IMG/VR virus record: IMGVR_UViG_3300032214_000615
DNA: 64,000 bases
Strand: one strand, 5' to 3'
DNA from: a virus
Taxonomy: Duplodnaviria; Heunggongvirae; Uroviricota; Caudoviricetes
Part shown: piece after piece, positions 1-64,000 of the stretch
How the letters are laid out: each line of letters opens with the position of its first letter
How positions within the stretch are numbered: the first letter of the stretch is position 1
The notes under the pieces: generated by a model
Seen by the model: the letters and a program-made list of their open reading frames with translations, nothing else
What the model was told of the DNA's origin: nothing
Databases searched by the model: none
Position numbers and translations under genes: made by a program

Positions 1-17
1 GTGATAACAATCGTTGG

Positions 18-3000
18 ATGTATTTGTTTAAGCAATCTACTAGCACGGTGTATGTGTATCACTTGAATTCTAATAATGTATATCAACTGGCGAATACTGC
101 TGTTATTGCTAACGCAACTGGATCAGTAATCGCTACTACCACTGATGGTCGTAAGCTAATAGCTGGTGCTCCAACGGAAGTAGTTAATGGGTTATCCGAG
201 GCTGGAGCAGTTTACATATATAGTAGAGCCGTACAGAGATTTATTTCCGACGGAACACAAACTGAATATTCGCTAGTTAACGGAGCTCCTAATAATATTG
301 CTGATGTTTATTTAAATGGAGTCTTGACTAGTGCTGTAACTGTGACTGATAACAAAATTAAATTAAACACACCCGCTCCTGCTGGTATAACAGTTTCTAT
401 AGAAACGGCAACTCTACAGCTAACACAAAGATTGGTCAGCACACAGCCAAAAATTGGAGCACGTTACGGGCACAGCATTGATACGAATCGTTGGGGGTCT
501 ACTGTAGTTGTTGGTTCTCCGTTTGACTTAAATACTGACGATATAGTTTCAAATATTGAAGGCAGCGTAGCTGTTTACATCAATGGTGCTCAGCGATACG
601 GAACAATAACACTAAATGATCCTGTTGTTAATAGCGGTGATTGGTTTTTAATAGATGGATATGTAGTAGCGTTTTCAGTCAATACTGAAAACGTCAACAC
701 CATTGCCGCGACAATCAACGATCAGACGCCCACCAACATTGTTGCCACTGCTAGCGACAATCAGATTGTCTTAACAGTGTTGGACAGTACCGCGGAAACA
801 CCATATGATATTATTGATATAGTTGCCAACTTGGGTCTACAGGAGCGTTTGCGATTAGAGCCCTATAGTTTGACTCAAACTATACTAAGTGTTAATCGCT
901 CACAAACTGCTGAGTTTGGATATGCGGTATCAATGAACGAGCGTGACGGATTGATAATTTCTGCTCCTAGAACCAATAAAGTCGGAAAAACTACTTTTGA
1001 TAAAGCTAATAGCTGTGTTGATGATTACACTACTTTTGATAATGGAGTAACTACCTTCGTTGAGAGCTTTGTCGGAGTTGGTATGGTCTATGCGTATGAG
1101 TATTTGCCTGCCTCTAACGAAAGTATTACTAATCCAGGCAAATACGTATTTGGACAATATATTGTAAGTGGAGATACCAATTATGGCTCTCAATCTAGAT
1201 TTGGACACAGCGTAAAGTATCATCAAAATATGATATTAGTCGGCGCCCCAAATTGGAGTAAAACTTTCGGAGGATTCGCAACTCTATTTACAAGTGGAGT
1301 GGACAATACTGATCCTTGTATACCGCGCAAGGTCACAACGTGGCACATTGATAAGAAACCGGTCAATCAAGTAAACATCAATAAGATTAATAATATCAAC
1401 ATATTCAATCGTTTAACAGATAAAACTTTAGACGTTCTGGACTATATAGACCCAGTACAGGGAAAAATGCTGGGAGCAGTTTCTGTTAACATAGATTTCA
1501 TTAGTTCCTATGATCCAGCTGGGTATGAGATAAATGATTTACAATGGGGACGCTCTCACGTTGGCACAGTGTGGTTAGACACTAATAATTTACGTATGTT
1601 AAATTACAATCAACAAGACGTAAATTACAATGCTAAGTATTGGGGAGTTGCTTTCCCCGGAAGTTCGGCCGACGTCTATACTTGGATAGAAAGCGCGGAC
1701 ACTCCTTTAAATTATACTGGCAGCGGATTCCCGGTAGCATACGATAAGTACGTTACATCGGCCGAGCTAAATGTGGCTTCCAACACTATAGTGGTTCGCT
1801 ATTACTTCTGGGTAAAAAATTACGATGCTATCCCTGAGGGTAAAACTCTTAGTCCACTGATTATTAGTCAATACGTATTGAATCCTCAAAGTAGTGGAAT
1901 CTCATACTTGGCTCCAATTACCACGAACATTGTTGCGCTATACAATAGCAATCAATACATCAACGATAGCACTAGTACTTTACATTTAGGTTATGGAAAT
2001 TCTATATACGATGATGGAAAGCACGTTTCTTGGAAGCTAGTTCGTAGCAACAGCGATGACTTTTTGCCTGGAATCCCAGACAAGAATAATGTTAATCCAG
2101 TCGGATTGTACTTAAAGTATTTGGACAGTTTTAGTGGAGCAGATTCCGCTGGAAATTTCGTTCCTGATATAAGATTACCAGCAATGGTAAAGTCTGGAGT
2201 CAGTTTCAGTCCGCGTCAAACAATGTTTATTGATAGAAATGTAGCGGTAAAGAACTTTATAAATTATGCTAATAATATTCTCATTCAGCATCCTGTTACT
2301 GAAACACGACCAAATTTAAGCTTTATCAACACAAATGTTACCAATACATACGACACTAGAAAATACTGGAAATATGTAAATTGGTGGGCTAGTGGTTACA
2401 ATGATCAAACCAAGGCCTTGATAGAAGTAAATCAATACGTTGATCTTATTAAGATTGGCGATTCGCAGCTAATAACTGGAATCAACGGATTAGTACTTGC
2501 TCTTAAAGATGGACTGATAGTAAAAGTAAAATCTAACTCTCAGGGACTAAGCGAGCATTATGTCTATAAGAATTCTCAATGGACTCGCATCGGGGTAGAG
2601 AATGGAACCATACAATTTTTGACTACATTATGGGAGCAAATTTATGGATGGGATACCGATTTGTGGGGAACTCAATGGGACGGAAATCCATCAAAAGAAG
2701 TTTACTGGATTATACGTTGGATAAATGAGGTTCTTTACACTGATGATCTGCTAGCGGAAAGAAATAATAGCTTGATGCTGATGTTTAATTACTCACAAAG
2801 CGAGATACTAAATGAGAAAAATTACAATCAGTGGTTAATGAAGACTAGTATGATTGACGTTAATCATACTATTAGAAAGCTATCTCCGTATAAAAAGTAT
2901 CAACGCGACAACACTGAATTCTTAAGTGGGTACTTAAACGAAATTAAACCTTTCCACGTTTACATAAAAGACTTTGTGTATGCGTATGATGGTATTGACA

Positions 3001-4604
3001 CGGCTCGCACTGATGTTACCGATTTTGATTTACCGGCTCAGTACAATAATTCACAGCGTAAATTTATAACTCCACAGTTGAGGTACAGCGGTAACGTCAA
3101 CGTTGGCGAGTATATGCCAACTTCTAATATATGGAGCGACACTGATTACGTTAAATGGTTTGAAAATTATGGACTATCGCTTTCGGAGTCAGTTAAAGAG
3201 CCAATTAAAGTTGCTACACTAGCGGAAAAAGTATTAGATACTGCGACCGCCATTAGATTATCTACGGTGTATGGACTTCAAGCAGGTGATGTAATCATTA
3301 TTGATGATGAGCAGATTCAGGTTAATAACGTAGATAGAATCAGCAATCGTGTTACTGGATTAACTCGTGGGTATAACAGCACTGTTATTAGCGAACACAA
3401 GGCTAAGTCCAATGTGTTTGTTGCCCATAGGTCTTCTTTTGTATTGGATTCTGGACGTGGATACGATTCCACTGAGGAATTAATAAGCATTACTTCGGAC
3501 ACAGTGAATTATCCAAGTCCTAGACAAGAAATTGTTTTAAGTCCCGCAGTGGCTAACACTAGAATAACTTCGATTAATACGGTAAACAGTGGCGGTGGTT
3601 ATTCGGTAGCACCAGAAATTAAATTTCTGCCCAGCAATTTGTACAAAGAGTTTTCTGGTTCTAATGTAAATGCTACCACAAATACAATTACGATTAATAA
3701 TCACGGCTTTGAAACTGGCGATAGTGTAATTTACACAAACACTAGTACGATTAACTACGGCTTAAAACACAACTCTTATTATTATGTAAGAGCAATTAAC
3801 GCCAATACTATTGCTCTGTATCAAAATTACAAACACGCTGCTGATGGTGGAACACAATTTGAACAAAAGCAGGAGCTTGACGCAAGAAGAGTTAAGCTAA
3901 AGTCGTCATCGTCAACTGTGCTAACTCGTCTATCAATAATAGCAAGAGCGCAGTTTATGTACGAGAGCTATCCAATAAGAACAATCAAAACTACTATAGC
4001 ATTTGATAGAGTTTCCTATACCGCTCGTGACGATAATGGCTGGGACAATTCATACTATTACTGGGACGTACTTCCTTGGGACGGTGAAGAGGACAGTGAC
4101 ACAGCGGCCACAAGAATTAAAAAGTACTATACTCCTACTGTTAATATGCCAGGCAAAGATTTAAGACAACTAATGTCTGGCGTTATTTATCCTAATTCTA
4201 TACTAAGCGGTATCGATTTCGCTCCAGCGATTCCAGTAACTCCTGATATTGAGATTGAGAGTCCAGTGGACGAAACTGAAACTGATATTATCGTTGACGG
4301 TGGAGATTTCATTGACGGATACGGACCAGAAGAATTAGTTTCCGGATATGTCACTGATACAGTCAACATTACTGTTACTACTGACCCAACAAAAGAGCCA
4401 GGCGGTACAGGACCAACTTGGACTCATAGAATTTTTGTAAATTACGACGGAAAAGCAAGAGCTTATTCTAATAGTAATCAAAGATTAGCTTGGCAATATC
4501 TAAAGAGATGGTGGTATGGATCGGACGGGGGCAATCCCGCTAATGCTAATACTACACTAACCGCAGATGTAACTAATACTGCTGCCACATTCTTAAAAAG
4601 CTAG
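18..4604 (+). CDS. Giant virion protein (1528 aa, probably 5'-truncated by the window edge) with an N-terminal FG-GAP/integrin-alpha-like beta-propeller; candidate tail fiber or receptor-binding protein
   Basis: Uninterrupted ORF from the window edge, with no in-frame stop upstream of the first Met. Repeated FG-GAP signatures: LIAGAPTEVVNGLSEAGAVYIYS, RYGHSIDTNRWGSTVVVGSPFD, FGYAVSMNERDGLIISAPRT, SRFGHSVKYHQNMILVGAPNW. Asn/Thr/Ser-rich like fiber proteins. Confidence 0.6.
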   Translation: MYLFKQSTSTVYVYHLNSNNVYQLANTAVIANATGSVIATTTDGRKLIAGAPTEVVNGLSEAGAVYIYSRAVQRFISDGTQTEYSLVNGAPNNIADVYLNGVLTSAVTVTDNKIKLNTPAPAGITVSIETATLQLTQRLVSTQPKIGARYGHSIDTNRWGSTVVVGSPFDLNTDDIVSNIEGSVAVYINGAQRYGTITLNDPVVNSGDWFLIDGYVVAFSVNTENVNTIAATINDQTPTNIVATASDNQIVLTVLDSTAETPYDIIDIVANLGLQERLRLEPYSLTQTILSVNRSQTAEFGYAVSMNERDGLIISAPRTNKVGKTTFDKANSCVDDYTTFDNGVTTFVESFVGVGMVYAYEYLPASNESITNPGKYVFGQYIVSGDTNYGSQSRFGHSVKYHQNMILVGAPNWSKTFGGFATLFTSGVDNTDPCIPRKVTTWHIDKKPVNQVNINKINNINIFNRLTDKTLDVLDYIDPVQGKMLGAVSVNIDFISSYDPAGYEINDLQWGRSHVGTVWLDTNNLRMLNYNQQDVNYNAKYWGVAFPGSSADVYTWIESADTPLNYTGSGFPVAYDKYVTSAELNVASNTIVVRYYFWVKNYDAIPEGKTLSPLIISQYVLNPQSSGISYLAPITTNIVALYNSNQYINDSTSTLHLGYGNSIYDDGKHVSWKLVRSNSDDFLPGIPDKNNVNPVGLYLKYLDSFSGADSAGNFVPDIRLPAMVKSGVSFSPRQTMFIDRNVAVKNFINYANNILIQHPVTETRPNLSFINTNVTNTYDTRKYWKYVNWWASGYNDQTKALIEVNQYVDLIKIGDSQLITGINGLVLALKDGLIVKVKSNSQGLSEHYVYKNSQWTRIGVENGTIQFLTTLWEQIYGWDTDLWGTQWDGNPSKEVYWIIRWINEVLYTDDLLAERNNSLMLMFNYSQSEILNEKNYNQWLMKTSMIDVNHTIRKLSPYKKYQRDNTEFLSGYLNEIKPFHVYIKDFVYAYDGIDTARTDVTDFDLPAQYNNSQRKFITPQLRYSGNVNVGEYMPTSNIWSDTDYVKWFENYGLSLSESVKEPIKVATLAEKVLDTATAIRLSTVYGLQAGDVIIIDDEQIQVNNVDRISNRVTGLTRGYNSTVISEHKAKSNVFVAHRSSFVLDSGRGYDSTEELISITSDTVNYPSPRQEIVLSPAVANTRITSINTVNSGGGYSVAPEIKFLPSNLYKEFSGSNVNATTNTITINNHGFETGDSVIYTNTSTINYGLKHNSYYYVRAINANTIALYQNYKHAADGGTQFEQKQELDARRVKLKSSSSTVLTRLSIIARAQFMYESYPIRTIKTTIAFDRVSYTARDDNGWDNSYYYWDVLPWDGEEDSDTAATRIKKYYTPTVNMPGKDLRQLMSGVIYPNSILSGIDFAPAIPVTPDIEIESPVDETETDIIVDGGDFIDGYGPEELVSGYVTDTVNITVTTDPTKEPGGTGPTWTHRIFVNYDGKARAYSNSNQRLAWQYLKRWWYGSDGGNPANANTTLTADVTNTAATFLKS

Positions 4605-4765
4605 TAATACTAATAGGCATAAATAATTTATATGAGCACACAACCAGTTAACCCCCAACCACTCCCACCAACGACAAAAGAGCATTCCGAGTTTCAGTTG
4701 TCGAGTTTTATTAAAATTACTGATCCAAAAACTGGGCAGGTGTTGGTACAAAAACGATGTGAATA

Positions 4766-5395
4766 ATGGAACAGAATATGAGCAATATTATTGGTTTAGA
4801 CGTTACGGGATCATTAAAAATATATGATCCCAAGAATGGTCAAGTTTTTGTGGACAAGAAAAATGCCATACATTACGAAAATATGTCCTATGCTATGGCA
4901 CTTACTTTAAGTAATCGTGGAACAGGAACTATCTATCAAATGGCATTTGGAAATGGTGGGGCCAGCGTTGATGCTACTGGAATTATTACCTATTTGCCCC
5001 CTAATGCGTCTGGGCAAAATGCCGCGCTTTACAATCAAACATACGCAAAGATAGTAGATGATACGCTGATATCTAATTTTTCTCCACTGTCTAATAAGAT
5101 GATCGTCAATCATACTACCGGCAAGATTTATACTGATGTATTGATTCAGTGTTTGTTGGATTACGAAGAGCCCTCTGGACAGGCAGCGTTTGATAACGGC
5201 ACAAACACCAATAGTGATTATGTTTTTGACGAGATAGGACTTTTGGCTAACAACGGAATAGATGCTGACGGTAACGTAACCACGAAACTACTTACTCACG
5301 TTATCTTTCACCCAATACAGAAATCACTGAACAGACAAATTCAAATTGATTACACTATCAGAATTCAAACACTGACCAATATGTTAACAATTTGA
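4766..5395 (+). CDS. Hypothetical virion-associated protein
   Basis: 209 aa ORF between structural genes, same strand, Gly/Asn/Thr-rich composition like its neighbours. Confidence 0.45.
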   Translation: MEQNMSNIIGLDVTGSLKIYDPKNGQVFVDKKNAIHYENMSYAMALTLSNRGTGTIYQMAFGNGGASVDATGIITYLPPNASGQNAALYNQTYAKIVDDTLISNFSPLSNKMIVNHTTGKIYTDVLIQCLLDYEEPSGQAAFDNGTNTNSDYVFDEIGLLANNGIDADGNVTTKLLTHVIFHPIQKSLNRQIQIDYTIRIQTLTNMLTI

Positions 5396-5407
5396 ATACA
5401 TAAATAC

Positions 5408-5415
5408 TATAAATA
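5408..5415 (+). promoter_or_regulatory. T4-late-promoter-like TATAAATA box 22 nt upstream of a structural gene
   Basis: Exact TATAAATA followed by a GAGG RBS and the ATG at 5438. Confidence 0.4.
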
Positions 5416-5437
5416 GTTTAATACGAGGTTATTTAAG

Positions 5438-6334
5438 ATGCCATACAACATACAGCTAGTCAACACCAGTATAACGGTAAATGATGGATCATTGAACGGG
5501 TCAACTGGATTACAATTGCCAGGTAGAAATTTCGCTGGTTATGGACAGCCAATTAATCAGAGCTTGGTAGATTTACTACAGCATTTTGCTAGACTTCCAT
5601 CTACCGATCAGGGTCCTGATACAGCAGTCGTGGGGCAAATTTGGTTTGATAAGGGCGATCCAACTGCCACCCCTCCTCGTCCGGAATCATTAAAAGTAAA
5701 AACAGCCGCTTCTGCCAATTATGGTTGGAAAAAAATAATTACCGAAGGCAGCACTTTTAATACTAGCGAAATCACTGCTACTACTATAAACAGTGACGAT
5801 ATCATAACCGATACATTGACTAGCAGACTAGTAACTGTTAGTGGCACTCTTACTACTACTAAAATTACTACTGGATCCGCTTCTACTGCCGGAACATTAA
5901 CAGGAGACTGGACACTAACCGACGGATCTAGATTAAATGCTACATATGCGGACTTGGCTGAGCGATTTGAGGCAGACTGCGAATATGATCCAGGCACAGT
6001 AGTTGAGTTAGGCGGAGAAAAAGAAATAACAGCGGTAAAAGAAGACTGTAGCGAAACTGTATTTGGAGTAATAAGCACTAATGCTGCCTATCTAATGAAC
6101 AGTGGCGCTGGAAATAACGCAACACACCCTGCTATAGCGATTGCCGGAAGAGTCCCTGTAAAAGTACGCGGGCAAATTCGCAAGGGTGATCGATTGGTGA
6201 GCGCTGGTAATGGAGTTGCTAGAGCCGCTCGCAAGGGAGAAGCTACAGCATTCAACACTATAGGACGATCTTTAGAAAACAAAAACACAGATGCGTATGG
6301 TAGCGTTCTAGCGACAGTTACTGCTAAAATGTAA
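5438..6334 (+). CDS. Tail-fiber-like structural protein
   Basis: 298 aa, Thr/Ser-rich, TATAAATA box upstream. The C-terminal block ATYADLAERFEADCEYDPGTVVELGG resembles a module I associate with phage tail-fiber C-termini; the similarity is from memory only. Confidence 0.4.
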   Translation: MPYNIQLVNTSITVNDGSLNGSTGLQLPGRNFAGYGQPINQSLVDLLQHFARLPSTDQGPDTAVVGQIWFDKGDPTATPPRPESLKVKTAASANYGWKKIITEGSTFNTSEITATTINSDDIITDTLTSRLVTVSGTLTTTKITTGSASTAGTLTGDWTLTDGSRLNATYADLAERFEADCEYDPGTVVELGGEKEITAVKEDCSETVFGVISTNAAYLMNSGAGNNATHPAIAIAGRVPVKVRGQIRKGDRLVSAGNGVARAARKGEATAFNTIGRSLENKNTDAYGSVLATVTAKM

Positions 6335-6347
6335 TATGGAATAAATT

Positions 6348-8663
6348 ATGGCTTACACAGTAGGACAAACAGTACAAGCTGCTGATTATAACGGATTCAG
6401 AACGAGCGTAAACACTGCTTGGAGCGTTGGTACTGGAAACGCTGGGTACGGCCAGCCAGAGTTTACACAAGTTAATGTCGGCGACTTGATCCAAGCTAGA
6501 GCATCAACCGTTACTCCTGGAAATCCAAATAGCAATGTGCCTCCAACCTGGAGTACTACTCCGGAATGGCGATCATTGGTTAACGCAATAAATTCTATGT
6601 CCAAGCATCAAGTTGGTGGAGCCGACATAGTAACTGCCAGCAGTTTTGCTGCTAGTAATAGTTTGCCAACTTCAGCAGCATCAATCACTGGTTTGATAGC
6701 GCATTCCTCTACCGTTAGCAACGGTATTACTGCCGTAACTGGTAATCAAAGATTAAATGCCGCCGCGCAGGGCACTACGTCTACGACTGTATTAACAAAT
6801 AACGCCGGCGCTTGGTCAGACAAATTAGTGTTTACATTTGAAGTAAATTTCTCAAATGTAAATCGTCTACGCTACTACTTTAATGCTGGTGGACAGATAA
6901 GTTTAAATATGAGTCACAGCGGTTCTGGTGATGCTAACTCTTTATTCTCAAACATAGCTTCAGAAGCGGGACAAATTTATTTAAGTAGCACAAACGCATT
7001 TCCACTTACAATAGCGGGTCAAACTTACGACGGAGTTACAAAAGTTGGAGGTGTGGTCAGTAGCAGAACTACTATTAACAACTTGGGATTCTATCAATTA
7101 ACCGGTACGCCAGTTCAAATATACAAACAAACCGGTAGTAGTCCATCTACACCATATACCAGTGATAGTGCTATAACTATAACTGCTGCTCATGATGGTG
7201 CTGGAAAGTTAATCTTTGTAGTTACTTGGGACTTAATACCGAATGGAGTCTCTGTCAGTAGCGGATCAATTACTAATTTAAGTTTGCTACCGCCAAGTAC
7301 TGCGAACATTGTTGACACATGGGGCACTCCTACTGTTACAACAAACGTTGAACTAACTCAAGCACCAAACTGTATTACACCGACTGTTGGATCAGTGTCA
7401 TCGAACGCATTTAAGGCTACAGTTGCCTATAATGGAACAATCACCGTTACAAATGCTACCGATGCTAGCATAACTAGTGGTCTGCCAAGTGGAATTACGT
7501 ATACGGGTGCTGCTAATGGAAATAATTATGTTCTGACTTTAACGGGAACTCCCACTACTGGAAATCAATCATACAATATTTTGGTGACTGCTACCAATAG
7601 TGGTCTTGGATGCGTTTCTGCCACATTACCGAGTCCGGTATCTGCTGGATCAGGAACAGTAGAAGAAACACTATGCGACACTCCAGTGTCATCAGCAGCG
7701 TTTGCCGCTAACTCATTTACAGCCAACGTTGCCTATGGACCAGTTACTTGGACTGTATCTAAGGCAACCTCTGCTACACTCAGTGGATTCCCAACTGGAA
7801 TTACAGTAACTGGGCAACAAGTAGGGGCCGACTATCAATTCACAGTTAGTGGTACGCCAGGCGTATCTACTGGTGGAAGTACGTGGACCGCATTAGTAAC
7901 CGCAACTAATAATTGTGGCGGCGGTAAGACACAATCAACACTAGCTTCCACTCAAGTGGGAACAGGAACCGTAGGCGCTCTAGCAAACTGCGTGGCTCCT
8001 ACGGTGGGAACAGTAAGCGCCAATTCGTTCCAAGTTGGCGTAAGTTACACAGGCACTATTACCGTACAAAACGCCACTAGTGCTACCATAACTGGTGGTC
8101 TGCCAAGTGGAATTACTTCCAACGCAGGCGCGGCATCTGGATCAAATTACGTATTTAATTTAAGTGGTACTCCGACAAGCTCCGGAGAAGCATACGACAT
8201 TCGTGTAAATGCTACTAACTCAGGAGCTACTTGTACTACTGTAACAGTAACAAATCAACAAGCTGGTTCTGGAACGGTTATAGCTCAAGCACAATGTGCT
8301 GCCCCAGTAATTGGAGCTATAACTCCAAATCTAGCAAGCCCGCCATCATTCAAGGTTGGACAAGCATACAGCGGTACAGTTACTATCACTAACACTACGT
8401 CCACTGGTCAAGGAAATATAGGAACTGTTATAGTACCGGGAGTTACGATAACAGCGGCCAATCTTGCTGGAACCACTCTAACATATACTATATCAGGCAC
8501 CCCGACTACTACTGGGCAATATGATATATCATTTACTGCTACGAATAATTGCGGAGGAGGCTCAGCACCAACCACTACTACTAGTAGCATCGGATTAATT
8601 ACTGTATCTGCTGCCGCCGCCTGTGCGAATCCAGTAATAGCGGCTAATATAATAGAAGTGTAG
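6348..8663 (+). CDS. Fiber/adhesin built from repeated Ig-like (He_PIG / 'putative Ig') domains
   Basis: 771 aa. Several about 90 aa repeats of the form C..PTVG.VS.N.F...V.Y.GTITV.NAT.A.ITGGLPSGIT.....G..Y.L.GTPT..G.Y.I.V.ATNSG..C. Thr/Gly/Ser-rich. Confidence 0.55.
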   Translation: MAYTVGQTVQAADYNGFRTSVNTAWSVGTGNAGYGQPEFTQVNVGDLIQARASTVTPGNPNSNVPPTWSTTPEWRSLVNAINSMSKHQVGGADIVTASSFAASNSLPTSAASITGLIAHSSTVSNGITAVTGNQRLNAAAQGTTSTTVLTNNAGAWSDKLVFTFEVNFSNVNRLRYYFNAGGQISLNMSHSGSGDANSLFSNIASEAGQIYLSSTNAFPLTIAGQTYDGVTKVGGVVSSRTTINNLGFYQLTGTPVQIYKQTGSSPSTPYTSDSAITITAAHDGAGKLIFVVTWDLIPNGVSVSSGSITNLSLLPPSTANIVDTWGTPTVTTNVELTQAPNCITPTVGSVSSNAFKATVAYNGTITVTNATDASITSGLPSGITYTGAANGNNYVLTLTGTPTTGNQSYNILVTATNSGLGCVSATLPSPVSAGSGTVEETLCDTPVSSAAFAANSFTANVAYGPVTWTVSKATSATLSGFPTGITVTGQQVGADYQFTVSGTPGVSTGGSTWTALVTATNNCGGGKTQSTLASTQVGTGTVGALANCVAPTVGTVSANSFQVGVSYTGTITVQNATSATITGGLPSGITSNAGAASGSNYVFNLSGTPTSSGEAYDIRVNATNSGATCTTVTVTNQQAGSGTVIAQAQCAAPVIGAITPNLASPPSFKVGQAYSGTVTITNTTSTGQGNIGTVIVPGVTITAANLAGTTLTYTISGTPTTTGQYDISFTATNNCGGGSAPTTTTSSIGLITVSAAAACANPVIAANIIEV

Positions 8664-8681
8664 TATTATCAGGAATAATTT

Positions 8682-10004
8682 ATGCCATTAGTAGTAGGAC
8701 AATCATATTCTTCTTATATAGAAATAACTGGAGCAACAAGTGCCACTGTTACTAGTGGATCACTTCCCACAGGAATAACTGGCTCTCTCAATACAGGTAC
8801 CGGACGATATAATTTGTCTGGTACACCAACTGCGGCTGGTATTTATGATTTTACCATCACTGCGACTAATGAATGTGGCACCGGTGGAGCTACTGGGTCC
8901 GCTGCTATCCCCTTCACTTTAACTGTGGGCGATTTTTCTCCGCAAACTGCGCTAACTTTTTATCATACCAACACTCTCTCACTTATGGCGCGGGACCTTA
9001 ATAATCAACAGCCATTTTCTACCCGATATTTAGTAGCATCTACGTACAATTATAATGAGTGGCAAACGCAAGCAAATCAGCCATTTAATCCACTTGTTTC
9101 TGGAATATCACCGTCGGCTTTTGGATCAATTGGTGGTTCTGTGTCTACCACTGTTCTTTCTATAGGAGTCGGAATAGATGATTACGATAACAGTCCACAA
9201 GGCAATATCAAAGATTGGACTAATTTGGTGTGGGAAGGAAGTGATAGCTATTCATTCCCAAATCAAATAGTCGGAAACACTGCTCAGGAATACGGGGGCG
9301 GAGCAGGAGTGTGGAATATACAAGAGGGTCTATCAACATTTAACGGCAATACAACTGTAACTATAGCAAATGGATTGGCCGGCAGTGGAGGAATAGATCG
9401 TGCTACTATAGCACACTGTGCCTTTATTCCTGGTAACTGGAGAGCAACTACCGTGTACTCTCCCCCAGCAGCCACTCTTGTTAGCGGAAATGGAGGGTAT
9501 CCAGTATCAAGTGCTCTTGGATTGACCACTAGTGTTTCCGAAATAGCAGAATACACTGTTACGGTTCCAGCCTTTTCTTTTATTCTCGTGGCAGCCTCAA
9601 CCGCAATCTATTACTACACATTAAATGACGATACTAATCTCAAGTATCATCAATTTTTTGATATACCAGCTGGATGTGTGACCTCATATGAAAGAGTTTT
9701 TGATGATGGCGGATATAACTCTGCCCTATCGACGATAATATGTAATTTAACTGCTAGTCAAAAGACTGTAAAAGTTAAATTGCCATCAACTATTAGTTAT
9801 AACGACGTTGATTTTGAAGGAAACCCGACCACTGGAACCGTGAGTCAAACACTAGGAAAGCAATGCGGCATATTTGTTTTTGAACCTATGACTCAGTTTA
9901 ATACAGTAATTTCCAAACCGACTTCTGCTCCAACTTGGCCTGGAGGCGGTGGTGGAGGCGGAGGCGGAGGTGGAGGAATCACTTACCCAGTATCTAATCA
10001 GTAA
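8682..10004 (+). CDS. Fiber protein paralog with N-terminal Ig-like module and C-terminal poly-Gly tract
   Basis: N-terminal MPLVVGQSYSSYIEITGATSATVTSGSLPTGITG...LSGTPTAAGIYDFTITATNECGTGG is shared with the next gene. Ends ...WPGGGGGGGGGGGGITYPVSNQ. Confidence 0.55.
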   Translation: MPLVVGQSYSSYIEITGATSATVTSGSLPTGITGSLNTGTGRYNLSGTPTAAGIYDFTITATNECGTGGATGSAAIPFTLTVGDFSPQTALTFYHTNTLSLMARDLNNQQPFSTRYLVASTYNYNEWQTQANQPFNPLVSGISPSAFGSIGGSVSTTVLSIGVGIDDYDNSPQGNIKDWTNLVWEGSDSYSFPNQIVGNTAQEYGGGAGVWNIQEGLSTFNGNTTVTIANGLAGSGGIDRATIAHCAFIPGNWRATTVYSPPAATLVSGNGGYPVSSALGLTTSVSEIAEYTVTVPAFSFILVAASTAIYYYTLNDDTNLKYHQFFDIPAGCVTSYERVFDDGGYNSALSTIICNLTASQKTVKVKLPSTISYNDVDFEGNPTTGTVSQTLGKQCGIFVFEPMTQFNTVISKPTSAPTWPGGGGGGGGGGGGITYPVSNQ

Positions 10005-10010
10005 CACATT

Positions 10011-11669
10011 ATGCCATTAGTAGTAGGACAATCATACAATGCTTATATAGAAATAACTGGAGCTACAAGCGCTAGTATTACTAGTGGCGCATTACCGGGT
10101 GGATTAGTTGGATCGTACAACGCCGGCACTAGTAGATTTACTATAACAGGCACGCCAGAGACAGCCGCAACCTATAATTTTACTATCACCGCCATTAACG
10201 CTTGCGGATCAGGTGGATCCGATGGAAGTTTCGTCAGAGATTATTCTTTAACTGTAGCCTCCCCGCCTGCTATGTCTGCTAGTATAGGCATTCCAACTCC
10301 TCAATATGTCAACGAAGGAGATGTAGTTGTATTCACTTACACTATAACAAATCGTCAAAATCAAAACGTATATTGGAGAGTAGAGGCCACGTCCCCAACA
10401 TCATCCGCGGCGATTACCTCTGATGATTTTTCTACTCCAAGTAGCGGAGTTATTAATACCGACTCTGGCAATATTACATTAACTATTAGCAGTGATTTAA
10501 CAACAGAAAACTTTGAACGATTCCGTCTTGTTTTTTATACAAATGGGACCTACACGGATTTATTAACACTTTCTACTTTCGTGGAAATCGTTGACACATC
10601 AGTTACTCCACCGTCTACTTGTGCCACTCCAACTCTAGTATCAAACATTACTCCAAGTGCTGCCACTCAGGGAACTTATACTGGAACTATACAATTATCA
10701 AACACAAGCAGTGTTGGAGTAACTTTAAATAGTCCGCCAGATTGGTCTGTTGCGTCATACGATAAAGCCACTGGAACATTAACTATTAGTGGACCATCCA
10801 GTCCGGGCTCATATAGTGTTAGCATTAACGCAATTAATAATGAAATTCCAGCAGGCTGTAATACTACTGAAATTGTTTCAATAAACGCCGGCAGCGTTAC
10901 GATTTGTAACGAAGCAACATCGGCAACTCAAACAGTAACTGGGTCATTAACTGGCACCACAGTGTGGGGCTCAAATCCTTACACTCAAGATTCTGACTTT
11001 GCTGTAGCCGCTGTTCACGCTGGGTTGGTGGCACCAGGCGCCACCGCTACTATAACTAAAACTTTTGTTGGGTACTTACAAAATTATTCAGGCACCACAG
11101 CCAATGGAGTCACAACCACAAACTGGACTACTGGATGGTGTGGCGTTCAAATTTCTCTAGCATCTGGAGGCGGTGGAGGTTCCACCTGTTTTGCTTATGG
11201 AACAAAAATACTAATGAGTGATGGTACGTCAAAGAATATTGAAGACTTACAAGAAAACGATATTATAAAAACAGTAAGCATAGCTGATTTAGATACACAA
11301 GAGACTGCGTGGGAATACTGGAGTTCAAACTCATTCGTTACTAGCAATGCCACGGCCACAGTCAAGAGCATATATGTACACACCGCAACACACTACTATA
11401 ACATCAATAATGGATTATTGAAGGTAACAGATAGCCATCCAATATTAGTAGAAAAAAATGGAATTTATAGATTCAAGCGCGTGGACTCACTAACAACCGA
11501 AGATCGTCTATTCAACGTCAACGACGGATGGATACCAATTAATTCCATTCAAATTATTAATGAACAGTTAGCCACTATAAATATAGATGTTGAAGAGCAA
11601 GACACTTACTTTGCTAATGGAATTCTTGTACACAATAAGAACGAAGAAAATCAACAATCAAATCAATAA
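10011..11669 (+). CDS. Fiber protein paralog carrying an LCCL-like domain and a C-terminal Hint (bacterial-intein-like) domain
   Basis: N-terminal module nearly identical to that of 8682-10004. LCCL signature WGSNPYTQDSDFAVAAVHAGLVAPG. SGGGGGST then CFAYGTKILMSDGT (Hint block A), TDSHPILV (block B), terminal YFANGILVHN followed by only 10 more residues. Confidence 0.6.
   Translation: MPLVVGQSYNAYIEITGATSASITSGALPGGLVGSYNAGTSRFTITGTPETAATYNFTITAINACGSGGSDGSFVRDYSLTVASPPAMSASIGIPTPQYVNEGDVVVFTYTITNRQNQNVYWRVEATSPTSSAAITSDDFSTPSSGVINTDSGNITLTISSDLTTENFERFRLVFYTNGTYTDLLTLSTFVEIVDTSVTPPSTCATPTLVSNITPSAATQGTYTGTIQLSNTSSVGVTLNSPPDWSVASYDKATGTLTISGPSSPGSYSVSINAINNEIPAGCNTTEIVSINAGSVTICNEATSATQTVTGSLTGTTVWGSNPYTQDSDFAVAAVHAGLVAPGATATITKTFVGYLQNYSGTTANGVTTTNWTTGWCGVQISLASGGGGGSTCFAYGTKILMSDGTSKNIEDLQENDIIKTVSIADLDTQETAWEYWSSNSFVTSNATATVKSIYVHTATHYYNINNGLLKVTDSHPILVEKNGIYRFKRVDSLTTEDRLFNVNDGWIPINSIQIINEQLATINIDVEEQDTYFANGILVHNKNEENQQSNQ
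11187..11666 (+). other. Hint/BIL autoprocessing domain (Cys1 ... terminal HN) at the C-terminus of the fiber protein
   Basis: Hint blocks A, B and F/G read directly in the translation. No C-extein catalytic residue follows the HN (it is followed by K and a short tail). Confidence 0.55.
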
Positions 11670-11674
11670 CGATT

Positions 11675-13096
11675 ATGAAATACATAATATCTTTTATCAA
11701 AAATACAACTGACGAACACGTTGAACAGTATATGTTGGCGAATAATATTCAAGTTTTAGAACACTTGAAAAATTTAGATCACATTTACTTAACAGAGACT
11801 GACACAGTGCCCCCTCCAGACAACAATGTAGACTACATTGTTGAAAGTGAGCTAACAAAAATTACATTGGTATCCAATAATTGTGCTAGCATACAAACAG
11901 AAACTGATGAAAATTGGTGGAAACTGTCTACGTTGAATATTGATGAGTTTGATAGCACTGGAGTGTATCATTGTAAAAATGTAACTCCTGTTAATGTTTA
12001 TGTAATGGATAGTGGACTAAATCACTCACACAGCGAATTCTCGGGAATAAACGTGGAAAATGTTTATACTTATGATGAATCCTACAGTGATGAGAGTGGT
12101 CACGGCACCGCGGTATCGTCGCTAATAGCAGGCAATACGCTAAGCTTGGCTAATGTAAATCTTAAAGTTGTGAAAGTACTTGGTACAAAGGATACTTATC
12201 TAGTTGATTTATTGCGTGGATTAGACGCTATTATTGGATCAGCAGTCAACAGCGAATACATTTCCATAGTAAACATTAGCTGGGTCATGCCAAAGTTTAC
12301 ATTCTTTGAAAATCAACTTGAAAAGCTGTTTGATAAAAATATTTTAGTAGTCTGCGCGGCTGGAAATGCTGATATGGATATAGCGTTTGTTAGTCCCGCT
12401 TCAATGAATAACGCAATTTGCGTAGGCGCATATGATGAATATTTTAGACCCTGTAATTATTCGGACTATACTGGAGAACTATCAACAATATCTAGTTGGA
12501 GTAATTACGGATCAATAAATGTCTGGGCGCCAGGCTCAAACATAAAAGTGGCTAATATTGCTGACCAATATTCAATAGCTGGCGGAACATCTTTGGCATC
12601 TGCTATACACGCGGCTAGCGTTGCTTACGCACTTGGAAATTATTACAATATGGGTTCAGTTCCACTACGTAGCAACTTTAACTTCTATATGAGCGTGGTG
12701 TCTACCTTATCTGGCGTCAATTCCGGATTAATTGATTTTAGACACAGTTATGGACAATATAGTAATATTTCTACTGCTAGAACTAGCTTGGTCAAATCAC
12801 AAGTAAATCAATCAACTGACGTACTTATGGCACCAAATTCTTCTAATTTCTCTGTTAAAAATAATGGCGTGACTTTTGTAAAATGTATTCTCACCTCTTC
12901 TATAAAAGATGTAAGCATATCTGGATTGCCAGATGGACTATCTCTTACTGACGGTTGGATAATAGGAAAACCAACAATAGAATTTCCAGAGGACGAATCG
13001 GTAAAACAGTTAAATTTTGATTGTGTAATACAGTTCACTGTTATGAATCAAACGGAACCACAATCATTGCCAATTAAAGTTATTGTTAGAAGGTAA
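11675..13096 (+). CDS. Subtilisin-like serine protease (peptidase S8) with a C-terminal Ig-like (He_PIG) domain; probable virion-associated enzyme
   Basis: Catalytic motifs in order: VYVMDSGLNHSH (Asp), SGHGTAVSSLIAG (His), VVCAAGNAD (oxyanion Asn), GGTSLASAIHAASVAYA (Ser). C-terminal ISGLPDGLSLTDGWIIGKPT matches the Ig-like repeat of the fiber genes. Confidence 0.8.
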   Translation: MKYIISFIKNTTDEHVEQYMLANNIQVLEHLKNLDHIYLTETDTVPPPDNNVDYIVESELTKITLVSNNCASIQTETDENWWKLSTLNIDEFDSTGVYHCKNVTPVNVYVMDSGLNHSHSEFSGINVENVYTYDESYSDESGHGTAVSSLIAGNTLSLANVNLKVVKVLGTKDTYLVDLLRGLDAIIGSAVNSEYISIVNISWVMPKFTFFENQLEKLFDKNILVVCAAGNADMDIAFVSPASMNNAICVGAYDEYFRPCNYSDYTGELSTISSWSNYGSINVWAPGSNIKVANIADQYSIAGGTSLASAIHAASVAYALGNYYNMGSVPLRSNFNFYMSVVSTLSGVNSGLIDFRHSYGQYSNISTARTSLVKSQVNQSTDVLMAPNSSNFSVKNNGVTFVKCILTSSIKDVSISGLPDGLSLTDGWIIGKPTIEFPEDESVKQLNFDCVIQFTVMNQTEPQSLPIKVIVRR

Positions 13097-13412
13097 TAAA
13101 ATGAAATTTTTGGAAAGATTACAGCAACGAAAGCAGGACATAGCAAATAAGGTACAAGATGCTACCGATTTTGTGATAAAAGAAACAACTCAAGTAGCCA
13201 CTATGGTTACCAATACTGTGGTAGATGCGATCAAAGAAAACATAATTGATCCGATCATAGAAACCGATCAAGAAATTGTAGATAAAAGATTCAATACTTG
13301 TCTAGCGTGTGATAAGTTTAATCACAGTTCACAGCGCTGTAACGAATGTGGATGCTTCATGCAGGTAAAAACAAAATTTAAGCACGTTACTTGCCCGCTT
13401 AATAAGTGGTAA
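13083..13412 (+). CDS. Small protein with C-terminal zinc-ribbon (CLACD...CNECGC...CP)
   Basis: 109 aa ORF overlapping the end of the S8 gene. Cys cluster CLACDKFNHSSQRCNECGCFMQVKTKFKHVTCP. Confidence 0.45.
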   Translation: MLEGNKMKFLERLQQRKQDIANKVQDATDFVIKETTQVATMVTNTVVDAIKENIIDPIIETDQEIVDKRFNTCLACDKFNHSSQRCNECGCFMQVKTKFKHVTCPLNKW

Positions 13413-13462
13413 TTTGCTCAAAACGCTTGATTTTTATAGCTCAGTAGCGTACTATATCGTTT

Positions 13463-13645
13463 ATGAACGACGATACTCTTTTTGATTTCAGCAATTTACC
13501 TCCAAAAAAGAAAAAGAATGTTGTAGACGATGTACGCAACATTCTTATAGTTGAATTTCCTGGCGACAAAGCTGGAGAACAACGTGCGAAACAATTGTTT
13601 GAAGAATTGCGTGATCGTGGTTACACATTAAAGATAATGACATGA
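13463..13645 (+). CDS. Hypothetical small protein
   Basis: 60 aa ORF; its stop overlaps the start of the next gene (ATGA). Confidence 0.35.
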   Translation: MNDDTLFDFSNLPPKKKKNVVDDVRNILIVEFPGDKAGEQRAKQLFEELRDRGYTLKIMT

Positions 13646-14763
13646 ACAATTCAAGAACATTTGAAGTAACGCTAAAGACTGACGCGCCCAATGATTTCTA
13701 TTGTATCAAGGCTGCGAACAGCGTTGACTTGGATATAGAGAAGAAGTTAACTCATCACTTAAAGGTCACTGCTGACATAGATTCCGACTACAACATAGGG
13801 TTGATCATAGGCAACAGTGGTAGTGGTAAGACAACACTAGCCAAGCACATCTGGGGCGACGAGTGCTTTGACACACTGCTAGACAAAGATCGTGCGATAA
13901 TTAGTCAATTTGATGATAGTTATGGCTATGATGAACGAGTTCAATTTTTGAGCGGCGTTGGTCTAGCAAGTCCAACGTGCTGGATCGCACCAGCAAAGAC
14001 GCTATCCAACGGTCAACAAGCACGAGCCGAGATAGCACTACAGATGGCTCGCACTGACGGTAAGTTTACTGTTATAGATGAGTGGACAAGTGTAGTAGAC
14101 AGAACAGTTGCCAAGGCAATGAGTCACGCTATTCAAAAGCATGCTCGTAAAACTGGCAAAACAATTGTGTTGTTAAGTTGTCACTATGATGTAGTTGAGT
14201 GGTTGAATCCAGATTGGATCATTGACTGTAATCTACAAGAGTATACTGACCGGAGGTCACTTTGTCGAGGGTTTACCAGATCCGAGCAACTTGTTTTTGG
14301 GATTAGACAGCTTACCGACTCAAAAAGTTGGGGTGTCTTTAGCAAATATCACTATTTAACTGATACACTTCCTCCGGGAAAGACCTTAATGTTTGGTCTG
14401 TTTCACGAAGACACGCAGATAGGATTTATTGCGTACTCAAATTACGTGATGTGGAAGCAAGAGCATAAAGACAAGGGTTTGCCAATGGTCATGCATGCCA
14501 ACCGAATAGTAGTACATCCAGATTACTGCGGGTTTGGTCTTGGAGGAAAATTAACTGATATTACTGCTGACTATCTACAGAACACACTCGGATATGATGT
14601 TCAAATCAAACTAAGTAGTGTCAGTATGGCTAATCTGCTAAAGCGTAATACACGCTGGGAGTTACGTGACGTTAGCAGAAACGTCAACAACATCTGGGGT
14701 AATCATAAAGGCAGAACTGGTCGCATAGACGTTAAGACATACTCATTTAAATTTTTAGGATAA
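13642..14763 (+). CDS. Soluble ABC-type ATPase domain fused to a C-terminal GNAT acyltransferase-like domain
   Basis: Walker A GNSGSGKTTLA, Q-loop SQF, ABC signature LSNGQQARAEIAL, Walker B/D-loop FTVIDEWTSVVD, H-loop LLSCHYD. Then GNAT motif A MHANRIVVHPDYCGFGLGGKL. No transmembrane domain. Confidence 0.65.
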   Translation: MNNSRTFEVTLKTDAPNDFYCIKAANSVDLDIEKKLTHHLKVTADIDSDYNIGLIIGNSGSGKTTLAKHIWGDECFDTLLDKDRAIISQFDDSYGYDERVQFLSGVGLASPTCWIAPAKTLSNGQQARAEIALQMARTDGKFTVIDEWTSVVDRTVAKAMSHAIQKHARKTGKTIVLLSCHYDVVEWLNPDWIIDCNLQEYTDRRSLCRGFTRSEQLVFGIRQLTDSKSWGVFSKYHYLTDTLPPGKTLMFGLFHEDTQIGFIAYSNYVMWKQEHKDKGLPMVMHANRIVVHPDYCGFGLGGKLTDITADYLQNTLGYDVQIKLSSVSMANLLKRNTRWELRDVSRNVNNIWGNHKGRTGRIDVKTYSFKFLG

Positions 14764-14856
14764 TTATTGTGGACTTTTTATTCTTTTTAGTTGTTGCGGT
14801 ATCAATAATTGCTATAGTTGGTAGTATGATATACTTATTGATTAACCCAGAACAGG

Positions 14857-15045
14857 ATGATATTGATGAAATCATTACAAAAAACACTGCTGATATTGTT
14901 GATCGCTAATCTACTGGTACTACTACTAGTAATAGTATTCGGAATCAAATTCAGTTCCGATATACACGTACAATGTACAAGTTGGGTTGAAATTCAGGGC
15001 ACAAACTCATTGTACAAAGAACGTATGTGTAACGTCGCTCAATAA
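14857..15045 (+). CDS. Small single-pass membrane protein
   Basis: 62 aa, hydrophobic stretch LLILLIANLLVLLLVIVFGI. Confidence 0.4.
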   Translation: MILMKSLQKTLLILLIANLLVLLLVIVFGIKFSSDIHVQCTSWVEIQGTNSLYKERMCNVAQ

Positions 15046-15098
15046 GTACGCACATTTAATCACAGTGACTCTCTTAAATACTATTTTAAGGAGCCACT

Positions 15099-15467
15099 AT
15101 GATTAAAAAAATATTAGTGGCGTTCCTATTCTGCTTAGCAAGCACCATAGCCAACGCCAACGCATTCAAAGTAAATAGAGAATTAGCGTGTAACACACTA
15201 TCCGAGATAGCAAAAATTCTAAATGAGTTTGATGAAAAGTATGTTTGGCAAGGAAAAAATTCTCAAAAATTGCAGACAATGTTGGTAGTCAATACTAAAT
15301 CTCAAACCTGGACTTTAGTTATGACTGATGGTCAATTGGCTTGCGTGCTTGATTCTGGCGAAGGATTTCTGTTGCCAGGGCAATCAGAAAAAAAATCTGA
15401 AGTAAAACCACAAGCAGACAAGAAAAAAGATTCTAAGAATTTAGTTGATATTAACTTTGTTCAGTAG
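15099..15467 (+). CDS. Secreted protein (Sec signal peptide)
   Basis: MIKKILVAFLFCLASTIANANA signal peptide, strong RBS AAGGAG 7 nt upstream, Lys-rich C-terminus. Confidence 0.55.
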   Translation: MIKKILVAFLFCLASTIANANAFKVNRELACNTLSEIAKILNEFDEKYVWQGKNSQKLQTMLVVNTKSQTWTLVMTDGQLACVLDSGEGFLLPGQSEKKSEVKPQADKKKDSKNLVDINFVQ

Positions 15468-16290
15468 AACGTTTACGATTTTTATAAGCCCACAGTAATA
15501 GCGGTAGTACTATAGTACTGACAATCCACTGCCAGTACTTGCTAAACCACGCAACGATAATTTGTGTGGCGGTAATTTCTATCTCTACGGTTTTCTTAAA
15601 TGTTTTTATTTGATACTCGGTTTCTTCATGATCTAGTTTTATAATAGCCACTATACCAACATCTATTTTATGTTTGCCAACTGACTTTGGTTTAAGTGTC
15701 CATAACCAGGTTGTATTATCGGTTCTATTTAAAATTTGACGTTCTGGGGTTACAGCTTTTACTTCAAAGTCGGGAGCTGTTAATGTGACTGCCACAGTTC
15801 TAGTAACAAACACAGGAGCAGCAAATTGCTTACCACTCTCACTTAAATCAAGTGCTAACTTGTTGGCTTCTTTTACTAAACTTATTAATAATTCAACACG
15901 AACATCGTCGGTTATGTTAGCCTGCTCCGGGATGCTAAGTGCCGTGTTTGCGTTTAGTAATTGCTTTTTGAATTCATCATCATAGTCTATTGATGGTGTT
16001 ATGACAGTAGGTATTTTTGGTTGATTCTTTTTTGAAGCCAGTACTAATCGTTCTCTATTGTTTATTTTTGGTTCTGTTACCGTCGGCGATGATGTCATCG
16101 GTGCTGGTGGCGGTGGGGGTAGAATCAATACTGTTGTCCTTGAAGGATTCGTCATAGCGGGAGCAGCGGCTGTAACTGGCTCAGAAATCTTTTCTTCTAC
16201 TGCTGAATACTCGGTGATTGTCGCTCTTTCGTACTGAGCGCAGCTTGCTACAGCCAGTGATATTCCAATTGCCAGTAGTAATAGTTTCAT
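15451..16290 (-). CDS. Membrane-anchored lipoprotein-like protein with Pro-rich linker and C-terminal TM helix
   Basis: Lipoprotein-type N-terminus MKLLLLAIGISLAVASCAQ (lipobox-like ASC), PPPPPAPMTSSP linker, C-terminal IVAWFSKYWQWIVSTIVLPLLLWAY. Convergent with, and overlapping, the previous gene. Confidence 0.5.
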   Translation of the reverse strand: MKLLLLAIGISLAVASCAQYERATITEYSAVEEKISEPVTAAAPAMTNPSRTTVLILPPPPPAPMTSSPTVTEPKINNRERLVLASKKNQPKIPTVITPSIDYDDEFKKQLLNANTALSIPEQANITDDVRVELLISLVKEANKLALDLSESGKQFAAPVFVTRTVAVTLTAPDFEVKAVTPERQILNRTDNTTWLWTLKPKSVGKHKIDVGIVAIIKLDHEETEYQIKTFKKTVEIEITATQIIVAWFSKYWQWIVSTIVLPLLLWAYKNRKRSTEQS

Positions 16291-16520
16291 CGTCTTGCCT
16301 ATTCTATGTTGTATTTATTGTTAAAGATGATATTCTAAATGATTGAAATTAGAATAAATATTCACTATGATTGAAGTTTGTTTAATATTTGTTCTGATCG
16401 CTGTCATAGTTTGGTTTGACGATTACTATTATAAGCAATACTATTTTGCTAGTAGATAACATGTCATCAATGACGAAATTGGTATAAAATTTAACTTTAA
16501 TACGTTAATGGAGAACAATT

Positions 16521-16934
16521 ATGGAAATATTAGCTGTGATTCTTGCTTTTTTACAAGTCGCTGATATAGCAATGAAAGTAAAAAGTGCTATTACAAGCGA
16601 CGGCCAGGAAAATAAAAACAAGATTGCCGATCTTTTTGATGAGATTGGTAATTTAATGTCCGAAGTTGCCGATGATTTAACAAATAATATATATCCGCAC
16701 GATAAATGTGCCAAGATGGCGGGTTTATTACACAAGTTTAAAACTGCTCTAACTGGAAAATTAGATGATTCTGATATTACTAGATTGGAAGATATATTGG
16801 ATCGTGCCAGTAGAGTTGAACAATTGTTTGGTGATTTGAATAGATGTTCACCTGAAAATAAACATCAACAATTATTGATTCTACGTCAATCTGCTGGAAC
16901 ATTTAACGCTGAAGCACTACTGCTAAGAATATAA
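16521..16934 (+). CDS. Hypothetical protein
   Basis: 137 aa ORF, RBS GGAG upstream. Confidence 0.45.
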   Translation: MEILAVILAFLQVADIAMKVKSAITSDGQENKNKIADLFDEIGNLMSEVADDLTNNIYPHDKCAKMAGLLHKFKTALTGKLDDSDITRLEDILDRASRVEQLFGDLNRCSPENKHQQLLILRQSAGTFNAEALLLRI

Positions 16935-16956
16935 TTTTGATAAATACTTTATATTT

Positions 16957-18555
16957 TTGGAAAATAAAATGTCGGACATAAGAAAACTAATAGACTTACT
17001 AAGTGAGTCAAGCGTTGGGGCCACTGCCAGTGGTAATGTTGCCACTGTTGAGCAGTCTGCGTTTACTCAATCTCGTTCTACCGCAGTAGAAGCTTCACCT
17101 GTGCTAGAGTATGGCAACTGGGAAAATAGCGCACTGTCTACTAGTAAAAAGTTAAAGAAGACTCGTACTAAAGCAAGCAAGCTTGTAAAGAGCATTTACG
17201 GCGAAGATGCGATTGTTAAAGAGTCAAAGAGTGATGTGGCGGAAGCAAAATCTCCGGCAGAATTTATTGGACAGATGAAAAAGTTGACCAGCACAGAACA
17301 ACAATTCAACGTCGGTGATTGGGTAACTATTGATCCTAATGAAACCAGTGGGTACGCAAGTAGTGGAATGACAGGACGCATAGTTGAATTATACACCGAC
17401 GAAGGTGAACAAATGGCCAAAATTGATGTTGGCGGAGGCGGTGGTGTGCAAACAAAAATGAAAACTTATGGAGGCACATTTGGGCCACCAGGCACCACGA
17501 TAGGCCTAGGTAAAGGTGTTCGTAGTTATGGCACATATACCGTGGTTCCAACCTCAATCCTGCAAAAAGATGATCCACAAGGTGTGGCGGAAGGCTTAGC
17601 CGAAGCAATTGCGAGTGGTAATTATAGCGTAGGACTAGAGGATATTGGCAAACGAGTAACAGTTAATGGCGATACTGGAGGCAAGACTGGTTATGTGCTT
17701 GTGAGTATTAGATATTCACCACGTGGATTGGACGCAGAAATAGTTGATCGCAAAAACGGCAGTACTGGCTGGTACAACTTGACTGATATTTCAAAGTCAA
17801 ATGATCAACATTTAGGCGAGCAAGGTGTGGCGGAAGGCTCCTTAAATGAGATTGGCTATTCAGACAAATTGGGCAATCTAAATGTATCAGACTCTGAAAT
17901 TATTGCCTCTGCTACACAAGTTGGAACAATAAGTCAGAAACCTGTGATGAAGTATGAAAAGCACAATACTACATTGTTCTTTTTTTCCGATGATGAAAAA
18001 ATTTCAGCTTTGATATTATTAGTTGACGGAAATAAATTACGAGCAATTAAAAATTTCTCTGGACAAGCTGGGCAGATTTATGCTCTGATAAATTATATCG
18101 TAAACATTGACAATAGAAGATTAGTTATAACATCAGACGAGCCATTGACCAAGGAAGGGTTCAACTGGATTGCGAGATTAATCAAAGAGCCGACAGGGAT
18201 AAAAGTATCAACTTTAGATGGAGCATCGGTTGATGTTAAAACATTACACAACGAATGGCTAAAATCTAAATCAACTCGGGGAACCGAATCTGGAGAAACT
18301 GGTTTAGTCATCAGCGAATCATCACAAAAATGGAAAAATAAACTACAAGAAAATGAAACAAGATTAATTCCACATCATTATTTTAATGTTACGAGTAAAT
18401 CCAGAGAACAAGATGTGGCGGAAGAGCAGATTGACGAAGTTGCTGGTGCTCAAAAATGCTGGTCAGGTCATCGTAAAGTAGGCACTCAACCCGGCACTGG
18501 AAAAAATGCCGGTCAGCCAGTCAATAAATGTAAAAAGATATCCAAGTCTAAGTAA
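16957..18555 (+). CDS. Large multidomain (polyvalent-type) protein, putative packaged/internal protein with repeated protease-site-like motifs and basic C-terminus
   Basis: 532 aa. Motifs SDVAEA, QGVAEGLAE, QGVAEGSLNE, QDVAEEQIDE. Contains copy A of the about 150 aa repeated module (IKNFSGQAGQIYALINYIVN...DEPLTKEGFNWIARLIKEP...ETRLIP). Lys/Arg-rich tail. Confidence 0.55.
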   Translation: MENKMSDIRKLIDLLSESSVGATASGNVATVEQSAFTQSRSTAVEASPVLEYGNWENSALSTSKKLKKTRTKASKLVKSIYGEDAIVKESKSDVAEAKSPAEFIGQMKKLTSTEQQFNVGDWVTIDPNETSGYASSGMTGRIVELYTDEGEQMAKIDVGGGGGVQTKMKTYGGTFGPPGTTIGLGKGVRSYGTYTVVPTSILQKDDPQGVAEGLAEAIASGNYSVGLEDIGKRVTVNGDTGGKTGYVLVSIRYSPRGLDAEIVDRKNGSTGWYNLTDISKSNDQHLGEQGVAEGSLNEIGYSDKLGNLNVSDSEIIASATQVGTISQKPVMKYEKHNTTLFFFSDDEKISALILLVDGNKLRAIKNFSGQAGQIYALINYIVNIDNRRLVITSDEPLTKEGFNWIARLIKEPTGIKVSTLDGASVDVKTLHNEWLKSKSTRGTESGETGLVISESSQKWKNKLQENETRLIPHHYFNVTSKSREQDVAEEQIDEVAGAQKCWSGHRKVGTQPGTGKNAGQPVNKCKKISKSK

Positions 18556-19700
18556 TGAAAGCACACGAAATTGTTTCAGAAAGTTGGAGCGAAAAATACA
18601 AACGCTCCATTGACTGCTCTCGTCCCAAAGGTTTCTCTCAACGCGCACACTGTCAAGGTCGTAAGAAAAAAGTAAAAGAAGATATTCCGGTAAATTTAGT
18701 ATTCAACAGTATAGAACTGTCAGAATCTAGCATATCAACATACGCAAAACACTATTACTCAGCGCATCAAATTGAACAATCGCATGTGAAATTTACTTCT
18801 AATGTAAAACTTTTAGGAAAAAATAAATTAGCAGAATCAAAAGAAAATTCAGAAATAAAATCGTTTATAGACGCTATTAATCAACTTGATACTGTAAAAA
18901 AAATAAAAATAGGTGATAAATTTTCTGTATTGGCGTTTGAAATCAGATTTGCCTGGAGAGAAATTGATGCTATGGGATTCATAGAGTCAAAGACAGTATC
19001 AGATATAAACCTCAACGATAACGGAACTATTAACTACGTCATGTTTACTGATGGAGATCGTTATCCTAGACATGTTCAAGCAACTTACAATAATAAACTC
19101 GTAATACACACTGCGTATTTTAATAATTCTCAAGAGGCTAAAAAAGCACTGACATTTTTGGTGTTAAATGTTCCGGATAATTGGGGCTTGGACATTTCGG
19201 AAATAAAAGATGCTGACGGTGTAAATGAGACAAAAGATTCAAGTACGCTTCAAGATGATTTGATTTACATAATTTATATTAATAATCAACCAGTTGTAAG
19301 ACATACTTCTAAAGAAGATGTCGAGCGCGATGTTGCTGTCGTACTAAAAAAGTATCCAACGACAAAAATTGAAATACGAACCAAATCAAAAAATTCAGTA
19401 GAAGAAGATAACAACGGGTTGTCACCAACTACAAAAATGTTTCTTGAAAAAGAACAGATATTATCGACGCTAAATCGCAAACAGCACACAACGGAAGCAC
19501 TTAATTCAGATAATAGACTTCCAGATATTCCAACGACTACAACGTACATACTGTACAAGAATGTTGGAAATGAGTGGAATCCAGTTGCTAGATACCCAAC
19601 TGAAGAACAGGCACGTGACGCTGGTCGCGAAATGGCTCAAGAACTTGGCGGAAAATATCGGGTAAAACAAGTAGAGTACCCGACTACAAAATACGAATGA
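18555..19700 (+). CDS. Hypothetical protein with basic N-terminus
   Basis: 381 aa; start overlaps the upstream stop (TAATG). Confidence 0.45.
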   Translation: MKAHEIVSESWSEKYKRSIDCSRPKGFSQRAHCQGRKKKVKEDIPVNLVFNSIELSESSISTYAKHYYSAHQIEQSHVKFTSNVKLLGKNKLAESKENSEIKSFIDAINQLDTVKKIKIGDKFSVLAFEIRFAWREIDAMGFIESKTVSDINLNDNGTINYVMFTDGDRYPRHVQATYNNKLVIHTAYFNNSQEAKKALTFLVLNVPDNWGLDISEIKDADGVNETKDSSTLQDDLIYIIYINNQPVVRHTSKEDVERDVAVVLKKYPTTKIEIRTKSKNSVEEDNNGLSPTTKMFLEKEQILSTLNRKQHTTEALNSDNRLPDIPTTTTYILYKNVGNEWNPVARYPTEEQARDAGREMAQELGGKYRVKQVEYPTTKYE

Positions 19701-19708
19701 GGTAAATC

Positions 19709-20149
19709 ATGTTAGCAGACGAACTAAAAAAACTACTGGGCACTACCTTTGTGTTGTACACAAAAGTGCATGGCTTCCACTTTAATGTAGAAGGCCCTGA
19801 CTTCCCACAATATCATCAACTACTTGGAGATATTTACGAAGACATTTATTCATCTATAGATAAGATAGGCGAATACATACGCACACTAGACAGTTACACG
19901 CCCGGCAGTTTAGCCCGTATGCTAGAACTCAGTGTCATACAAGAGCAGCCAAAGATACCACGTGCTGAGTTGATGTTTGCTGAACTTATCGAGAACAACA
20001 CGGACTACATTTGCCTGTTGAACGAATGCTTCAAGTGTGCAGACGAAGAGAATCAACAAGGTATAGCAGACTTCATTGCTGGGCGTCTAGATGCTATGAA
20101 CAAACATCAGTGGATGATGAAGGCTATAATGAAGCGTCAGCGGGCGTGA
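19709..20149 (+). CDS. dps: Dps-family (ferritin-like) DNA-protection protein
   Basis: LYTKVHGFHFNVEGPDFPQYHQLLGDIYEDIYSSIDKIGEYIRTL matches the Dps di-iron/ferroxidase helix region (compare E. coli Dps [26 protein letters not shown]). Confidence 0.75.
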   Translation: MLADELKKLLGTTFVLYTKVHGFHFNVEGPDFPQYHQLLGDIYEDIYSSIDKIGEYIRTLDSYTPGSLARMLELSVIQEQPKIPRAELMFAELIENNTDYICLLNECFKCADEENQQGIADFIAGRLDAMNKHQWMMKAIMKRQRA

Positions 20150-20186
20150 TAGATCATGCGTATACAAGAAAGAAAGACAAGAAGGC

Positions 20187-20273
20187 ATTGCCAACTTCTT
20201 AGCAGAAAGATTAGAAGCAATGAACAAGCACGCCTGGATGATGCGCAGCATACTTAAAAAAGAACGAGCATGA
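20187..20273 (+). pseudogene. Diverged duplicate of the last 28 codons of the dps gene, out of frame with dps and ending at the start codon of the next gene
   Basis: Translates to IANFLAERLEAMNKHAWMMRSILKKERA*; the true Dps C-terminus is IADFIAGRLDAMNKHQWMMKAIMKRQRA*. Confidence 0.5.
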
Positions 20274-21292
20274 AAATAGTTGAGTTACTAGAGAACATTA
20301 ATGTAACAGAGGGTGTACATGACCCTGCCATATTCAAAGTGGTGTTCATCATAGGCGGCCCTGGTAGCGGTAAGAGTAGAGTGGCGCATATGCTAGCTTT
20401 AAAATCGTTGGGATTTGTAAGCGTCAATAGTGATGAAGCGTTCTCTCATTTGTTGAAAAAGTCTGGGTTGAATTTAAAGATGCCTCCAGAAGAAGAGGCT
20501 CAACGCAGTAGCGTTCGTGCTAGAGCTAAAGAGATCACTGCTAACAAGATGCAGCTAGCGCTTGATGGGCGTCTTGGTATAGTAATTGACGGCACGGGCG
20601 AAGACTACAGAAAGATAGAGGGCATACACGCTAACTTAAGTGAGATGGGCTACGAGAGTTTCTTGGTAGTGGTCTATGCTAATCTAGAGACTGCCAAGCG
20701 TAGAAATGCTGCCAGAGAGCGCAGCGTACCCGAACATGTTGTTGAGAAGAAGTGGTACGGCGTTCAACAGAACTTGGACAACTTTTTGACGATGTTTGAC
20801 AATAGTGTAATCATTGACAATAATGGTACCGTATCTGATTTGACTCCACAGACCGAGCATGCTTACAAGATGATAGCGCGATGGTCACGAGTCAAATCTA
20901 GCTCACCCGAGGCGCAAAATTGGATCAATGATCAACTTGGTAACGACGATGACGATGATGTTGAAGACGATGATGTTGAAGACGATGATGTTGAAGATGA
21001 AGACATTCCAGAGCCTGAAGACGAAGTTACAGATGAGCCAGTGAAAGAGGGCTATTACAAAAATAAAGTCATAGCACAGCAAGAGTTAATGAATAAGCAA
21101 ACTGGTCAGTGGCCTACAGTTGATAATGCTGTTAGTCAAATAAAACCTAAATTTTGGAATGTAGAGATAAACGGCAAAATTTGGAAAAAATGGCGTGAAC
21201 CTGTTAAGATTCCAGATAGTAGAATAGATCGTGTTATTGATTCCATTCGTGGTCCGCAAGATGTAGTTAAAAAAATACCGGCAAAATCATGA
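20270..21292 (+). CDS. P-loop kinase, most like a polynucleotide 5'-kinase (T4 Pnk kinase-domain-like), with an acidic low-complexity insert
   Basis: Walker A VVFIIGGPGSGKSRVA followed by VSVNSDEAF (compare T4 Pnk GCPGSGKST ... NVNRDDYR). Acidic DDDDDVEDDDVEDDDVEDEDIPEPEDE tract. No HAD phosphatase motif. Confidence 0.5.
   Translation: MKIVELLENINVTEGVHDPAIFKVVFIIGGPGSGKSRVAHMLALKSLGFVSVNSDEAFSHLLKKSGLNLKMPPEEEAQRSSVRARAKEITANKMQLALDGRLGIVIDGTGEDYRKIEGIHANLSEMGYESFLVVVYANLETAKRRNAARERSVPEHVVEKKWYGVQQNLDNFLTMFDNSVIIDNNGTVSDLTPQTEHAYKMIARWSRVKSSSPEAQNWINDQLGNDDDDDVEDDDVEDDDVEDEDIPEPEDEVTDEPVKEGYYKNKVIAQQELMNKQTGQWPTVDNAVSQIKPKFWNVEINGKIWKKWREPVKIPDSRIDRVIDSIRGPQDVVKKIPAKS
20945..21004 (+). repeat. 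Three tandem 15-nt repeats (GTTGAAGACGATGAT) encoding VEDDD units
   Basis: Direct reading of the sequence. Confidence 0.8.
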
Positions 21293-21708
21293 CTAATTGG
21301 ATGGAATACGTCAAGGCAAGTTATGACTTGATTATGTTGGCTCAGCAACGAGCGTCTACTGAGTTAGACTATGATGTTGGCGCCTTTGTTGTTCATACAT
21401 TTGCCAAGTATATGACCACCACTATTAGAACAGAAGAGCCAGTCGCAATCAAATTATTGACCGCTGTAAACAGTACTGGTGAATTGCGCAAACAACGCCT
21501 GATAGAAGTATCTGAAGAGTGCATGTTGATTGACGGACTTGAATTAAACAAGTCTCGTTGGGTAAGCAATGACTACTATCAGAACATTGGTATCATCGCA
21601 CTAGAGCATCGTGCATATAGTGAGCGTCCCCCAGAGTTACTTTACGATAGAATCGCTCAACAATTCAAAGACATTTCCAGAGTATTACATGCTGTAAGAT
21701 TAGTATAA
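21289..21708 (+). CDS. Hypothetical protein
   Basis: 139 aa ORF, translationally coupled (ATGA overlap) to the upstream gene. Confidence 0.45.
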   Translation: MTNWMEYVKASYDLIMLAQQRASTELDYDVGAFVVHTFAKYMTTTIRTEEPVAIKLLTAVNSTGELRKQRLIEVSEECMLIDGLELNKSRWVSNDYYQNIGIIALEHRAYSERPPELLYDRIAQQFKDISRVLHAVRLV

Positions 21709-21719
21709 ATACTAACAGC

Positions 21720-23102
21720 ATGAATATATTTGAAGTTATTGCTGGCAAAACTATTACTCTAAATCGCCTATACGGAGGAAATTTTCCTGATCGTTACGAA
21801 GATTTTTGGGATCATGTTCGTTCGCATGAGCTTGATAAAGAATTGCCAGTTAGAGTTCTACCAGCGTTTAATTTAAAATTACTATTGACTAGTCAATATC
21901 GTAAAGAAGATATTGATGAAGTGTCAGAACTATTAAATGATGGACAGCGAGATATTATCAATCGCTATCAGAAGGACCCACAACTCAGCAGTAAGATAAT
22001 AGTACTGTCTGGCAATAGAATTGTGGATGGCAATCATCGTGCTCTAGCCGCCGCGCTTAACAATGTAAGTATTAATTATGTTGATCTAGCAGACTTGGAT
22101 GAACAAGATGTGACTGAAGATTCTCTAAATGAAGTCAGCAAAGACTGGCGCGAAAGAAGTTCAGCGGAAGATAAGATAGGAAAGATAGCGTCCAGCCGCG
22201 AAAGATCGGATCAATTTACGATTGACGACATAAATGAAGTAAAAAGACTGATCAAAATTACAGGGCGCGCCTCAGTTATTTACGGAGGCAAAGAATATAA
22301 TAGGCTAGGAACAGCGGGCGGTATTTTAGATCATATGATTCATAACTATAGATTGAATCAAGCAAAATCTGGAGCAATGCCACAATTTACTGGAGTCGCA
22401 GCCAATGCTCGTGATATGGCCCGACAAATAGCAATGCAGACTAATGGAGATTATAATCAAAAATATGCCAGAGTATGGACTACTGGATACGGACAGAGAT
22501 ATAAAGACCCATCTGACTTTGTTGAATATAAAACTGAAGAAGACTATGATAGTGCCTGGGACTGGGTACAAAGCAAGGGCAAAAAAGTTTACTACTATGA
22601 TAATTTCAAGCATCTAAACACTGCTATAAAAATTGGAAGATATATAGTTGAGCCAGCTTCAGTTACCAGAGGTGTGTTTAGTGGTAATCCAGAAACAACA
22701 CATCAACTTAGTGTAAGAACGGCAGCAGTGATAAATCAAGCAGTTAGAAGACAAGCGGATATATCAGATCAACAAGCAATGGCACTCAAAGATATTGCTG
22801 CTACTAAAAACGCAAACGCTTTAGAAGGACTTAAACTTTTAATGAGTGTTCTTAAAGGTGAAGAAGACATTAAGAGTGTTATTGATAACTCTAAAAAGTT
22901 AGATCCCAAAGACAAGGCAAAGTTGGATGCCATAATTGCCGGCGCCAAAAATTTTAAAGAACCCGATCAAGATATAGCGGAAGCACGAAAGAAAAAGCGT
23001 AAACGCAAAGTGAATCGTACACCAAGAAGCATAACCACTGGATGGTGGGGTGGCTTTTACGGTGATAATAGTTCAGACGGCGAAGGTGGGGGTGGAGAGT
23101 GA
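21720..23102 (+). CDS. ParB-like nuclease-domain protein (polyvalent-type)
   Basis: IVLSGNRIVDGNHRALAAAL fits the DGxHRxxA core of the ParB/sulfiredoxin fold. Followed by QDVTEDSLNE motif and a basic KKKRKRKVNR C-terminal region. Confidence 0.5.
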   Translation: MNIFEVIAGKTITLNRLYGGNFPDRYEDFWDHVRSHELDKELPVRVLPAFNLKLLLTSQYRKEDIDEVSELLNDGQRDIINRYQKDPQLSSKIIVLSGNRIVDGNHRALAAALNNVSINYVDLADLDEQDVTEDSLNEVSKDWRERSSAEDKIGKIASSRERSDQFTIDDINEVKRLIKITGRASVIYGGKEYNRLGTAGGILDHMIHNYRLNQAKSGAMPQFTGVAANARDMARQIAMQTNGDYNQKYARVWTTGYGQRYKDPSDFVEYKTEEDYDSAWDWVQSKGKKVYYYDNFKHLNTAIKIGRYIVEPASVTRGVFSGNPETTHQLSVRTAAVINQAVRRQADISDQQAMALKDIAATKNANALEGLKLLMSVLKGEEDIKSVIDNSKKLDPKDKAKLDAIIAGAKNFKEPDQDIAEARKKKRKRKVNRTPRSITTGWWGGFYGDNSSDGEGGGGE

Positions 23103-24430
23103 GAGCAAGTGAATTCACTAAGCAAGATGTGGCGGAAGGCTCGTATAGAGAAGGCGGTAGTATTACACACGATGGAGTAGAATATGATTTTGATAGGGTA
23201 ATGAGCATAGCAGAAAAATTGCCTACTAAGACTTGTTCTGTTGATAAACTCTCTTGGATACTCAAATACGATACTCCGAACAAAGAGCGTCTTGAACGTG
23301 CTGACATAACAGTTCCGTTAATAGTCACAAAGAGTTCTAATGGCAAATTAGCAGCAATAGATGGTTTACATAGATTGGCAAAAGCAGTTAGAGATAATGT
23401 AAAGACGTTGCCAGTGAAATATGTAAGTCCAAAGATGTTGCCATCAGCAAAAATCAGCAAGCAAGGCGTGACGGAGAGCATTCAACATAATTCACAAGAC
23501 CTAAAAGATGTGGCAGAATGGATGAGTACTACGTCTGACAAACTCAATATCGTAGTAAAGCAAGAACCAATTGAAAAGTTCATCAAACAAATTCGTGAGA
23601 TGTATGGCACTTACGATGAATTTCCAGAAGATGAAGAACGTACTAATCGTATTTTGAAGTTATTGAAGCGTGGTGCTAAACCACTACCTATGTATGTAGA
23701 AGCCAATGATCCAGACTTATTTGTTATGGAAGGTAGACATAGAATGGTGGCATTCTGGTTAGCAGGTATGAAAACTATTCCAGTTGCGTATGTTAGTGTA
23801 AAAGATAAGCAAGATGTGACGGAAGATAATGTGGTCAATGAAATTGATTATGCTTCAACACTAGCAAATCTTTCTATGTCTGATCAACAACTTATAAAAT
23901 CTTCATCTGTCGTGGGTACAATTGGATCTAGAGAAGTGTTTTTATTTACACAGGGAAATTCTAGAATTTATTTCTTTAAAGATAATGACGCTATAGACGC
24001 ATTAGTCTATCTATTCAAAAATCGTTTGCTAGGCATTAAGAATTATTCACGTAACAAAGGCTTGGTTTATAATTTATTACAGTACATTGTAAATATGAAT
24101 CGTGAGTCAATTAAACTAACGGAGATAGATAAACTAACTCCTGATGGAATACAGTGGATATTGCGACAAATTAAAACTTCAAGTGATTTTGTGATTACGG
24201 ATCAACGAGGAAATAAAATAGATTCGTCTAATCTATATGATGAATGGGAATTAGCAAGAACTTCTGGAAAACATGGATCAACTGAAATAGTAATTGCCCC
24301 ATCTGACAATAGAAAAAACATCAGAGAAAATGAATCGCGACTGATGCCCATGGATATTTGGGGAGCAACATTAAAAACTACTTCATCTAATGTTGTTGAT
24401 ATTAATACGTTATTAGAGATGACATCATGA
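23099..24430 (+). CDS. Protein with two ParB-like motifs plus repeated module copy B
   Basis: LAAIDGLHRLAKAV and FVMEGRHRMVAFWLAG. Motifs QDVAEGSYRE, QGVTESIQHN, KDVAEW, QDVTEDNVVNE. Module B (IKNYSRNKGLVYNLLQYIVN...TPDGIQWILRQIK...ESRLMP). Confidence 0.5.
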   Translation: MRASEFTKQDVAEGSYREGGSITHDGVEYDFDRVMSIAEKLPTKTCSVDKLSWILKYDTPNKERLERADITVPLIVTKSSNGKLAAIDGLHRLAKAVRDNVKTLPVKYVSPKMLPSAKISKQGVTESIQHNSQDLKDVAEWMSTTSDKLNIVVKQEPIEKFIKQIREMYGTYDEFPEDEERTNRILKLLKRGAKPLPMYVEANDPDLFVMEGRHRMVAFWLAGMKTIPVAYVSVKDKQDVTEDNVVNEIDYASTLANLSMSDQQLIKSSSVVGTIGSREVFLFTQGNSRIYFFKDNDAIDALVYLFKNRLLGIKNYSRNKGLVYNLLQYIVNMNRESIKLTEIDKLTPDGIQWILRQIKTSSDFVITDQRGNKIDSSNLYDEWELARTSGKHGSTEIVIAPSDNRKNIRENESRLMPMDIWGATLKTTSSNVVDINTLLEMTS

Positions 24431-26904
24431 GATTAAAAGAATTTATCAATAAACATCATGTAACGGAAGACTCATTGAATGAGTTTTCTATCAATCGCGG
24501 AGATGGAGACGATGACGATGATAATAATCGAGGCCCGGGATTAACTCGTCAAGAATTTAAGAATGCTCTAAAACTTGCTCTAGGGTATGATATGAATGGA
24601 GTAAATGTGTCTACTTTTGAAGGCGGCATGCTCAGAGTTGAGGTAAATGGTGAACGACGAATAGTTCCATGTAATAAATTAGGCGTCAAGGATGCTGCTA
24701 ATTTTATAAAAAGAATAAAAAACCAAGGTGTGACAGAAGGCTCATTGAATGAATTAGCACCAAGTTCAGGTGGTCGCGATGATATACTAAAAACTTTGGC
24801 CGCACAATGGCTTCATGGTGATATAGCCAGTGGTGATTTGAGTAGTGATACTCAATCACAAGAACAAGTCGAGCGCAGATTAGAAAAAGGTATTGTCTGT
24901 CCAGATGGTGCGAAGCGTAAACTTTATATTGACTACAGTGATGATTATGAGGGTGTTGTAATTTACAGTGACGATGATTGGAGTATTACTTATAAGCAGG
25001 ATGACTTGAGTGAATCTAAACAAGGTGTGTCGGAAAACGGCGTTAAGGCTGATATAGAAGAATACTCTTTAAAAGAAATAGATTATTCTTCTGAATTAGA
25101 TTCTACAAATTTTTCGCACAGCAAAGTTATAAAACTTGGAGTAGTTGATGGTCAAATAGACGGGCATGATGTTATGAAAGCATCGTCTGGTGATCAAACA
25201 GTATATTTTTTACTATCTAATGATAGTAAAGTATCAGCCTTTTTAGGTTTTAAAAATGGATACTTGAAGAACATTAAAAACTTTAGTGGTGCTTCTGGAT
25301 TAATCAGTGCGTTGGTGGGTTATGTGGTTCATATTAAAAAAGAAAAGATAAAAATATCTCCAGATGAGCCTATGACTGAATCTGGCATCAAATGGTTATC
25401 TAAGCTAATTAAACAGCCACGTGGATTAACTATAACAAATCAGCGCGGTGAGTCAGTTGATGCAGAAGCGTTAAAACAAGAATGGTCAAACGCAAAAAAC
25501 ACTGGAGCTGCGGGCACTACTGGTATTACTATTAACGAAAATTTTTCGTTTGGTAATAAAATAAGACTTAACGAAGAGTCAAGAAAACAAGACTCTATAC
25601 TTATGCCACATAATTTTTACATAAGTCGGAAAGAGGTGGCGGAAGACTCATTGAATGAGTTCGCCACTAGCGGCGACGATGACAATAGACCACAGCGTCC
25701 GATGTTATTAGCAGATGTTGCCAAAATAATCAAGGCAAAATTAGGTCCAGGTTGGACTATGGAACATGTTGGTAGAACTGAACAGCCAGGATACAAATTC
25801 ATTCCAACAGATAAGACAAAACACGGAATGGCTAAGATTTGGTGCTTAGTAGATTGGGATAAGGTGGGTGAATATCCAACTTACAATACAATACTGTATT
25901 CATTCCAGAATGAAAATGGTAGACTGATGGCTCATGGTCGACACACAGAACGAGCAAAATCTAAAACCGTTTCCAACGCATTAGTGACAGCGCAAACACT
26001 ACTTGGAAATACTGATGGAGCATTAAAAGATTCGGTGACAGAAGACACAGTTGACGAAATGACACTCAAAACCTATAAGACTATGGGTGACTTTAGTAAG
26101 CCAGGACCATTCAAAGACCCAGATTACAAATTAGTCACACATCCAGTTCACATACAGAAGGTAACAGATTTCTTTCAACGCGTTCCACACGATTTTCGTT
26201 TCTTCATGAGCAATCTTCCCGGTATGAGAAAGTATCAAGAAAGTGGCGAGAAAACTCCGCAAGAAATACAACAAATGTTTGGCGAAAAAATAGCCAGAGA
26301 AATTCTGCAAGATACTGAAGATGCTATTACTGTTATTTATATTGGAAATTACGGTCAGAATAAGGTAATGATGTCTCCGCATACTATGGCACATCGTGTT
26401 GGTCATGCTATTACTGCCGCTGGTAGATACGAACGTAGCAAAGTAATTCCGGAATGGACTGAATTATACAATCATTTTTTCAATCAACTTAAAAAAATAG
26501 TAGTAGACTGCTATCAACGACCAGAATCTAACAGATATGATTACTTTACCACTAGACAACAAAGTGTCGATATGGAAGCAAAATATATGGCACTAATGTA
26601 TCAGATTGGGACCCTAAAGAGTAGTCGTGAGCGTAATCTAAATAACACATACGAATTCTTGTATGAAATGTTAGCGCAATATATTAGAACAGGCAAAGTA
26701 ACTCTAAATCCATTGCCAATCAGCGCTGGTTACGGTCGTCTAGTTGGTTGGAAGACAAAATCATTTCAAAAGTATATACGCATAAATTCCGAATGTAGTG
26801 ATGAGCTTTATCGCACTGAAGTTACACAACGATTAGCAAGAGATATGGGAATATTATTCGGGCAAGTATTAGGTGGTTGTGTTGGTAAAATATTTGTGAT
26901 GTAA
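24427..26904 (+). CDS. Large polyvalent-type protein with repeated module copy C and five motif copies
   Basis: 825 aa. HVTEDSLNEF, QGVTEGSLNEL, QGVSENGV, EVAEDSLNEF, SVTEDTVDEM. Module C (IKNFSGASGLISALVGYVVH...DEPMTESGIKWLSKLIKQP...DSILMP). Acidic GDGDDDDDNNRG tract. Confidence 0.5.
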   Translation: MRLKEFINKHHVTEDSLNEFSINRGDGDDDDDNNRGPGLTRQEFKNALKLALGYDMNGVNVSTFEGGMLRVEVNGERRIVPCNKLGVKDAANFIKRIKNQGVTEGSLNELAPSSGGRDDILKTLAAQWLHGDIASGDLSSDTQSQEQVERRLEKGIVCPDGAKRKLYIDYSDDYEGVVIYSDDDWSITYKQDDLSESKQGVSENGVKADIEEYSLKEIDYSSELDSTNFSHSKVIKLGVVDGQIDGHDVMKASSGDQTVYFLLSNDSKVSAFLGFKNGYLKNIKNFSGASGLISALVGYVVHIKKEKIKISPDEPMTESGIKWLSKLIKQPRGLTITNQRGESVDAEALKQEWSNAKNTGAAGTTGITINENFSFGNKIRLNEESRKQDSILMPHNFYISRKEVAEDSLNEFATSGDDDNRPQRPMLLADVAKIIKAKLGPGWTMEHVGRTEQPGYKFIPTDKTKHGMAKIWCLVDWDKVGEYPTYNTILYSFQNENGRLMAHGRHTERAKSKTVSNALVTAQTLLGNTDGALKDSVTEDTVDEMTLKTYKTMGDFSKPGPFKDPDYKLVTHPVHIQKVTDFFQRVPHDFRFFMSNLPGMRKYQESGEKTPQEIQQMFGEKIAREILQDTEDAITVIYIGNYGQNKVMMSPHTMAHRVGHAITAAGRYERSKVIPEWTELYNHFFNQLKKIVVDCYQRPESNRYDYFTTRQQSVDMEAKYMALMYQIGTLKSSRERNLNNTYEFLYEMLAQYIRTGKVTLNPLPISAGYGRLVGWKTKSFQKYIRINSECSDELYRTEVTQRLARDMGILFGQVLGGCVGKIFVM

Positions 26905-26936
26905 CTCAATCACGCTTTATAGACTAAATACATATT

Positions 26937-29474
26937 ATGAGTTTAAATTTTGACGATCAATTATCTATAACTGAAGCAGAAATGTCCCCCAGTGCATTTA
27001 GCGGAGCATTACAGCAGGGTGAAGTTGATCGCGTGCTTGTTGGGTTTGAATTTGAATTCTGCATGCCTAAGAGCAAAATTAAAGAACTCACTGCGTCTAC
27101 AACTACTACCACTACTTCAACTGAAGAAGAAATATTTCAACAATTACGACGAACAAATTTGTTACACTATACTCCATACGGCAGTATTAATCTAGCTAAT
27201 TTTAATAAATGTTTTAAAGTAAAGCCTGGATTTAAATATCCTACTCTTGGTATGGGATTGCGTGGCTATATAGATGCCACGATTGATAAGTGTATTAAAA
27301 TATTCTATGAAATTCCGGAAGAAGAGCGAGCTAGAATTTCTAAAGTGGCTCTTAAGAAATTACGAGAACAGGGCGCAGCACAAATGCTTAATGTAGGTAC
27401 TTTTTGTGTTATTAGCGCGGCAAAATTATTAAGATATAAAACAGATCAGATAGCTTATCTAAGATATTTTTGCCAGGAAGCATCGCGAGAGCGTACTATC
27501 CCCATGCAATGGAGTAACTCTAAGTATAAAAAAATTATAGATTTAATTTATGGTCGTTTAATAACTTATAAATTTTTATTATATTTTATTACTGGAGCAT
27601 CTCAAGAAAGAATCGTACAAAATCCACAAGATTATTTAGATATAGTATCAATTGACGCTGCCAACAACATCTTATCTGTCAGTGAGCGTGCTACTGGTAG
27701 TTCATATATGGATTATGCTAAAGCTGTTTCAAAACTATGTCAGAGTTATGTTAAAAAGACGCCAATAATATTCATTCGTCGTCATGAAAGACCAAAAAAT
27801 CTAGTAGATTGGTATATTGAGCCTGATGGTAGTGTTATACCCACTGATTCTGAACAGGGAGGAGAATTAGTTAGTCCGCCGTTTAGGCCTGCTGTTGCCA
27901 TGGATATGTTAAAACAGTTTTACGCCATGTCTGTAGAGGGACAATTTAATGTAAGCAAAGCTAGAAAAACTGGACTACATATAAATGTCAGCATACCTAA
28001 GAAAATTGATTTGTTAAAGTTGGCAATATTTACAGCCGATGATCGTATTTTGACTCAATTTGATAGACAGAATTATGACTACGCTGTCAATGTAATGAAC
28101 AGTTTAAAACAATCTTTATCTAGTAATACTAAATTAAAAAACGACGCTAGAGTTGATAGTGATAAGGTATTGTCACGGATTGAATCTATTGCCAAAGGAA
28201 TAATGAAAGATCACACTGCCAGTATCAGTTCTGAAAACAAAAACTATATTAGTTTTCGCAGCGTTGGATTTGATTATTTAAGCCCCGGGCAGTTTAAACA
28301 TGTTGTAGATGCTGTTGGACGATTTGTTCGCGCTATAATTATTGCCAGCGACCCAGACGCATATCGTTCTGAGTATCTAAAGAAATTACAAGACTTGCTT
28401 GAAACTAATATACCAAAAAAAGAAAATCTGACAACTTCAGAATTAATAAATCTGTATCGTAATATAAAACAAAATGGTATACCAGCAATCAAAACAATAG
28501 CATATCTTACTAAAAATAATAAAAAAGCAGCAAATAAAATAGATTATTTTGGAAGCATGCTTCTTCATCTTTCTGGTTTAACCCAGCGATCTTATAAACC
28601 TAAAGAAATAATTAATACTCCAGTAAGAAATGCCACTGACGAAGAAAAGAACTTATTAACGACTACTATTACCGCCAGCAATAAACCGGCAAACATCAAT
28701 GCCACTGTTGATAAAATTAATGATCCAGTCGCAACTATAAAAACTGTAACGCTAACTGCTTCAAAAAACCCAGAAATATTAATCAAAATTATTAATATGG
28801 CTGATTCAGTAGTTAAATTACAACAAACAATGACAATGACTTACTACACTGGTGTAGAGTATCTAGGATATGGTGGTTGGGGATTAGTACAACCAACTAG
28901 AATACCCATAACAGATGATCCAGCAACTACCGATATATTAAAATACTTGAAGAGACAAATAGAAAAATCAAAAGAAACGACAAAAAAACTTAATTTACCA
29001 GAAATGATTCAAGAAGAATTAGATGTAAATAAGATTTATTACTTTGCGTATGGTATGTTGACCGACGAGAGCAAAATGAAACACTTGAACGCCAAGAAAA
29101 TAGGCAGAGCAGTACTATCTGATTTTAAATTGGAATTATTACAGCATGCTAATATCGTCAAAGAATCTGGATCAAAAGTTGTGGGTGTACTTTGGGAAAT
29201 AGATAAAGACGCACAAGATGTCTTGGATCAGATTGAGGGTTATCCAGTATATTACAATAGAATAGTAGCATCAGTAAAAACAGATACTGATGTGGTAGAT
29301 GCCGAAGTTTATATTATGACCGATCAATCTCGCAAACATTCATATGAACACGGATATCCTACTCAGAGATACGTAGATGACATAGTTCGTGGATATCGTG
29401 CCGCACGAATTAATATAAATCAGCTAATCACTGCTCTAAATGAATTAAACAGTAGACTTGACGATGAAAAGTAA
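26937..29474 (+). CDS. Amidoligase (glutamine-synthetase-like fold, Amidoligase_2-type) fused to a C-terminal gamma-glutamyl cyclotransferase (GGCT/AIG2-like) domain
   Basis: N-terminal VGFEFEFCMP (ExE ligand motif), GGELVSPP, TGLHINVS. C-terminal YYFAYGMLTDES...KVVGVLWEIDKDAQDVLDQIEGYPVYYNR (GGCT pattern YGSL...G.LY.I....LD..EGY...Y.R). Confidence 0.55.
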   Translation: MSLNFDDQLSITEAEMSPSAFSGALQQGEVDRVLVGFEFEFCMPKSKIKELTASTTTTTTSTEEEIFQQLRRTNLLHYTPYGSINLANFNKCFKVKPGFKYPTLGMGLRGYIDATIDKCIKIFYEIPEEERARISKVALKKLREQGAAQMLNVGTFCVISAAKLLRYKTDQIAYLRYFCQEASRERTIPMQWSNSKYKKIIDLIYGRLITYKFLLYFITGASQERIVQNPQDYLDIVSIDAANNILSVSERATGSSYMDYAKAVSKLCQSYVKKTPIIFIRRHERPKNLVDWYIEPDGSVIPTDSEQGGELVSPPFRPAVAMDMLKQFYAMSVEGQFNVSKARKTGLHINVSIPKKIDLLKLAIFTADDRILTQFDRQNYDYAVNVMNSLKQSLSSNTKLKNDARVDSDKVLSRIESIAKGIMKDHTASISSENKNYISFRSVGFDYLSPGQFKHVVDAVGRFVRAIIIASDPDAYRSEYLKKLQDLLETNIPKKENLTTSELINLYRNIKQNGIPAIKTIAYLTKNNKKAANKIDYFGSMLLHLSGLTQRSYKPKEIINTPVRNATDEEKNLLTTTITASNKPANINATVDKINDPVATIKTVTLTASKNPEILIKIINMADSVVKLQQTMTMTYYTGVEYLGYGGWGLVQPTRIPITDDPATTDILKYLKRQIEKSKETTKKLNLPEMIQEELDVNKIYYFAYGMLTDESKMKHLNAKKIGRAVLSDFKLELLQHANIVKESGSKVVGVLWEIDKDAQDVLDQIEGYPVYYNRIVASVKTDTDVVDAEVYIMTDQSRKHSYEHGYPTQRYVDDIVRGYRAARININQLITALNELNSRLDDEK

Positions 29475-30228
29475 TGAATTTTTATCGGAATCTCAAGCAG
29501 GATTACCCGATGACTTACAAAAAATACTGTCCGAAAAGGGATACCGTTATATAAATGCGGGCGCTGAACATACTGTATGGTTGGGTCCAGATGGATTCGT
29601 ATATAAGATAATGCCTCCCAGATTTATCAAAGAAGAAACCGCAAAAAAATTACAAATGGGCAGTAAACGCCCAGAAGATGTGTATGTGACTAAAGCTCAA
29701 CAATGCTTTATTGATTGGGTTGAATACTGTCAAAATCATCCCAATAATAAATTTCTACCATTCTTTGATGATTGGAAACCATATATACATGAGTTCGTAA
29801 GAGACAATAAAAAGTATTACTACTTCTATATTCAATGTAGAACCGAACGATTATTCCCATTACACGATTGGAAAAAACTTACCTGGGCAGATACTGATTT
29901 AATTACTGGAGAAATTGATTGGGGTCAAGCACTTAGTGAGATAGCATATGATATTGCCTATGGTATGTCAAAACAAGGTTTTATTAAAAGATTGAAGAAT
30001 GGTGCTGCTAGACAGGGAACATATCAAGTCGTTAGTCATATGGGAGATCAGCGAACACTAACACTGTTTTATGATACCATTACTGATTTGATTCGTATTG
30101 CCACTAATAAAGGATACAGACTTGATTTACACAGTGATAACTTTATGTTGGGCAGTGATGGACATATAGTTATTAATGACCCATTCTTTATTAGATACGC
30201 ACCCGAAAACGATATGTATAGCAGTTAA
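29458..30228 (+). CDS. Protein-kinase-like fold protein (atypical kinase)
   Basis: INAGAEHTVWLGPDGFVYKIMPP (Gly-rich strand and VxK lysine), catalytic-loop-like DLHSDNFMLGSDGHIVINDPF (HxDxxxxN ... xxD). Confidence 0.45.
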   Translation: MTMKSNEFLSESQAGLPDDLQKILSEKGYRYINAGAEHTVWLGPDGFVYKIMPPRFIKEETAKKLQMGSKRPEDVYVTKAQQCFIDWVEYCQNHPNNKFLPFFDDWKPYIHEFVRDNKKYYYFYIQCRTERLFPLHDWKKLTWADTDLITGEIDWGQALSEIAYDIAYGMSKQGFIKRLKNGAARQGTYQVVSHMGDQRTLTLFYDTITDLIRIATNKGYRLDLHSDNFMLGSDGHIVINDPFFIRYAPENDMYSS

Positions 30229-30256
30229 GAGTAAATACTAATGAAATAATTTAATC

Positions 30257-31696
30257 ATGCGCGCACGAGAAATACTAACAGAAACCGTTGAAGAGCAACA
30301 AAACATTGTAACAATGGCTAAAAACATAATTAAATGGCACTCAGAAAAAATAGGCGATATGTCGTCTCTATTAAAAAATAGAAATAATATATCCTCTCAA
30401 TTATACAATGAATCAGAAGATGATGATATTTCAGACGACGAATTACTTTCAATAATGAATCGTGCTAGGAACAAAGCCAAGAAATCAGGAATTGATGATA
30501 TTGATATCTCAGACGACGAATTACTCGCCATTATGAACAAAAATAAAATGGCGAAGTTTGATTATGATAATTGGTTAAACAGGCCTATACGTCTAATTGA
30601 TGTAGTCGGTTCTGGCCCGTGGACGCCAACTGTTAACGATTGGTTAAGCACAAATCCTACAATAATATTTGCCACAGAAGACAATTCTTCTTTGAAAATT
30701 AGAAAGGACGCATTACAAAAATTTTGGGGATGGTGGGATTCTACGCTTAATCATATTGTTATTAACTGCGCGATGCGGCGACCGGTTTCTTCTTATCTAT
30801 CGACGATTGTTCATGAGCTTCAACACGGGTTGGATTATTATAAGTCTAATTCTCTTGCAGGACAACGCTCTCTTGCAGGACGAGGTGGATCAGCAACACG
30901 AGCCAAACAAGAAAAAGAGGACATCTCAACTATAATAGCGGCATTCAAAAACGCAATAGATAGAATTCCAAGTTCCGGGCTTTACATCAAAGATATTATT
31001 ACTTCAGACTCGTTACAATCAACAATCTTTAAAAATCTTGTAAATGATCCCGAGATTGCTTCTATGAAAATAGAATCGCCAGAGAGTGAATACTCAGATG
31101 AAATGCAGGCGGATCGTTATCTTGATCTTGATATTGATAACAAGTCCGGTACGTATCTAATGTTTTACTGGGTAATTGAAGCGTTGCTAATTGGTTCAAC
31201 TAAAGATTTTCTAACAAAACTAGAAAATACTTTAAATGAATATCGTAATTCATACTATAAACCTAGAGCCGGCTATAGTAACGCAGTAAAACAAGGCTCT
31301 CTTGAATTAGATAAAAACCGCAGCGAATATCTGAGTAAAAATCATGAAATAAATGCCAGAATTTCTCAAGCATTTCACGCTATTATTGAACGTCTAACTC
31401 AACAAAATTTTAAAGGTTATTCAAAAAATAAAAAAACAGCAGAACTACAGCAGAAAGAAATATCCAACGTTGTTAACGCAGTTTATAGTAGTTACCATAT
31501 TAATGGTAGTTTATTTCCGGAACGAATTCGCGAAGAAAGACTTAGACGATTACAAAGAAGACTTCAGCAGTATATATTGGCTCATTTTCCGGAAAATAGT
31601 AACATCATTCCTAAGGCCATCATTCCGCGACGTAATGATGACGTTAGAAAATTACTCTCGCTATTAGGCCCAGAAGGTTTAAAAAATATAAAATAA
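30257..31696 (+). CDS. Putative zincin-like metallopeptidase (single HExxH)
   Basis: STIVHELQHGLDYY. Also acidic repeated ISDDELLSIMNR / ISDDELLAIMNK units near the N-terminus. Supported by one motif only. Confidence 0.3.
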   Translation: MRAREILTETVEEQQNIVTMAKNIIKWHSEKIGDMSSLLKNRNNISSQLYNESEDDDISDDELLSIMNRARNKAKKSGIDDIDISDDELLAIMNKNKMAKFDYDNWLNRPIRLIDVVGSGPWTPTVNDWLSTNPTIIFATEDNSSLKIRKDALQKFWGWWDSTLNHIVINCAMRRPVSSYLSTIVHELQHGLDYYKSNSLAGQRSLAGRGGSATRAKQEKEDISTIIAAFKNAIDRIPSSGLYIKDIITSDSLQSTIFKNLVNDPEIASMKIESPESEYSDEMQADRYLDLDIDNKSGTYLMFYWVIEALLIGSTKDFLTKLENTLNEYRNSYYKPRAGYSNAVKQGSLELDKNRSEYLSKNHEINARISQAFHAIIERLTQQNFKGYSKNKKTAELQQKEISNVVNAVYSSYHINGSLFPERIREERLRRLQRRLQQYILAHFPENSNIIPKAIIPRRNDDVRKLLSLLGPEGLKNIK

Positions 31697-31697
31697 T

Positions 31698-32204
31698 ATG
31701 AAAATATCCGACTTTCGCATACACAGTACTGATAAATTGGACAGCATTCTCGCGAAATGCTGCGAGATGATTTTGACAAAACAACGAGAGGGCTCGGAAT
31801 ATTGGGGAATGGTTGGTGCTTGTGTATTGGACATGGAGAATCGCGCTGTATATGGTGTTAATCACGCTATGGACGATGGTAAACGCAAACACGCAGAACG
31901 AGCGGCAATTGATAATTACCGAGAAAAGTACGGTGACAATTTGGAACACTGTATTATTATCACTACTCTTAGTCCCTGTAGTGAACCATTAGACGAACGC
32001 TGGGGCGATAGTTGTACCGACTTGATAAATGAAATTGGAATACATAAAGTCTATTGCGGATACAAAGATCCAAGTCAAGATCATAGCGAAACTTATCTAC
32101 ACAAACACTTTCATGTCAAGTGTACTCGCAACCAAAAGTTGAACGAACTGTGTAAACGGTTTGCCGACACCTTTTTGAATTCGGATGACACCGATCACAG
32201 TTGA
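31698..32204 (+). CDS. CDA-fold zinc deaminase (cytidine/deoxycytidylate/RibD-like)
   Basis: HAERAAIDNY (H[AC]E) and TLSPCSEPLDERWGDSC (PC-x9-C, long spacing as in RibD/guanine deaminases). Confidence 0.5.
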   Translation: MKISDFRIHSTDKLDSILAKCCEMILTKQREGSEYWGMVGACVLDMENRAVYGVNHAMDDGKRKHAERAAIDNYREKYGDNLEHCIIITTLSPCSEPLDERWGDSCTDLINEIGIHKVYCGYKDPSQDHSETYLHKHFHVKCTRNQKLNELCKRFADTFLNSDDTDHS

Positions 32205-32272
32205 TCAAGCCAAAATAAGTTGACATTTAGCGCAGGTGTAGTAAGATAGATAATCTACTACAAGGAGTAATA

Positions 32273-32554
32273 ATGTCTGATACTGAAAATTTTGATACCC
32301 CAGTTACATTTAGCGGCGACCAAAAGAAGAAGCTAACTCAAATCATTAACGAAGGCTGCCAGGTGTTACACGAGGTTGAGACACTGAATGAAGGGTTGAA
32401 TGAAACCATTAAAGCAATTGCCGAAGAGATGAATATCAAATCATCGGTCTTGAAGAAAGCAATCAAGATCGCTCATCGTGCTGAGTTTCACAAAACACAA
32501 AAAGAACAAGAACTGCTAGAAACCATTCTGACAACTGTTGGAAAAACACTATGA
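32273..32554 (+). CDS. Small helical protein, possibly GapR/DUF2312-like DNA-binding protein
   Basis: Strong RBS AAGGAG. LKKAIKIAHRAEFHKTQKEQELLETILTTVG resembles the DUF2312 C-terminal pattern; weak. Confidence 0.35.
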   Translation: MSDTENFDTPVTFSGDQKKKLTQIINEGCQVLHEVETLNEGLNETIKAIAEEMNIKSSVLKKAIKIAHRAEFHKTQKEQELLETILTTVGKTL

Positions 32555-32814
32555 GTGATTCAATGTCTGCTCATCGCGACGATCTTCGTGAGTGGAATGA
32601 ATTTTGTGAAAAAACTAAAATTCCACTTAGTTGGAGAGTCTATAGTCCGGACTCAATGTGGGCAAGAAGATTTCATAATGAACGTGGGTTAGTGGGACGA
32701 GAATTAATGTTGGCTGTAAAGCAAGAACTAGAAACTATAGCTCTTAAACAGAAACACGCCACTCAGCAACAAGAGCTTAAGCAGTTAATTGAATTGGAAA
32801 AGAAGTATCAATGA
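32551..32814 (+). CDS. Hypothetical small protein
   Basis: 87 aa, translationally coupled on both sides (ATGA overlaps). Confidence 0.4.
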   Translation: MSDSMSAHRDDLREWNEFCEKTKIPLSWRVYSPDSMWARRFHNERGLVGRELMLAVKQELETIALKQKHATQQQELKQLIELEKKYQ

Positions 32815-34427
32815 GTTATGTGGATGCCATCTTCGACAGAGAGCGTGATACAATTCACGTTGTAGAACGTTCGCCCACCGGCAAACGTGTATATCAGCAG
32901 TATCCTGCCAATTATGTTTTTTATTATGATGACCCCAAGGGCAAGCATCGTAGTGTAAATCTTGATCCAGTCAGCAGATTCAGCAGTCGCAAGCGCGGTG
33001 AGTTCATGAAAGAACTCAAGATTCACAGTGGCAAGCGTACATATGAAAGCGATTTGAATCCAATATTCAGATGCTTGGCTGACAATTATTTGGACGCAGA
33101 GTCTCCGCGACTACATATCTGCGTTTTTGACATTGAAACAGACTTCAATCCTGATCGTGGATTCGCTCCTACTACTGATCCATTCAACCCAGTAACCGCA
33201 ATCTCGTTGTACTTGGATTGGTTGGGACAGTTAATAACACTGTGTATTCCGCCAAAACATATGTCGCAGGAAACTGCTGCTGAAATAGCAGGTCAGTTTG
33301 ATAACACTTTTGTGTTTGAAAATGAAACTGATATGTTCAATGTGTTTTTTGAGTTGATTGATGACGCTGATGTACTAACTGGCTGGAACAGTAGTGGATA
33401 CGATATTCCCTATATGGTCAATCGTGTTACTCGTGTAATGAGTAAGGATGATACACGCAGATTCTGTTTGCTAAATCAACTGCCAAAGCTACGCAAGTAT
33501 GTTATGTTTGATCAAGAACAGGAAACGTATGATCTAAGTGGTCGCATTCATATGGACTACTTGGAGCTATACAAGAAGTATAACTATGAAAGTCGTCATA
33601 GTTATAAGCTTGATTTCATTGGTGAAATGGAAGTAGGAGAGAAGAAAGTTCAGTATGAAGGAACTCTAGATCAACTGTACAACAAAGATTGGCGCAAGTT
33701 CTTAGAGTACAATCGTCAAGACACACTGTTGCTATTCAAGATTCATGACAAGCTAAAGTTCTTGGATCTTGCCAATAGCATCGCGCATCAAAATACCGTA
33801 TTGCTACAAACTGTCATGGGCAGTGTGGCAATGATTGAACAAGCCGTTATTAATGAAGCTCACGCTCGTGGGTTAGTAGTACCAGACAAAAGGAAAGTAA
33901 ATGAAGACACAGAACCAAAAGCAGCCGGTGCCTATGTTGCTACGCCCAAGCGGGGCATGCACGAGTGGATCGCGGCGGTTGACATCAACAGTCTCTACCC
34001 ATCAGCTATCCGCGCTCTTAACATGGCCCCGGAAACCATTATTGGGCAACTCAGACCAACACTCACAGACAAGTACATCAGTGACAAAACATCTGCTGGC
34101 GTAGAATTCGCACACGCGTGGGAAGGTTTGTTCGGCACACTGGAATACACTAGTGTGATGAATCAAGAGCGTGGCACTATGATTACCATTGATTGGGAGC
34201 GTGGTGGCAGTGAAACTGCCAGTGCGGCTGAGATTTGGAAGCTAATCTTTGACAGCAATCAACCCTGGATGATCAGTGCCAACGGAACAATATTCACTTA
34301 TGAGCGAGAGGGTATCATTCCTGGTCTACTCACCAAGTGGTACACTGAGCGTAAAGAAATTCAAAAGCAACTCAAAGAGGCCTCAAGCGTTATTTATGGA
34401 ATTGAATTGCCAAAAGACATGTTATGA
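32811..34427 (+). CDS. Family-B DNA polymerase, fragment 1 of 3 (N-terminal, 3'-5' exonuclease and palm motif A)
   Basis: Exo I ICVFDIETDF, exo II-like LTGWNSSGYDIPYM, motif A AAVDINSLYPSAIRALN. Ends at a stop before motif B. Confidence 0.8.
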   Translation: MSYVDAIFDRERDTIHVVERSPTGKRVYQQYPANYVFYYDDPKGKHRSVNLDPVSRFSSRKRGEFMKELKIHSGKRTYESDLNPIFRCLADNYLDAESPRLHICVFDIETDFNPDRGFAPTTDPFNPVTAISLYLDWLGQLITLCIPPKHMSQETAAEIAGQFDNTFVFENETDMFNVFFELIDDADVLTGWNSSGYDIPYMVNRVTRVMSKDDTRRFCLLNQLPKLRKYVMFDQEQETYDLSGRIHMDYLELYKKYNYESRHSYKLDFIGEMEVGEKKVQYEGTLDQLYNKDWRKFLEYNRQDTLLLFKIHDKLKFLDLANSIAHQNTVLLQTVMGSVAMIEQAVINEAHARGLVVPDKRKVNEDTEPKAAGAYVATPKRGMHEWIAAVDINSLYPSAIRALNMAPETIIGQLRPTLTDKYISDKTSAGVEFAHAWEGLFGTLEYTSVMNQERGTMITIDWERGGSETASAAEIWKLIFDSNQPWMISANGTIFTYEREGIIPGLLTKWYTERKEIQKQLKEASSVIYGIELPKDML

Positions 34428-35291
34428 CTTCAATCTTCTTCTGATAACTTCATCACTCCATTGATTGATTGTATTAGAATCTTCAAAGATTAGATTGAAG
34501 TTTAGCTCAGTGTCGCTAAGTCTTAGTATGTTATAACCTAACTCTCTTGCAGAATTAGTTTTTAACAAGTCTCTGTTTATTTGTTTTGGTTTAGAATGCC
34601 AGAACTCGCCGTCAACTTCTATTAATAGATTCAATGATGGAATATAAAAATCAAAAACCCATGAGCATTTTTCTGCGACTACTATGAATTGTGAAATATA
34701 TTCAATATTATTTTTCAATAAAAACTCAGCGCATTCAAGTTCTATAGAGGTGAATGATGATTTAGTTTTGTTGGTTGAAAGATACGCTGATCTTTTCAGG
34801 GAGCGATTCATTCTCTGTTCGTTCGTTAAATTTAGAAGACGACCTTTATTATGATGTCCATTTTTACCATTTGAGTTTCCCATCATGAGCTTTGATCTTG
34901 CCAAGCGTTGTTCTACTGTCCATTTTGGCGGTCTCCATCCGTTTTCCAAACGAGCCTTCATGTTTTCTTTTGATATTTCTGCCATATTTATTTTGTATTC
35001 TTCGGTATGTGACCCCCATGATTTACCTGTTCTTGATTCCGAAAGTTTCTTTTTGTGCTCTTCGGATTTTGGTCTGTCAGTCAGAGCAATAATAACCTTG
35101 TTTTTACTTTCTTCATTATGCATGGGATTAGCTTCGCGAAATGCTTTGCCGTATGAGTGTCTTAGCTCTGAGCTAATAGTCTCTGCGTCTGGATAAAGTG
35201 ATGAATATTCTGTGGTAGTCAAATCATGTGTGTTGAGATGAGTTCCAGTAATTCTTTTAAAAAGTTTTTTACAAATTTCACAAGTTATCAT
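34422..35291 (-). CDS. Free-standing homing-endonuclease-like protein: N-terminal zinc finger plus C-terminal Vsr-like (PD-(D/E)xK) nuclease domain, inserted between PolB fragments 1 and 2 on the opposite strand
   Basis: CEICKKLFKRITGTHLNTH zinc finger. C-terminal LLIEVDGEFWHSKPKQINRDLLKTNSARELGYNILRLSDTE matches Vsr (GCFWHxH ... GWRVLIVWE). Confidence 0.65.
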   Translation of the reverse strand: MITCEICKKLFKRITGTHLNTHDLTTTEYSSLYPDAETISSELRHSYGKAFREANPMHNEESKNKVIIALTDRPKSEEHKKKLSESRTGKSWGSHTEEYKINMAEISKENMKARLENGWRPPKWTVEQRLARSKLMMGNSNGKNGHHNKGRLLNLTNEQRMNRSLKRSAYLSTNKTKSSFTSIELECAEFLLKNNIEYISQFIVVAEKCSWVFDFYIPSLNLLIEVDGEFWHSKPKQINRDLLKTNSARELGYNILRLSDTELNFNLIFEDSNTINQWSDEVIRRRLKS

Positions 35292-35332
35292 TTTTAATTC
35301 TTATTTAGTAAAGCTCCATAAATATATTTATC

Positions 35333-36061
35333 ATGAATCTACAAAATTTTAATTTATCCACGGTTAAGAATTTCATAGACGCTAGAGACACAAATGGTCT
35401 AAAAACATATATCTCTGAGTTCGGCCTAGAAATTAGAGAAGGTAAAATTTTGCCAATGACAGAACATTTAGCAGCATGGCAAAATTTACACGATTTTTAT
35501 GACAAGCGTCAGTTAGTTCGTAAGATTTTATTAAATTCGGCATACGGTGCCCTTCTCAATACACACATGCGATTCTACGACATTCGTATTGGTCAGAGTA
35601 CTACGCTCAATGGTCGTCAAATCGTCAAGCACATGAGTGCTCACTTGAATGAGCAAATTGCTGGTGAATACGATCACAACGGAGAAGCAATCGTGTACGG
35701 GGATAGTGTAACCGCGGACACGATCATTCGTACTGATACAGGATCTATTACTATCGAGAAACTATTCAATATGTCATTAGAAAAATGTATCAGTGATGAT
35801 AAAGAATATGGGGTATGGAATGATGCAAAGGTGCTGGGGTTCAACTCAGAAACTATGGAGCCTATAACAGCAAAAATTTCATATGTCATGAGACATAAAA
35901 CAAAGAAAAAATTATATAGAATTACCACCGAAAACGGTAAACAAGTAACGGTCACCGAAGATCACAGTCTAATTGTAGATAGAGATGGATTTTTAGTTGA
36001 ATGTAAACCTACCGATATTAGAGACACTGACTTAATCATCACTTTTGATCCTTCTGCATAA
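35333..36061 (+). CDS. Family-B DNA polymerase fragment 2 (motif B through YGD of motif C) fused to a split-intein N-terminal half
   Basis: Motif B KILLNSAYGALLN. VYGD followed directly by SVTADTIIRTDTG (intein block A) and TEDHSLIV (block B), then a stop. The intein part starts at 35705. Confidence 0.8.
   Translation: MNLQNFNLSTVKNFIDARDTNGLKTYISEFGLEIREGKILPMTEHLAAWQNLHDFYDKRQLVRKILLNSAYGALLNTHMRFYDIRIGQSTTLNGRQIVKHMSAHLNEQIAGEYDHNGEAIVYGDSVTADTIIRTDTGSITIEKLFNMSLEKCISDDKEYGVWNDAKVLGFNSETMEPITAKISYVMRHKTKKKLYRITTENGKQVTVTEDHSLIVDRDGFLVECKPTDIRDTDLIITFDPSA
35705..36061 (+). mobile_element. Split intein, N-terminal half (IntN, 118 aa) inserted after YGD of polymerase motif C
   Basis: Ser1 + blocks A/B, terminated by a stop; sits in a different reading frame from the IntC gene. 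Confidence 0.75.
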
Positions 36062-36090
36062 ATAATCTATGGAGATAGAAGTATCAGCAT

Positions 36091-37050
36091 ATGATTAAAT
36101 GTTTAGAATGCGGATTTGAGTCCAGCAGACTTCAATGGACTCATTTCAAATATAAGTGTACCGGACGTTTTCAAAATGGAACGGAATATTTGAAGGCGTA
36201 TCCGCATGCAAAAGTAGTTGATACTGAGTTGGCTTCTAAAACTACACTAACAAAATCAAAATTCATTGAAAAATATGGTGAAAAAGAAGGAATTGAAAAA
36301 TGGGATGCTTATAGAAATAAGCAAGCGTACTCAAATTCCTTTGAGTACAAACAACAAAAATATGGGTGGACTCAACAGCAATTTGATGAATATAACTCAA
36401 ATAGAGCGGTGACGTTAGAAAAGTGTATCCAGCGACACGGAGAGAACGAGGGCGTTCATGTATGGAATGAATATGTTCAAAAGCAAGCATATACAAAAAC
36501 GCAAGCATACTTTATTGAGAAATATGGAGAAAAAATAGGAACAGAAAAATTTTCTCAAGTAAATTTTCTGAAAAGTGCAGCCGTAAATCCCAAAACTATG
36601 GCAGAGGTAAAAAACATATCGGTTGACGACGCTGTTGATATTATTCTTAACAGAAAGAATATGTTCAGATATACGTCAAATCTAGAAAAGGAATTTGTAG
36701 AGAAACTAGAACATCGCATTGGCCCAATGCAACATACGAGCGTCAATAAACCATATGGAAAATGGTCAACGTTGCTGAATTCATACGTGGTATTTGATGT
36801 AAAACATAATGATTGTGTGATAGAATTCAACGGAGATTACTGGCATTGTAATCCAAAGTTATACGAATCGATTGATACTGGCCCTGGAAATAAAACAGCT
36901 CAAGAAATTTGGGATAGGGATGCTAAAAAAATTCAAACAGCGAGAAATCTTGGATTTAGAGTACTGACTGTGTGGGAATCAGATTACATAAAGAACAAAC
37001 AAAAAATTATAGAAGAGGTGATTGAATGGATGCTGAATGGACAAAAGTAA
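36091..37050 (+). CDS. Free-standing homing-endonuclease-like protein (zinc finger + repeated YGxxxG modules + Vsr-like nuclease) located between the two halves of the split intein
   Basis: CLECGFESSRLQWTHFKYKC. Repeats FIEKYGEKEGIEKWDAY / FIEKYGEKIGTEKFSQV. C-terminal VIEFNGDYWHCNPKLY...LGFRVLTVWESDY (Vsr motifs). Confidence 0.7.
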   Translation: MIKCLECGFESSRLQWTHFKYKCTGRFQNGTEYLKAYPHAKVVDTELASKTTLTKSKFIEKYGEKEGIEKWDAYRNKQAYSNSFEYKQQKYGWTQQQFDEYNSNRAVTLEKCIQRHGENEGVHVWNEYVQKQAYTKTQAYFIEKYGEKIGTEKFSQVNFLKSAAVNPKTMAEVKNISVDDAVDIILNRKNMFRYTSNLEKEFVEKLEHRIGPMQHTSVNKPYGKWSTLLNSYVVFDVKHNDCVIEFNGDYWHCNPKLYESIDTGPGNKTAQEIWDRDAKKIQTARNLGFRVLTVWESDYIKNKQKIIEEVIEWMLNGQK

Positions 37051-37151
37051 GTAAAATTGAATGCTTGGGTGAAGTAGATGACTATGTGTATGATATAAGC
37101 ATAGAGAATCAAGACCCATTCTTTTTTGCCAATGATATTTTGGTTCATAAT
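37026..37151 (+). mobile_element. Split intein, C-terminal half (IntC)
   Basis: Ends HN, then the +1 Thr of the extein. Confidence 0.75.
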
Positions 37152-38015
37152 ACAGATAGCTGCTATTTCAGTGCATATCCTACTCTCAAGCAGGATATTG
37201 ACAGCCGCAAGATTGAGTGGAATAAAGACGTAGCTATTCAGTTATACGATCAAATAGCAGAGAATACCAATGCCAGTTTCCCACAGTTTATGGAACGAGC
37301 GTTTCACTGTCCACGAAAGAATGGCGCTATTATCAAAGCCGGGCGTGAATTGGTAGCTGATCGTGGAATCTTTATGACCAAGAAGCGCTATGCTGTTAAC
37401 ATCTATGACAAAGAGGGTAAGCGACTAGACGTTAACGGTAAACGTGGTAAGATCAAGGCTATGGGTCTTGATCTAAAACGCGCAGACACTCCAAAATACA
37501 TACAAAACTTTTTGTTTGATATTTTGGAAGATGTACTCGCTGGCGTCAGTCGCGTCGAGATTGTCGAGAAAATTAAAGCATTCAAAATAAATCTGGAACA
37601 ACAGCCTGCTTGGACAAAGGGCAGTCCCAAGGGAGTTAATAAGCTAACCTGGTATGGCGAACAGCAAGAAAAGGCTGATAAAAAAATCAATATGCCAGGG
37701 CACGTTCGCGCTAGTTTAAATTGGAATTACTTGAGAACTTTGAACAATGATACGTACAGTCAAAAAATAGTTGACGGTATGAAAATCGTAGTATGTAAGT
37801 TAAAAGATAATTTACTAGGAATGACCAGTATTGCGTATCCAACTGATGAGCTAAGACTGCCTTCTTGGTTCTTGGAACTTCCTTTTGATGATCGTGGTAT
37901 GGTTCAAACTCTTATTGATGAAAAGATAGAAAATTTATTGGGAGTGTTAAAGTGGAACATATCCAAAGACATTAATACCAGTAGCACTTTTAATTCATTA
38001 TTTACATTTTCTTAA
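37026..38015 (+). CDS. Split-intein C-terminal half (42 aa) fused to family-B DNA polymerase fragment 3 (TDS of motif C and thumb)
   Basis: GEVDDYVYDISIENQDPFFFANDILVHN (blocks F/G) immediately followed by TDSCYFSAY, which completes YGD|TDS. Confidence 0.8.
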   Translation: MDAEWTKVSKIECLGEVDDYVYDISIENQDPFFFANDILVHNTDSCYFSAYPTLKQDIDSRKIEWNKDVAIQLYDQIAENTNASFPQFMERAFHCPRKNGAIIKAGRELVADRGIFMTKKRYAVNIYDKEGKRLDVNGKRGKIKAMGLDLKRADTPKYIQNFLFDILEDVLAGVSRVEIVEKIKAFKINLEQQPAWTKGSPKGVNKLTWYGEQQEKADKKINMPGHVRASLNWNYLRTLNNDTYSQKIVDGMKIVVCKLKDNLLGMTSIAYPTDELRLPSWFLELPFDDRGMVQTLIDEKIENLLGVLKWNISKDINTSSTFNSLFTFS

Positions 38016-38083
38016 TTTGGCAACATAAGCTATTGACATTCTCTATATTAAAGAATTAGAATTACACAACACAAGGAAAAATT

Positions 38084-38812
38084 ATGCGTGATTACTTAGA
38101 TGATATTATTCAACACACTTGTAGCCTAGGCAACATTGATTTAATCAAAATCGTTGGCGATCAAAAAGAAACTCTGATCAAATCTATCACTGAAGATAGG
38201 TTTGTAATACTGAACGGTAAGTTTAAAATCCCCAATACTCAATTTGCGGGTGTATTTGGTATGCCTAACTTGACAAAACTAAAAACAATTTTGGGGTTTG
38301 ACGAGTACGACGAACACGCTACTATTCAAATGACACATCAGCAACAAAATGGAATCGCGATTCCTGCTGCTATTCACTTTGAAACCAAAAACAACGACTT
38401 CATCAACGATTATCGTTTAATGGGTCAAGCAATCGTAGAAGATAAAATTCGCGATGTAAAGTTTCAGGGCGCTACTTGGAGCGTTGACTTTGAGCCAAAA
38501 GTAGCAAGTGTAATTAGGCTTAAGAAGCAAGCGCAAGCTAATAGTGAAGAAACGCTGTTCACAGTAAAAACCGAAAATGGTAATCTAAAGCTGTTTTTTG
38601 GTAATATGAGCACTCATAGTGGTAACTTTATTTTTGAAAGCAATGTTTCCGGGGCTTTAAATCGCAGCTGGCAGTGGCCCATTCGTCCGTTTCTATCAAT
38701 ACTGGATTTGCTAGGCGACAAGCGAGTTTATATTAGCGATCAGGGTGCCATGAGAATCACCGTTGATAGCGGCTTAATTGATTACGAATATTTGCTACCA
38801 GCACAGGCTTAA
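38084..38812 (+). CDS. Hypothetical protein; possible replisome accessory protein (sliding-clamp-sized, next to polymerase)
   Basis: 242 aa acidic protein with a good RBS. The assignment rests on size and position only. Confidence 0.3.
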   Translation: MRDYLDDIIQHTCSLGNIDLIKIVGDQKETLIKSITEDRFVILNGKFKIPNTQFAGVFGMPNLTKLKTILGFDEYDEHATIQMTHQQQNGIAIPAAIHFETKNNDFINDYRLMGQAIVEDKIRDVKFQGATWSVDFEPKVASVIRLKKQAQANSEETLFTVKTENGNLKLFFGNMSTHSGNFIFESNVSGALNRSWQWPIRPFLSILDLLGDKRVYISDQGAMRITVDSGLIDYEYLLPAQA

Positions 38813-38815
38813 CAA

Positions 38816-39172
38816 ATGATTAAAAATATTCAATCCACGAGTAATCATCTTGCGATCAATACTAATCCTGCTTCGTATGTATCAGCCAATCCTAACTCTG
38901 GCGCACTGAGATTTAATACTATCACTCAAACACTTGAAGTATTTGATGGATATAATTGGATATCTTTTTCGTCATACACAACGATTGATCTAACTGTCAC
39001 AGCACAATCTGCTATAGATTGGGCAATTAAAAAGATGACTCGTGAGCAAGAATATGCTATACTAGCATCACAATACAGTTCTGTACAAGACGCTCTTGAC
39101 AATTTGGTCAAGGCACAAGAGCGTCTTGATATCATTGTAGCCTTGACCAAAAAAGAGGAAAGTCATGCTTGA
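38816..39172 (+). CDS. Hypothetical protein
   Basis: 118 aa ORF. Confidence 0.4.
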   Translation: MIKNIQSTSNHLAINTNPASYVSANPNSGALRFNTITQTLEVFDGYNWISFSSYTTIDLTVTAQSAIDWAIKKMTREQEYAILASQYSSVQDALDNLVKAQERLDIIVALTKKEESHA

Positions 39173-39383
39173 AAATCGTATTAAACATTTAGAGCAAATT
39201 CATCGCGATCTTGATAATAAAATCACTGATCTAGATAAAAATCATCCGCACGTTGATGAAACTCATCTTCACGAGATGAAAAAACAACGTCTCTCTGTTA
39301 GAGATGAGTTGAGTAATCTGCGCCGCAAGCTATTTGAAATGACCAGTGGTCGTGAAACTGAAAACTGGGCAGATGAACGATAA
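39165..39383 (+). CDS. DUF465 (YdcH-like) family small protein
   Basis: RBS AAGAGGAAAG. KHLEQIHRDLDNKITDLDKNHPHVDETHLHEMKKQRLSVRDELSNL parallels E. coli YdcH (HFAKLFDEHNELDHEI...KKLALKDEIYQL). Confidence 0.55.
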   Translation: MLENRIKHLEQIHRDLDNKITDLDKNHPHVDETHLHEMKKQRLSVRDELSNLRRKLFEMTSGRETENWADER

Positions 39384-39747
39384 CACTATTATGTTTGAAG
39401 CTAACAGAAAAGCGGCTAATTACGAGCGCACAATTAGAGTTTTGCGCAGTAGCAGACGCAGCGTATCAGTGTCTCATAAACTAGACAACGTTGATGTTTT
39501 TGTTAAGATTGAATCAAAGAGCAATGATCAATTTGACTTTGACGATATAAAGAAAACAATCAATACAGTGTTTAACGAATTAGACTTTTCAGTAGCTACA
39601 ATAATGGAACGAACTGACGCTCTGTTTGTTTTGCTTAGCGAACAATACCATGACAATAAAATTAGCATCACCGTCACTGATAATGATGGGTGCGGACTAA
39701 CGACCAACTATTACAACAGTATCCCTCAACAACTTATTAAGATTTAA
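39373..39747 (+). CDS. Hypothetical protein (start uncertain)
   Basis: ORF 39346-39747; internal Met at 39373 or 39391 is more compatible with the upstream stop. Confidence 0.35.
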   Translation: MNDNTIMFEANRKAANYERTIRVLRSSRRSVSVSHKLDNVDVFVKIESKSNDQFDFDDIKKTINTVFNELDFSVATIMERTDALFVLLSEQYHDNKISITVTDNDGCGLTTNYYNSIPQQLIKI

Positions 39748-39757
39748 AGGAAAAAAT

Positions 39758-39967
39758 ATGATCAATCAACTAAGCAAGATTTTTGAAGACCTAGAAAAGT
39801 ACCGTGATTTTTGCGTAGAATACGGATATCGTTTTGACGAATCCACTCTTTACAATATGCGTAATTATGCTTTTCAGCAATTTATGAAATACTCGGGCGG
39901 AAAGCACGCCAAAAATATGTGGGCAGAAGACGCCAAGCGATACGAAAGTGCGTTAAACAGCTTCTAA
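39758..39967 (+). CDS. Hypothetical small protein
   Basis: 69 aa, RBS AAGGAAAAAATATG. Confidence 0.4.
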   Translation: MINQLSKIFEDLEKYRDFCVEYGYRFDESTLYNMRNYAFQQFMKYSGGKHAKNMWAEDAKRYESALNSF

Positions 39968-39968
39968 C

Positions 39969-40232
39969 ATGTCAATCGTCGCAGAATTTCCTGCGAAGAA
40001 GCTTGAGCCCTGGCACGCTATGTTCCGGGGCTCAGTTGCTGATTCAGTAACAGTAATGAAAGCCGCCCGAAATTATGGAAAACATATTGTTGACTGTGGT
40101 TACGCCAAACAATTCAAGATCATTGGGTTAGATCATGAAGACATAGTTATCGTTCACTGTATTCCTCACACTGATTCTATAAATTTATTGGATTATTGGA
40201 AACAAGTTGAAATTGACACAAATACGGTTTAA
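39969..40232 (+). CDS. Hypothetical small protein
   Basis: 87 aa ORF. Confidence 0.4.
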   Translation: MSIVAEFPAKKLEPWHAMFRGSVADSVTVMKAARNYGKHIVDCGYAKQFKIIGLDHEDIVIVHCIPHTDSINLLDYWKQVEIDTNTV

Positions 40233-40262
40233 TGATACTATACAACACACAAACAACTACAC

Positions 40263-41297
40263 ATGGCTTCTATGATCAAACGACTTGGATTTGCGTGCAA
40301 ATGGATTGATCGTCCAGATCAATGCGATGGCATCAAACCAAAAGATGACTGTGCCAAGTACAATACTGGCACTACTACTCGCGCCTGGATGAATCGTCAA
40401 TCACGATCAACTGCCGAGGACAAACTGTGGACTCTGATGAAAGCCAATATTGAGTCAGTGCGTTTGCTGGTAGATAGAGTTAGTAAGTTGGACCCAGCAT
40501 TGCGTATGGTTCGTTTGTCATCGGAAATTTTGCCGCTGTACACTGAGCAAGATTGGAAATATTTCTATCGTCAATCTGATGTTGTTGCTTATATGGAGCG
40601 ACACTTTGCTGTCATTGGTGAAATTGCCAGACAGCATAATGTTCGTTTGAGTTTTCACCCTGGACAATTTACAGTACTGGCTTCCGAGAATCCAGAGATT
40701 GTTAACAACAGTGTTGAGGAGTTTGAGTATCACGCTGATATGATGCGTATGATGGGCTACGGAAAAACCTTCCAAGACTTTAAAGTCAACGTCCACATCA
40801 GTGGTAGGCTCGGCCCGCAGGGCATCAGAATGGCTTACTCCCGTCTCAGTCCAGAAGCAAGAAACTGTATCACCATTGAGAACGAGGAAAACAGTTGGGG
40901 ATTGGATGACTGCCTCACGCTAGGTGATCTACTGCCAATCGTGTTGGATATTCATCATCATTTTTGTCGTGAAGGTGAATACATTGAAGCAAATGATTCT
41001 CGCATTCAAAGAGTTATTGATAGTTGGCGTGGGGTGCGTCCTGTTATTCACTACAGTCAATCTAGAGAAGAGTATCTGGTTGGACACTCAACTGATGTAC
41101 GTCCTGATCGTAATTCCTTGATTTCCGTCGGCATCGGCAAACAAAAGCTACGAGCGCACAGTGATTTCTATCACAATAATGCTTGTAATGATTGGGCACT
41201 TACACACTGGGACTGGGCTGACATGATGTGCGAGTCAAAAGCAAAATGCTTAGCGAGCTTCAAACTACATGAATATGCTAAGTCTAAAGGACTATGA
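40263..41297 (+). CDS. uvdE: UV-damage endonuclease (UvdE/UvsE family)
   Basis: Collinear blocks with B. subtilis UvsE: MIKRLGFAC, SFHPGQFTVLASENPEIVNNSVEEFEYHADMMRMMGY, VNVHISGR, ITIENEENSWGLDD, IVLDIHHHF, VIHYSQSRE, AHSDF. Confidence 0.8.
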   Translation: MASMIKRLGFACKWIDRPDQCDGIKPKDDCAKYNTGTTTRAWMNRQSRSTAEDKLWTLMKANIESVRLLVDRVSKLDPALRMVRLSSEILPLYTEQDWKYFYRQSDVVAYMERHFAVIGEIARQHNVRLSFHPGQFTVLASENPEIVNNSVEEFEYHADMMRMMGYGKTFQDFKVNVHISGRLGPQGIRMAYSRLSPEARNCITIENEENSWGLDDCLTLGDLLPIVLDIHHHFCREGEYIEANDSRIQRVIDSWRGVRPVIHYSQSREEYLVGHSTDVRPDRNSLISVGIGKQKLRAHSDFYHNNACNDWALTHWDWADMMCESKAKCLASFKLHEYAKSKGL

Positions 41298-41329
41298 CAG
41301 AGTACGAAACAATGTGATATGGAGAGAGT

Positions 41330-41521
41330 ATGTGGCGTGGTACTATTGATTGGCGTTATAGATTTTGTTGGTTCCCAAAACGATGCGCTATCACGGGAAA
41401 ACAATTATGGCTTAAAATGGCATACTGTGGATATCGTATGATCACTGAACCAGATAACCCCATAGTAGAATATTGTTGGCATGACGCTGACGAACATTTG
41501 ATTTGGTTGCTTAAGAACTAA
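41330..41521 (+). CDS. Hypothetical Trp/Cys-rich small protein
   Basis: 63 aa ORF. Confidence 0.3.
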   Translation: MWRGTIDWRYRFCWFPKRCAITGKQLWLKMAYCGYRMITEPDNPIVEYCWHDADEHLIWLLKN

Positions 41522-41534
41522 ATAAATACATATT

Positions 41535-41993
41535 ATGTTTGACAAGATTAAAAATTTATTTAAATCAAAGCCGGGTGATACACCAATCACTGCTCCGGTA
41601 GCATCTGACCAGCCCAAGAAACAACGAAAGCCCAGAGTAAAGAAAACTGAGCAGCAGATGACTGCTAAACAACTGGCCACTCAAAATGGGGAGCCATATA
41701 TTTCAATATTAAAAGTAGATGTTGACCCGTCAAACATAAACAGTGGTAGCTTTGAGCTAGATTGGAATGATAAATTTGTATTGAATTTAGTTCGGGCCGG
41801 CTACAAAATTCGCGAAGACGATACAGACAACGACATTGTTGATCGTTGGTTTCAAACCGTGTGTAGAAACATAGCACTTGAAGTGTATGAGCAGAAAGAA
41901 GCCGACTTGACTACTAGACCAAAATCAGCAAATTCTGATATTCGTCACGTACAAAGAAAAGACATTGGAAATAATCGCAGCGAAATAAGTTGA
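41535..41993 (+). CDS. Hypothetical protein with basic N-terminal region
   Basis: 152 aa ORF. Confidence 0.4.
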   Translation: MFDKIKNLFKSKPGDTPITAPVASDQPKKQRKPRVKKTEQQMTAKQLATQNGEPYISILKVDVDPSNINSGSFELDWNDKFVLNLVRAGYKIREDDTDNDIVDRWFQTVCRNIALEVYEQKEADLTTRPKSANSDIRHVQRKDIGNNRSEIS

Positions 41994-42045
41994 CAACAAA
42001 TCATTTTTAAGATAATATACTATATTATCAGTCAATTAAGTCACT

Positions 42046-43089
42046 ATGAAATACATTATCGTAGACTCTGCCAATCTGTTCTTTAAGAGTAGACACGTTG
42101 CCAGTAAACAATCAACTGACTGGGAACGAATTGGCAAGGCAATTGAGTTGACGCTTAGTAGTGTCAACCGTCTAGTTCGTAAGTTTAGTGATGGGCAGCC
42201 TACGCATGTAGTATTTGCTCTTGAGGGTCGCAGTTGGCGCAAGGATTTTTACAAGCCATACAAGGCTAATCGTGTTGTAGCAAAACAGGCACTGACAGAA
42301 GCCGAACTCAAGCAAGATGAAATGTACTGGACTGCGTATGAGAAATTTACGCAATTCTTGATTGAGCAAACAAATACCAGTGTGCTTCGTTGTCCTACTG
42401 CTGAAGCAGATGACATTATTGCCAGATTCATTCATCTACATCCCAATGATGAGCACTATATTGTCAGTAGTGATGGTGACTTTTATCAATTGATTGCGCC
42501 GAATGTTAAGCAATACAATAGTCTCAATGGAATGTTGATCACTGATAATGGTATATTTGATGATCGTGGTCGCAGTGTAGCATTTACTCTTGACAGCAAG
42601 AGTAAGATTAAGATTGGAAAACCAAGTGCTGATTTTGTGACACCCGAAAATTGGGTAGAGTACGGACTATTCTTGAAGTGTATTCGCGGAGACACTGGTG
42701 ACAATGTATTCAGTGCTTATCCCGGAGTGCGAGAAAAGGGATCAAAAAGCAAGCCTGGATTGAAGGAAGCTTTTGATGATCGCACTAGTCGTGGATTCGC
42801 GTGGAACAATCTAATGCTACAGCGTTGGACCGATCATAATGATGAAGAACACAAAGTATTGAATGACTATGAACGCAATCGTCGATTGATTGATTTGCGC
42901 TATCAGCCTCAAGAAGTAAAAGACGCAGTGGATGAGTCCGTTAAGACTGGTCTGAAAAAGACAAAGATTAGTAATGTAGGTATTTACTTTATGAAATTTT
43001 GCGGCAAGTTTGAACTGATCACTATCAGTGATAGTCCTGATAGTTATGCTCGTTGGCTGAACAATTCGTATACTGGTGTTCTAGTATGA
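42046..43089 (+). CDS. rnh: T4-type RNase H / 5'-3' flap exonuclease (FEN family)
   Basis: IIVDSANLFF; EADDIIARFIHLHPNDEHYIVSSDGDFYQLIAPNVKQYNS (compare T4 RNase H EADDHIAVLVKKFSLEGHKILIISSDGDFTQLHKYPNVKQWSP); H3TH KCIRGDTGDNVFSAYPGV. Confidence 0.85.
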   Translation: MKYIIVDSANLFFKSRHVASKQSTDWERIGKAIELTLSSVNRLVRKFSDGQPTHVVFALEGRSWRKDFYKPYKANRVVAKQALTEAELKQDEMYWTAYEKFTQFLIEQTNTSVLRCPTAEADDIIARFIHLHPNDEHYIVSSDGDFYQLIAPNVKQYNSLNGMLITDNGIFDDRGRSVAFTLDSKSKIKIGKPSADFVTPENWVEYGLFLKCIRGDTGDNVFSAYPGVREKGSKSKPGLKEAFDDRTSRGFAWNNLMLQRWTDHNDEEHKVLNDYERNRRLIDLRYQPQEVKDAVDESVKTGLKKTKISNVGIYFMKFCGKFELITISDSPDSYARWLNNSYTGVLV

Positions 43090-43112
43090 TGATTTATTAA
43101 AAGAGAAGGAAA

Positions 43113-43259
43113 ATGAAACTTATTTTTGACGATTATGATGGTTATTGGGTTTGGGTTAACGATGAGGACGAGCAAGATGAACTCAGTCCGCAGTTTGACG
43201 ATCAGCACGATGCCATTCAATGGCAACAACGAATGAAGAAGATTTTTACAGGACGCTAG
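43113..43259 (+). CDS. Small acidic protein, paralog of 43765-43908
   Basis: MKLIFDDYDGYWVWVNDEDEQDELSPQFDDQHDAIQWQQR... versus MFLKEDIHNQVWVWVDEQTQKEISPHFDYEEDALLWKQR... RBS GAGAAGGAAA. Confidence 0.45.
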   Translation: MKLIFDDYDGYWVWVNDEDEQDELSPQFDDQHDAIQWQQRMKKIFTGR

Positions 43260-43260
43260 C

Positions 43261-43560
43261 ATGCTGAACTTTAAGTTCATTGGTTGGTGTCATGATCCAA
43301 AAAACAATCATGACAAAGTTTGGGGCGTAATTCGCTTGGACGATGACCATCTGTTTGGGAAAGTATTGATTTTTTGGGGTCGTCGTGGTAAGAAATTACA
43401 AACCAAAATTGATAAGAATAGCATTAAACTAAGTGGGTTAATTCTTAACAAAGAATACCGGGGCTACAAGAGTATTAATGCAAAACGATTAGACGAAGTT
43501 TATCCAGAGTTTCACAATGATTTGGAAAAAACTGCCATGTGGGCTATGTTAGCGTCATGA
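43261..43560 (+). CDS. Hypothetical protein
   Basis: 99 aa ORF. Confidence 0.4.
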   Translation: MLNFKFIGWCHDPKNNHDKVWGVIRLDDDHLFGKVLIFWGRRGKKLQTKIDKNSIKLSGLILNKEYRGYKSINAKRLDEVYPEFHNDLEKTAMWAMLAS

Positions 43561-43763
43561 ATCATAATTTTGAACGACTTCTTACTGACACGGCAGTTAA
43601 ATATCGGTCTTACGACCGTCGTTGGAAGTGGGATGCTGAGCCAGAAAAGCTAGAACGATATTCTCAAGAATTGGTGAGAGAGTTCATAAAAATAGCATGG
43701 CGAAATGGAGCATCATCCGAAGTTATCATGGCTGTACAACGACATTTTCATGTTATGAGGTAA
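43539..43763 (+). CDS. Hypothetical small protein
   Basis: 74 aa ORF. Confidence 0.35.
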   Translation: MGYVSVMNHNFERLLTDTAVKYRSYDRRWKWDAEPEKLERYSQELVREFIKIAWRNGASSEVIMAVQRHFHVMR

Positions 43764-43764
43764 A

Positions 43765-43908
43765 TCATGTTCTTAAAAGAAGACATTCACAATCAAGTGT
43801 GGGTATGGGTTGACGAACAGACTCAAAAGGAAATTAGTCCGCATTTTGATTATGAAGAAGATGCACTGCTGTGGAAGCAACGACTAGAAGACTCGCAGCA
43901 TAAATAAA
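43765..43908 (+). CDS. Small acidic protein, paralog of 43113-43259
   Basis: See the paralog; conserved VWVWV...SP.FD...DA..W.QR. Confidence 0.45.
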
Positions 43909-43929
43909 TCAGTGCTTCACTGATTTAAT

Positions 43930-46206
43930 ATGAGATATAAAGACTTTTACACAGAATTAGTTAATGAAATTACGATGAAACCTCGCGCTTTTGATAAGTT
44001 TATCAAGAGCGATGTATCTGCGGGCATCAAATGTGGATTTGAGGCTGAGCTATACTATCCCAATATGGTAAGATCATCTGGTTACGATGATCAGCAGCCC
44101 AATTATGATTATGACAGACCAGCCAAAAGTATAGAGTCAGTATGTGATTTTTTTTATGATAGTGACTACAATAGCAGAGATGTCATACAAAAATTACGAA
44201 ATCAATTAAATAACGGTTACGAAGATTGGCTAGACAACATCATATCAGAACAGTGGATTGAGCAGCGTGAAGAACTAATAAAGACAAAACTTATAGACGA
44301 CAAACTGTGGATCTTAAAAGATGCGATAACTAACGCTCTTGACGATATGGGTTTATCTCGTACTCAAATAGCAAATGCGTTTGCTGCCAAATCAAACCGA
44401 GATTATGCTGAACAAATGGGAAATGAAAAGCAGTTAGAATTATTTCAAGATGATAACGACTACAAAAGATATGTAGAAGCCGAAGAAACTGCTGAACAAG
44501 ATTTACAAGATGAAGTAGAACGCAGTGTTCGCCGTCAAGATCATACTTATCAAACAGTATACGACGAATTTACAGATGACATCAGAACCGGTTATGAATA
44601 CGATGAGGAAGAATACTTAAAATCTTTACGCATTGGGTACATGAGCGATGTGCCAAATGTATTTCAATACATATCATGGGGTTATTACACTGAAGAATCT
44701 GATGATGTTGATAGAGAAACTGGATTCAGTGAGGCCGCTGCTGAGGAATTGGCAGAAGAATTAAAAAAATACATTCCTGATCTGTTGATTGACGGGAAAT
44801 CTGAGCCAATAATAGTGAAAGTATCAGATCGCTATAAAACGATACCAAGACATTATGATGGAATGACTCCAAATTTATGGATTATTGAGCCTGATGCATC
44901 ATTGGATGAAAGAAACCGTGATAGTGACATGGGTGCTGAAATAATTGCCCCACCTATACCAATAGATCAACTGGAACGAGTACTTACTCAATTTTGGAAA
45001 TTTGCTCGGGCACATAGAGCATACAGTCATGAGTCAACTGGGTTTCATATAAATGTAAGTATGCCAAATATTACAACTTCAAACATAGATTATTTGAAGT
45101 TGGCTCTATTGCTGGGTGATGAGTATGTGGCAAAACAATTTGACAGATTTGAGGAAGAGGCATCCACATACTGCCGAAATAGTTTAGGTAAAATAAAGTC
45201 TGAATACAGACTTATGAACATACCAGAAATGTTAGTTAAGTTGAAAGATGACTTAGAAAATAGTGCCGCTCAAGCAATTCTAAGAACAAAACACGGAGCA
45301 GAAAAGAAAAGTAGTATTCATCTAAAACAGAACTATATAGAATTTCGCAGTCCGGGTGGAGAGGACTACTTCTCTTCAGATCCAAAATCGTTTACTGAAT
45401 CTCTAAAAAAGATTACAAACACTGCCAAGCGATTTGCTTACGCTACTTATGTTGCTTCACAGCCACAATTAGAGCGTAATGAATACGCAAAGAAATTAAC
45501 GGCTCTGCTAACTAGTTTATCTACTGGCAGAAAACCAACTGTAAAATACTATGATCCAAAATTGCCAGATAATGCTAAACAACCAACTGTCTTTGTTGAT
45601 AAACCACAGCCTGGATTCAAACAGGTGGTTATACCAATTTCATCTGATTATGACAAAGATTTAGTCAATATATTTACTCGCTTTGCTGTTGGAGAGTTGC
45701 CACGGGCCGCACTAAAGAGTTTTGTAAAACAAGCACAACTTACTAGATCACTTGAGCCACTACATCGTCCATTTAGTAAATCTGCTGGAACTCAAACTCA
45801 GCCAACAAATGAATATTATTGGTGGAAAGTAGAATCTACAAGTAAACAACATGCTATTGAAGTAGTAGCGAAAAACAAAGCAGAAGCCATAAAAACTGCC
45901 GCAGAAGAGTGGGGCGTTACTACAGAACACGAAATGATAGTGGGCGCTACAGCTCAACCATTAAGAAAATACGAAGAACTAACAGCCACACACCCAGCAA
46001 GCTATTATAGTGCTATTATTCCAGCACATGATGAAACTGGAAACTGGGAAGTTTTTAACAGAATTAGTAATCATTCTTTGTATAGATTTAACGCTGATAA
46101 TTATGATGATGCTGCTCAGATAAGTCGTTCCTGGGCCAGAAGAAATAATATTACCCCTGATGTTGCCTCCGAATTTTCTATTCGTCAAGTATCGCAACAA
46201 AATTAA
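43930..46206 (+). CDS. Second amidoligase-family protein (paralog of the 26937 N-terminal domain), 758 aa
   Basis: KCGFEAELYYP (ExE), WIIEPDASL...GAEIIAPP, TGFHINVSMP...LKLALLLGD. Collinear with VGFEFEFCMP / IEPDGSV...GELVSPP / TGLHINVSIP...LKLAIFTAD in the 26937 ORF. Confidence 0.5.
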   Translation: MRYKDFYTELVNEITMKPRAFDKFIKSDVSAGIKCGFEAELYYPNMVRSSGYDDQQPNYDYDRPAKSIESVCDFFYDSDYNSRDVIQKLRNQLNNGYEDWLDNIISEQWIEQREELIKTKLIDDKLWILKDAITNALDDMGLSRTQIANAFAAKSNRDYAEQMGNEKQLELFQDDNDYKRYVEAEETAEQDLQDEVERSVRRQDHTYQTVYDEFTDDIRTGYEYDEEEYLKSLRIGYMSDVPNVFQYISWGYYTEESDDVDRETGFSEAAAEELAEELKKYIPDLLIDGKSEPIIVKVSDRYKTIPRHYDGMTPNLWIIEPDASLDERNRDSDMGAEIIAPPIPIDQLERVLTQFWKFARAHRAYSHESTGFHINVSMPNITTSNIDYLKLALLLGDEYVAKQFDRFEEEASTYCRNSLGKIKSEYRLMNIPEMLVKLKDDLENSAAQAILRTKHGAEKKSSIHLKQNYIEFRSPGGEDYFSSDPKSFTESLKKITNTAKRFAYATYVASQPQLERNEYAKKLTALLTSLSTGRKPTVKYYDPKLPDNAKQPTVFVDKPQPGFKQVVIPISSDYDKDLVNIFTRFAVGELPRAALKSFVKQAQLTRSLEPLHRPFSKSAGTQTQPTNEYYWWKVESTSKQHAIEVVAKNKAEAIKTAAEEWGVTTEHEMIVGATAQPLRKYEELTATHPASYYSAIIPAHDETGNWEVFNRISNHSLYRFNADNYDDAAQISRSWARRNNITPDVASEFSIRQVSQQN

Positions 46207-46228
46207 TTTCTCTATCTTTTCAATTCAC

Positions 46229-46257
46229 TTGACTAATTTAATTAGTTAGTGTATCAT
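46229..46257 (+). promoter_or_regulatory. Sigma70-like promoter TTGACT-N17-TATCAT with GTGTATCAT -10 context
   Basis: Same -10 context as the promoter at 60038. Confidence 0.4.
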
Positions 46258-46286
46258 CTTTACTTGAAAAGTAAAATGGAGATTTT

Positions 46287-46463
46287 ATGTTTAAAATGAT
46301 TTTGGCTTTTGTATTACTATTTGCTGCATTCTTTATTGGTATTACCGCACTCACAAAAACGTCTAAATCGGATAAACGTGAGTTGCTAAAAATCGCAGGG
46401 TATAGTATAGTATGTTCTCTGCTGACATTTGTTGTGTTGACATTAATTGTTCTACTATTTTGA
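46287..46463 (+). CDS. Small two-helix membrane protein upstream of the SPFH gene
   Basis: MFKMILAFVLLFAAFFIGITAL...IVCSLLTFVVLTLIVLLF, RBS GGAG. Confidence 0.45.
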   Translation: MFKMILAFVLLFAAFFIGITALTKTSKSDKRELLKIAGYSIVCSLLTFVVLTLIVLLF

Positions 46464-46473
46464 AAGGTAAATC

Positions 46474-47277
46474 ATGAAGCGTGTTTTTTCTCTTGGTATC
46501 GTTGCCGCTGCTGTTATTGCTGCTGGATGCACTCGTATTGAAAGTGGCGAAGTTGGCGTGAGAATTGATTTCTCAAAACAGATCAAGCCCGGTGAACTAC
46601 AACCTGGCTCATTCAATCAGACTCTGATCGGCGATGTTCTTACGTTCCCAGTCAAGGATGTGGCAGTCGCAGTAGATAATATGACTCCACTGGCTAAGGA
46701 CAATTCAACAATGAAGGACGTTGATATGACCGTTATCTACAGTATCAACCCTAATCAGGTCAGTGAACTGTACACCTCAAAGAATCAGAGTTTTCATGCC
46801 AAGAGCAAGGAAGACACTCTGCTGATGTACAACTATGTCTATCAGGCTGCTCGTAATGGTCTGTATAAGGCTACCCGTGAATTCGAAGCACTGGACATGA
46901 ACGACAATCGTAGTGCCATTGAAGGCAAGATTCGTGAAGCGATGGTAGCAACTCTGGCAAGCGAAAAGCTGGATGGTAGCATCACTATTCAACAAGTTCT
47001 GGTTCGTCAGATGACGCCTGCTGATTCGGTTGTTGCCAGTGCTAATGATCTGGTTCGTAGCAAGAATGAACTTCGTCAAAAGGAAGTAGAAGTCAAGACT
47101 GCTGAAGCCGAAAGTCGTCGTATGGCTGCACTGGCCTCTCAAGGTGGTCAGAGTATTGCTTACATGAACGCTCAGACTGAGCAGATGAAGGCACAGGCTA
47201 TGCTTGAAGCTGCTAAGAAGGGTTCACTAATGATGGTACCAGTTGGCACTACGCCGATGGTCCATGTAGGCAAGTAA
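46474..47277 (+). CDS. SPFH/band-7 (stomatin/HflKC/YqiK-like) lipoprotein
   Basis: Lipoprotein signal MKRVFSLGIVAAAVIAAGC. SPFH-like core (ESGEVGVRIDFS...FPVKDVAVAVDNMTPLAKDNSTMKDVDMTVIYSI) followed by a long coiled-coil, Ala/Glu-rich C-terminus. GC clearly higher than the surroundings. Confidence 0.55.
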   Translation: MKRVFSLGIVAAAVIAAGCTRIESGEVGVRIDFSKQIKPGELQPGSFNQTLIGDVLTFPVKDVAVAVDNMTPLAKDNSTMKDVDMTVIYSINPNQVSELYTSKNQSFHAKSKEDTLLMYNYVYQAARNGLYKATREFEALDMNDNRSAIEGKIREAMVATLASEKLDGSITIQQVLVRQMTPADSVVASANDLVRSKNELRQKEVEVKTAEAESRRMAALASQGGQSIAYMNAQTEQMKAQAMLEAAKKGSLMMVPVGTTPMVHVGK

Positions 47278-47306
47278 TATTCAGCTATTTTAAATAGGAA
47301 GTCGCT

Positions 47307-47531
47307 GTGTCTGGAATTAATTACCAACTGCGTTGGTTGATTCGTAAGACGGGAAATCGTCTTCAGAATGATTATGGTTACTACTATGAAGAAACTATTC
47401 GCGTCTTGCAATATCGTGTATACTATGATGCAACTATTTACGCGGCTATTGCGTCAAACGGCGACTTTCTAAAGCAGATGGTGTGGAGTGAATGGCAGGA
47501 TGTTCCTGAGGTAGAAGATGTTAAAATTTAA
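47307..47531 (+). CDS. Hypothetical small protein
   Basis: 74 aa ORF. Confidence 0.3.
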   Translation: MSGINYQLRWLIRKTGNRLQNDYGYYYEETIRVLQYRVYYDATIYAAIASNGDFLKQMVWSEWQDVPEVEDVKI

Positions 47532-47811
47532 TTGTGTATTACATAATCTTTGGGCTAAAGAGAACTTTGATTCACTCTGGAACAAATCTGGAAGTTTTAC
47601 TAAAAATAAACATTGGGAAATTGAACTTACAAAATACAGCAATTACTTTTTAGGCATCAGACTCGACACCTGCTGGCGTGGTCGCGATCATGCTGGATTT
47701 TCGGTAGAATTGATGTTGCTTGGTTATTGTTTTCATGTTAACATCTACGATAGTAGACATTGGGACTACGAAAATAATTGTTGGGAAATTTACACAGGAG
47801 AAAACGAATGA
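47518..47811 (+). CDS. Hypothetical protein
   Basis: 97 aa ORF. Confidence 0.35.
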   Translation: MLKFNCVLHNLWAKENFDSLWNKSGSFTKNKHWEIELTKYSNYFLGIRLDTCWRGRDHAGFSVELMLLGYCFHVNIYDSRHWDYENNCWEIYTGENE

Positions 47812-48332
47812 TTACCATGCGTGATTTTATGGAAGTTATTAACTATCGTATTACTGAAGGAAGTGAATACGGCTGGCAGTGCTATGGACCTAATGCTCAT
47901 TCACTTGATAGTTGGAATGGAGATAACGATGAAGGTTACAGTGCTGGCATTGTTTTTGACACGGTAACACAGGTTGTTTATGAATTGGACGTATGCGACT
48001 ATAAGAACAATCGCGCTTATCGTTGGATTCATCCAGAATTTCGCGAAGAATACGTCAAACACTCGGAATGTAATGATACTCCTATGGATCAAGCCTGGGA
48101 TGATGTGTGCTATACTGACTTGGATGTACGTGAAGACATTCTAAGCAAGGCAGAGGCAATCGTAAAGGGACTAGATTATGACACACGTGTGTCGGTTCCG
48201 CTTGAGTTGGAAGATGATGTTATTCTTGCCGCCGCACTAGAGGCTCATAAGATGGACATCACTCTTAATGATTATATTCAACGAGTGTTGGCTTACCATG
48301 CAGAAGAAGTCTCTAATAAGAGGAACACATGA
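47808..48332 (+). CDS. Hypothetical acidic protein
   Basis: RBS AGGAG before ATG 47808 (the ATGA overlaps the upstream stop). C-terminal VPLELEDDVILAAALEAHKMDITLNDYIQRVLAYH is RHH-like. Confidence 0.4.
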   Translation: MITMRDFMEVINYRITEGSEYGWQCYGPNAHSLDSWNGDNDEGYSAGIVFDTVTQVVYELDVCDYKNNRAYRWIHPEFREEYVKHSECNDTPMDQAWDDVCYTDLDVREDILSKAEAIVKGLDYDTRVSVPLELEDDVILAAALEAHKMDITLNDYIQRVLAYHAEEVSNKRNT

Positions 48333-48751
48333 CTAATTTAATTGACGACCTAATTAATGATGCTGGGTTCAGTAGCACTTACGAGCGAGACAGACTTAAA
48401 AAGTTGTGTCAGCTATCTGCTCTTTACTGTGTAAGTGTCATGCTTACTGTAGAAGACAAAACCAAGTGTATTGCTGAGATTATCTCTTCTTTTAATATTG
48501 AGTTTGATAATGAACAAGATGAATGAGTACTTTGCCAACAATCGTTATAAGCACACTTATAATTTGGGTGATCGTGTGCGAGGTGTATGGGGGAAAATTC
48601 CCTTTACTGGAACTGTAATGATTGATACTCTAGTGGATGAGTATGATGGGCCCTACATTATCGTTCATAGCGATTTGCCTATCAAAGACGAAAATGGACT
48701 TGTTCGTACTATGATTAAACTCACTCATTCCGATATTACACAGGTGCTTTA

Positions 48752-49195
48752 ATGACATTAGTTGCTAAACCGCTCGTAACAGACAAGCTCTGGATACTAC
48801 TACACGGCCACAAAAAAGTTGGTAACGTGACCGCACAAGATGACGGGTATGTTGTAAACATTGGCAAAGCCGAAACGAAGTTTTCAAGTACTGATACGAT
48901 TGAACAATTCACTAAGATTGAGTTTGAACGACCGTCAAAAAAACTAACTGAGCAGAATCCTTTATTTAATATTTGGCCAACTAATGGTAAACCATACAAT
49001 AGTATGCTTGACATTAAGAAAAAAATTCATTTGTATACCAAGACATCCGATAGTCGATGTTATTACGCAAGTGGGTGGTATCGTTTAAAGATTAATGACA
49101 CGTGGCAAACTCAGTTTTGTCCTAAGTATATCTTTATTCAGCGATATGAGTACTCTGGTCCTTATATGACACAAGAACAGGCAGAATTGGCATAA
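48752..49195 (+). CDS. Hypothetical protein
   Basis: 147 aa ORF. Confidence 0.4.
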   Translation: MTLVAKPLVTDKLWILLHGHKKVGNVTAQDDGYVVNIGKAETKFSSTDTIEQFTKIEFERPSKKLTEQNPLFNIWPTNGKPYNSMLDIKKKIHLYTKTSDSRCYYASGWYRLKINDTWQTQFCPKYIFIQRYEYSGPYMTQEQAELA

Positions 49196-49403
49196 ATATA
49201 TGAATGATAAACATAAAAAAATTTATTGATAAAGTATCAACAATTGACGCGCGATCATCGCGAGATGTAGTGCTTACTCTCAGCGAGGCTAGAATGCTTC
49301 GCGACGAAATAGCAAAATTATTAGTGGACAGACTGGAGTCTATTCAACGAAACTCGTCACTCTCTTCGGAAGAAGTAACGCAAGTAGAAATTGTGGGAGG
49401 AAA

Positions 49404-49703
49404 ATGGTGATGAGTAGAGTTCAGCCAAAAATACTAATGGAAATAGTTGATAAAAAAACATATAAGTGCGATCAAGTTGTAGAGGCTGCTGGAATATGGG
49501 CGGTGTTTTTGGACGATCAGCCCATTAATTTAAAAAATCAGCATTATTTAGACAGTAACAGTGTTCCGAAATATAAAAAGACCAGTTTTAGTAATCCAGG
49601 ACACGCCAGAAATTTGTGTAGAAAGCTAAACGCACAGTTCAAAACTGATAGATTCACGGTAGTACTGCTAAATCAGGGAACAAAAGTATACCCGGACGAT
49701 TGA
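49404..49703 (+). CDS. Hypothetical protein
   Basis: 99 aa ORF. Confidence 0.35.
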   Translation: MVMSRVQPKILMEIVDKKTYKCDQVVEAAGIWAVFLDDQPINLKNQHYLDSNSVPKYKKTSFSNPGHARNLCRKLNAQFKTDRFTVVLLNQGTKVYPDD

Positions 49704-49704
49704 T

Positions 49705-50094
49705 GTGAGTGAGTTTGTCAAAAATAGAAACGCAATAACTAGAAAAATTCTAGGCATTGTAATGCCGGATTATTCCGACGAGATGCTAGACAACTCATTA
49801 CTTACTTGGTGGGTAAATATTCGTAGCACTGGGGGACTCGGACTCACTGATGTAGGCTATCAAGCCTTTACTAAAGCTGATTTGGAAAATTATACATTTT
49901 TCATAGATAAAGCAACTCCGTCATTACATATCTACGCTGTAGAAATAGATAGAAAAATTCCTAGCCCATACTATCTTAGATATATAAAAAGAGATAGATA
50001 CATAACAGTTTATGATACTCGTGTGGCAACTATGATTCAACTATACGGCAGTGTACACGACTACATAAGTAAATTGGAGAACTTATATGAGTAG
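49705..50094 (+). CDS. Hypothetical protein
   Basis: 129 aa ORF. Confidence 0.4.
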   Translation: MSEFVKNRNAITRKILGIVMPDYSDEMLDNSLLTWWVNIRSTGGLGLTDVGYQAFTKADLENYTFFIDKATPSLHIYAVEIDRKIPSPYYLRYIKRDRYITVYDTRVATMIQLYGSVHDYISKLENLYE

Positions 50095-50288
50095 CACTAA
50101 AAATCACAATCCCTTTATACGCATGGCACAAGAGGCAAAAGAAGCACAGAACGACAATGTTTTACCAAAGACTGGTAAACCAACAATAAATACACGTGTA
50201 CCAAAGCCAACAAAAGGATTTGGAAACAAAATAATTAAGAAAACTGGAAGAGCATAATAACAATATAACCAAAAGTTGTATTCTTATA

Positions 50289-50317
50289 TTGACTTTCATG
50301 CGTTATATAAATATAAT
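50289..50317 (+). promoter_or_regulatory. Strong sigma70-type promoter TTGACT-N17-TATAAT
   Basis: Direct reading; drives the Lys/Ala-rich peptide gene. Confidence 0.55.
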
Positions 50318-50344
50318 ACTAACACTTATAGAAAGAGGTATAAA

Positions 50345-50524
50345 ATGAAGAAACTAATCACTATCGCAGCACTTGCTTTCGCAGGCTCTGTATTCGCTCA
50401 AGCACCCGCATCTGCCCCAGCACCAGCAAAGGCAGCTTCAGCTCCAAAGAAGGAAGTAAAGAAGGTCGAGAAGAAGGATGCTAAGCCAGCTGAAAAGAAG
50501 GCTAGCGAGCCAGCAAAGAAGTAA
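50345..50524 (+). CDS. Secreted Lys/Ala/Pro-rich small protein (signal peptide + about 40 aa basic mature peptide)
   Basis: RBS AAGAGG. MKKLITIAALAFAGSVFA|QAPASAPAPAKAASAPKKEVKKVEKKDAKPAEKKASEPAKK. Higher GC than the flanks. Confidence 0.55.
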   Translation: MKKLITIAALAFAGSVFAQAPASAPAPAKAASAPKKEVKKVEKKDAKPAEKKASEPAKK

Positions 50525-50543
50525 AAATTTTTTATTTCTATAA

Positions 50544-50573
50544 AAGGGAGACTTTTGTCTCCCTTTTATTTTT
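50544..50573 (+). terminator. Rho-independent terminator (9-bp GC-rich stem, TTTT loop, T-tract)
   Basis: AAGGGAGAC-TTTT-GTCTCCCTT followed by TTATTTTT. Confidence 0.65.
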
Positions 50574-50574
50574 G

Positions 50575-50582
50575 TATAAATA
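50575..50582 (+). promoter_or_regulatory. T4-late-promoter-like TATAAATA immediately after the terminator
   Basis: TTTTGTATAAATAC, the same arrangement as at 59001-59014. Confidence 0.4.
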
Positions 50583-51028
50583 CATATGACAGAATACTGT
50601 CATCACACACACAGGAAAATTTATGTTAGCTTTACACAACTTACTATTAGGTATCAAAGCCTTTTTCAATTCGCCTAGTTACGGCGAAATCTTAGAACAC
50701 TACATAGTCTCTAAACACCCAAAGGACAGTTCTGATATTGATCGTCTAACCATTGAATGGCAGCGCGATCAAATGAGAGGACGTATACTATGAAGTTCTT
50801 AGTTAGTCTATGGGAAGCACTCTTAGAGTGGTCAGAAGAAATAAACGAATACCGTCGCAAGAACTGTATTCGAAACATGTACTAAGGAGAATACAAATGT
50901 TAAATTGGCAACCAATGACGGATGAGGATTGGCAGTGGGTCAATTACGGCACATTACCAAAATAAGTTGACATCTTACTATAAACGATGTATATTACACA
51001 GACACTTACACATATAAAGGAGATACAA

Positions 51029-51322
51029 ATGTCTAAAAATCAAAACACAGAATCTTTTATGTCACAGCTACCAAAGATGCCAGAACTAAAGGTTTCAAAA
51101 ACCGGATACGAGATTCGTTCTGATGTTCTTGCTATGGCAAAGGACTTGGTTCAATCAGAATACAGTATGAAATTTCACGGCTGGGAACTAAGTTCAACTC
51201 GTGACGAAAAGACTGGGCAAATCGTCAACGCGGTGAATATGCCAGAGTTTCCCGGACTAGACAAAGTACTAGAAACCGCGGAAAAGATGTACGCATTTAT
51301 CAACGCTACCACACGCAAGTAA
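51029..51322 (+). CDS. Hypothetical protein
   Basis: RBS AAGGAG 7 nt before ATG 51029 (the ORF track starts earlier at 50987). Confidence 0.45.
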   Translation: MSKNQNTESFMSQLPKMPELKVSKTGYEIRSDVLAMAKDLVQSEYSMKFHGWELSSTRDEKTGQIVNAVNMPEFPGLDKVLETAEKMYAFINATTRK

Positions 51323-51373
51323 GTATTAAATTCTAGTAGAGAACAGTGGGAGCTAAACTGCTCCCACTATTTT

Positions 51374-51664
51374 ATGACTGAACTATTTTATAACACATTA
51401 AAATGGATACGTGAGGATTACCGTAGTAATCCAGTTCGCTGTGTTCTTGAAGTATTTGCCTGGGCACTTAGTATAGGGTGCAGTGCTACTATGGCAATAA
51501 CTGTTCCTCATCCGCCATTCTTGATCCTGTATCCACTTTTTATTATTCAGTGTGCTATCTTTGCCTGGGCAGCCTGGACCAGACGCAGTAGTGGAATGTT
51601 GGCAAACTATGGACTATTGGTGACTATTGATAGTATAGCCTTGTTTAGATTGTTGGTTCAATAA
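51374..51664 (+). CDS. Small integral membrane protein (2-3 TM)
   Basis: Hydrophobic helices VLEVFAWALSIGCSATMAITV and FLILYPLFIIQCAIFAWAAW. Confidence 0.45.
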   Translation: MTELFYNTLKWIREDYRSNPVRCVLEVFAWALSIGCSATMAITVPHPPFLILYPLFIIQCAIFAWAAWTRRSSGMLANYGLLVTIDSIALFRLLVQ

Positions 51665-51665
51665 T

Positions 51666-51693
51666 TTGACAAAAAATCAAAAACGTCTATAAT
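51666..51693 (+). promoter_or_regulatory. Sigma70-type promoter TTGACA-N16-TATAAT
   Basis: Direct reading, upstream of 51727. Confidence 0.5.
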
Positions 51694-51726
51694 AGAAACA
51701 TAACTTAAATAATTTTGAGGTGAAAC

Positions 51727-52125
51727 ATGCCGTGTCGTGATTATGGTAGCGATGACTATGATTTTTCTGATAGACAATTGGGAATTCTAAAGCGCCAAGC
51801 AGAGGAAGAGATTCTTAAAGAGCGTGCCGATATGCTGGCTCGTATTGCCTGCCGCGCACTTGAAGCCATTGAGGCTGGTGGCGGCACTTACAGTCATCTT
51901 CTTGAAACCGTCATTCAAGACAAGGAGACTGCTGATTGGTGGGTAAAGCATAAGGAACAGGATAAAAAGCAACGTCTGATTCGTCTTAAAGAAGAACTAA
52001 AAAAGAAAGAACAGGATGAGTTAAAAAAACGTGCCTATGCTAAATTGACTGAAGAAGAAAGACAATTGTTTGGTTTGAATAAAAAGAAAGCAGATAAGCA
52101 AAATGGAACAAGAAGTTACTACTGA
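51727..52125 (+). CDS. Hypothetical early protein (coiled-coil, Lys/Glu-rich)
   Basis: 132 aa, RBS GAGGTGAAACATG. Confidence 0.45.
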   Translation: MPCRDYGSDDYDFSDRQLGILKRQAEEEILKERADMLARIACRALEAIEAGGGTYSHLLETVIQDKETADWWVKHKEQDKKQRLIRLKEELKKKEQDELKKRAYAKLTEEERQLFGLNKKKADKQNGTRSYY

Positions 52126-52456
52126 GCTGCCAGACGAACTAGTTGAAGAACTAGAGGCAGTTATCAAACAAGATTCTATGAGAGAATCACGTGCCACACG
52201 CATCATGCTGGAATTGGTAAAATGCCAACGCGCTGATTTTCTACTACTGCGTGACGATGATGTCCGTAAGTGGTGGGGGCAAATTCTAAAACACGTAGAA
52301 ACTACTATTTCCGAAAGAAAGCGAAGATGGAACGAATATACAGTCAAAGTCGCGGCATATGAACGTCTGTTGCCAGAAGAACGCCGCGCTCTGGGAATTC
52401 GTAAGCCATCAAAACCACAAGGCAAAAATCCATTTGACAATAAATCGGTTAGGTGA
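52103..52456 (+). CDS. Hypothetical early protein
   Basis: 117 aa; its last codons (FDNKSVR*) are encoded by promoter cassette 1. Confidence 0.45.
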   Translation: MEQEVTTELPDELVEELEAVIKQDSMRESRATRIMLELVKCQRADFLLLRDDDVRKWWGQILKHVETTISERKRRWNEYTVKVAAYERLLPEERRALGIRKPSKPQGKNPFDNKSVR

Positions 52457-52462
52457 TATACT
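52434..52462 (+). promoter_or_regulatory. Promoter cassette 1: TTGACA-N17-TATACT with extended -10 TG
   Basis: TTGACAATAAAT...TGATATACTGTATTCA consensus shared by 5 copies. Confidence 0.6.
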
Positions 52463-52493
52463 GTATTCACTGAGTTAAACAAAGGAGTAAGAA

Positions 52494-52892
52494 ATGGGAA
52501 CACGCAGCACTATCGCACTTGAGTACGCAGACGGTACCGTTGGTCAAGTTTATTGCCACTGGGACGGCTACTTGGATCACAACGGCATGATCCTGGACAT
52601 CAACTACACAGACCCGTTCAAAGTGCGTGAGCTGTTGGACCGTGGTGATATGAGTACGCTGGATACCTCTGTTAGCGGCTGCGACTTCTATTCTAATCGC
52701 GGTGATTACGTGCCGCAGCGTATGTATAAGGACTTCGCTGAATATCAGAGTCAAGCATCAATGGAGGAATACGACTATATCCTGCGTCAAATCGATGGCA
52801 AAGCCGTATGGTTTGTGCGTAGTTACGCAACCCACGATGATTGGGTCACTCTGGAGAAGGCTTTTGTGGCGGAAAAGGAGTACACAGAATGA
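52494..52892 (+). CDS. Hypothetical early protein (higher GC)
   Basis: 132 aa, RBS AAAGGAG, preceded by cassette 1. Confidence 0.5.
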   Translation: MGTRSTIALEYADGTVGQVYCHWDGYLDHNGMILDINYTDPFKVRELLDRGDMSTLDTSVSGCDFYSNRGDYVPQRMYKDFAEYQSQASMEEYDYILRQIDGKAVWFVRSYATHDDWVTLEKAFVAEKEYTE

Positions 52893-53080
52893 TCAAGGTT
52901 GTAACGAATAATTTGGGAAGCGGTGATTGGACTACGGTTCTGGGTCACTGCGGTGAAGTCCTGTTCGAGGGGCATAAAGCAGGCCCGCAAGACATTGTAG
53001 ACATCTTGAACAGTCTACTGGATTGCGGTGCGACACTGGTGGAAGTCACTGACGAACAAATGGAAGAACAGTATCCCTGA
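52889..53080 (+). CDS. Hypothetical small protein
   Basis: RBS AAGGAG before ATG 52889 (the ATGA overlaps the upstream stop). Confidence 0.45.
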   Translation: MIKVVTNNLGSGDWTTVLGHCGEVLFEGHKAGPQDIVDILNSLLDCGATLVEVTDEQMEEQYP

Positions 53081-53082
53081 AT

Positions 53083-53111
53083 TTGACAATAAATCCAATT
53101 CCTGATATACT
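53083..53111 (+). promoter_or_regulatory. Promoter cassette 2 (TTGACA-N17-TATACT)
   Basis: 53082-53140 is near-identical to cassettes 4 and 5. Confidence 0.6.
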
Positions 53112-53140
53112 GTATTCAAGTTAGAAAACAGGAGCAAACG

Positions 53141-53290
53141 ATGTTTCAAGACTGGCTCTACCAAGACATGACGGACTTTGAAAGTGCCTTGGAATACGAA
53201 CGTGAGCATCCTAGTTGGCAGTGTGAGTGGGATCAGCGTATGGCTAATGAGTTTCCTGTGTTTGTTACTGATTTGGGAGTTGAAGAATGA
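53141..53290 (+). CDS. Hypothetical small acidic protein
   Basis: 49 aa, RBS CAGGAG, preceded by cassette 2. Confidence 0.4.
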   Translation: MFQDWLYQDMTDFESALEYEREHPSWQCEWDQRMANEFPVFVTDLGVEE

Positions 53291-53553
53291 ACGAACGAAT
53301 TCAAGAACTTGCTGACAGGCTGTGGCGTATTCATCCTAAGGATATTGATGCTATGGGATTAAAAACTCGCAAAGAGTTTTATGAACAAGAATTGAAAAAG
53401 TTTGCCGAGTTGTTGATTCGGGAATGTATCACACAATGTGAAAATGTTGGTGAAATTGCTGAACAAACGAATCACGGTGAGATGGCTCGTAAGACTAAGG
53501 CAACATCTAATGGTTGTGCCCAAATGATAAAGTGGCGTTTTGGACTTGAATGA
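53287..53553 (+). CDS. Small protein, member of the MNERI paralog family (3 copies)
   Basis: MNERIQELADRLW...KFAELLIRECITQCEN. Shares MNERIxELA...EKFAELLIRECIEQCE with 56973 and, more distantly, 57203. Confidence 0.5.
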   Translation: MNERIQELADRLWRIHPKDIDAMGLKTRKEFYEQELKKFAELLIRECITQCENVGEIAEQTNHGEMARKTKATSNGCAQMIKWRFGLE

Positions 53554-53560
53554 CCGAAAT

Positions 53561-53589
53561 TTGACAATAAATACGTTTCCTGATATACT
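53561..53589 (+). promoter_or_regulatory. Promoter cassette 3 (TTGACA-N17-TATACT)
   Basis: Same consensus; subfamily with cassette 1 (tattcactgagtta). Confidence 0.6.
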
Positions 53590-53622
53590 GTATTCACTGA
53601 GTTAGACAACGGAGTAAACGAA

Positions 53623-54108
53623 ATGAACTGCGCACCCACTCTCACTGCCGAAGAATTCAAGCAAATCCACAATGGTCTGTGCGACCTCAGGCATGCGATT
53701 GACCGTCTCGACGGCGTGTTGGCCCCTGATGTTTTCAAACTCCTTACTAAGGCTAAGGAACAAATTTCTGTTGGTTTGGTCGGTGCTTACGAACAGGATA
53801 CTCGTTCGTTTGATAGCAAGCATAGTCATTATGGATCTGTGCAGAAGGATCTGGGTCTGGATGCCATCTGGTCTCTGTACGAAATTGATGACCTGAACAA
53901 GCCGCATTCGTTCGAAGGTGTGACCAAGGTTGTGTATCGTAACCACTGGGGTCGTAAGTCGGTGTCGTGCACGATTAATGGCAATACCTGGGCTTCACTG
54001 TATGTGGCTGCTAATGCTTGCATCCGTGATAGCAGCGACAATCACCATGTCTTCATTGAGGATTTCACCAAGGAAGATGATACTCTGATTTTGTCGACCG
54101 GTTCTTGA
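53623..54108 (+). CDS. Hypothetical early protein (higher GC)
   Basis: 161 aa, RBS ACGGAG, preceded by cassette 3. Confidence 0.5.
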   Translation: MNCAPTLTAEEFKQIHNGLCDLRHAIDRLDGVLAPDVFKLLTKAKEQISVGLVGAYEQDTRSFDSKHSHYGSVQKDLGLDAIWSLYEIDDLNKPHSFEGVTKVVYRNHWGRKSVSCTINGNTWASLYVAANACIRDSSDNHHVFIEDFTKEDDTLILSTGS

Positions 54109-54518
54109 TAATGTCTGAACTTTCACGCGACCAAAAACGAGAACTCACGGACTCTGGCTTGATGTTTCTTCGTGCTGTAGGTAATATCTACGGTAGTGAA
54201 CGTGCCTTGGAAATGTGGCACACTATCGCCGATACAATTAACTCTGATTTGAAGGGTTGGACGTTTGAGGCTATGTTGCTTGGTCGTATGGAGTCCTCTA
54301 TCGTTATCCAATATCTTGGTATGCATGTCAATAAAATTGCCATCATCAAGGCAATTCGTACATGGGATAGGCGTGGTCTTGGATTGAAGGAAGCTAAGGA
54401 CATGCTAGACGAATTGATGGAACGCGGGAAAGAAATCACACTAGAGGTAAGTTACAATAGAGTGAATCACGCAGCCGAAGAATTTAGGAATCTAGGATGT
54501 AAAGGATTAGGGTTATGA
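54105..54518 (+). CDS. Hypothetical protein
   Basis: 137 aa, coupled (ATGA). Confidence 0.45.
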   Translation: MIMSELSRDQKRELTDSGLMFLRAVGNIYGSERALEMWHTIADTINSDLKGWTFEAMLLGRMESSIVIQYLGMHVNKIAIIKAIRTWDRRGLGLKEAKDMLDELMERGKEITLEVSYNRVNHAAEEFRNLGCKGLGL

Positions 54519-55213
54519 ATTCAATATTTGTTGATTTAGATTACAAGGTTAAACAAAAAGAATTAATTTCTACAGAAATTGATTCATTAGTGCTTAGTGT
54601 TGCTTATTATCGGTATAGAACTGATTCTAGAAATTACTACATTGAAAATTTCTATGACGCTAAAATTGTGTCTAGCGTCACTGATGAAGATTATTCTACT
54701 GCTCGTCGCATTCGTGAGTACTATAGTAAAAAAATAATGTGGTGGAAACTTAGCGGAAAACATCTATCAAAATTTCGCAGTGACTTGGCAGAATTCTTGT
54801 CAGAAGATAATTCTCGCTCTTTTGACAAGAGCATTTGTGGTTTAATTTGGAAATTGCCAGAATTTTATTTTTATGATGTTGAGTTAGATCGGCTGTTTGA
54901 GTCACAACAGAATTATACTGTAATTGAGTCAGAAGTCCAAAATTCTGAGTTTACAGTTAAATTTTTGACAAAGCTGTCTAGAAAGACACGATTCAACGAT
55001 GTGATCAAATATTGGTTTATAAACAAAGACGGAGTAATTGTCAATTTTACAATTGATCGTAAAAACATATTGTTGCCGATGTTTGAATCTATCGTGACTA
55101 GTGGAAAATTTTTAAAATTGACGGCCAAGTCAGCGAAAGTCGCAACTTACGACAGTAATCAGTATTGGAACATTACTGCTCTGAATTCTGTGTGTTTTGA
55201 CTCTTGTCAATAA
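54515..55213 (+). CDS. Hypothetical protein (AT-rich, unlike its neighbours)
   Basis: 232 aa, coupled (ATGA). Confidence 0.45.
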   Translation: MNSIFVDLDYKVKQKELISTEIDSLVLSVAYYRYRTDSRNYYIENFYDAKIVSSVTDEDYSTARRIREYYSKKIMWWKLSGKHLSKFRSDLAEFLSEDNSRSFDKSICGLIWKLPEFYFYDVELDRLFESQQNYTVIESEVQNSEFTVKFLTKLSRKTRFNDVIKYWFINKDGVIVNFTIDRKNILLPMFESIVTSGKFLKLTAKSAKVATYDSNQYWNITALNSVCFDSCQ

Positions 55214-55250
55214 ATACATCTTCTGCTATAATGTCAAACTATTGAGACAA

Positions 55251-55439
55251 ATGGATACTTGTATGAAGCGAGAAGTAATTTCTTTCACTGCTGCTAAGCC
55301 TCGTGATATCATTGCGCGTGATATGATGGATCGCAATGGCCCATTTAAAGCCAAAGTGGAGTGCGATCAACGAAAGTATCGTCGCAATCAAAAGCATCGG
55401 AAAAACTTTTCGGATTATTCAGATCGGTTTTATCGTTAA
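55251..55439 (+). CDS. Small basic protein (start uncertain)
   Basis: ORF 55197-55439; the TATAAT at 55227 suggests a start at 55251 or 55263. Arg/Lys-rich C-terminus. Confidence 0.3.
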   Translation: MDTCMKREVISFTAAKPRDIIARDMMDRNGPFKAKVECDQRKYRRNQKHRKNFSDYSDRFYR

Positions 55440-55456
55440 TCTGTACAAAAAAACTC

Positions 55457-55485
55457 TTGACCTAAATTAGAAAATAGGTTATAAT
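55457..55485 (+). promoter_or_regulatory. Sigma70-type promoter TTGACC-N17-TATAAT
   Basis: Direct reading, 80 nt upstream of 55567. Confidence 0.5.
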
Positions 55486-55566
55486 AGAATCTTCAACAGA
55501 ACAATACGAATTGCCCGAGTTTGTATTGTTCTATTCAATAATCATCGGGAAATAAGGAAATGTAAA

Positions 55567-56052
55567 ATGGCTACTCTTAACACTCTGTGGACTTGTGTCG
55601 GTATTACTAAGCATGTTGGCTCTAATGGCAAGGAAGTTGTCAAGGTTCGTTGTGGCGTGGATCTCGCTCGTCGCATCAAATCCAGTCAATCTGCTTCCTA
55701 TGTAAAGAGCAAGGGTGAAAAGTTGAAGGAAGTTCGCACGGACTTTGTATCGCTTCCTACTCCTATGCTGCGTTTGGACGCACTAAAGTTTGCGCTGGCT
55801 GCCCCAGACTTTCAGTCACCCAGCGATCAAGCACTGATTCAGGACGCCATTGATAGTCGCGTGCCGAAGCAGCCTCGCGAGAAGGCAAAGGCTGAAAAGA
55901 CTGTCAAGGTTCGTGCTTCTAAGAACACATCGCCTAGTCTTGATAGCATCAAGGCTCGCGTTCGCAAGACCAAGACAACGGTAGAGGATGTTCTTTCTGC
56001 TGTCGCAAGTGAGAAAATCTCGTCTGAGACTGAATCAGTATCCGCAGAATAA
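55567..56052 (+). CDS. Hypothetical Lys/Ala/Ser-rich protein (higher GC)
   Basis: 161 aa, RBS AAGGAAATG. 5'UTR carries a 10-bp inverted repeat. Confidence 0.5.
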   Translation: MATLNTLWTCVGITKHVGSNGKEVVKVRCGVDLARRIKSSQSASYVKSKGEKLKEVRTDFVSLPTPMLRLDALKFALAAPDFQSPSDQALIQDAIDSRVPKQPREKAKAEKTVKVRASKNTSPSLDSIKARVRKTKTTVEDVLSAVASEKISSETESVSAE

Positions 56053-56064
56053 TCGGTATCTAGC

Positions 56065-56301
56065 ATGAGTAGACTTTCCTCGGTTGGTCGTCAGTGGGTC
56101 AATTTTGACCCAGCAAACAAGAATCATCGTAGTTGGTATGCGAAATTTGAACGCAATAAAACGTGGGGCGGCTGTCCAGTGAGATTTGTTGTTAGTGACG
56201 ATCACGGGGATGTACTTAGCATGATTCGCGCACAACTGACTCAGTACTATATCGGCAGAGAATTTGATTTGAGTCGGCTTGACAATAAATCCGAATCCTG
56301 A
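56065..56301 (+). CDS. Hypothetical small protein
   Basis: 78 aa; its last codons (LDNKSES*) are encoded by promoter cassette 4. Confidence 0.45.
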   Translation: MSRLSSVGRQWVNFDPANKNHRSWYAKFERNKTWGGCPVRFVVSDDHGDVLSMIRAQLTQYYIGREFDLSRLDNKSES

Positions 56302-56307
56302 TATACT
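56279..56307 (+). promoter_or_regulatory. Promoter cassette 4 (TTGACA-N17-TATACT)
   Basis: 56278-56332 is identical over 55 nt to 56690-56744. Confidence 0.65.
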
Positions 56308-56336
56308 GTATTCAAGTTAGAAAACAGGAGCAATTG

Positions 56337-56501
56337 ATGAGCACTTTCGTTTTTAGAAGCCCGCAAAGCGAGGTTCGTGTCACTGTGATTGCTGCCGATC
56401 ATGCCCGTGCTACACAGGAGTTGGTACAGCGTCTTGAGCACCTTGAACAGATGGGCATCGTGATCAGCCCTGAAGATTTTGAATTGGTAAGTGCCTACTA
56501 A
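56337..56501 (+). CDS. Hypothetical small protein
   Basis: 54 aa, RBS CAGGAG, preceded by cassette 4. Confidence 0.4.
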   Translation: MSTFVFRSPQSEVRVTVIAADHARATQELVQRLEHLEQMGIVISPEDFELVSAY

Positions 56502-56511
56502 GGAGTACACG

Positions 56512-56682
56512 ATGAAAACCTGGGAAATCTGTGTAGAGGATGGACCACATCAATGCTTTTATGTAGAGGCACAGGCCCGCACTCTTGATGAGGCTATCCA
56601 CAAAGTTCGGAGTGATATGAAAAAGCAGAAGCCTTGGCTTCATATCCTGATTAGTCACGCCGCCTGTAGAGAAATCAAATAA
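56512..56682 (+). CDS. Hypothetical small protein
   Basis: RBS AAGGAG before ATG 56512. Confidence 0.4.
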   Translation: MKTWEICVEDGPHQCFYVEAQARTLDEAIHKVRSDMKKQKPWLHILISHAACREIK

Positions 56683-56690
56683 CCTTCCAC

Positions 56691-56719
56691 TTGACAATAA
56701 ATCCGAATCCTGATATACT
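56691..56719 (+). promoter_or_regulatory. Promoter cassette 5 (TTGACA-N17-TATACT)
   Basis: Identical to cassette 4 over 55 nt. Confidence 0.65.
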
Positions 56720-56748
56720 GTATTCAAGTTAGAAAACAGGAGCACAAG

Positions 56749-56973
56749 ATGAAGGTCACAATCAATCCGTTCCAAACTCGTCAAATCGGTAGCAACATTG
56801 TTGAGGTGTGGGTTGGTACTCCGGGCGAGGCAGAAAGCGAATTTGTCTGCTCCGTTGGTATCAACCTCGTGCCCCAACTGATTGCCACACTGCGGAAGAT
56901 TGAGGGCAAGCGAAAGCCTATTGATCCCCGAGATAAACTGATCAAGTCTGTGGATATCATTGGAGATAGATAA
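56749..56973 (+). CDS. Hypothetical small protein
   Basis: 74 aa, RBS CAGGAG, preceded by cassette 5. Confidence 0.45.
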   Translation: MKVTINPFQTRQIGSNIVEVWVGTPGEAESEFVCSVGINLVPQLIATLRKIEGKRKPIDPRDKLIKSVDIIGDR

Positions 56974-57206
56974 TGAACGAACGAATCTTTGAACTGGCCA
57001 ACAAGGCTGGATTTGAAAATGGGCATCAGGATCGCAACGGCAATTCATTATCAGGTGAATTAGAAAAGTTCGCCGAGTTGTTGATTCGGGAATGTATCGA
57101 ACAATGCGAAAAGCAAGAGTATGACTACTGGCGTGCTCCGGAAGATCAAGAATTCACGCCGCAGGATTGTGCTGATGCGCTTGCTCGACATTTTGGAGTG
57201 AAATGA
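56973..57206 (+). CDS. MNERI-family small protein (paralog 2)
   Basis: MNERIFELANKAG...EKFAELLIRECIEQCEK. Confidence 0.5.
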   Translation: MNERIFELANKAGFENGHQDRNGNSLSGELEKFAELLIRECIEQCEKQEYDYWRAPEDQEFTPQDCADALARHFGVK

Positions 57207-57475
57207 TGATGGAACGAATTAAAGAACTTGCCGAGCAGGCTGGTATGACCGACGATAAGTTTGGTATGTTCTTTGCCAAAGACAAGCACGATGAAGACGG
57301 TGTTGACTTGGAAAAGTTCGCTCGGTTGATTGCCAAAGAATGTGCGGTTTTGGCTATGACCGAACACCATAGCACCAGTCCTGCTGAATACGAGGAGATG
57401 GAGCCATACGAGCAAGGCTGCGATGATACTGCTAGTGCCATCAGCGGCAAGATCCGTAGAATTTTCGGAGTTTAA
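57203..57475 (+). CDS. MNERI-family small protein (paralog 3, diverged)
   Basis: MMMERIKELAEQAG...EKFARLIAKECA. Confidence 0.45.
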   Translation: MMMERIKELAEQAGMTDDKFGMFFAKDKHDEDGVDLEKFARLIAKECAVLAMTEHHSTSPAEYEEMEPYEQGCDDTASAISGKIRRIFGV

Positions 57476-57477
57476 GA

Positions 57478-57663
57478 ATGAAAGCAGAATTTGAAATGAC
57501 CTTGTTTGATGACGAGGAAACAGCAAAGAACTTGCCAATCCTGAATCGTCTCGAAGCATTGTTTGATCACTCTAAAAACAATTTGCCCGAAGAATACTTT
57601 TGGTTCAGCGACACTTTGCCGGTGGGTTCTCGGGTAAAAATTACATTTGAGGTAATAGAATGA
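57478..57663 (+). CDS. Hypothetical small protein
   Basis: 61 aa ORF. Confidence 0.35.
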   Translation: MKAEFEMTLFDDEETAKNLPILNRLEALFDHSKNNLPEEYFWFSDTLPVGSRVKITFEVIE

Positions 57664-57875
57664 TGCGTCTAGGAGCCTACGAACGAATCGCCCAAACTCT
57701 GCTGCGTGGTCAGCCCAAGCCCCAACGGTTTGCCCGTGTTTGGGAAGGTAGGCTGCTCACCGGTACAAAGAGTCTGCACCGTACCCCACAGAGCCGTCGT
57801 TGGCGAATGTTTTGGCGACTCAAGAGTCAGCGGCAGACCTCTGTTGAATTCTACTGGCAATCAAAGTCCCAGTAG
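57660..57875 (+). CDS. Hypothetical small basic protein
   Basis: 71 aa ORF, Arg-rich. Confidence 0.35.
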   Translation: MMRLGAYERIAQTLLRGQPKPQRFARVWEGRLLTGTKSLHRTPQSRRWRMFWRLKSQRQTSVEFYWQSKSQ

Positions 57876-57880
57876 TTGAC

Positions 57881-57909
57881 TTGACTAATAATAAAAAATA
57901 AACTATACT
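57881..57909 (+). promoter_or_regulatory. Sigma70-type promoter TTGACT-N17-TATACT
   Basis: Direct reading upstream of the RNA ligase gene. Confidence 0.5.
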
Positions 57910-57941
57910 ATAACATCTCAATAAACAGTTTGGAATAACTT

Positions 57942-58976
57942 ATGTACAAGAACGGTGAACGCATGATGGCTTGGATTGCCAAAATTGCTGAAGTGTCTGA
58001 TATCCCGAATGCTGATTCTATTTGCGCCTATCGTGTTGGTGGGTGGTGGGTAGTAGATAAGAAGAATGCCTACAATGTGGGTGATCTTTGCGTTTATGTA
58101 TCCATCGATTCCTGGGTACCAACCGAACTGGCACCGTTCCTGAGCAAGGGCAATGAACCTCGTGAATACAATGGGGTCAAGGGTGAACGTCTGCGAACTG
58201 TGAAGTTGCGCGGAACTACCTCACAAGGCTTGCTGCTACCACGGTTGGTTGTGCTTGACAAGGTAGGCGAGATCGCTGAAGCCCAAGATGTGACCGAACT
58301 TCTTGGCATTCAAAAGTGGGAAGCACCTGTCCCGGCTCAGTTGGCTGGTCAAGTGCGCGGTGTCTTTCCTGCGTGGGGTAAAAAGACTGATGCTGAACGG
58401 TGCCAAAACTTGACAAGTGAAATCAAGCGGGCATATGATGAAGAGGTTCAATTTGAAATCACGATCAAGCTGGACGGCACTTCTATGTCTGCTGGGGTAG
58501 GACCAGACGGAGAATTCTGTGTATGCTCACGAAATCTTTCATTGAAGTTGGATCAAATTGGCAATACTTACGTTGATGTTGCCAAGATGTATGATCTTGA
58601 GACTAAAATGAAAGGTCTTGGGCGACCATTGATGATTTCTGGCGAAATCATCGGTGAAGGAATCCAGAAGAACCAAGAAAAAATCAAAGGGCAAGATTTT
58701 TACGTGTTCAATATCTGGGATCCGATTCGAGGTGAGTATCTTTCTATGGCTGAGCGTAAGCAAATTGTTACGATTCTAGGTCTAAAGCACACTCCGGTGA
58801 TGCATGAATCGGTCACTCTACGCGAACTCGGATTGGACACTGTTGAAAAGATTCTGAAGTTTGCAGAGGGCCCGTCATTGAACGCCGTATCCCGAGAAGG
58901 AGTGGTATTCAAGTCGGTGGATGGAAAGTTTATGTTCAAGGCTGTGAGTAACGCATGGCTAGTGAAAAATGAATAA
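57942..58976 (+). CDS. ATP-dependent RNA ligase (nucleotidyltransferase superfamily; DraRnl/Rnl-like with N-terminal domain)
   Basis: Motif I EITIKLDGTS, motif III FYVFNIWD, motif IV REGVVFKS, motif V KFMFKAV. About 50% GC versus about 37% in the phage backbone. Confidence 0.6.
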   Translation: MYKNGERMMAWIAKIAEVSDIPNADSICAYRVGGWWVVDKKNAYNVGDLCVYVSIDSWVPTELAPFLSKGNEPREYNGVKGERLRTVKLRGTTSQGLLLPRLVVLDKVGEIAEAQDVTELLGIQKWEAPVPAQLAGQVRGVFPAWGKKTDAERCQNLTSEIKRAYDEEVQFEITIKLDGTSMSAGVGPDGEFCVCSRNLSLKLDQIGNTYVDVAKMYDLETKMKGLGRPLMISGEIIGEGIQKNQEKIKGQDFYVFNIWDPIRGEYLSMAERKQIVTILGLKHTPVMHESVTLRELGLDTVEKILKFAEGPSLNAVSREGVVFKSVDGKFMFKAVSNAWLVKNE

Positions 58977-58981
58977 TACAA

Positions 58982-59003
58982 AAGACTGATTAATCAGTCT
59001 TTT
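58982..59003 (+). terminator. Rho-independent terminator (perfect 20-nt palindrome AAGACTGATT/AATCAGTCTT + TTTT)
   Basis: Direct reading, immediately after the RNA ligase stop. Confidence 0.6.
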
Positions 59004-59004
59004 G

Positions 59005-59012
59005 TATAAATA
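59005..59012 (+). promoter_or_regulatory. T4-late-promoter-like TATAAATA, 19 nt upstream of the HEG start
   Basis: TTTTGTATAAATAC, the same 14-mer as at 50571-50584. Confidence 0.4.
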
Positions 59013-59030
59013 CGTTGTGGGAGAATATAT

Positions 59031-60041
59031 ATGATATTATGTCCGCAATGTAATCATTCGTCAATATCCGTGAAAGCATTTAGAAGTCACGTAGCAAAAT
59101 CACATAAGGATCTTTCTGAATTACAATCCGAGGAGATGTGTGTTTATACGATTCACGGTAAAGAGTTAGTTGATAAGATCGTTCAACAGTATGTTGATGA
59201 GCACTTCGCAATTACATCTCTACCTATTCCAATTTCAAAGTACATTACATTAATTGGTAAAAAACGTTCAGCGTCAGAGGAAAAGAAAACTAAAAGATAT
59301 AAAGCTAAAATATCCGCGACTCTAGCTGAAAGATATGGTGAAGGAATAATAAATCCGAGTCAAATTCAAGCAGTTAAAGAAGCGGTAAAATCAACAAACA
59401 TTAAAAAGCATGGTTCGTATGAAAAATATCTAGAGATAAAAAATAAAGAATTAAGCGAGGGATATAAAAGTTATATACAAAATGATGTTCTAAAAAAAGA
59501 CAGAACCTTAAAAGCGGAAAAAACATGCTTGGAAAGATACGGTCATAAAAACTTTGGGGCGGGCAAAAAGGCAAAAGACAAGAGAATAAAAACAATGTCT
59601 GAAATTATTGCCAATTGGGATTATGAAGAGAGACTTTCAAGAACAAATAATGCCAGAAACGCAGTAACTCATCGTGGAGGCTTCTCATCAAATCCAGAAA
59701 AAAGAGTCAGAGTAGCACTCGTCATTCTTGATATTGAATATATTCCAAACATTTTTCTACTCAACTATAGTTGGGACATGTTGATTGAAAACAAAATATT
59801 AATTGAGGTACAAGGAACAATGTGGCACGCTCATCCGTCAAAATATAAAGCAGATGATTTAATTATGAACAAGATACCGGCTCAGACTATATGGGATAAA
59901 GATCAGAGAAAACGAGAAATTGCAGAACACAACGGATACAAAGTTGTATACATTTGGGAACACGAAATAGATAAGCTGTCAGATTTTGAAATAATTGATT
60001 TCGTATCCGAGAGACTTAAATCAGTCAAAAATAACACTTGA
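59031..60041 (+). CDS. Third free-standing Vsr-like homing-endonuclease-family protein (zinc finger + YGxxxG repeats + Vsr-like nuclease)
   Basis: CPQCNHSSISVKAFRSHVAKSH; LAERYGEGI... / LERYGHKNFG... repeats; C-terminal ILIEVQGTMWHAHPSKYKADD...NGYKVVYIWEHE. Confidence 0.65.
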   Translation: MILCPQCNHSSISVKAFRSHVAKSHKDLSELQSEEMCVYTIHGKELVDKIVQQYVDEHFAITSLPIPISKYITLIGKKRSASEEKKTKRYKAKISATLAERYGEGIINPSQIQAVKEAVKSTNIKKHGSYEKYLEIKNKELSEGYKSYIQNDVLKKDRTLKAEKTCLERYGHKNFGAGKKAKDKRIKTMSEIIANWDYEERLSRTNNARNAVTHRGGFSSNPEKRVRVALVILDIEYIPNIFLLNYSWDMLIENKILIEVQGTMWHAHPSKYKADDLIMNKIPAQTIWDKDQRKREIAEHNGYKVVYIWEHEIDKLSDFEIIDFVSERLKSVKNNT

Positions 60042-60066
60042 CAATAATACTTTGCTTGTGTATCAT
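60038..60066 (+). promoter_or_regulatory. Sigma70-like promoter TTGACA-N17-TATCAT (GTGTATCAT context)
   Basis: CTTGACAATAAT resembles the cassette -35 block. Confidence 0.4.
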
Positions 60067-60127
60067 ATAAAGTCTCAAACAAGTTCCTGTTGCGGAACGG
60101 TGATTAATTTTTACAAGGAGAAATGAA

Positions 60128-60349
60128 ATGGAAAACGAAGTGCGTGAAGTAAATGGTTACGTTCAGAATGAACAAGGCAAGTGGGTTCTAACTGAGGCTG
60201 CTAAGGCAGAATCATTGGCACTGTATTACAGTGGCCGACTGGCATATGATCGGGAAGACACTCGTCATGCTATTGGTCGTTATAATTCAGTAGGAGAGAT
60301 TATTCCCTTTCAACCTTGGCCTTCTAAGACTGTAAGTGCTTCTGAGTAA
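60128..60349 (+). CDS. Hypothetical small protein
   Basis: 73 aa, RBS AAGGAG. Confidence 0.45.
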   Translation: MENEVREVNGYVQNEQGKWVLTEAAKAESLALYYSGRLAYDREDTRHAIGRYNSVGEIIPFQPWPSKTVSASE

Positions 60350-60352
60350 AAC

Positions 60353-60700
60353 ATGAGTGGATATAATCTGCTAACAAAAATTCGCCGTCTTGAGGCTATT
60401 TGTGATAAAATGGGATTTATGTTATGTCATAGTAAACACGGATATCATCGTGAATTCGGTGATGTGATTGCCATCAAACCCAAGGATCAGGATAGTCTTC
60501 CGATCTACAGTCGTGACGCTGAACTTTTTGTTGGTACATTTGATCAACTTGAAATTTGGTTACAGGGTTTAATTTGGGCACGTGACTATGATCGTATGGT
60601 ATTTGGTAGTAAGCATGAATCAAATCGCGAACGTAAAGAACAAGATGTAAGAAATAAAAAATTAGTTAAAATTCTAACAGATGGAGCACAAGATGACTGA
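60353..60700 (+). CDS. Hypothetical protein
   Basis: 115 aa ORF. Confidence 0.4.
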   Translation: MSGYNLLTKIRRLEAICDKMGFMLCHSKHGYHREFGDVIAIKPKDQDSLPIYSRDAELFVGTFDQLEIWLQGLIWARDYDRMVFGSKHESNRERKEQDVRNKKLVKILTDGAQDD

Positions 60701-61094
60701 CACAATGCCAACAGGAACCATTACAGAATGGACTGATACACAATGGGATAATTTCTCATATTGGTTAGAAAATCTGTTGCGTGAGGAAGTAGTTGAGATT
60801 GTGTTTACAAAAACAGATGGCTCTCAGCGTGTGATGAATTGTACTAAGAAAAATAGTGTAATTACTGAAGGCGTAAAACTTCTAGAACAAAAGCAAGCCG
60901 CTGAAAATACAGATGAAATTCAATCTCTCAAATCAAAACGTAAGATTCCGACCAAAGTAGGGAATATTACGGTTTGGGATATTGATGCTGGCGACTGGCG
61001 TAGTTTTCGTATCCGCAGTCTTACCAATATTCTCACGCTAATTTTGAAATATGATTATCGTGAGAATCATAATTTATATGAGGTAGTTTTCTAA
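60681..61094 (+). CDS. Hypothetical protein
   Basis: 137 aa ORF. Confidence 0.4.
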   Translation: MEHKMTDTMPTGTITEWTDTQWDNFSYWLENLLREEVVEIVFTKTDGSQRVMNCTKKNSVITEGVKLLEQKQAAENTDEIQSLKSKRKIPTKVGNITVWDIDAGDWRSFRIRSLTNILTLILKYDYRENHNLYEVVF

Positions 61095-61744
61095 TGAGAT
61101 CAGAACTAGATAAACAACTATGTGAAAAGTATCCCAAGATTTTTAAAGACAGGTACGCTGATATGCGTACTACTGCCATGTGCTGGGGTTTCGAACACGG
61201 TAGTGGTTGGTTTAACATTATCGACCTTCTTTGCGGACAAATTCAAGGCCATATCGATTGGCGTAGAAAACAGAGGGCCAGAGATTTAGTGTTCAACAGA
61301 GCACTAAAACGAGCACTTGCTGGAGATAAAGATAGTCTAATCAAATACTTTTCTTACAAGGGAAAAGTTAGTGACTATACAATGAAATCTGTTGAGGATT
61401 CGATTAAAGAGGGCACTTATCGAGATGTTCCTGAAAAAATTTATCAAGTAGTTGCTAGTCAGATTAAAGAAAAGTTTGGCACACTGAGATTTTATTATAA
61501 CGGTGGTGATGAATATATTCACGGTCTTGTTGCTATGGCCGAGACGATGAGTGCTCGTACTTGCGAATCGTGTGGTGCTCCTGCTAAATCAACTAACAAC
61601 GGTTGGATCACTACCATGTGTCAACCTTGTATTGATTCTAGAGAAGAACGTAGACAACAAGCACTTGACGAATATAATGCTAAACACGAAGATGTTTATC
61701 AAAAAATGAAAGATGATACTCATCGTCCAGAAGGAGTTGACTAA
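61094..61744 (+). CDS. Hypothetical protein with C-terminal zinc ribbon (CESCG...CQPC)
   Basis: 216 aa ORF. Confidence 0.4.
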   Translation: MRSELDKQLCEKYPKIFKDRYADMRTTAMCWGFEHGSGWFNIIDLLCGQIQGHIDWRRKQRARDLVFNRALKRALAGDKDSLIKYFSYKGKVSDYTMKSVEDSIKEGTYRDVPEKIYQVVASQIKEKFGTLRFYYNGGDEYIHGLVAMAETMSARTCESCGAPAKSTNNGWITTMCQPCIDSREERRQQALDEYNAKHEDVYQKMKDDTHRPEGVD

Positions 61745-61790
61745 TATTCAATCATAGTGTATACTATCATCTATTGAATAAAGGAATTAT

Positions 61791-63113
61791 ATGTCCGCAA
61801 TCTGGATCAAAAATCTCAATGAGTCCGATAGTCGTCTACACAAAGAAGATGTGCTGCGCAAGGTTCTAAGCGCCGCCACATTGGGTGATTACGATAGTCA
61901 AGTGTTCTTGGGTCTAGTCAACGCAACTTACAATCCCATGATTACTTGGGGTATTAAACAAGTTTACGATACGACAGGGATCATTGATGCAGAAAATCCT
62001 TGGAATGAATTTAACGATCTACTGAATCAACTACGGCTACGTAAACTTACTGGTAATGCTGCACGTGATGCTATTGCAGCTATGAGTCTACGTTTTAACA
62101 GTGATGATTGGAATCTATTCTGTGCTGCTGTACTTCGTAAGGATTTACGCGCGGGCATTAGTGACAAGACTATCAACAAAGTCTGTAAAGGCACAAAATA
62201 TGAAGTGCCTGTATTTAGTTGTCAACTTGCTACAAGTTGTGAAGATCGTCCAGAAATGAGTGGAGTAAAACGGCTTGAGCCCAAGCTTGATGGCGTTCGT
62301 GTGCTTATGATGTGTATTATTGGACAAGATAGCACAATAGTTACTAGCTACAGTCGTAATGGTAAGATTTTTGAAAACTTTAGTCACATTGAGCTAGAAC
62401 TTGAAGATGTGATTCATCGTATTGCTGGACTTAGCGGACATACAAGCTTTATTTTGGACGGAGAAGTAGTTGGTAACTCGTTTCAAGAGTTGATGCGTCA
62501 AGCGCGACGTAAGGAAAACGCACAAGCTGATGATAGTGTATTTCACGTGTTTGACTTTATTCCACTAGATGATTTCGTTCGTGGAAGTTGTAATATTCCA
62601 CTCAAGCGACGATTGATGATTCTGGAAAAGATTCGCGGCGTTCTAGGTCAGCTTTCTTCTGTTGCTTTGCTTCCTAGTATTGAAGTAAATCTAGACACTG
62701 CTCTTGGTAGAGAACAGTTGGATCGCTACGCAAATGATCAAGTCAGTGCTGGATTTGAGGGCATCATGGTCAAAAATCTTGATGCTCCATATGAGTGTAA
62801 GCGTAATACGTTTTGGTTGAAATGGAAGCCGGTAATTACAGTTGATTTGGAGATTGTGAGTGTTGAAGAAGGCACTGGTCGTAATGCTGGTAGGCTAGGA
62901 GCACTAGTGTGTTCCGGTGTAGACAACGATAAATCTATCACAGTAAACGTTGGTAGTGGGTTTAGTGACGCTGATCGTGACAACTACTGGGTTAACGCTA
63001 GTGTTGTTATTGGCCGCACTGCTGAAATTATGTGTGATGCTATTACTCAAAACCAAAACGGAACATACTCACTTCGTTTCCCGCGTTTCGTTAGATTTCG
63101 CGAGGACAAATGA
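61791..63113 (+). CDS. ATP-dependent DNA ligase
   Basis: Motif I LEPKLDGVRV (KxDGxR), motif III ILDGEVV, motif IV FEGIMVKN, motif V WLKWKP. Confidence 0.75.
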   Translation: MSAIWIKNLNESDSRLHKEDVLRKVLSAATLGDYDSQVFLGLVNATYNPMITWGIKQVYDTTGIIDAENPWNEFNDLLNQLRLRKLTGNAARDAIAAMSLRFNSDDWNLFCAAVLRKDLRAGISDKTINKVCKGTKYEVPVFSCQLATSCEDRPEMSGVKRLEPKLDGVRVLMMCIIGQDSTIVTSYSRNGKIFENFSHIELELEDVIHRIAGLSGHTSFILDGEVVGNSFQELMRQARRKENAQADDSVFHVFDFIPLDDFVRGSCNIPLKRRLMILEKIRGVLGQLSSVALLPSIEVNLDTALGREQLDRYANDQVSAGFEGIMVKNLDAPYECKRNTFWLKWKPVITVDLEIVSVEEGTGRNAGRLGALVCSGVDNDKSITVNVGSGFSDADRDNYWVNASVVIGRTAEIMCDAITQNQNGTYSLRFPRFVRFREDK

Positions 63114-63361
63114 AAATAAAATCAGCAAATGGTCTAACTGGGTGTCTAATCTACTGTGCCGATCAAGTGTATAGGATAAGAATCTACGCTGATGGTGGTG
63201 ACTTCATAGACTACGACATTCAGCACAACGATCTGCTCTTCACTATATGCGATGAAGACGCATATCTATACAGCAATAATGATCGCTTTTGGATAGATCA
63301 CTCTACAGAAACTCTTGGACTTAACAATGAAAATAGCCATAGCGTCGGATCTTCATCTTGA
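63110..63361 (+). CDS. Hypothetical small protein
   Basis: 83 aa, coupled to the ligase. Confidence 0.35.
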   Translation: MKIKSANGLTGCLIYCADQVYRIRIYADGGDFIDYDIQHNDLLFTICDEDAYLYSNNDRFWIDHSTETLGLNNENSHSVGSSS

Positions 63362-64000
63362 GATGGCGGATCTAAATCTTCAAAACACTGAAAACGCAGA
63401 TGTATTGATTTTGGCCGGCGATATCTTGGTTGCTAACGATCTACATGACCACCCAAAGCCAGAAACACCATATCCACCTGGCATCATCAAAACACTAGGT
63501 AGTCGCCAGCGTAAGGCACAGGAGTACCGTGACTTCATCAGTAGATGTGCATTTGAGTTTCCGCATGTGATTGCGATTGCAGGCAATCATGAGTTCTATC
63601 ATGGCAAGTGGATTCAAAGTGTCCAAACTTTACGTGATGAGTATGGAATGTATCCTAATGTGCATTTCCTTGAACGTGACATCTTCACATTAGATGATGT
63701 TACTTTTGTAGGGGGTACATTGTGGACGGACATGAACAACTATGACCCACTTACATTACATGCAGTCAGTGATATGATGAACGATTATCGCATGATTAGG
63801 CATGATGGATTAGGTTATACTAAACTACGTCCTGCACATACGGTTCTAAGGCATCGTGATACATTGAGCTACTTCAAAACGGTAATCGATGATCGTAAGG
63901 ATAGTAAGATTGTGGTGGTAAGTCACATGGCTCCATCTTACCAAAGTATCCACGAAAATTATCGTAATGATAAAATAATGAATGGCGCCTATTACACTGA
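63342..64000 (+). CDS. Calcineurin-like metallophosphoesterase (3'-truncated by the window end)
   Basis: MKIAIASDLHLE (motif I DxH), VLILAGDIL (GD), IAIAGNHEF (GNHE); continues to the window edge. Confidence 0.65.

Follow-up and report, generated by a model that had tools for sequence, protein, structure and literature searches.

We asked whether four adjacent genes of an uncultured ~340-kb jumbo phage of the T4 superfamily form one pathway or a set of unrelated activities. They lie in a 64,000-nt stretch (the window) of virus record IMGVR_UViG_3300032214_000615 (Caudoviricetes). A preliminary description had read them as a single module for tagging peptides or metabolites, with the Glu-containing linkers of upstream polyvalent proteins as substrates. 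The window was compared with 110 related viral loci (L-numbered), and cassettes were followed across 77 amidoligase loci and 34 kinase loci. The four ORFs exist as described and run in one direction, and the same arrangement is also found on independently assembled contigs (L134). The ORFs, the parts of ORF1 and its paralog are as follows, with the N-terminal leaders considered below.

26937-29474, + strand: ORF1, 845 aa
26937-28436, + strand: ORF1 residues 1-500, GS-fold carboxylate-amine ligase (Amidoligase_2 family)
28437-29006, + strand: ORF1 residues 501-690, alpha/beta middle region (AF2 secondary structure)
29025-29474, + strand: ORF1 residues 697-845 and stop codon, AIG2/GGACT gamma-glutamyl(amine) cyclotransferase domain
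29464-30228, + strand: ORF2, 254 aa, protein-kinase-fold enzyme without C-lobe (polyvalent-protein-type kinase, solo form), leader MKSNEFLSE
30257-31696, + strand: ORF3, 479 aa, lineage-specific zincin-like protein, leader MRAREILTE
31698-32204, + strand: ORF4, 168 aa, CDA-fold zinc deaminase of RibD-like subtype, leader-like MKISDF
43930-46206, + strand: second amidoligase paralog without GGACT, 758 aa, leader MRYKDFYTE

The amidoligase and GGCT domains assigned to ORF1 were confirmed, as was their fusion. A ~240-aa helical insert separates the ExE strand of the ligase from the remaining core, and the motif previously given as HxH is HxN; the ligase has no sequence-level match to any solved structure. 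The middle region is conserved in the nearest relatives only (by BLAST domain mapping, P0001 alone has 'mid'). Among homologs, domain mapping places GGACT at the N-terminus in ~31 and at the C-terminus in ~11. Different phages thus carry the fusion in one or the other domain order. The coupling of ligase and cyclotransferase is strongly supported. Members of this jumbo-phage family measure 640-850 aa, compared with ~385 aa for the podophage kind, and occur as tandem copies, up to five in L029. The paralog in the window matches the ORF1 core (BLASTP 3e-21) and shares 29% identity over 770 aa with a 760-aa protein of L002, which itself matches Pfam Amidoligase_2 at 38 bits. A conserved [LIV]xE[VA]xM motif is found where every amidoligase domain begins; the model shows it as well ordered (pLDDT ~87), and it may be structural rather than a cleavage site.

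By analogy with its fold relatives, ORF1 would be a bifunctional enzyme. The GS-fold domain would use ATP to activate a carboxylate, most likely the gamma-carboxylate of glutamate, as in every characterised member of the fold, and then join it to an amine; this substrate is deduced wholly from fold relatives. The GGACT domain would release 5-oxoproline from gamma-glutamyl-amines. Together, the two domains may write a gamma-glutamyl amide and then remove or resolve it, the amide being either a reversible mark or a group that protects or activates transiently.

ORF2 was correctly recognized as an atypical protein-kinase-fold protein: the fold is that of protein kinases and not that of P-loop nucleotide kinases. 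Homolog alignment places its start at ATG 29464 and not at TTG 29458, and the same type of kinase domain is also found inside a 944-aa polyvalent protein. ORF3 contains HELQHGLD followed by E364-INAR, a ~170-aa insert and a duplicated ISDDELLxIMN segment. The single HELQH motif holds in all 4 known family members, in which HExxHxxD and the downstream EINAR with its Glu are invariant; the reported ISDDELLxIMN repeats are present and are lineage-specific. Only 3 relatives of ORF3 were found among 1.8 billion (1.8e9) representative proteins; DUF6782 ('putative metallopeptidase') is matched weakly in relatives. In L020, the corresponding position is occupied by an HExxH protein that aligns with ORF3 at hhalign E 3.6e-4 (probability 37%). 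For ORF4, the deaminase call agrees with Pfam dCMP_cyt_deam_1 (1e-14), and the nearest match is the RibD deaminase domain (PDB 2hxv, 2e-6; TIGR00326, 1e-7, far under the TIGR00326 cutoff). Residues H65, E67, C94, and C106 are conserved in 26 homologs, and the Cys spacing is PC-x11-C, not PC-x9-C as first described. From these features, ORF2 is predicted to be a truncated protein kinase, ORF3 a zincin-like peptidase, and ORF4 a pyrimidine-type deaminase, probably acting as independent cassettes and not as successive steps in a single pathway.

The idea of one conserved four-gene module was not borne out by gene order. The two closest relatives, L001 and L008, lack ORF3, and the order and copy number of amidoligase, kinase, and deaminase genes vary across the 110 related loci. 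Many loci carry a kinase or deaminase without an amidoligase, or an amidoligase without those, and in many relatives the deaminase adjoins o32273 and polB with neither amidoligase nor kinase. What is kept is the frame, a recurrent FERR…o32273-POLB synteny, while the order and number of cassettes within it are variable. In relatives, such islands are bounded by a ferritin gene on the upstream side and by the o32273/DNA-polymerase block downstream. In this window, the ferritin-like gene lies inside the leader- and linker-bearing cluster, because the ORFs at 16969 and 18555 sit upstream of it. The remaining genes of the island and its downstream anchor are as follows.

16969-18555, + strand: polyvalent-type multidomain ORF, QGVAE/QDVAE linkers
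18555-19700, + strand: leader-bearing island ORF (MKAHEIVSE)
19709-20149, + strand: ferritin-like gene (Pfam Ferritin 1.8e-20; FERR…o32273-POLB synteny)
20270-21292, + strand: Zeta-toxin/AAA_33 P-loop kinase (Pfam 4.4e-14), leader MKIVELLENINVTEG
21720-23102, + strand: polyvalent-type ORF, QDVTEDSLNEV linkers
23099-24430, + strand: polyvalent ORF with two ParB-like regions (PHROG ParB-like matches), QDVAEG/QGVTES/QDVTED linkers, leader MRASEF
24427-26904, + strand: polyvalent ORF, 825 aa, five VTE/VAE/VSE…LNEF linkers, leader MRLKEF
32273-32554, + strand: o32273, small conserved regulator-like gene (phrog_12534/639; synteny)
32811-34427, + strand: family-B DNA polymerase, N-terminal part (tblastn 45-47% to polB of Phosso, PA5oct, and Atu_ph07), the island's downstream boundary

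The island holds polyvalent proteins together with solo versions of their domains. The C-terminal domain of the 24427 ORF is a solo 292-aa gene in L006 (47% identity), where the N-domain of the 21720 ORF recurs joined to a kinase domain; the N-terminal region of the 18555 ORF recurs adjoining deaminase genes in relatives. In some relatives, the amidoligase and an ORF4-type deaminase are domains of single polyvalent proteins of 2000-2560 aa (joined in L083/84/88), and in L079 one polypeptide combines NTase, amidoligase, and ParB_N. The L083 and L079 fusion proteins give Pfam matches above threshold.

Most island proteins have in common the leader pattern M[KR]xx[ED][FIL]…[ILV]xE (MRAxEFITE-like), which is found on ORF2-4, the polyvalent genes, and most amidoligase homologs; that of ORF1 is degenerate (MSLNFD…ITE). 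It occurs on 7 of the 83 ORFs in the window (0.45 expected) and 36 of 196 ORFs in relatives; eight consecutive genes in L006, all 13 ORF2 homologs, and every ORF3 relative have it. Its conservation is at the peptide level, not the DNA level. The linkers of the polyvalent proteins carry a QGV[TA]E motif, with 10 copies by the pattern Q[GD][VI][TSA]E against 0.17 expected and 14 by a looser pattern, and the same motif is also present at the N-termini of solo genes. Linkers and leaders look like T4-type prohead protease sites, at which cleavage follows Glu (PMC5694885), and the leader resembles the T4 capsid-targeting sequence (CTS). The proposal that the linkers are ligase substrates found no support, the motif resembling protease sites instead. 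The common N-terminal peptide could have another role, such as in translation, degradation, or localisation.

One homolog bears on packaging. For gp196 of Agrobacterium phage Atu_ph07 (AUZ94978.1), a member of the amidoligase family (HMM 2.7e-42), mass spectrometry of virions yielded 14 peptides covering 30% of the protein (PMC6102473 Table S5), and its computed mass of 57.93 kDa agrees with the table entry. The protein has no GGACT domain and shares only ~30% identity with ORF1; within the head-gene module, its virion neighbours likewise begin with [LI]xE-containing leaders. Contamination is possible, because the preparation was only PEG-purified and topoisomerase and NUDIX proteins are also listed (PMC6102473). 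Also against packaging, the island adjoins replication genes, yet packaged proteins need late synthesis. We suggest that leader-bearing proteins are targeted to the prohead, that the prohead protease would cut the leaders and QGV[TA]E junctions after Glu, and that the packaged proteins would be injected with the DNA and act early on host molecules. The island is probably one of head-packaged, injected effectors for host manipulation. As the best overall explanation, we give about an even chance to the joint reading that the four ORFs are the downstream end of a hypervariable island (about 16.9-32.2 kb) of independent, head-packaged effector cassettes that includes a bifunctional ORF1.

Other readings were weighed against the same evidence. 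ORF1 might be an unpackaged auxiliary metabolic enzyme that is expressed from the genome and, in the cytoplasm, shifts the host's gamma-glutamyl, glutathione, or polyamine pools, for example by ChaC-like glutathione breakdown or by gamma-glutamylation of polyamines in the manner of PuuA, a GS-fold gamma-glutamyl ligase. PHROG places the GGCT family under 'moron/auxiliary metabolic gene', and fold relatives of the ORF1 domains include GS, gamma-glutamylmethylamide synthetase, and glutathione-specific cyclotransferases. This we consider unlikely: the family diverges very fast (34-46% identity where neighbours are 56-91% identical) and is tandem-expanded, as is typical of conflict genes and not of housekeeping metabolism, and the leader, the polyvalent-protein membership, and the homolog in virions also count against it.

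A role in remodelling peptidoglycan peptides of the cell envelope, as proposed for phiEco32, LUZ24, and N4-like podophages, in which unusual gamma-glutamyl linkages would be made and trimmed so that superinfection is blocked, is distinctly improbable. In LUZ24-like and Pseudoalteromonas phages, Amidoligase_2 and AIG2/GGCT genes are indeed found together on the upstream side of replication genes (PMC3890496, PMC5498523), and the 'Amidoligase' proteins of Pseudomonas phage tf and Cellulophaga phage phi14:2 are among the BFVD matches. However, the defining partners GATase-II, ATP-grasp, and COOH-NH2_lig (PF14395) were not found among about 46 window ORFs scanned, the jumbo-phage ligases are far larger, tandem-expanded, found inside polyvalent proteins, and virion-associated in Atu_ph07, and the podophage proposal is itself a hypothesis.

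Thymidine hypermodification pathways combine a kinase with amino-acid addition. A comparable nucleotide- or DNA-modification pathway tied to the replication module, with the kinase activating a modified base, the ligase adding an amino acid or amine, and the deaminase making a precursor pyrimidine, would suit genes directly upstream of polB (a position held by the deaminase in many relatives), the resemblance of ORF4 to a pyrimidine deaminase, and the HAD phosphatase alongside the deaminase in L020. We regard it as very doubtful, given the protein-kinase fold of ORF2, the independent shuffling of cassettes, their presence in polyvalent proteins, and the virion-associated homolog; the scan of window ORFs revealed no hydroxymethylase, no thymidylate-synthase homolog, and no further gene for hypermodification. 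There is equally little to recommend the tagging pathway, in which the ligase puts Glu or amines on polyvalent linkers and the kinase, peptidase, and deaminase process the product: tight co-directional packing, the amidoligase-deaminase fusions, and recurrent amidoligase-kinase adjacency (L001, L008, L002/3, L062, L066, L069, L080, L095-98; in the distant relative L002 this could be a functional pair) are outweighed by a nearly orphan ORF3, cassettes that occur without one another, linkers that follow protease-site logic, and the fact that polyvalent proteins by definition combine unrelated activities (PMC5512222).

Among known systems, ORF4 shares with the RibD deaminase domain and the CDA superfamily the HAE and PC…C zinc site, the extended Cys spacing, and a C(T)DLI…GI…V…G…DP motif. 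It differs in having no reductase domain, in scoring 31 bits against a RibD equivalog cutoff of 156 bits, and in adjoining polB or lying inside polyvalent proteins. ORF1 differs from the GS-fold gamma-glutamyl ligases (GS, GmaS, GCL) and from the Pup ligase/depupylase pair PafA/Dop by its large family-specific insert. BtrJ is an ATP-grasp enzyme and not a GS-fold one. In butirosin biosynthesis, BtrJ and BtrG (BtrG-like GGCT family) are separate enzymes whose substrates are carrier-protein-bound intermediates (bioRxiv 10.1101/2025.01.15.633182).

Cassettes of Amidoligase_2 (PF12224)/COOH-NH2 ligase and AIG2/GGCT genes have been described in LUZ24-like, phiEco32-like, and related podophages (Iyer et al. 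2009, as cited in PMC5498523, PMC11318856, and PMC3890496). There, as here, a GS-fold amidoligase and a GGCT-fold cyclotransferase are kept together upstream of DNA replication genes, with functions that are predicted in both. Here, in contrast, they form one polypeptide, with both domain orders among relatives; the ligase is twice as long, with its helical insert; the GATase-II, ATP-grasp, and PF14395 partners are absent; and the family is tandem-expanded, found inside polyvalent proteins, and carries a CTS-like leader.

The polyvalent proteins of phages and conjugative elements (Iyer, Burroughs, Anand, de Souza, Aravind 2017; PMC5512222), for which delivery together with DNA was proposed, likewise combine enzymatic domains that are unrelated to one another (ParB-like, NTase, zincin MPTase, C-lobe-less kinase) and have solo cassettes close by. 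ORF2 fits the kinase described there, which has a conserved Gln and no C-lobe, and ORF3 fits the MPTase, with HEXXH and Asp at +3, a Glu in the second helix, and a variable insert (PMC5512222). The text of PMC5512222 does not mention an amidoligase/GGACT domain, and no RibD-like deaminase was found among the domains it describes, 'deaminase' occurring three times, at least once as a reference-list entry. This phage group differs in its regular QGV[TA]E junction and uniform N-terminal leader, which suggests processing by a prohead protease instead of, or besides, built-in MPTases.

The T4 internal proteins have only a 10-aa CTS in common, and gp21 cuts after Glu, with ITE-6 of Alt among its sites (PMC3012670, PMC9026906, PMC5694885). 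Like the island proteins, IPI-III and Alt are unrelated and fast-evolving and have a common ~10-residue N-terminal leader ending in [IL]xE. In T4 the prohead protease cleaves them after Glu, and once injected they counter host functions; here, packaging, cleavage, and injection are predicted. The leader here is one residue shorter than the T4 CTS (MRAxEFITE), and the presumed cargo consists of large enzymes and multi-domain proteins rather than small basic proteins.

Four closely packed ORFs, all on the plus strand, occupy positions 26937-32204 of the window:

26937-29474, plus strand: ORF1, 845 aa, amidoligase-GGACT fusion
29464 (ATG start, overlapping the end of ORF1), plus strand: ORF2, 254 aa, kinase-fold protein, start taken from an alignment of 13 homologs
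30257-31696, plus strand: ORF3, 479 aa, zincin-like protein with an HELQH motif
31698-32204, plus strand: ORF4, 168 aa, CDA-fold deaminase

An eight-gene layout (825, 845, 254, 479, 168, 93, and 87 aa, then polB, the family-B DNA polymerase gene) recurs on independently assembled contigs, and the identical ORF2 protein is found on other contigs, one of them of 341 kb. The window's source is assigned by sequence to an uncultured jumbo phage of the T4 superfamily, because its polB is 45-47% identical to the polymerases of Sinorhizobium phage Phosso, Pseudomonas phage PA5oct, and Agrobacterium phage Atu_ph07. A DNA search of the window against 50,697 GenBank phages gave zero matches, as did tblastn with ORF2 and with ORF4. 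Promoter and terminator scans of the window returned the same as shuffled sequence. No significant hit came from the PADLOC defence models, and a reading as a defence system was dropped for that reason. Further upstream, at 8682-13096, two neighbouring ORFs have near-identical starts (MPLVVGQSY…), the second carrying LCCL and Hint domains, and a subtilase (Peptidase_S8) gene comes after the pair. The window polB is interrupted at 32811-38015, and relatives carry an unsplit polB of 834-888 aa. The interrupted gene is arranged as follows:

32811-34427: N part of polB
34422-35291, minus strand: DUF559/MTES_1575 endonuclease-like gene
35333-36061: piece of polB with an intein N-splicing region
36091-37050: second endonuclease-like ORF
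37026-38015: intein C-splicing region and the remaining polB

The N-terminal 500 residues of ORF1 adopt the glutamine-synthetase-like (GS-like) catalytic fold of the amidoligase family. ORF1 itself scores 13.2 bits against Pfam Amidoligase_2 (PF12224), below the gathering cutoff of 22, and its membership appears to follow from transitive homology. Many of the 375 homologs found carry PF12224, those at E 1e-60 to 1e-93 among them, and scores within the family are 38 bits for a paralog in the related locus L002, 28.3 for L079, and 25.5 for L083. Residues E38, E40, E295, E310, H348, N350, R377, R441, R462, and E479 are invariant across 70 family sequences, and they supply the acidic, His/Asn, and Arg positions expected to bind metal, ATP, and substrate. 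Of the motifs in which the preliminary description expected conserved ExE and HxH positions, GFEFEF contributes the invariant E38/E40 as expected, whereas GLHINVS contributes H348/N350 and is in fact HxN; E310 lies in ELVSPP. The Atu_ph07 homolog bears the UniProt name "Amidoligase enzyme". The amidoligase call holds by virtue of these homologs, family scores of 25-38 bits, invariant residues, and the UniProt name. A helical insert of ~240 aa separates the ExE strand from the remaining core, and a middle region of 190 aa is confined to the nearest relatives.

The C-terminal 150 residues form an AIG2/GGACT domain of the GGCT fold (PF06094, 6.6e-14, above threshold; phrog_2520). The GGCT superfamily is defined by a YGSL-type motif and a catalytic Glu (GGACT Glu82/GGCT Glu98) (bioRxiv 10.1101/2025.01.15.633182). 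Among 35 homologs of the ORF1 domain, 90% or more retain Y705, G706, and L708 of YFAYGML, and E767, which aligns to the Glu of the GGCT 'QEG', is invariant. PDB sequence searches with ORF1, the family profile, and the ORF3 profile yielded just weak GGCT matches and spurious ones; a JmjC demethylase and 3msw were judged to be among the latter, and fold comparison was preferred.

Among 70 ORF1 homologs, the GGACT domain lies at the N-terminus in ~31 and at the C-terminus in ~11, and the remainder have none. Fusion in both domain orders is strong evidence, at the level of sequence, that the ligase and cyclotransferase activities work together. Both domains look active and are evolutionarily coupled. 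A second amidoligase paralog at 43930-46206 (758 aa) has no GGACT and is not fused; a Pfam scan gave no hit, and it was recognised through ORF1 and a 760-aa protein of L002. L001 and L008 are the relatives closest to the window, and their proteins at the position orthologous to ORF1 are 46% and 34% identical to it. The corresponding values are 84/56% for ORF2 and 85/79% for ORF4, and ORF2, ORF4, and o32273 (a small gene named by its start), together with polB in L008 (90%), span 56-91%. The low identity of ORF1 relative to these neighbours suggests that it has either diverged very fast or been replaced by a paralog.

ORF2 has a kinase fold with the ATP-binding Lys, the catalytic D/N loop, and the metal-binding Asp. 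Residue numbers of ORF2 given here follow the 256-aa TTG translation, whose K50 and D223 equal K48 and D221 from the ATG start. ORF2 lacks a C-terminal subdomain, with 15 residues from D241 to the protein end, and Q126, the conserved Gln of the last N-lobe strand, is invariant. This kinase domain occurs both in solo genes and inside a 944-aa protein of L006. The kinase of phage polyvalent proteins, which are large multi-domain proteins, is described as having no C-terminal subdomain, a conserved Gln, and both solo and polyvalent occurrence (PMC5512222). The traits of ORF2 agree with the published description of this kinase by Iyer et al. 2017. No Pfam family (Pkinase-type HMMs included) or NCBIfam family matched ORF2, and its sole profile match was phrog_15752 at 9e-5.

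For ORF3, a set of 1.8 billion representative proteins contained one near-identical and only two distant relatives. The four known members all keep H186-E-L-Q-H190-x-x-D193 and E364, the putative third zinc ligand; they share HE[LI][QR]H-x-x-D and, further downstream, an EINAR motif. These motifs fit the pattern described for the zincin-like "MPTase" domains of polyvalent proteins in phages, in which HEXXH is followed by an Asp at +3 and, after a variable insert, by a Glu on the conserved helix that comes next (PMC5512222). ORF3 had no match in Pfam or PDB, and its relatives have sub-threshold matches to DUF6782 'putative metallopeptidase'. The ISDDELLxIMN repeats, noted in the preliminary description, are set aside as a functional motif; being absent in the homologous proteins P0135 and P0136, they are taken as a lineage-specific duplication.

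ORF4 matches Pfam dCMP_cyt_deam_1 at 1e-14 (54.7 bits, threshold 25), and its zinc ligands and catalytic Glu (H65, E67, C94, C106; H-A-E and PC…C) are conserved in 26 homologs. Its nearest matches are RibD deaminase domains. As RibD (TIGR00326) it scores 31.3 bits against an equivalog cutoff of 156, and with 168 aa it has no reductase domain; by sequence it is RibD-like in motif only. The deaminases of L001 (3634-4542) and L008 (4049-4960) carry a 134-aa C-terminal extension (…IGSGPFDGGCVIFARAL…) missing in the window. The domain calls of the preliminary description were confirmed for GGACT, the deaminase, the kinase fold, HELQH, and, through homologs, the amidoligase; direct Pfam matches above threshold cover GGACT and the deaminase, and not the ORF1 amidoligase or the kinase.

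The comparison of gene order covered 110 viral loci related to this one, along with several metagenome contigs. L001 and L008 share the order ORF1-ORF2-ORF4-o32273-o32551-polB, and ORF3 is absent from both. In many relatives the deaminase adjoins o32273 and polB with neither amidoligase nor kinase within 6 kb. Other orders of the ferritin-like gene (FERR) and the amidoligase, kinase, and deaminase cassettes (AMID, KIN, DEAM) are FERR-KIN-AMID, AMID-DEAM, FERR-DEAM-KIN, and AMID-GGACT-KIN, and AMID→DEAM→o32273→POLB is common in the wider survey. Amidoligase paralogs also occur in tandem arrays of up to five within single jumbo-phage contigs, with five in L029 (5968-15518) and further arrays in L032 and L039, and L006 and L132 have three or four kinase copies. 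All these arrangements are flanked by the ferritin gene on one side and the o32273/polB block on the other; in relatives the ferritin gene marks the upstream side. In the window, a ferritin-like gene followed by a Zeta-toxin/AAA_33 P-loop kinase gene lies at 19709-21292, inside the cluster of genes that bear the leaders and linkers described below.

The same domains recur within single polypeptides. L083 (3550-11232), L084, and L088 encode an amidoligase and an ORF4-type deaminase (phmmer E 2.6e-34 to 8.6e-37) in one protein of 2000-2560 aa, and L079 (3883-10137) joins NTase, amidoligase, DUF6934, and ParB_N. Pfam thresholds are exceeded by the L083 amidoligase and deaminase and by the L079 amidoligase, the other L079 domains falling below. 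Taken together, these giant proteins draw on nucleotidyltransferase, Amidoligase_2, ORF4-type deaminase, DUF6934, ParB_N, or DUF6886 domains. In the distant relative L020, an HExxH protein fused to PGDYG (4972-5922) is encoded directly upstream of the deaminase and a HAD-family phosphatase (6405-7007) directly downstream. The lack of an amidoligase in L013-L021 suggested no relation between it and the deaminase, a view softened by the common AMID→DEAM→o32273→POLB order and the fusions. The association is, as judged from these loci, positional or polyvalent and not a fixed operon. Given the variable orders, the single-protein fusions, and the fast divergence of ORF1, the region reads as a hypervariable island in which cassettes are shuffled and polyvalent proteins occur, not as a fixed four-step operon. 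The tagging module proposed earlier for the four genes is not supported, in view of the absence of ORF3 in L001 and L008 and the shuffling over 110 loci, and a single tagging pathway is improbable.

Otherwise unrelated proteins of the window share an N-terminal leader, M[KR]xx[ED][FILMV], mostly followed by [ILV]xE (consensus MRAxEFITE). Leader-bearing genes in the window start at 18555, 20270, 23099, 24427, 29464, 30257, 31698, and 43930. The leaders are MKSNEFLSE in ORF2, MRAREILTE in ORF3, MKISDF in ORF4, MRLKEF and MRASEF in polyvalent ORFs, and MRYKDFYTE in the second amidoligase; the Zeta-toxin-like kinase and the ORF at 18555 also carry one. Of 83 window ORFs, 7 carry the leader (0.45 expected by shuffling), as do 36 of 196 ORFs of related loci, among them an unbroken run of eight genes in L006 (526-9067). 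All ORF2 homologs (n = 13) and every relative of ORF3 have it, and so do most homologs of the amidoligase. LSE, LTE, or ITE mostly falls at positions 7-9, and conservation is at the peptide and not the nucleotide level. Every amidoligase domain starts with a conserved [LIV]xE[VA]xM, which the model shows as ordered and which may have a structural role.

Four consecutive polyvalent ORFs (16969-26904) contain 14 copies of the junction Q[GD]V[TA]E[DG](SLNEF), 10 by a stricter pattern against 0.17 expected, and the Q[GD]V[TA]E junction recurs in distant relatives such as L020 and L083. The Glu-containing linkers had been proposed as ligase substrates, a proposal that found no support; the QGV[TA]E junctions resemble prohead-protease sites and are likely to be cleaved as such. 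In T4, the unrelated, fast-evolving, anti-host internal proteins have only a 10-residue capsid targeting sequence (CTS) in common; they are cleaved after Glu by the prohead protease gp21, which also processes Alt at ITE-6 (PMC3012670, PMC9026906, PMC5694885). The window leaders resemble this CTS closely, being likewise short, borne by unrelated proteins, and mostly ended by [ILV]xE. Conserved ALLEG and TLEN near the N-terminus of major capsid proteins of the whole supergroup (L137-L215), the set covered here, are compatible with a protease site, though not decisive.

Indirect virion evidence comes from a cultured relative, the one experimental anchor. Atu_ph07 gp196 (AUZ94978.1; 500 aa, no GGACT) is an amidoligase-family member (HMM E 2.7e-42), and its computed mass of 57.93 kDa equals the entry in Table S5 of PMC6102473. 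In virions purified by PEG only, mass spectrometry detected 14 unique peptides of gp196, for a coverage of 30% (PMC6102473 Table S5). In the head-gene region (L135, 161800-182000), the neighbouring virion proteins gp199, gp205, gp206, and gp213 have leaders with [LI]xE.

We consider the chances about even that the region is an island of injected effectors. A podophage-type envelope-remodelling cassette is unlikely, as its partners are absent: no class-II glutamine amidotransferase, ATP-grasp ligase, or COOH-NH2_lig (PF14395) was found by Pfam in ~46 window ORFs or among the called genes of L001, L002, L006, and L007. We hold a DNA-modification pathway to be unlikely too, and a role as a cytoplasmic metabolic enzyme has a similarly small probability.

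As to chemistry, every characterised GS-fold ligase known to us (GS, GCL, GmaS, PafA, and PuuA) activates the gamma-carboxylate of glutamate. GGCT-fold enzymes convert gamma-glutamyl derivatives to 5-oxoproline and the free amine (bioRxiv 10.1101/2025.01.15.633182). Since the ligase fold uses this carboxylate and the GGCT fold cleaves gamma-glutamyl derivatives, the simplest chemistry for ORF1 would be to form a gamma-glutamyl amide and remove it later. Such an amide could serve as a reversible mark. Alternatively, it could be a transient protecting or activating group, as in butirosin biosynthesis with BtrG (bioRxiv 10.1101/2025.01.15.633182). Acting on one substrate, the two activities would run a futile cycle, avoided only if their substrates differ. 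PafA is a GS-fold ligase whose type of substrate ends in a C-terminal glutamate, and cutting after Glu at QGV[TA]E junctions and leaders would give many such phage fragments. On that basis, injected amidoligases might fix phage fragments or free Glu onto host or phage lysines, with the fused GGACT domain erasing or editing the gamma-glutamyl-lysine marks. We regard this as highly improbable; if true, the virus would encode and inject a tagging system akin to pupylation.

What the analysis mainly adds is the leader/junction rule and a place for the amidoligase-cyclotransferase enzymes among effectors that are probably injected. These cassettes, which occur in both fusion orders and in polyvalent proteins, carry a CTS-like leader, and were found in the virion of one cultured relative, are among the most expanded and fastest-evolving of the putative effector island in a large uncultured jumbo-phage clade. 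The literature searched held no demonstrated function for phage amidoligase/GGCT genes, annotated for more than 15 years. If these enzymes are injected and both write and erase gamma-glutamyl amides on host molecules, their chemistry would belong to a new class that serves early host takeover or counters defences. From the leader and QGV[TA]E junction, the proteome that these phages inject could be predicted by a simple sequence rule, which might also serve for loading foreign proteins into their capsids. Among known systems, three come closest: the cassettes that pair Amidoligase_2 with AIG2 in LUZ24/phiEco32-like phages, the polyvalent proteins described by Iyer et al. 2017 (PMC5512222), a text that mentions no amidoligase, and the CTS/internal-protein system of T4.

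Follow-up and report, generated by a model that had tools for sequence, protein, structure and literature searches.

A jumbo-phage family-B DNA polymerase gene in three pieces, with a split intein at one break and Vsr-like endonuclease genes in both gaps

How is a working replicative polymerase obtained when its gene lies in three separate pieces? The question is raised by positions 32811-38015 of a 64,000-nucleotide stretch of phage DNA (the window), where an earlier note had described three family-B polymerase (polB) ORFs and two endonuclease ORFs. All five were recovered as intact genes by ORF calling and Pfam searches, in the order fragment 1 / HEG1 / fragment 2-IntN / HEG2 / IntC-fragment 3 (Table 1). 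Proteins identical to those of the window were found on several contigs, the longest of 341 kb, and the window is assigned to an uncultured jumbo phage with a source contig of at least 341 kb. We give a probability of about 85% to the reading that the replicative polB of this phage has been broken twice, that each gap holds a homing endonuclease gene, that fragments 2 and 3 are spliced and that fragment 1 associates with the product.

Table 1. Features of the polB locus and of the third endonuclease gene, in window positions
Feature	Position	Strand	Length	Content or basis
polB fragment 1	32811..34427	+	538 aa	exonuclease domain + motif A; gp43A equivalent
HEG1, putative antisense free-standing homing endonuclease	34422..35291	-	289 aa	PDB 3R3P, DUF559, phrogs
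Divergent spacer between HEG1 and fragment 2 start codons	35292..35332	.	41 nt	read from sequence
polB fragment 2 ORF (extein + IntN)	35333-36061	+	242 aa	
polB fragment 2, extein part	35333..35704	+	124 aa	motif B, first half of motif C
IntN	35705..36061	+	118 aa + stop	TIGR01445, PF14890
HEG2, free-standing Vsr-like homing endonuclease	36091..37050	+	319 aa	phrog_22677, homology, Foldseek
polB fragment 3 ORF (IntC + extein)	37026-38015	+	329 aa	
IntC	37026..37151	+	42 aa	sequence MDAEWTKVSKIECLGEVDDYVYDISIENQDPFFFANDILVHN; TIGR01443, PF14890
polB fragment 3, extein part	37152..38015	+	287 aa + stop	TDSCYF start, KKRY, thumb domain
Third Vsr-like endonuclease, HEG2 paralogue	59031..60041	+	336 aa	tblastn, phrog, TIGR00632

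The polymerase pieces line up in order as one PolB when aligned with RB69/T4 gp43, the comparison that the earlier note had proposed, and they are also collinear with intact jumbo-phage polymerases. Fragment 1 carries the N-terminal domain, the 3'-5' exonuclease (Exo I FDIE, Exo II NSSGYDIPY, Exo III YNRQD), motif A (DINSLYPS) and the first finger helix, and its stop codon lies at the tip of the fingers. It was matched by Pfam DNA_pol_B_exo1 (E=1e-23) and by DNA_pol_B profile positions 12-143, and its residues 167-423 and 486-518 align with RB69 gp43 189-443 and 454-486. Its ATG overlaps the stop codon of the upstream ORF (ATGA). Fragment 2 begins with a lineage-specific segment of the fingers tip (residues 1-54), followed by the second finger helix with motif B (KILLNSAYG), and its extein ends ...VYGD; residues 59-124 align with RB69 555-621 and residues 9-125 with Phosso 596-712. 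The Pfam matches run from DNA_pol_B 146-234 into Intein_splicing 11-94 in fragment 2 and from Intein_splicing 117-155 into DNA_pol_B 274-342 in fragment 3, residues 72-231 of which align with RB69 700-850. The closest cultured relatives are Phosso, PA5oct/MIJ3 and Atu_ph07, at ~47% identity. Identity is 47% between fragment 1 and the polymerases of Phosso and PA5oct, and the same between fragment 3 and either Phosso 707-1012 or the second polymerase ORF of PA5oct.

Each of the three polypeptides is encoded with its own start and stop codon; no clear Shine-Dalgarno match was read upstream of the fragment 2 start codon. The pieces had been placed in three different reading frames, which is incorrect: fragments 1 and 3 share a phase (37026-32811 = 4215 = 3 x 1405), giving two frames in total. 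The description of fragment 1 as exonuclease plus motif A, of fragment 2 as motif B and YGD running into an intein N-half, and of fragment 3 as a 42-aa C-half followed by TDSCYF was borne out by Pfam, the NCBIfam intein profiles and motif inspection.

Break 1, which has no intein, maps near RB69 residue 506, where the tip of the fingers domain is variable. It lies within 3 alignment columns of the gp43A/B1 break of phage Aes123. The 909-bp gap is filled by HEG1, whose 3' end overlaps that of the convergent fragment 1 by 6 nt and which was correctly described as a minus-strand zinc-finger/Vsr-like gene. A CxxC...HxxxH knuckle at its N-terminus is followed by NUMOD3-like repeats (NUMOD3 E=0.045) and by a C-terminal Vsr-like/EDxHD nuclease core (FDF...IEVDGEFWH...RD). 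HEG1 matched the catalytic domain of I-Bth0305I (PDB 3R3P, E=2.7e-7), Pfam DUF559 (22.6 bits against a cut-off of 20.6), and phrog_559 and phrog_3339, both annotated as homing endonucleases; matches to Vsr and MTES_1575 were below threshold. A tblastn search gave 36% identity to a mobile intron protein of 0305phi8-36. The spacer between HEG1 and fragment 2 holds an AT-rich palindrome, ATAAATATATTTAT, and could have a promoter role.

Fragments 1 and 2 might form one chain if the first gap were a group I or II intron with an endonuclease ORF, removed at the RNA level. Bona fide group I introns do occur in polB motif B of four relatives (L048, L049, L054 and L061), and like that of Aes517 they lie ~200 nt 3' of the break. 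The fingers-tip break nevertheless remains a separate feature in these intron-bearing relatives. In the window, polB and the endonuclease ORF lie on opposite strands, fragment 1 is closed by an in-frame stop and fragment 2 starts with an ATG in another phase, and an Rfam scan of 32000-38500 on both strands, with E up to 1, returned no intron or ribozyme. RNA repair of break 1 is thus highly improbable.

Break 2 interrupts catalytic motif C at the position that corresponds to RB69 D621/T622, and 964 bp separate the fragment 2 stop from the fragment 3 start codon. Judged by its sequence, the intein that spans this break is of class 1 and naturally split, with Ser1 and Thr+1. IntN begins with Ser1 (SVTADTII), has an NX-type R63-H64 motif and a block B of T84-E-D-H87, and ends ...ITFDPSA before a TAA stop codon. 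NX-type Arg-His motifs are described for Ser1 inteins (PMC10189870). In the HMM search that had been suggested, both halves passed the curated NCBIfam cut-offs (IntN, intein_Nterm TIGR01445, 55.4 bits against 24.5; IntC, intein_Cterm TIGR01443, 18.3 bits against 15.6). IntN also exceeded the cut-off of PF14890 with 44.3 bits, and IntC aligned with profile positions 117-155. The sizes of 118 and 42 aa given in the earlier note are correct and resemble those of known split inteins (LCGC14 PolB2, 120/42 aa). When fused, IntN and IntC aligned over the full length of the Aes123 PolB1 intein (PDB 9HTH, E=2.5e-19) at only 32-46% identity, with IntN at 32%. The window intein is a genuine split intein and a homologue of the Aes123 intein along its whole length. 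Identity to PA5oct was 39% for IntN and 52% for IntC; IntC is 67-95% identical to most IMG/VR relatives and 60% identical to the most distant, L063.

The structure of the Aes123 PolB1 intein has been solved (PMC11923092), and the Aes123, CP21 and LCGC14 PolB split inteins trans-splice in vitro (PMC11923092, PMC12707363). By homology to these, IntN and IntC would associate and ligate fragments 2 and 3, and trans-splicing is most likely how the two are joined. Thr+1, the first extein residue of fragment 3, completes motif C, so that ligation would restore it as YGDTDS in a gp43B-like chain of 411 aa.

HEG2 occupies the canonical endonuclease-insertion point between IntN and IntC, preceded by GGAG and CATAAATA. 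Its final 25 nt are shared with the fragment 3 ORF, and the GAGGTG Shine-Dalgarno and ATG of IntC fall within its coding sequence. An N-terminal CxxC...H...C knuckle and three helical YGxxxGxxKW repeats precede a nuclease core with D236, E245, H252, D277 and K280, in which the catalytic columns are invariant. Metagenomes yielded 533 homologues. Besides phrog_22677 (E=8e-56), HEG2 matched CP21_248 and the protein annotated in Aes123/Aes5xx as a 'putative VSR endonuclease', at 34% identity (E=1e-33). The sequence match to Vsr itself was sub-threshold (E about 0.01). The AlphaFold2 model (pLDDT 90) had Vsr (1CW0 and 1VSR, probability 1.0) and 3R3P (0.97) as its top three PDB matches in Foldseek. 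The Vsr-like assignment of HEG2, which agrees with the earlier description, is therefore based on its predicted fold, on residue conservation and on homologues annotated as VSR endonucleases. Both HEG1 and HEG2 have Vsr-like/EDxHD nuclease cores, identified by sequence in HEG1 and by predicted fold in HEG2.

The third endonuclease copy reported at 59 kb was also recovered. It is a HEG2 paralogue (tblastn, 36% identity over 59 aa, E=3e-9) matching phrog_22677 (E=2e-12) and TIGR00632 vsr (E=3e-5). This gene is intergenic, directly 3' of a complete RNA ligase gene, and splits no gene; TATAAATA and GGGAG lie upstream. Strings like TATAAATA were not enriched across the window as a whole.

ORFs in different phases superficially resemble frameshifts, and a single polB ORF, or one with a contiguous endonuclease-bearing intein, might have been split by sequencing or assembly errors. 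In each gap (905 and 964 bp), however, lies an endonuclease ORF that is complete from start to stop codon, and one of the two is on the opposite strand; IntN closes with TAA, and IntC has its own ribosome-binding site and start codon. Frameshift errors merging the pieces had been named as grounds for doubt, but a contig from a separately built Logan assembly (L075) matches the region at 100% identity over 6729 bp. The same cassette was found on about 60 metagenomic contigs. Of 68 IMG/VR loci recovered, 41 have the split intein and a full-length HEG2 homologue, with the endonuclease in varying frames. The intein starts with S after a YGD-type motif in all 68, and the C-junction reads S...(H/K)N^TDS in all 61 that reach it. 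The three-fragment layout is not an assembly artefact, and that explanation is effectively refuted.

Jumbo phages sometimes have more than one polymerase. Mobile elements could have inactivated this one, leaving a decaying pseudogene while a phage or host polymerase encoded elsewhere replicates the genome; the genome is 341 kb or more in size, of which 64 kb were inspected, and it may encode a second polymerase. Against this, the exonuclease, polymerase and splicing motifs are all intact (FDIE, NSSGYDIPY, YNRQD, DINSLYPS, KILLNSAYG, YGD^S, TEDH, HN^TDS, KKRY), and the fragments are 60-90% identical to those of relatives and free of internal stop codons. The split state also persists across lineages that share only about 50% polymerase identity, which requires purifying selection on the pieces. 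We consider a pseudogene very unlikely.

Fragment 1 contains a complete exonuclease domain and might act as a stand-alone proofreading exonuclease beside a separate, exonuclease-free core made from fragments 2 and 3. Motif A, with its catalytic Asp and SLYPS, is however on fragment 1 and motifs B and C come from fragments 2 and 3, which leaves both parts with an incomplete polymerase active site. In the equivalent split of Aeromonas phage 25, gp43A and gp43B co-purify and are active, according to PMC2988022, which cites Petrov et al. 2010. Separate function of the two parts is accordingly very unlikely. By analogy with phage 25, fragment 1 most likely binds the 411-aa chain non-covalently, and the two would form the holoenzyme.

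The layout had been implied to be new. It was already annotated in the Aeromonas salmonicida T4-like phages Aes123, Aes144, Aes508, Aes509, Aes512, Aes517 and AS-gz as gp43A / gp43B1 (N-intein) / putative VSR endonuclease / gp43B2 (C-intein) (GenBank JN377899, JN377904). The Aes123 group shares with the window a three-piece polymerase, an intein-less break at the fingers tip, a motif C split intein homologous over its full length, and a same-strand Vsr-like endonuclease between the intein halves that overlaps the C-half ORF. Aes123 has no gene in its first gap and Aes517 has endonuclease remnants there (a truncated GIY-YIG gene), whereas in the window this gap is occupied by an intact EDxHD gene in antisense orientation; the motif-B group I intron of Aes517 is absent from the window. 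These phages are Tevenvirinae with ~160 kb genomes, and the jumbo-phage polymerase of the window is only distantly related to theirs. Their intein interrupts DTD^S, with Ser+1; that of the window lies two codons upstream, at YGD^TDS.

The Pseudomonas jumbo phages MIJ3/PA5oct (Wroclawvirus), which are among the closest cultured polymerase relatives (47%) and have a homologous intein, also have a published split PolB in which an endonuclease gene lies between the halves of a split intein (Imam et al. 2019, PMC6892783). Their polymerase is in two pieces, fragments 1 and 2 being contiguous, the intein is at YGDTD^S with Ser+1, and the 560-aa 'Hef-like' endonuclease has a nuclease core closer to that of HEG1 than of HEG2. 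The cysteine-independent split PolB inteins CP21 PolB1, LCGC14 PolB2 and GOM-OPS-1 PolB2 have been characterised (PMC12707363). Like the Nanoarchaeum equitans Pol intein, they share with the window intein the Ser1 chemistry, the NX Lys/Arg-His motif, the split at the endonuclease-insertion position and similar half sizes, and the last 10 residues of the CP21 and window IntC (...FFANDILVHN) are identical. All four have Ser+1 at DTD^S, unlike the Thr+1 of the window. Only 47 nt, and no endonuclease gene, separate the GOM-OPS-1 coding segments, and unlinked loci are reported for the two halves in N. equitans (PMC2677866).

Break 2 matches the 'fractured gene' arrangement, as had been proposed: split-intein halves around a free-standing GIY-YIG or Vsr-like endonuclease in marine metagenomes (Dassa et al. 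2009, PMC2677866). The endonuclease family, the glutamate at Vsr Phe62 (here E245) and start signals of the downstream half within or adjoining the endonuclease gene are shared. Family-B polymerase is absent from the eight host proteins of that paper, and its loci are mostly on fragmentary contigs. Break 1 resembles the gp43A/gp43B split of Aeromonas phages 44RR and 25 (Petrov et al. 2006, 2010; PMC2988022). There, two subunits that must associate meet at an intein-less break with a free-standing seg-like endonuclease in the gap, and the motif-B group I intron is one also found in relatives of the window. That endonuclease is GIY-YIG and sense-strand, whereas HEG1 is EDxHD and antisense, and the sources consulted report no split intein in 44RR and 25. 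I-Bth0305I, the EDxHD type member (PMC3239194), and E. coli Vsr share the nuclease core fold and catalytic residues with HEG1 and HEG2; their N-terminal DNA-binding regions are unrelated. I-Bth0305I is encoded within a recA intron, unlike the free-standing HEG1 and HEG2, and Vsr is a repair nickase without a homing role.

The endonucleases would be selfish elements, cutting endonuclease-free polB alleles during co-infection and then being copied into the cut gene by recombinational repair. Between relatives L049 and L071, fragment 1 is 79% and the fragment 3 extein 82% identical, while IntN and IntC are 100% and the endonuclease 99% identical. This near-identical cassette in two diverged polymerases supports such mobility. 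Mobility is further indicated by the window and its closest relative (L011), between which IntN is only 65% identical but the exteins 78-95%. The layout of the window is not new in kind; specific to it are the intein two codons upstream with Thr+1, the antisense HEG1 and the different host lineage.

The ORF list for 31500-39500 contained exactly the five genes that the earlier note had described: three pieces of a family-B DNA polymerase gene (frag1, frag2 and frag3) and an endonuclease gene in each of the two gaps, HEG1 at the frag1/frag2 break (break 1) and HEG2 at the frag2/frag3 break (break 2). The pieces had been assigned to three reading frames; frag1 and frag3 share the same phase, so only two frames are used. 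In Pfam searches frag1 carried the exonuclease domain and positions 12-143 of the DNA_pol_B profile, frag2 positions 146-234 and frag3 positions 274-342, while the Intein_splicing profile was matched at positions 11-94 after the polymerase part of frag2 and at 117-155 before that of frag3. Alignment to the reference polymerase RB69 gp43 placed frag1 residues 167-423 and 486-518 on RB69 189-443 and 454-486, frag2 residues 59-124 on 555-621 and frag3 extein residues 72-231 on 700-850. This agreed with the Pfam order, and the collinearity with one PolB that the note had proposed to check was borne out. Exo I-III, motif A (DxxSLYPS), motif B (KxxxNSxYG), YGD^TDS and KKRY were all intact (^ marks a junction). 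With Exo I-III and motifs A-C collinear by Pfam, NCBIfam and RB69, the pieces make up a polymerase of the T4/RB69 gp43 type, in which motif C is whole only once YGD is joined to TDS. A Logan assembly contig was 100% identical over 6729 bp, which ruled out assembly error as the source of the fragmentation, and the exact window proteins recurred on several contigs, the longest of 341 kb.

Coordinates of the polymerase locus, of other window features and of features in compared loci
Locus	Feature	Coordinates	Strand	Details
Window	polB frag1	32811-34427	+	538 aa
Window	HEG1	34422-35291	-	289 aa
Window	polB frag2	35333-36061	+	242 aa
Window	HEG2	36091-37050	+	319 aa
Window	polB frag3	37026-38015	+	329 aa
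Window	LCCL-domain protein gene	10011-11669	+	552 aa
Window	Subtilase gene	11675-13096		
Window	Isolated ORFs	15451-16290; 56464-57048; 57146-57559	-	
Window	RNA ligase gene	57942-58976		PHA02142 OB-fold + RNA_ligase
Window	HEG3	59031-60041		HEG2 paralogue
Window	WYL_2-domain ORF	60681-61094		
Window	ATP-dependent DNA ligase gene	61791-63113		
L049	Intein-endonuclease cassette	around 6600-8040		
L071	Intein-endonuclease cassette	6247-7680		
L011	Endonuclease remnant	6553-6730		
L042	Split without endonuclease gene	4246-4299		
L064-L067	Split without endonuclease gene	about 6571-6620		
L054	Break-1 gap gene		-	EDxHD
L056/L057, L060	Break-1 gap genes			EDxHD
L049, L061	Break-1 gap genes			HNH
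L070	Break-1 gap gene			Hef-like, 571 aa
L048	Break-1 gap gene		-	zinc-repeat + Vsr
L049	Motif-B group I intron	6175-6389		
L061	Motif-B group I intron	5803-6019		
L048	Motif-B group I intron	6148-6361		
L054	Motif-B group I intron	6184-6396		
L074 (Aes517)	Motif-B group I intron	2721-2966		
L047	Exonuclease-domain insertion	3492-4394		244-aa HNH endonuclease
L053	Exonuclease-domain insertion	3606-4912		
L061	Exonuclease-domain insertion	1934-3072		
L064, L066, L067	Exonuclease-domain insertion	3822-4975		
L072 (CP21)	Deposited polB region	NC_019507.1 175225-179333		about ten short 'DNA polymerase' CDSs

The intein halves on frag2 and frag3 had the sizes reported for them, 118 aa for IntN and 42 aa for IntC. 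Both exceeded curated NCBIfam thresholds in the HMM search that the note had suggested: IntN scored 55.4 bits against intein_Nterm TIGR01445 (cut-off 24.5) and IntC 18.3 bits against intein_Cterm TIGR01443 (cut-off 15.6), and IntN also matched Pfam PF14890 at 44.3 bits (cut-off 35.8). The features of a class 1 intein are present, with Ser1 and block B T84-E-D-H87 in IntN and an IntC end reading ...ILVHN^T. The complement of splicing residues is complete, comprising Ser1, an NX-type Arg-His, TEDH and a terminal His-Asn followed by Thr. When IntN and IntC were fused, residues 2-159 matched PDB 9HTH with E=2.5e-19, the weaker matches being other solved inteins. The 9HTH entry, a chain of 173 aa under the name DNA-directed DNA polymerase, was taken to be the Aes123 PolB1 intein because its aligned sequence matches the intein of gp43B1/B2 of Aeromonas phage Aes123. 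Identity to inteins of the Aes123/CP21/PA5oct type was 32-39% for IntN and 46-52% for IntC, and the last ten residues of CP21 IntC, FFANDILVHN, are identical in the window. Ser1 'cysteine-independent' inteins (Pasch et al. 2023, PMC10189870) have an NX motif, in which Arg or Lys comes before a histidine; the window sequence YVMRHKT aligns with Aes123 YIMKHTV. Non-catalytic cysteines are found at C28 and C100 of IntN and C13 of IntC, and the intein is therefore not strictly cysteine-free.

At break 2 the IntN ORF is closed by a stop codon, HEG2 has its own start and stop, and IntC has its own Shine-Dalgarno and ATG. The halves are thus on separate ORFs, each fused to a polymerase part, with a free-standing endonuclease gene between them, which is the 'fractured gene' arrangement of Dassa et al. 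2009 (PMC2677866); PolB was not included in that study, which cited the gp43 split. [quoted passage not shown] Because these homologues trans-splice, the joining of frag2 and frag3 by the same reaction is a well-grounded inference from sequence. The ligated chain, of 411 aa, would carry the junction peptide ...AIVYGDTDSCYFSAYPTLK.

Of known systems, gene 43 of Aeromonas phages Aes123 and Aes517 comes closest; GenBank annotates it as gp43A, gp43B1 ('includes putative N-intein'), a putative VSR endonuclease and gp43B2 ('includes putative C-intein'). Aes517 has an intron in gp43B1, and its first gap is occupied by a truncated GIY-YIG endonuclease gene. A split PolB intein of the Pseudomonas jumbo phages MIJ3/PA5oct has also been published (PMC6892783). 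CP21 was set aside in favour of Aes123 as reference polymerase, its deposited polB region being frameshift-ridden. The published coordinates of the CP21 PolB1 split intein come from this same region.

The window intein differs from these systems in its insertion site. In the native sequences of Aes123, CP21 and PA5oct/MIJ3, and in the LCGC14 and GOM-OPS-1 constructs of PMC12707363, the intein lies at DTD^S with Ser+1, whereas the window junction reads YGD^S...HN^TDS, with Thr+1. The window-type site is two alignment columns upstream of DTD^S, the intein N-termini (SV...) staying in register; in RB69 numbering the intein parts D621 from T622-D623. The Thr+1 junction at YGD^TDS was found in each of the 61 IMG/VR relatives whose sequence extends to the C-junction, with KN in place of HN in L048. 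No Ser1/Thr+1 split PolB intein was found among the split PolB inteins characterised in the literature consulted. Ser1/Thr+1 inteins are known in cis-splicing form (PMC10189870) and DnaB has neighbouring insertion sites that are separated by two residues (PMC4760082). The two-codon shift and Thr+1 constitute a variant and introduce no new principle.

Break 1 is of another kind: frag1 ends at a stop codon, frag2 begins with an ATG, and the gene between them runs antisense. When virtually spliced polymerases were aligned with MAFFT, the break fell at column 650 in the window (frag1/2) and at column 647 in Aes123 (gp43A/gp43B1), both in the variable fingers tip. The RB69 fingers, which we take to be residues 469-572, would include the window break near residue 506. 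Residues 527-538 of frag1 and 1-54 of frag2 are missing from many uninterrupted relatives, and the Sinorhizobium phage Phosso and PA5oct carry this segment inside a contiguous gene; the break was therefore placed in a dispensable surface insertion. That a group I intron (RF00028) bridges the two pieces was considered and rejected, as an Rfam scan of 32000-38500 at E up to 1 gave no intron or ribozyme, the two matches returned (to a miRNA and an sRNA family) being chance ones. The break is intein-less, at the fingers tip and between separately translated subunits, as in gp43A/gp43B. The homologous gp43A and gp43B subunits of Aeromonas phage 25 purify together and have activity, according to the passage of PMC2988022 that cites Petrov et al. 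2010. Independent function of the pieces is implausible since motif A is on frag1 and motifs B and C are on frag2/frag3; by analogy, the best inference is that frag1 assembles non-covalently with the frag2-frag3 product.

Both gap genes encode Vsr-like endonucleases, as had been noticed from the sequence. HEG1 matched the catalytic domain of I-Bth0305I (PDB 3R3P, E=2.7e-7) and the intron ORF that corresponds to it in Bacillus phage 0305phi8-36, its Vsr and NUMOD3 matches being sub-threshold. HEG2 was 34% identical (E=1e-33) to the Aes123-type 'putative VSR endonuclease' and to CP21_248, the genes of which each sit between PolB split-intein halves. Among 533 metagenomic homologues, more than 100 were full-length at 53-69% identity. 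In HEG2-family alignments of 16 and 40 sequences E245, G248, H252, P255, K280 and W295 were invariant; D236 was invariant in the former and nearly so in the latter, and D277 nearly invariant in both. E245 occupies the position of Vsr Phe62, at which a glutamate is invariant in the Vsr-like family of Dassa et al. 2009 (PMC2677866). No HEG2 match to Vsr profiles exceeded curated cut-offs, and the HEG2-family profile gave marginal PDB matches to Vsr (E=0.007) and I-Bth0305I (E=0.087). As these were only marginal, the fold was settled by structure prediction: the AlphaFold2 model had a mean pLDDT of 90.2, and its top three PDB matches in Foldseek were Vsr 1CW0 and 1VSR (probability 1.0) and I-Bth0305I 3R3P (0.97). 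HEG1 and HEG2 both have the Vsr-type core of Asp, Glu at Phe62, His (Vsr His69) and Asp (Vsr Asp97). Similarity between the two is confined to this core, 27% identical across 67 aa, and to a MIxCxxC knuckle at the N-terminus.

The third endonuclease copy noted at 59 kb, HEG3, was confirmed. HEG3 and a WYL_2-domain ORF are flanked by RNA ligase and ATP-dependent DNA ligase genes; the upstream RNA ligase gene is complete, and a third fractured gene was ruled out. Isolated minus-strand ORFs, three in number, interrupt an otherwise plus-strand genome segment. None had a Pfam match, and the one at 15451-16290, the sole one scanned, had none in PHROGs, so that it was not retained as a further endonuclease. 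These ORFs may be further mobile or morons-type insertions.

Expression signals were read from the sequence and their function is putative. The ATG of frag1 overlaps the stop codon of the upstream gene (ATGA). A GAGGTG Shine-Dalgarno and the ATG of frag3 lie within the last 25 nt of HEG2. Upstream of HEG2 are GGAG and a CATAAATA string, the latter overlapping the frag2 stop codon; inspection of the sequence gave no clear Shine-Dalgarno for frag2, whose start is separated from that of the divergent HEG1 by an AT-rich, palindromic spacer of 41 nt. Window 37020-37050 is dual-coding, HEG2 GAA TGG (Trp313) being read A TG G to give the ATG of the IntC-frag3 ORF, and the near-invariance of Trp313 in the HEG2 family may come partly from this overlapping start codon. 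Late-promoter strings resembling TATAAATA occur upstream of HEG2 and HEG3 and in the frag2/HEG1 spacer; they were not claimed as promoters, since the window-wide count (6, plus strand) is about chance level. A consensus promoter scan found 17 sites (21.4 expected from shuffled sequence) and a terminator scan 3 (3.6 expected).

IMG/VR was scanned with frag2 and the 68 loci obtained were dissected by tblastn and stop-codon checks; the scan patterns included intein peptides, so that intein-free alleles are under-sampled and the counts give no invasion frequency. The break-2 layout is kept in 41 loci, which have IntN, a full-length HEG2 homologue (~52% identical) and IntC with frag3. As in the window, the 3' end of the endonuclease gene runs into the IntC start, and 35 of the 41 have frag1 and frag2 in one ORF. 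Another 12 loci have an endonuclease remnant only, of the 3' end in 11 (L011, L018-L021, L036, L039, L041, L045, L060 and L069). All remnants except that of L038 keep the stretch with the Shine-Dalgarno and ATG of the IntC-frag3 ORF, and the position of these signals fits the retention of the HEG2 3' stretch. L011, remnant-bearing, is the closest relative of the window (frag1 90% identical). Five loci are split without an endonuclease gene (L042, L064-L067), three have a contiguous mini-intein (L048, L052, L070) and seven run off the contig end. Mini-intein, intact endonuclease, 3' remnant and split without endonuclease together provide a decay series for Dassa's gene-breaking model.

The frag1/2 break of the window is common to nine loci, and in L021 the pieces are 37 nt apart in the same frame. 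The frag1/2 gaps examined hold differing endonucleases in either orientation, making the PolB fingers tip a hotspot colonised by at least four endonuclease types. In four break-1 relatives and in Aes517, polB motif B (KILLNS^xYG) is interrupted by a group I intron that scores 71-102 bits against RF00028, in the relatives ~200 nt downstream of the break; this intron is absent from the window. Frag1 of some relatives has further breaks in the exonuclease domain, with 0.9-1.3 kb insertions near residue 110 or 195 that, except in L047, are without obvious ORF.

Evidence of cassette mobility came from the pair L049 and L071, which are 79% identical in frag1 and 82% in the frag3 extein, and 100% in IntN, 100% in IntC and 99% in the endonuclease. 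Near-identity of the cassette while the polymerases have diverged by ~20% points to recent lateral transfer of the whole split-intein cassette. It is also indirect evidence for homing by endonucleases of this family, which would make a site-specific double-strand cut in an endonuclease-free allele. Between the window and L011, IntN is 65% identical and the flanking exteins 78-95%. Across 21 dereplicated loci, pairwise identity of IntN correlated weakly with that of frag1 (Spearman 0.39), the value for the frag3 extein and frag1 being 0.77.

Megablast of the window against 50,697 phage records gave no match. As the phage is without a close sequenced relative, genomic context was drawn from protein-level searches. 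The nearest polymerases (~47% identity) were those of jumbo phages: Phosso, the Pseudomonas PA5oct/MIJ3 group, Agrobacterium Atu_ph07 and a Vibrio phage. All three fragments are collinear with the uninterrupted polymerases of Phosso (1012 aa) and the Vibrio phage (999 aa). The rest of the window is large-phage-like, with an FG-GAP giant protein, a Peptidase_G2 domain protein, a subtilase, a dCMP deaminase, an RNA ligase and a DNA ligase. Directly before the subtilase gene is that of the LCCL-domain protein, with a sub-threshold C-terminal Hint_2/Hom_end_hint match (392-502) and no C-extein; its C-terminus may be a bacterial-intein-like autoprocessing domain.

The reading of the locus in the earlier note is right, and the mechanism it gave is the best-supported one. 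The features in which the locus is a variant are the intein site two codons off with Thr+1, the intact antisense EDxHD gene in gap 1 and the uncultured jumbo-phage lineage. A further reading, which we regard as improbable, is that the cassette is more than a parasite. The intein has moved two codons in the window's clade, so that motif C has its two catalytic aspartates divided between polypeptides (D^TD), and polymerase chemistry would then depend strictly on trans-splicing via Thr+1. The ribosome-binding site and start of frag3 lie inside the endonuclease frame, a 3' stretch kept in 11 of the 12 remnant loci, and polymerase expression would likewise be tied to endonuclease-derived sequence. 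The intact endonuclease, of which more than 500 homologues are well conserved, may be kept as an inter-phage weapon and not by homing alone.

The window locus and its relatives leave the general understanding of such split systems unchanged. Their value lies mainly in the evolutionary series among relatives and in what may be a new split intein of the cysteine-independent type. As a natural Ser1/Thr+1 split intein, kin of the protein-engineering tools Aes123, CP21 and LCGC14, it might add another cysteine-independent ligation tool to this set, perhaps an orthogonal one. The window locus is a jumbo-phage example of a known phenomenon, in which homing endonucleases break essential replication genes and the repair takes place at the level of protein.

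Follow-up and report, generated by a model that had tools for sequence, protein, structure and literature searches.

Repeated promoter-leader cassettes as likely sites of gene-module shuffling in the variable region of an uncultured jumbo phage

The analysed window is a 64-kb stretch of a 341,154-bp scaffold that stems from an uncultured metagenomic jumbo phage. The PolB of this phage shows 47% identity to PA5oct and Phosso (PA5oct/Phosso group), and on sequence grounds we place it in the PA5oct/Rak2-like branch, not in the Tevenvirinae. Between 52.4 and 56.8 kb, in a variable region of ~52.4-57.9 kb, lie five near-identical cassettes, each preceding a module of small genes (Table 1). The genes of this region encode proteins of 49-232 amino acids. 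Apart from one L12-like domain, neither Pfam nor PHROG assigned a function to the genes around the cassettes. The motif and nhmmer scans of the window found no cassette in its 0-47 kb part, which contains large replication genes and others.

From the sequence, we delineated the anatomy of the cassettes. The 36-nt pattern TTGACAATAAAT-N8-TGATATACTGTATTCA matches the window exactly five times, always on the plus strand, at a chance expectation of 0 and with zero matches in 100 dinucleotide shuffles. An nhmmer scan of the 64 kb with a profile built from 51 unique cassette copies returned the same five sites only (E-values of 4e-14 to 6e-13; next match 0.12). Both searches confirm the five blocks located before in a sequence-only reading of the window, except that the variable gap comprises 8 nt and not N5+2 as proposed there. 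The promoter layout is as described in that reading and present in all five copies: TTGACA, a 17-nt spacer and TATACT, with a TG one base 5′ of the -10 box. A GGAG Shine-Dalgarno sequence follows 5-7 nt ahead of the ATG (5/5 copies); the suggested AGGAG-N7-ATG is too narrow with regard to this spacing and to copy 3, which has CGGAG. The leader is 22-27 nt long, A-rich and unstructured (fold z-scores -1.1 to +1.7), and two types can be distinguished in the window, type A (CTGAGTTAnACAAnGGAGTAA) in copies 1 and 3 and type B (AGTTAGAAAACAGGAGCA) in copies 2, 4 and 5. The reported identity of copies 4 and 5 over 55 nt (56278-56332 and 56690-56744) was found again and includes the variable spacer CCGAATCC, for which we estimate a chance of ~1e-3 per pair from a per-site baseline of 0.44. 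Copy 2 differs from them at two positions of the spacer, in agreement with the 2 nt given before, and additionally at the base preceding the -35 box.

The five cassettes, taken together with 20 nt of upstream flank, share no common helix (-7 to -12 kcal/mol, z -1.1 to +1.05), and a terminator scan detected no terminator-like site at any cassette. Upstream of the -35 box, enrichment of AT over the background of 59% is restricted to positions -5 to -1 (AAAAT, 70-74% AT) and -10 to -9. Other near-consensus sigma-70 promoters nearby (50289, 50967, 51666, 55457, 60038) do not carry the additional positions that are conserved in the cassette. A diverged sixth family member was identified in front of a DUF7230 gene. 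The upstream ORF (F15) ends inside this copy with a TAA within CAATAAAT, a type of junction that also occurs at the g78 homologue of the related locus L060.

Table 1 Cassettes, associated gene modules and upstream genes running into cassettes; positions refer to the window.
Feature	Position	Strand	Details
Gene F52 (117 aa)	52103-52456	+	last 7 codons and stop are cassette 1 sequence; protein ends in PFDNKSVR
Cassette 1	52434-52493	+	leader type A (CTGAGTTAAACAAAGGAGTAAGAA); ATG at 52494; exact motif; nhmmer E 6e-13
Cassette 1 module	52494-53080	+	F13 (52494-52892, phrog_1987), g63 (52889-53080)
Cassette 2	53083-53140	+	leader type B (AGTTAGAAAACAGGAGCAAACG); ATG at 53141; exact motif, nhmmer
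Cassette 2 module	53141-53553	+	g49 (53141-53290), F0 paralogue (53287-53553)
Cassette 3	53561-53622	+	leader type A; ATG at 53623; exact motif, nhmmer
Cassette 3 module	53623-55213	+	F21 (53623-54108), L7/L12-CTD-like protein (54111-54518), F15 (54515-55213)
Diverged sixth family member	55204-55262	+	TTGTCAATAAAT-ACATCTTC-TGCTATAAT (N8 gap); 5′ of DUF7230 gene (55263-55439)
Gene g78 (78 aa)	56065-56301	+	last 7 codons and stop are cassette 4 sequence; protein ends in RLDNKSES
Cassette 4	56279-56336	+	leader type B; ATG at 56337; exact motif
Cassette 4 module	56337-56682	+	g54 (56337-56501), g57 (56512-56682)
Cassette 5	56691-56748	+	leader type B; ATG at 56749; exact motif
Cassette 5 module	56749-57875	+	g74, two F0 paralogues (56973-57206, 57203-57475), F54 (57478-57663), F22 (57660-57875)

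All three incoming frames meet a stop codon in the cassette, namely the TGA in TTGACA, the extended -10 TGA or, in the leader, a TAG. A gene joined to its 5′ side therefore ends before the next ribosome-binding site, which explains the ..DNKSxx tails of F52 and g78. As stated in the sequence-only reading, these two ORFs run through the -35 box; both read TT/GAC AAT AAA Tnn nnn nnn TGA, the stop being the extended -10 TGA. Homologues of F52 in the related loci L020 and L041 align to residue 107 only and end in ..KPKG at the TGA within TTGACA. Four homologues of g78 are conserved through ..REF and then carry four different tails, of which DKICQ in L060 runs into TTGTCAATAA. As the homologues do not retain the ..DNKS.. 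ending, the cassette boundary lies inside coding sequence, in line with the sequence-only reading, and the tails are by-products of the junction. At 29 of 49 unique junctions, the upstream gene terminates inside the cassette (24 in the -35 box, three in the extended -10 and two in the leader).

Exact matches to the pattern come from 24 IMG/VR loci (19 contigs) and 32 metagenome loci, which yields 109-123 unique copies, and the cassette is multi-copy in ~50 related metagenomic contigs. Neither 50,697 deposited phage genomes nor 185,579 genomes of bacteria and archaea contain it, and the 5-kb region had no match in the deposited phages by blastn in distant mode. The cassettes of the relatives are 85-97% identical to those in the window, while the genes beside them are mostly unalignable. 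Across the ~50 contigs, 28 of the 36 core positions are fixed and eight spacer positions vary freely (identity 0.44). Every copy lies in the orientation of the gene, at a fixed distance from its start codon.

A comparison of the gene content between cassettes in relatives, proposed in the sequence-only reading as a test of gene shuffling, gave the predicted outcome, with cassette-bounded indels or exchanges in L032, L053, L041, L044, L039, L050 and L060. In L032 and L053, which are 73-93% identical to the window, the whole stretch from cassette 2 to cassette 3, with g49 and the F0 paralogue, is missing, and a single cassette connects F21 with g63 (L032) or with F13 (L053, where g63 is missing as well). 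In L041, an additional cassette and a small gene lie ahead of cassette 1, behind the F52 homologue. Similarity of cassette 1 to these three loci starts at the -35 box, and the sequence 5′ of it is unrelated. For cassette 3, identity with relatives likewise begins within the cassette (88-93% from there onward for L009, L039 and L053). Its downstream gene stands behind a cassette in L039, L053, L009 and L032, with differing upstream genes. Cassette 2 together with g49 (53080-53290) recurs in L050 at 90.5% identity in another context. In L044, F22 takes the place of g78 in front of the orthologue of the gene downstream of cassette 4; in L060-L063, a cassette and a different gene come after the g78 homologue. 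L062 and L060 share a backbone of 98-99% identity and differ in modules of 117 and 67 amino acids, each flanked by cassettes. There are also indels lacking cassette boundaries, such as the missing F54 in L049, the missing g63 in L053 and one L062/L060 difference elsewhere.

Several cassettes are chimeric. The single cassette of L006 has its 5′ part in common with the left and its 3′ part with the right of the two L005 cassettes that surround the F8 module; the cross-over lies within a 35-nt identical stretch. A cassette in L053 has a cassette 2-like spacer and a cassette 3-like leader, and one in L050 a cassette 3-like 5′ half and the leader of cassette 2. The cross-over points differ along the cassette among junctions. 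Two of the cleanest indels place the cross-over within only ~9-10 nt at the -35 box, a pattern more suggestive of microhomology than of homologous exchange. Spacers are more similar if the upstream gene is shared (identity 0.53 vs 0.44), and leaders if the downstream gene is shared (0.60 vs 0.44). Cassette zones contain 25% of the alignment end-points in 4.2% of the bases, and the neighbouring gene was kept in other genomes at 5 of 80 junctions with a cassette compared to 101 of 300 without (Fisher p = 2e-7), both values being derived from cassette-rich regions, as the related loci were found via the cassette, and confounded with operon boundaries.

We consider it likely that the cassettes are portable gene front ends acting as recombination islands at which modules are shuffled. 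Each ~60-bp cassette would bring along the complete front end of a gene, with a near-consensus promoter that would serve the host sigma-70 RNA polymerase, on which this phage, like its relative PA5oct, presumably depends. Transcription would probably start at the A of ..GTATTCA. Judging from the promoter consensus, the cassettes should be active, and the small genes behind them are probably early genes because of these host-polymerase promoters in a phage presumably relying on the host polymerase. The units are not separated by a terminator; read-through is therefore expected, and transcription should increase with each further co-directional cassette. Since the same ~55 bp occur many times per genome and throughout the clade, the copies probably act as homology islands. 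Recombination there, presumably homologous, would delete, insert and exchange modules within a genome and between co-infecting relatives. The 5′ half including the spacer tends to go with the upstream gene and the leader with the downstream gene.

A rather unlikely alternative is that the cassettes only represent a conserved class of strong early promoters with their leaders, whose similarity is maintained by selection on expression or through a DNA- or mRNA-binding phage regulator. Gene order would then change by generic illegitimate recombination and look cassette-bounded only because the surviving rearrangements are those in which a gene stays with its promoter. Conservation is indeed position-specific, with functional positions fixed around an almost free 8-nt spacer, and homogenisation of cassettes within genomes is weak (0.47 vs 0.44, p = 0.05); both are explained by functional selection no less well than by frequent copy-and-paste. 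Furthermore, some indels lie at gene boundaries or run through homology between F0 paralogues, and the junctions of the two clean indels mentioned above are limited to the edge of TTGACA. However, the nearby sigma-70 promoters show that promoter function alone does not need the extra positions, and cassettes 4 and 5 have even the free spacer in common. In addition, the switch from unrelated upstream genes to downstream genes of 89-100% identity falls inside the cassette, and the L005/L006 chimera has its cross-over inside the long identical stretch, both of which speak against this alternative.

The relatives all come from short-read metagenome assemblies, in which a 55-nt repeat is prone to cause breaks and mis-joins. 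The indels and swaps might then be assembly chimeras, or collapses of a 55-60-nt repeat of co-occurring strains; the assembly of Logan contig L027 breaks off at the repeat, its first base lying in cassette 5, and cassettes also form the ends of several short contigs. We regard this explanation as highly improbable, as the arrangement of L060 recurs in L061 from another sample (100% over 8 kb), that of L062 in L063 from a different project (99.8%) and that of L006 in L010. Such replication in independent assemblies reduces the concern but does not remove it. L032 and L053, moreover, are at their level of identity different lineages and not collapsed copies of one population. The sharp boundaries of the copies, their many contexts and the cassette-like behaviour of the modules would also suit a selfish MITE-like element or the attC-like attachment site of a dedicated site-specific recombinase. 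This is hardly to be expected, given that the junction alignments contain neither terminal inverted repeats nor target-site duplications, that all copies are co-oriented with genes at a fixed distance from the start codon, and that varying cross-over points do not suit a single site-specific cut. The lack of an integrase or transposase among ~35 ORFs scanned in 64 kb of the 341-kb genome is weak evidence in the same direction.

The cassettes resemble several known systems in part. Integron cassettes have no promoter and are moved by their own integrase, which acts at a structured attC site. Here as there, short conserved sequences border single-gene modules that can be acquired, lost or rearranged. 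In the window, by contrast, the repeat is the promoter itself and the cross-over points vary; no conserved cassette structure and no integrase were found, the latter in the ORFs scanned (64 of 341 kb). In lambdoid phages, short conserved intergenic boundary or linker sequences are preferred recombination joints between exchangeable modules. To our knowledge, these are few per genome and do not constitute one repeated promoter-leader unit, in contrast to the cassette, a single sequence at many junctions of the same genome.

PA5oct, among the closest cultured relatives by PolB, also has sigma-70-type promoters of the TTGAC type. It depends on the RNA polymerase of its host, and 32 promoters with TTGAC and TATAATA motifs were located at its transcription starts; the text consulted describes no gene-shuffling role for them (Lood et al. 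2020, PMC7318152). No cassette sequence shared with PA5oct was found, the 5-kb region lacking a match in any deposited phage.

The sequence-only reading had likened the cassettes to promoter-early stem-loop elements (PeSLs) in T4-type phages (Arbiol et al. 2010, PMC2839356; Comeau et al. 2014, PMC4122927). PeSLs consist of a near-consensus sigma-70 early promoter and a stable stem-loop acting as terminator or attenuator; they flank indels and replacements that distinguish related phages, a deletion leaves a single, sometimes chimeric cassette, as at ORF192 in RB49 and phi1, and excised mini-circles carry one chimeric cassette (PMC2839356, PMC4122927). The likeness holds for the gene-shuffling behaviour but not for the stem-loop, since the window cassettes possess neither stem-loop nor terminator. 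Where PeSLs have an AT-rich region, the enrichment 5′ of the -35 box appears limited to a short A-rich patch of ~5 nt. The cassette is also far more uniform (28/36 core positions fixed), with a conserved leader included, and leaves no intergenic gap, the upstream stop lying inside it at the majority of junctions (29/49). Its carrier is an uncultured PA5oct/Rak2-like jumbo phage and not a member of the Tevenvirinae. Shared with PeSLs are the sigma-70-type promoter, a 3′ end with the downstream gene's Shine-Dalgarno sequence and start codon, the concentration of many repeats in a variable (hyperplastic) region of small genes lacking assigned function (ORFans), and the cassette-flanked indels between relatives that leave one, sometimes chimeric, cassette. 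The cassette is therefore a terminator-less relative of PeSL, PeSL-like in its working but not a strict member.

The cassette sequence TTGACAATAAAT-N8-TGATATACTGTATTCA is present exactly at 52434, 53083, 53561, 56279 and 56691 (in the following called cassettes 1 to 5), always on the + strand, and had no match in 100 shuffles. A search with the literal 7 nt gap of the sequence-only reading gave no match, so the variable gap is 8 nt. The promoter geometry had been read correctly as TTGACA-17-TATACT with a TG one base 5′ of the -10 element. When the 64-kb window was searched with a profile of 51 unique copies, the five cassettes were the sole clear matches (E 4e-14 to 6e-13), the next match having an E of 0.12. 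After GTATTCA, the leader reads CTGAGTTAnACAAnGGAGTAA in copies 1 and 3 and AGTTAGAAAACAGGAGCA in copies 2, 4 and 5; relatives also have a third form, TAGTCAGAAAACGGAGCA. The conserved stretch starts ~4 nt 5′ of the -35 element, includes -35, ATAAATC, TG, -10 and GTATTCA and weakens along the leader; the 8-nt spacer is under almost no constraint across cassette copies. The extra conserved positions are missing from the other near-consensus sigma-70 promoters nearby (50289, 50967, 51666, 55457 and 60038).

As claimed, cassettes 4 and 5 share a stretch of 55 identical nt (56278-56332 and 56690-56744). Cassette 2 had been said to differ from them by 2 nt, which holds for two spacer positions, but the base before the -35 element differs as well. 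Because the identity of cassettes 4 and 5 takes in the spacer that is free elsewhere, with a chance estimate of ~1e-3 per pair (from the 0.44 per-site baseline), it points to a recent exchange between the two. An origin of the repeats by tandem gene duplication was rejected, since this identity ends at the cassette edges and the downstream genes are unrelated; the paralogues of the F0 family that follow cassettes 2 and 5 go back to old duplications.

With F and g denoting window genes or their families and numbers in brackets the cassettes, the gene order is F52-[1]-F13-g63-[2]-g49-F0a-[3]-F21-F14-F15-[diverged copy] on the left and g78-[4]-g54-g57-[5]-g74-F0b-F0c-F54-F22 on the right. The genes predicted to be driven by cassettes encode 49-232 amino acids and have no assigned function, except for an L7/L12 C-terminal-domain-like protein and one PHROG of unknown function. 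Further features of the window are listed in the table.

Features of the window in addition to the five cassettes
Position	Feature	Details
8668-8888; 9997-10217	Direct repeat	221 nt, 70% identity; at the starts of adjacent large ORFs 8682-10004 and 10011-11669, probably tandem paralogous genes
32811-34427	Family-B DNA polymerase piece	Exonuclease domain and first part of polymerase domain
34422-35291	Vsr/DUF559/MTES_1575-like endonuclease gene	Reverse strand
35333-36061	Polymerase piece	Profile positions 146-234, then intein splicing domain
36091-37050	Endonuclease-like ORF	
37026-38015	Further piece of the polymerase region	
50540-50569; 51345-51368	Convincing intrinsic terminators	+ strand, upstream of the cassette array; consensus promoter after each (50967, 51666)
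53287-53553; 56973-57206; 57203-57475	Three F0 paralogues	Small proteins, MNERI.ELA...KFAELLIRECI
54111-54518	Phage protein with ribosomal L7/L12 C-terminal domain	PF00542, 31.7 bits vs 25.9 cut-off
55204	Diverged sixth cassette copy	TTGTCAATAAAT..TGCTATAAT; contains TAA stop of ORF 54515-55213
55457-55566	Ordinary sigma-70-like promoter	TTGACC-17-TATAAT, then ~80-nt leader and gene 55567-56052
55498-55532	Hairpin in the leader of the 55457 promoter	15 bp, -16.9 kcal/mol, z -2.6
57881-57941	Degenerate promoter	TTGACTAATAATAAAAAATAAACTATACT; directly 3′ of F22, 5′ of RNA ligase gene 57942-58976
59031-60041	336-aa ORF	Weak match (E 0.008) to MTES_1575 endonuclease family

The polymerase gene lies in at least the pieces listed, within a region (32811-38015) that looks like the result of homing endonuclease and intein invasion, possibly with a split intein. 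The 336-aa ORF, whose weak match is to the same family as in 34422-35291 and 36091-37050, may be a third free-standing homing-endonuclease-like gene, in the variable region. Among related metagenomic loci (L numbers), the L7/L12-domain protein is kept in L024, L039 and L060-L063 and adjoins F21 in L024 and L039. F0 is the largest gene family in these loci, and L062 and L060 have recombined at its conserved 5′ end. Where the window has the degenerate promoter after F22, a full cassette is found in L007, L017, L044 and L049.

The window belongs to the ENA scaffold KRAE22-1_SAMEA4981785_METAG-scaffold_5 of 341,154 bp, and its large ORFs are all on one strand. With 47% identity, its family-B DNA polymerase resembles the enzymes of Sinorhizobium phage Phosso, the Pseudomonas PA5oct group and Agrobacterium Atu_ph07, so that the window belongs to an uncultured jumbo phage of the PA5oct/Rak2-like branch. 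Transcription of PA5oct requires the host RNA polymerase, and its start sites have TTGAC/TATAATA promoters (PMC7318152). No cultured reference was found, as neither near nor distant, sensitive searches of deposited phage genomes gave a DNA-level match to the 5-kb cassette region. We located the exact 36-nt pattern in 24 IMG/VR loci on 19 contigs, one of which (239 kb) carries at least 8 exact copies, as well as in 32 metagenome loci, but in none of 185,579 bacterial and archaeal genomes. Allowing up to 3-4 mismatches, we obtained 109-123 unique cassette copies. A shorter core, tried as a clue to the host, gave four single matches in unrelated gut and Saccharibacteria MAGs, about the chance level and thus uninformative. 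In blastn comparisons of the window with related loci, cassettes are 85-97% identical and the surrounding genes mostly unalignable or about 67-72% identical.

Comparing the gene content between cassettes in relatives, as the sequence-only reading had proposed, revealed cassette-bounded differences at the window's own cassettes. Locus L032 (73-78% identical) reads [P]-F13-g63-[P]-F21, with [P] for a cassette, and lacks exactly the interval from cassette 2 to 3. Locus L053 (81-93% identical) reads [P]-F13-[P]-F21, and its single cassette has a cassette 2-like spacer and a cassette 3-like leader. The upstream gene is unrelated in L039 (89.6% identical), where near-perfect identity to the window begins inside the cassette, between spacer and -10. 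The module of cassette 2 and g49 (90.5% identical) recurs in a different context in L050, where its cassette has a cassette 3-like 5′ half and a cassette 2-like leader. The order F0-[cassette]-g49 in L050 would fit a circular permutation of the cassette 2-3 module, but its F0 gene is merely a family-level relative, so we do not take this order as evidence for it. Furthermore, the cassette 4 module stands behind another gene in L044 (F22-[P]-g54), a g78 homolog precedes a cassette and then a different gene in L060-L063, and L041 has an extra cassette and small gene between its F52 homolog and the cassette of F13.

Two pairs of relatives allow such differences to be followed more closely. L005 reads F5-[P]-F8-[P]-F29 and L006 F5-[P]-F29. 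The one cassette of L006 is identical to the left cassette of L005 through CAACGGA and to the right one from the -10 element on, which places the cross-over inside ~35 identical nucleotides. L062 and L060 share a backbone with 98-99% identity and differ by a 117-aa and a 67-aa module with cassettes on both sides of each; identity falls to 87% in a segment that begins exactly at a cassette. Independent assemblies repeat both arrangements (L060 and L061 are 100% identical, L062 and L063 99.8%).

The cassettes also shape the ends of the genes in front of them. The two tails attributed to read-through into the promoter were found as described, with ORF 52103-52456 (F52) ending in PFDNKSVR and ORF 56065-56301 (g78) in RLDNKSES; both read TT|GAC AAT AAA Tnn nnn nnn TGA and use the TGA of the extended -10 as stop. 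Among 49 unique cassette junctions, the stop codon of the upstream gene is the TGA inside TTGACA in 24, the extended -10 TGA in three, including the two of the window, and a leader TAG in two; it lies 3-34 nt 5′ of the cassette in the remaining 20. As read from the sequence, a third-frame TAG is kept in all three leader forms, so every incoming frame is closed before the ribosome-binding site. In L020 and L041, the alignment of the F52 homologs stops at residue 107 of 117, and both proteins end with KPKG at the -35 TGA. Four database homologs of g78 are conserved up to REF and continue into four different tails; the tail of the L060 homolog, DKICQ, reads into TTGTCAATAA. The DNKS tails are thus by-products of the junctions.

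Cassette zones hold 25% of 1,188 non-redundant alignment end-points in 4.2% of the bases, in loci that were themselves found via the cassette. The right-hand neighbor is kept in other genomes at 5 of 80 cassette junctions versus 101 of 300 junctions without a cassette (odds ratio 0.13, p = 2e-7), where cassettes coincide with operon starts. Spacer identity is 0.53 when the upstream gene family is shared and leader identity 0.60 when the downstream family is shared, both against a baseline of 0.44 and under the same two constraints of ascertainment and operon position. Since the spacer tracks the upstream and the leader the downstream gene, typical cross-overs would lie in the -10/start core. 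Counter to strictly cassette-bounded indels, L049 lacks F54 and has gene-to-gene junctions there, L053 lacks g63, and one difference between L062 and L060 spans from inside an F0 paralog to a gene start. At the two L062/L060 module indels described above, the junctions have only ~9-10 nt in common, at the -35 element. Constant copy-and-paste might have kept the cassettes uniform, but spacers are homogenized only weakly within genomes (identity 0.47 vs 0.44, permutation p = 0.05), a signal too weak for us to retain concerted evolution; selection on function therefore accounts better for the uniformity across the clade.

The window cassettes had been likened to the promoter-early stem-loop (PeSL) cassettes, which bound gene indels in T4-type phages. 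Folds of the five cassettes with flanks were weak (-7 to -12 kcal/mol, z -1.1 to +1.05) and had no common helix; if the leaders differ from shuffled sequences at all, they have less structure. A terminator scan detected no terminator-like site at any cassette. The terminators at 50540-50569 and 51345-51368 form conventional terminator-promoter pairs, and the hairpin at 55498-55532 may be a regulatory 5′UTR structure. An Rfam search of 50-58.5 kb matched no family, with only two sub-threshold sRNA matches on the 50.5-kb terminator hairpin. An operator-like palindrome, TGAtATAC-T-GTATTCA, was dropped because the variant copies TGCTATACTGCATTCA and TGATATACTGCTCTCA alter one arm without compensation. 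The T4-type late promoter TATAAATA, considered as a contrasting class, was not enriched (7 vs 6.25 expected).

The five-cassette observation is confirmed and the gene-shuffling interpretation supported. We consider it likely that each cassette combines a promoter for the host polymerase with a standard translation leader, one per small accessory module, and doubles as a preferred recombination joint. Each module would obtain its own expression from its cassette, probably early. As the only long identical sequences among unrelated genes, the cassettes would be preferred joints within and between related phages, and the three-frame stops would make almost any join viable. The data demonstrate the anatomy of the sequence, its distribution, the indels, the chimeric cassettes and the lack of conservation of the tails; promoter activity and its timing, read-through and the recombination pathway are what we infer here. 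More speculatively, and with rather less confidence than doubt, this clade, so far known only from metagenomes, might use one terminator-less universal joint of promoter, leader and three-frame stops as its main vehicle of accessory-gene exchange, with ATAAAT, GTATTCA and the leader positions, which sigma-70 does not require, kept for co-regulated immediate-early expression and recombination; excised single-gene circles might be intermediates.

Such joints would explain odd C-terminal tails and stops inside promoters, which annotation pipelines may misread. The 36-nt pattern is a concrete, searchable marker for the clade and its variable regions, and the cassettes offer ready-made sigma-70 promoter and leader parts, predicted to be very strong, with natural spacer variation. 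How jumbo phages acquire and reshuffle many orphan genes becomes directly testable on existing metagenomic reads.

The proposed likeness to PeSL cassettes holds for behavior, namely promoter, position and the cassettes left at deletions, but not for structure. Both have a strong sigma-70 promoter with Shine-Dalgarno sequence and ATG (PMC2839356; PMC4122927), in the window judged from sequence, both lie ahead of orphan genes in variable regions, and deletion sites keep a single or chimeric cassette in both. The defining PeSL stem-loop/terminator, however, is absent from the five window cassettes, the AT-rich upstream region appears cut to ~5 nt, the stop codon of the upstream gene, unlike in PeSL, commonly lies inside the promoter, and the phage lineage is not T4-type. 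The window cassettes therefore work like PeSL, yet are a variant rather than a member, and the terminator half of PeSL appears dispensable. The principle of regulatory cassettes doubling as recombination joints is not new; described for a few T4-type phages in culture, it is extended here to a distant jumbo-phage clade that is uncultured and in which some of the cassette anatomy is new.
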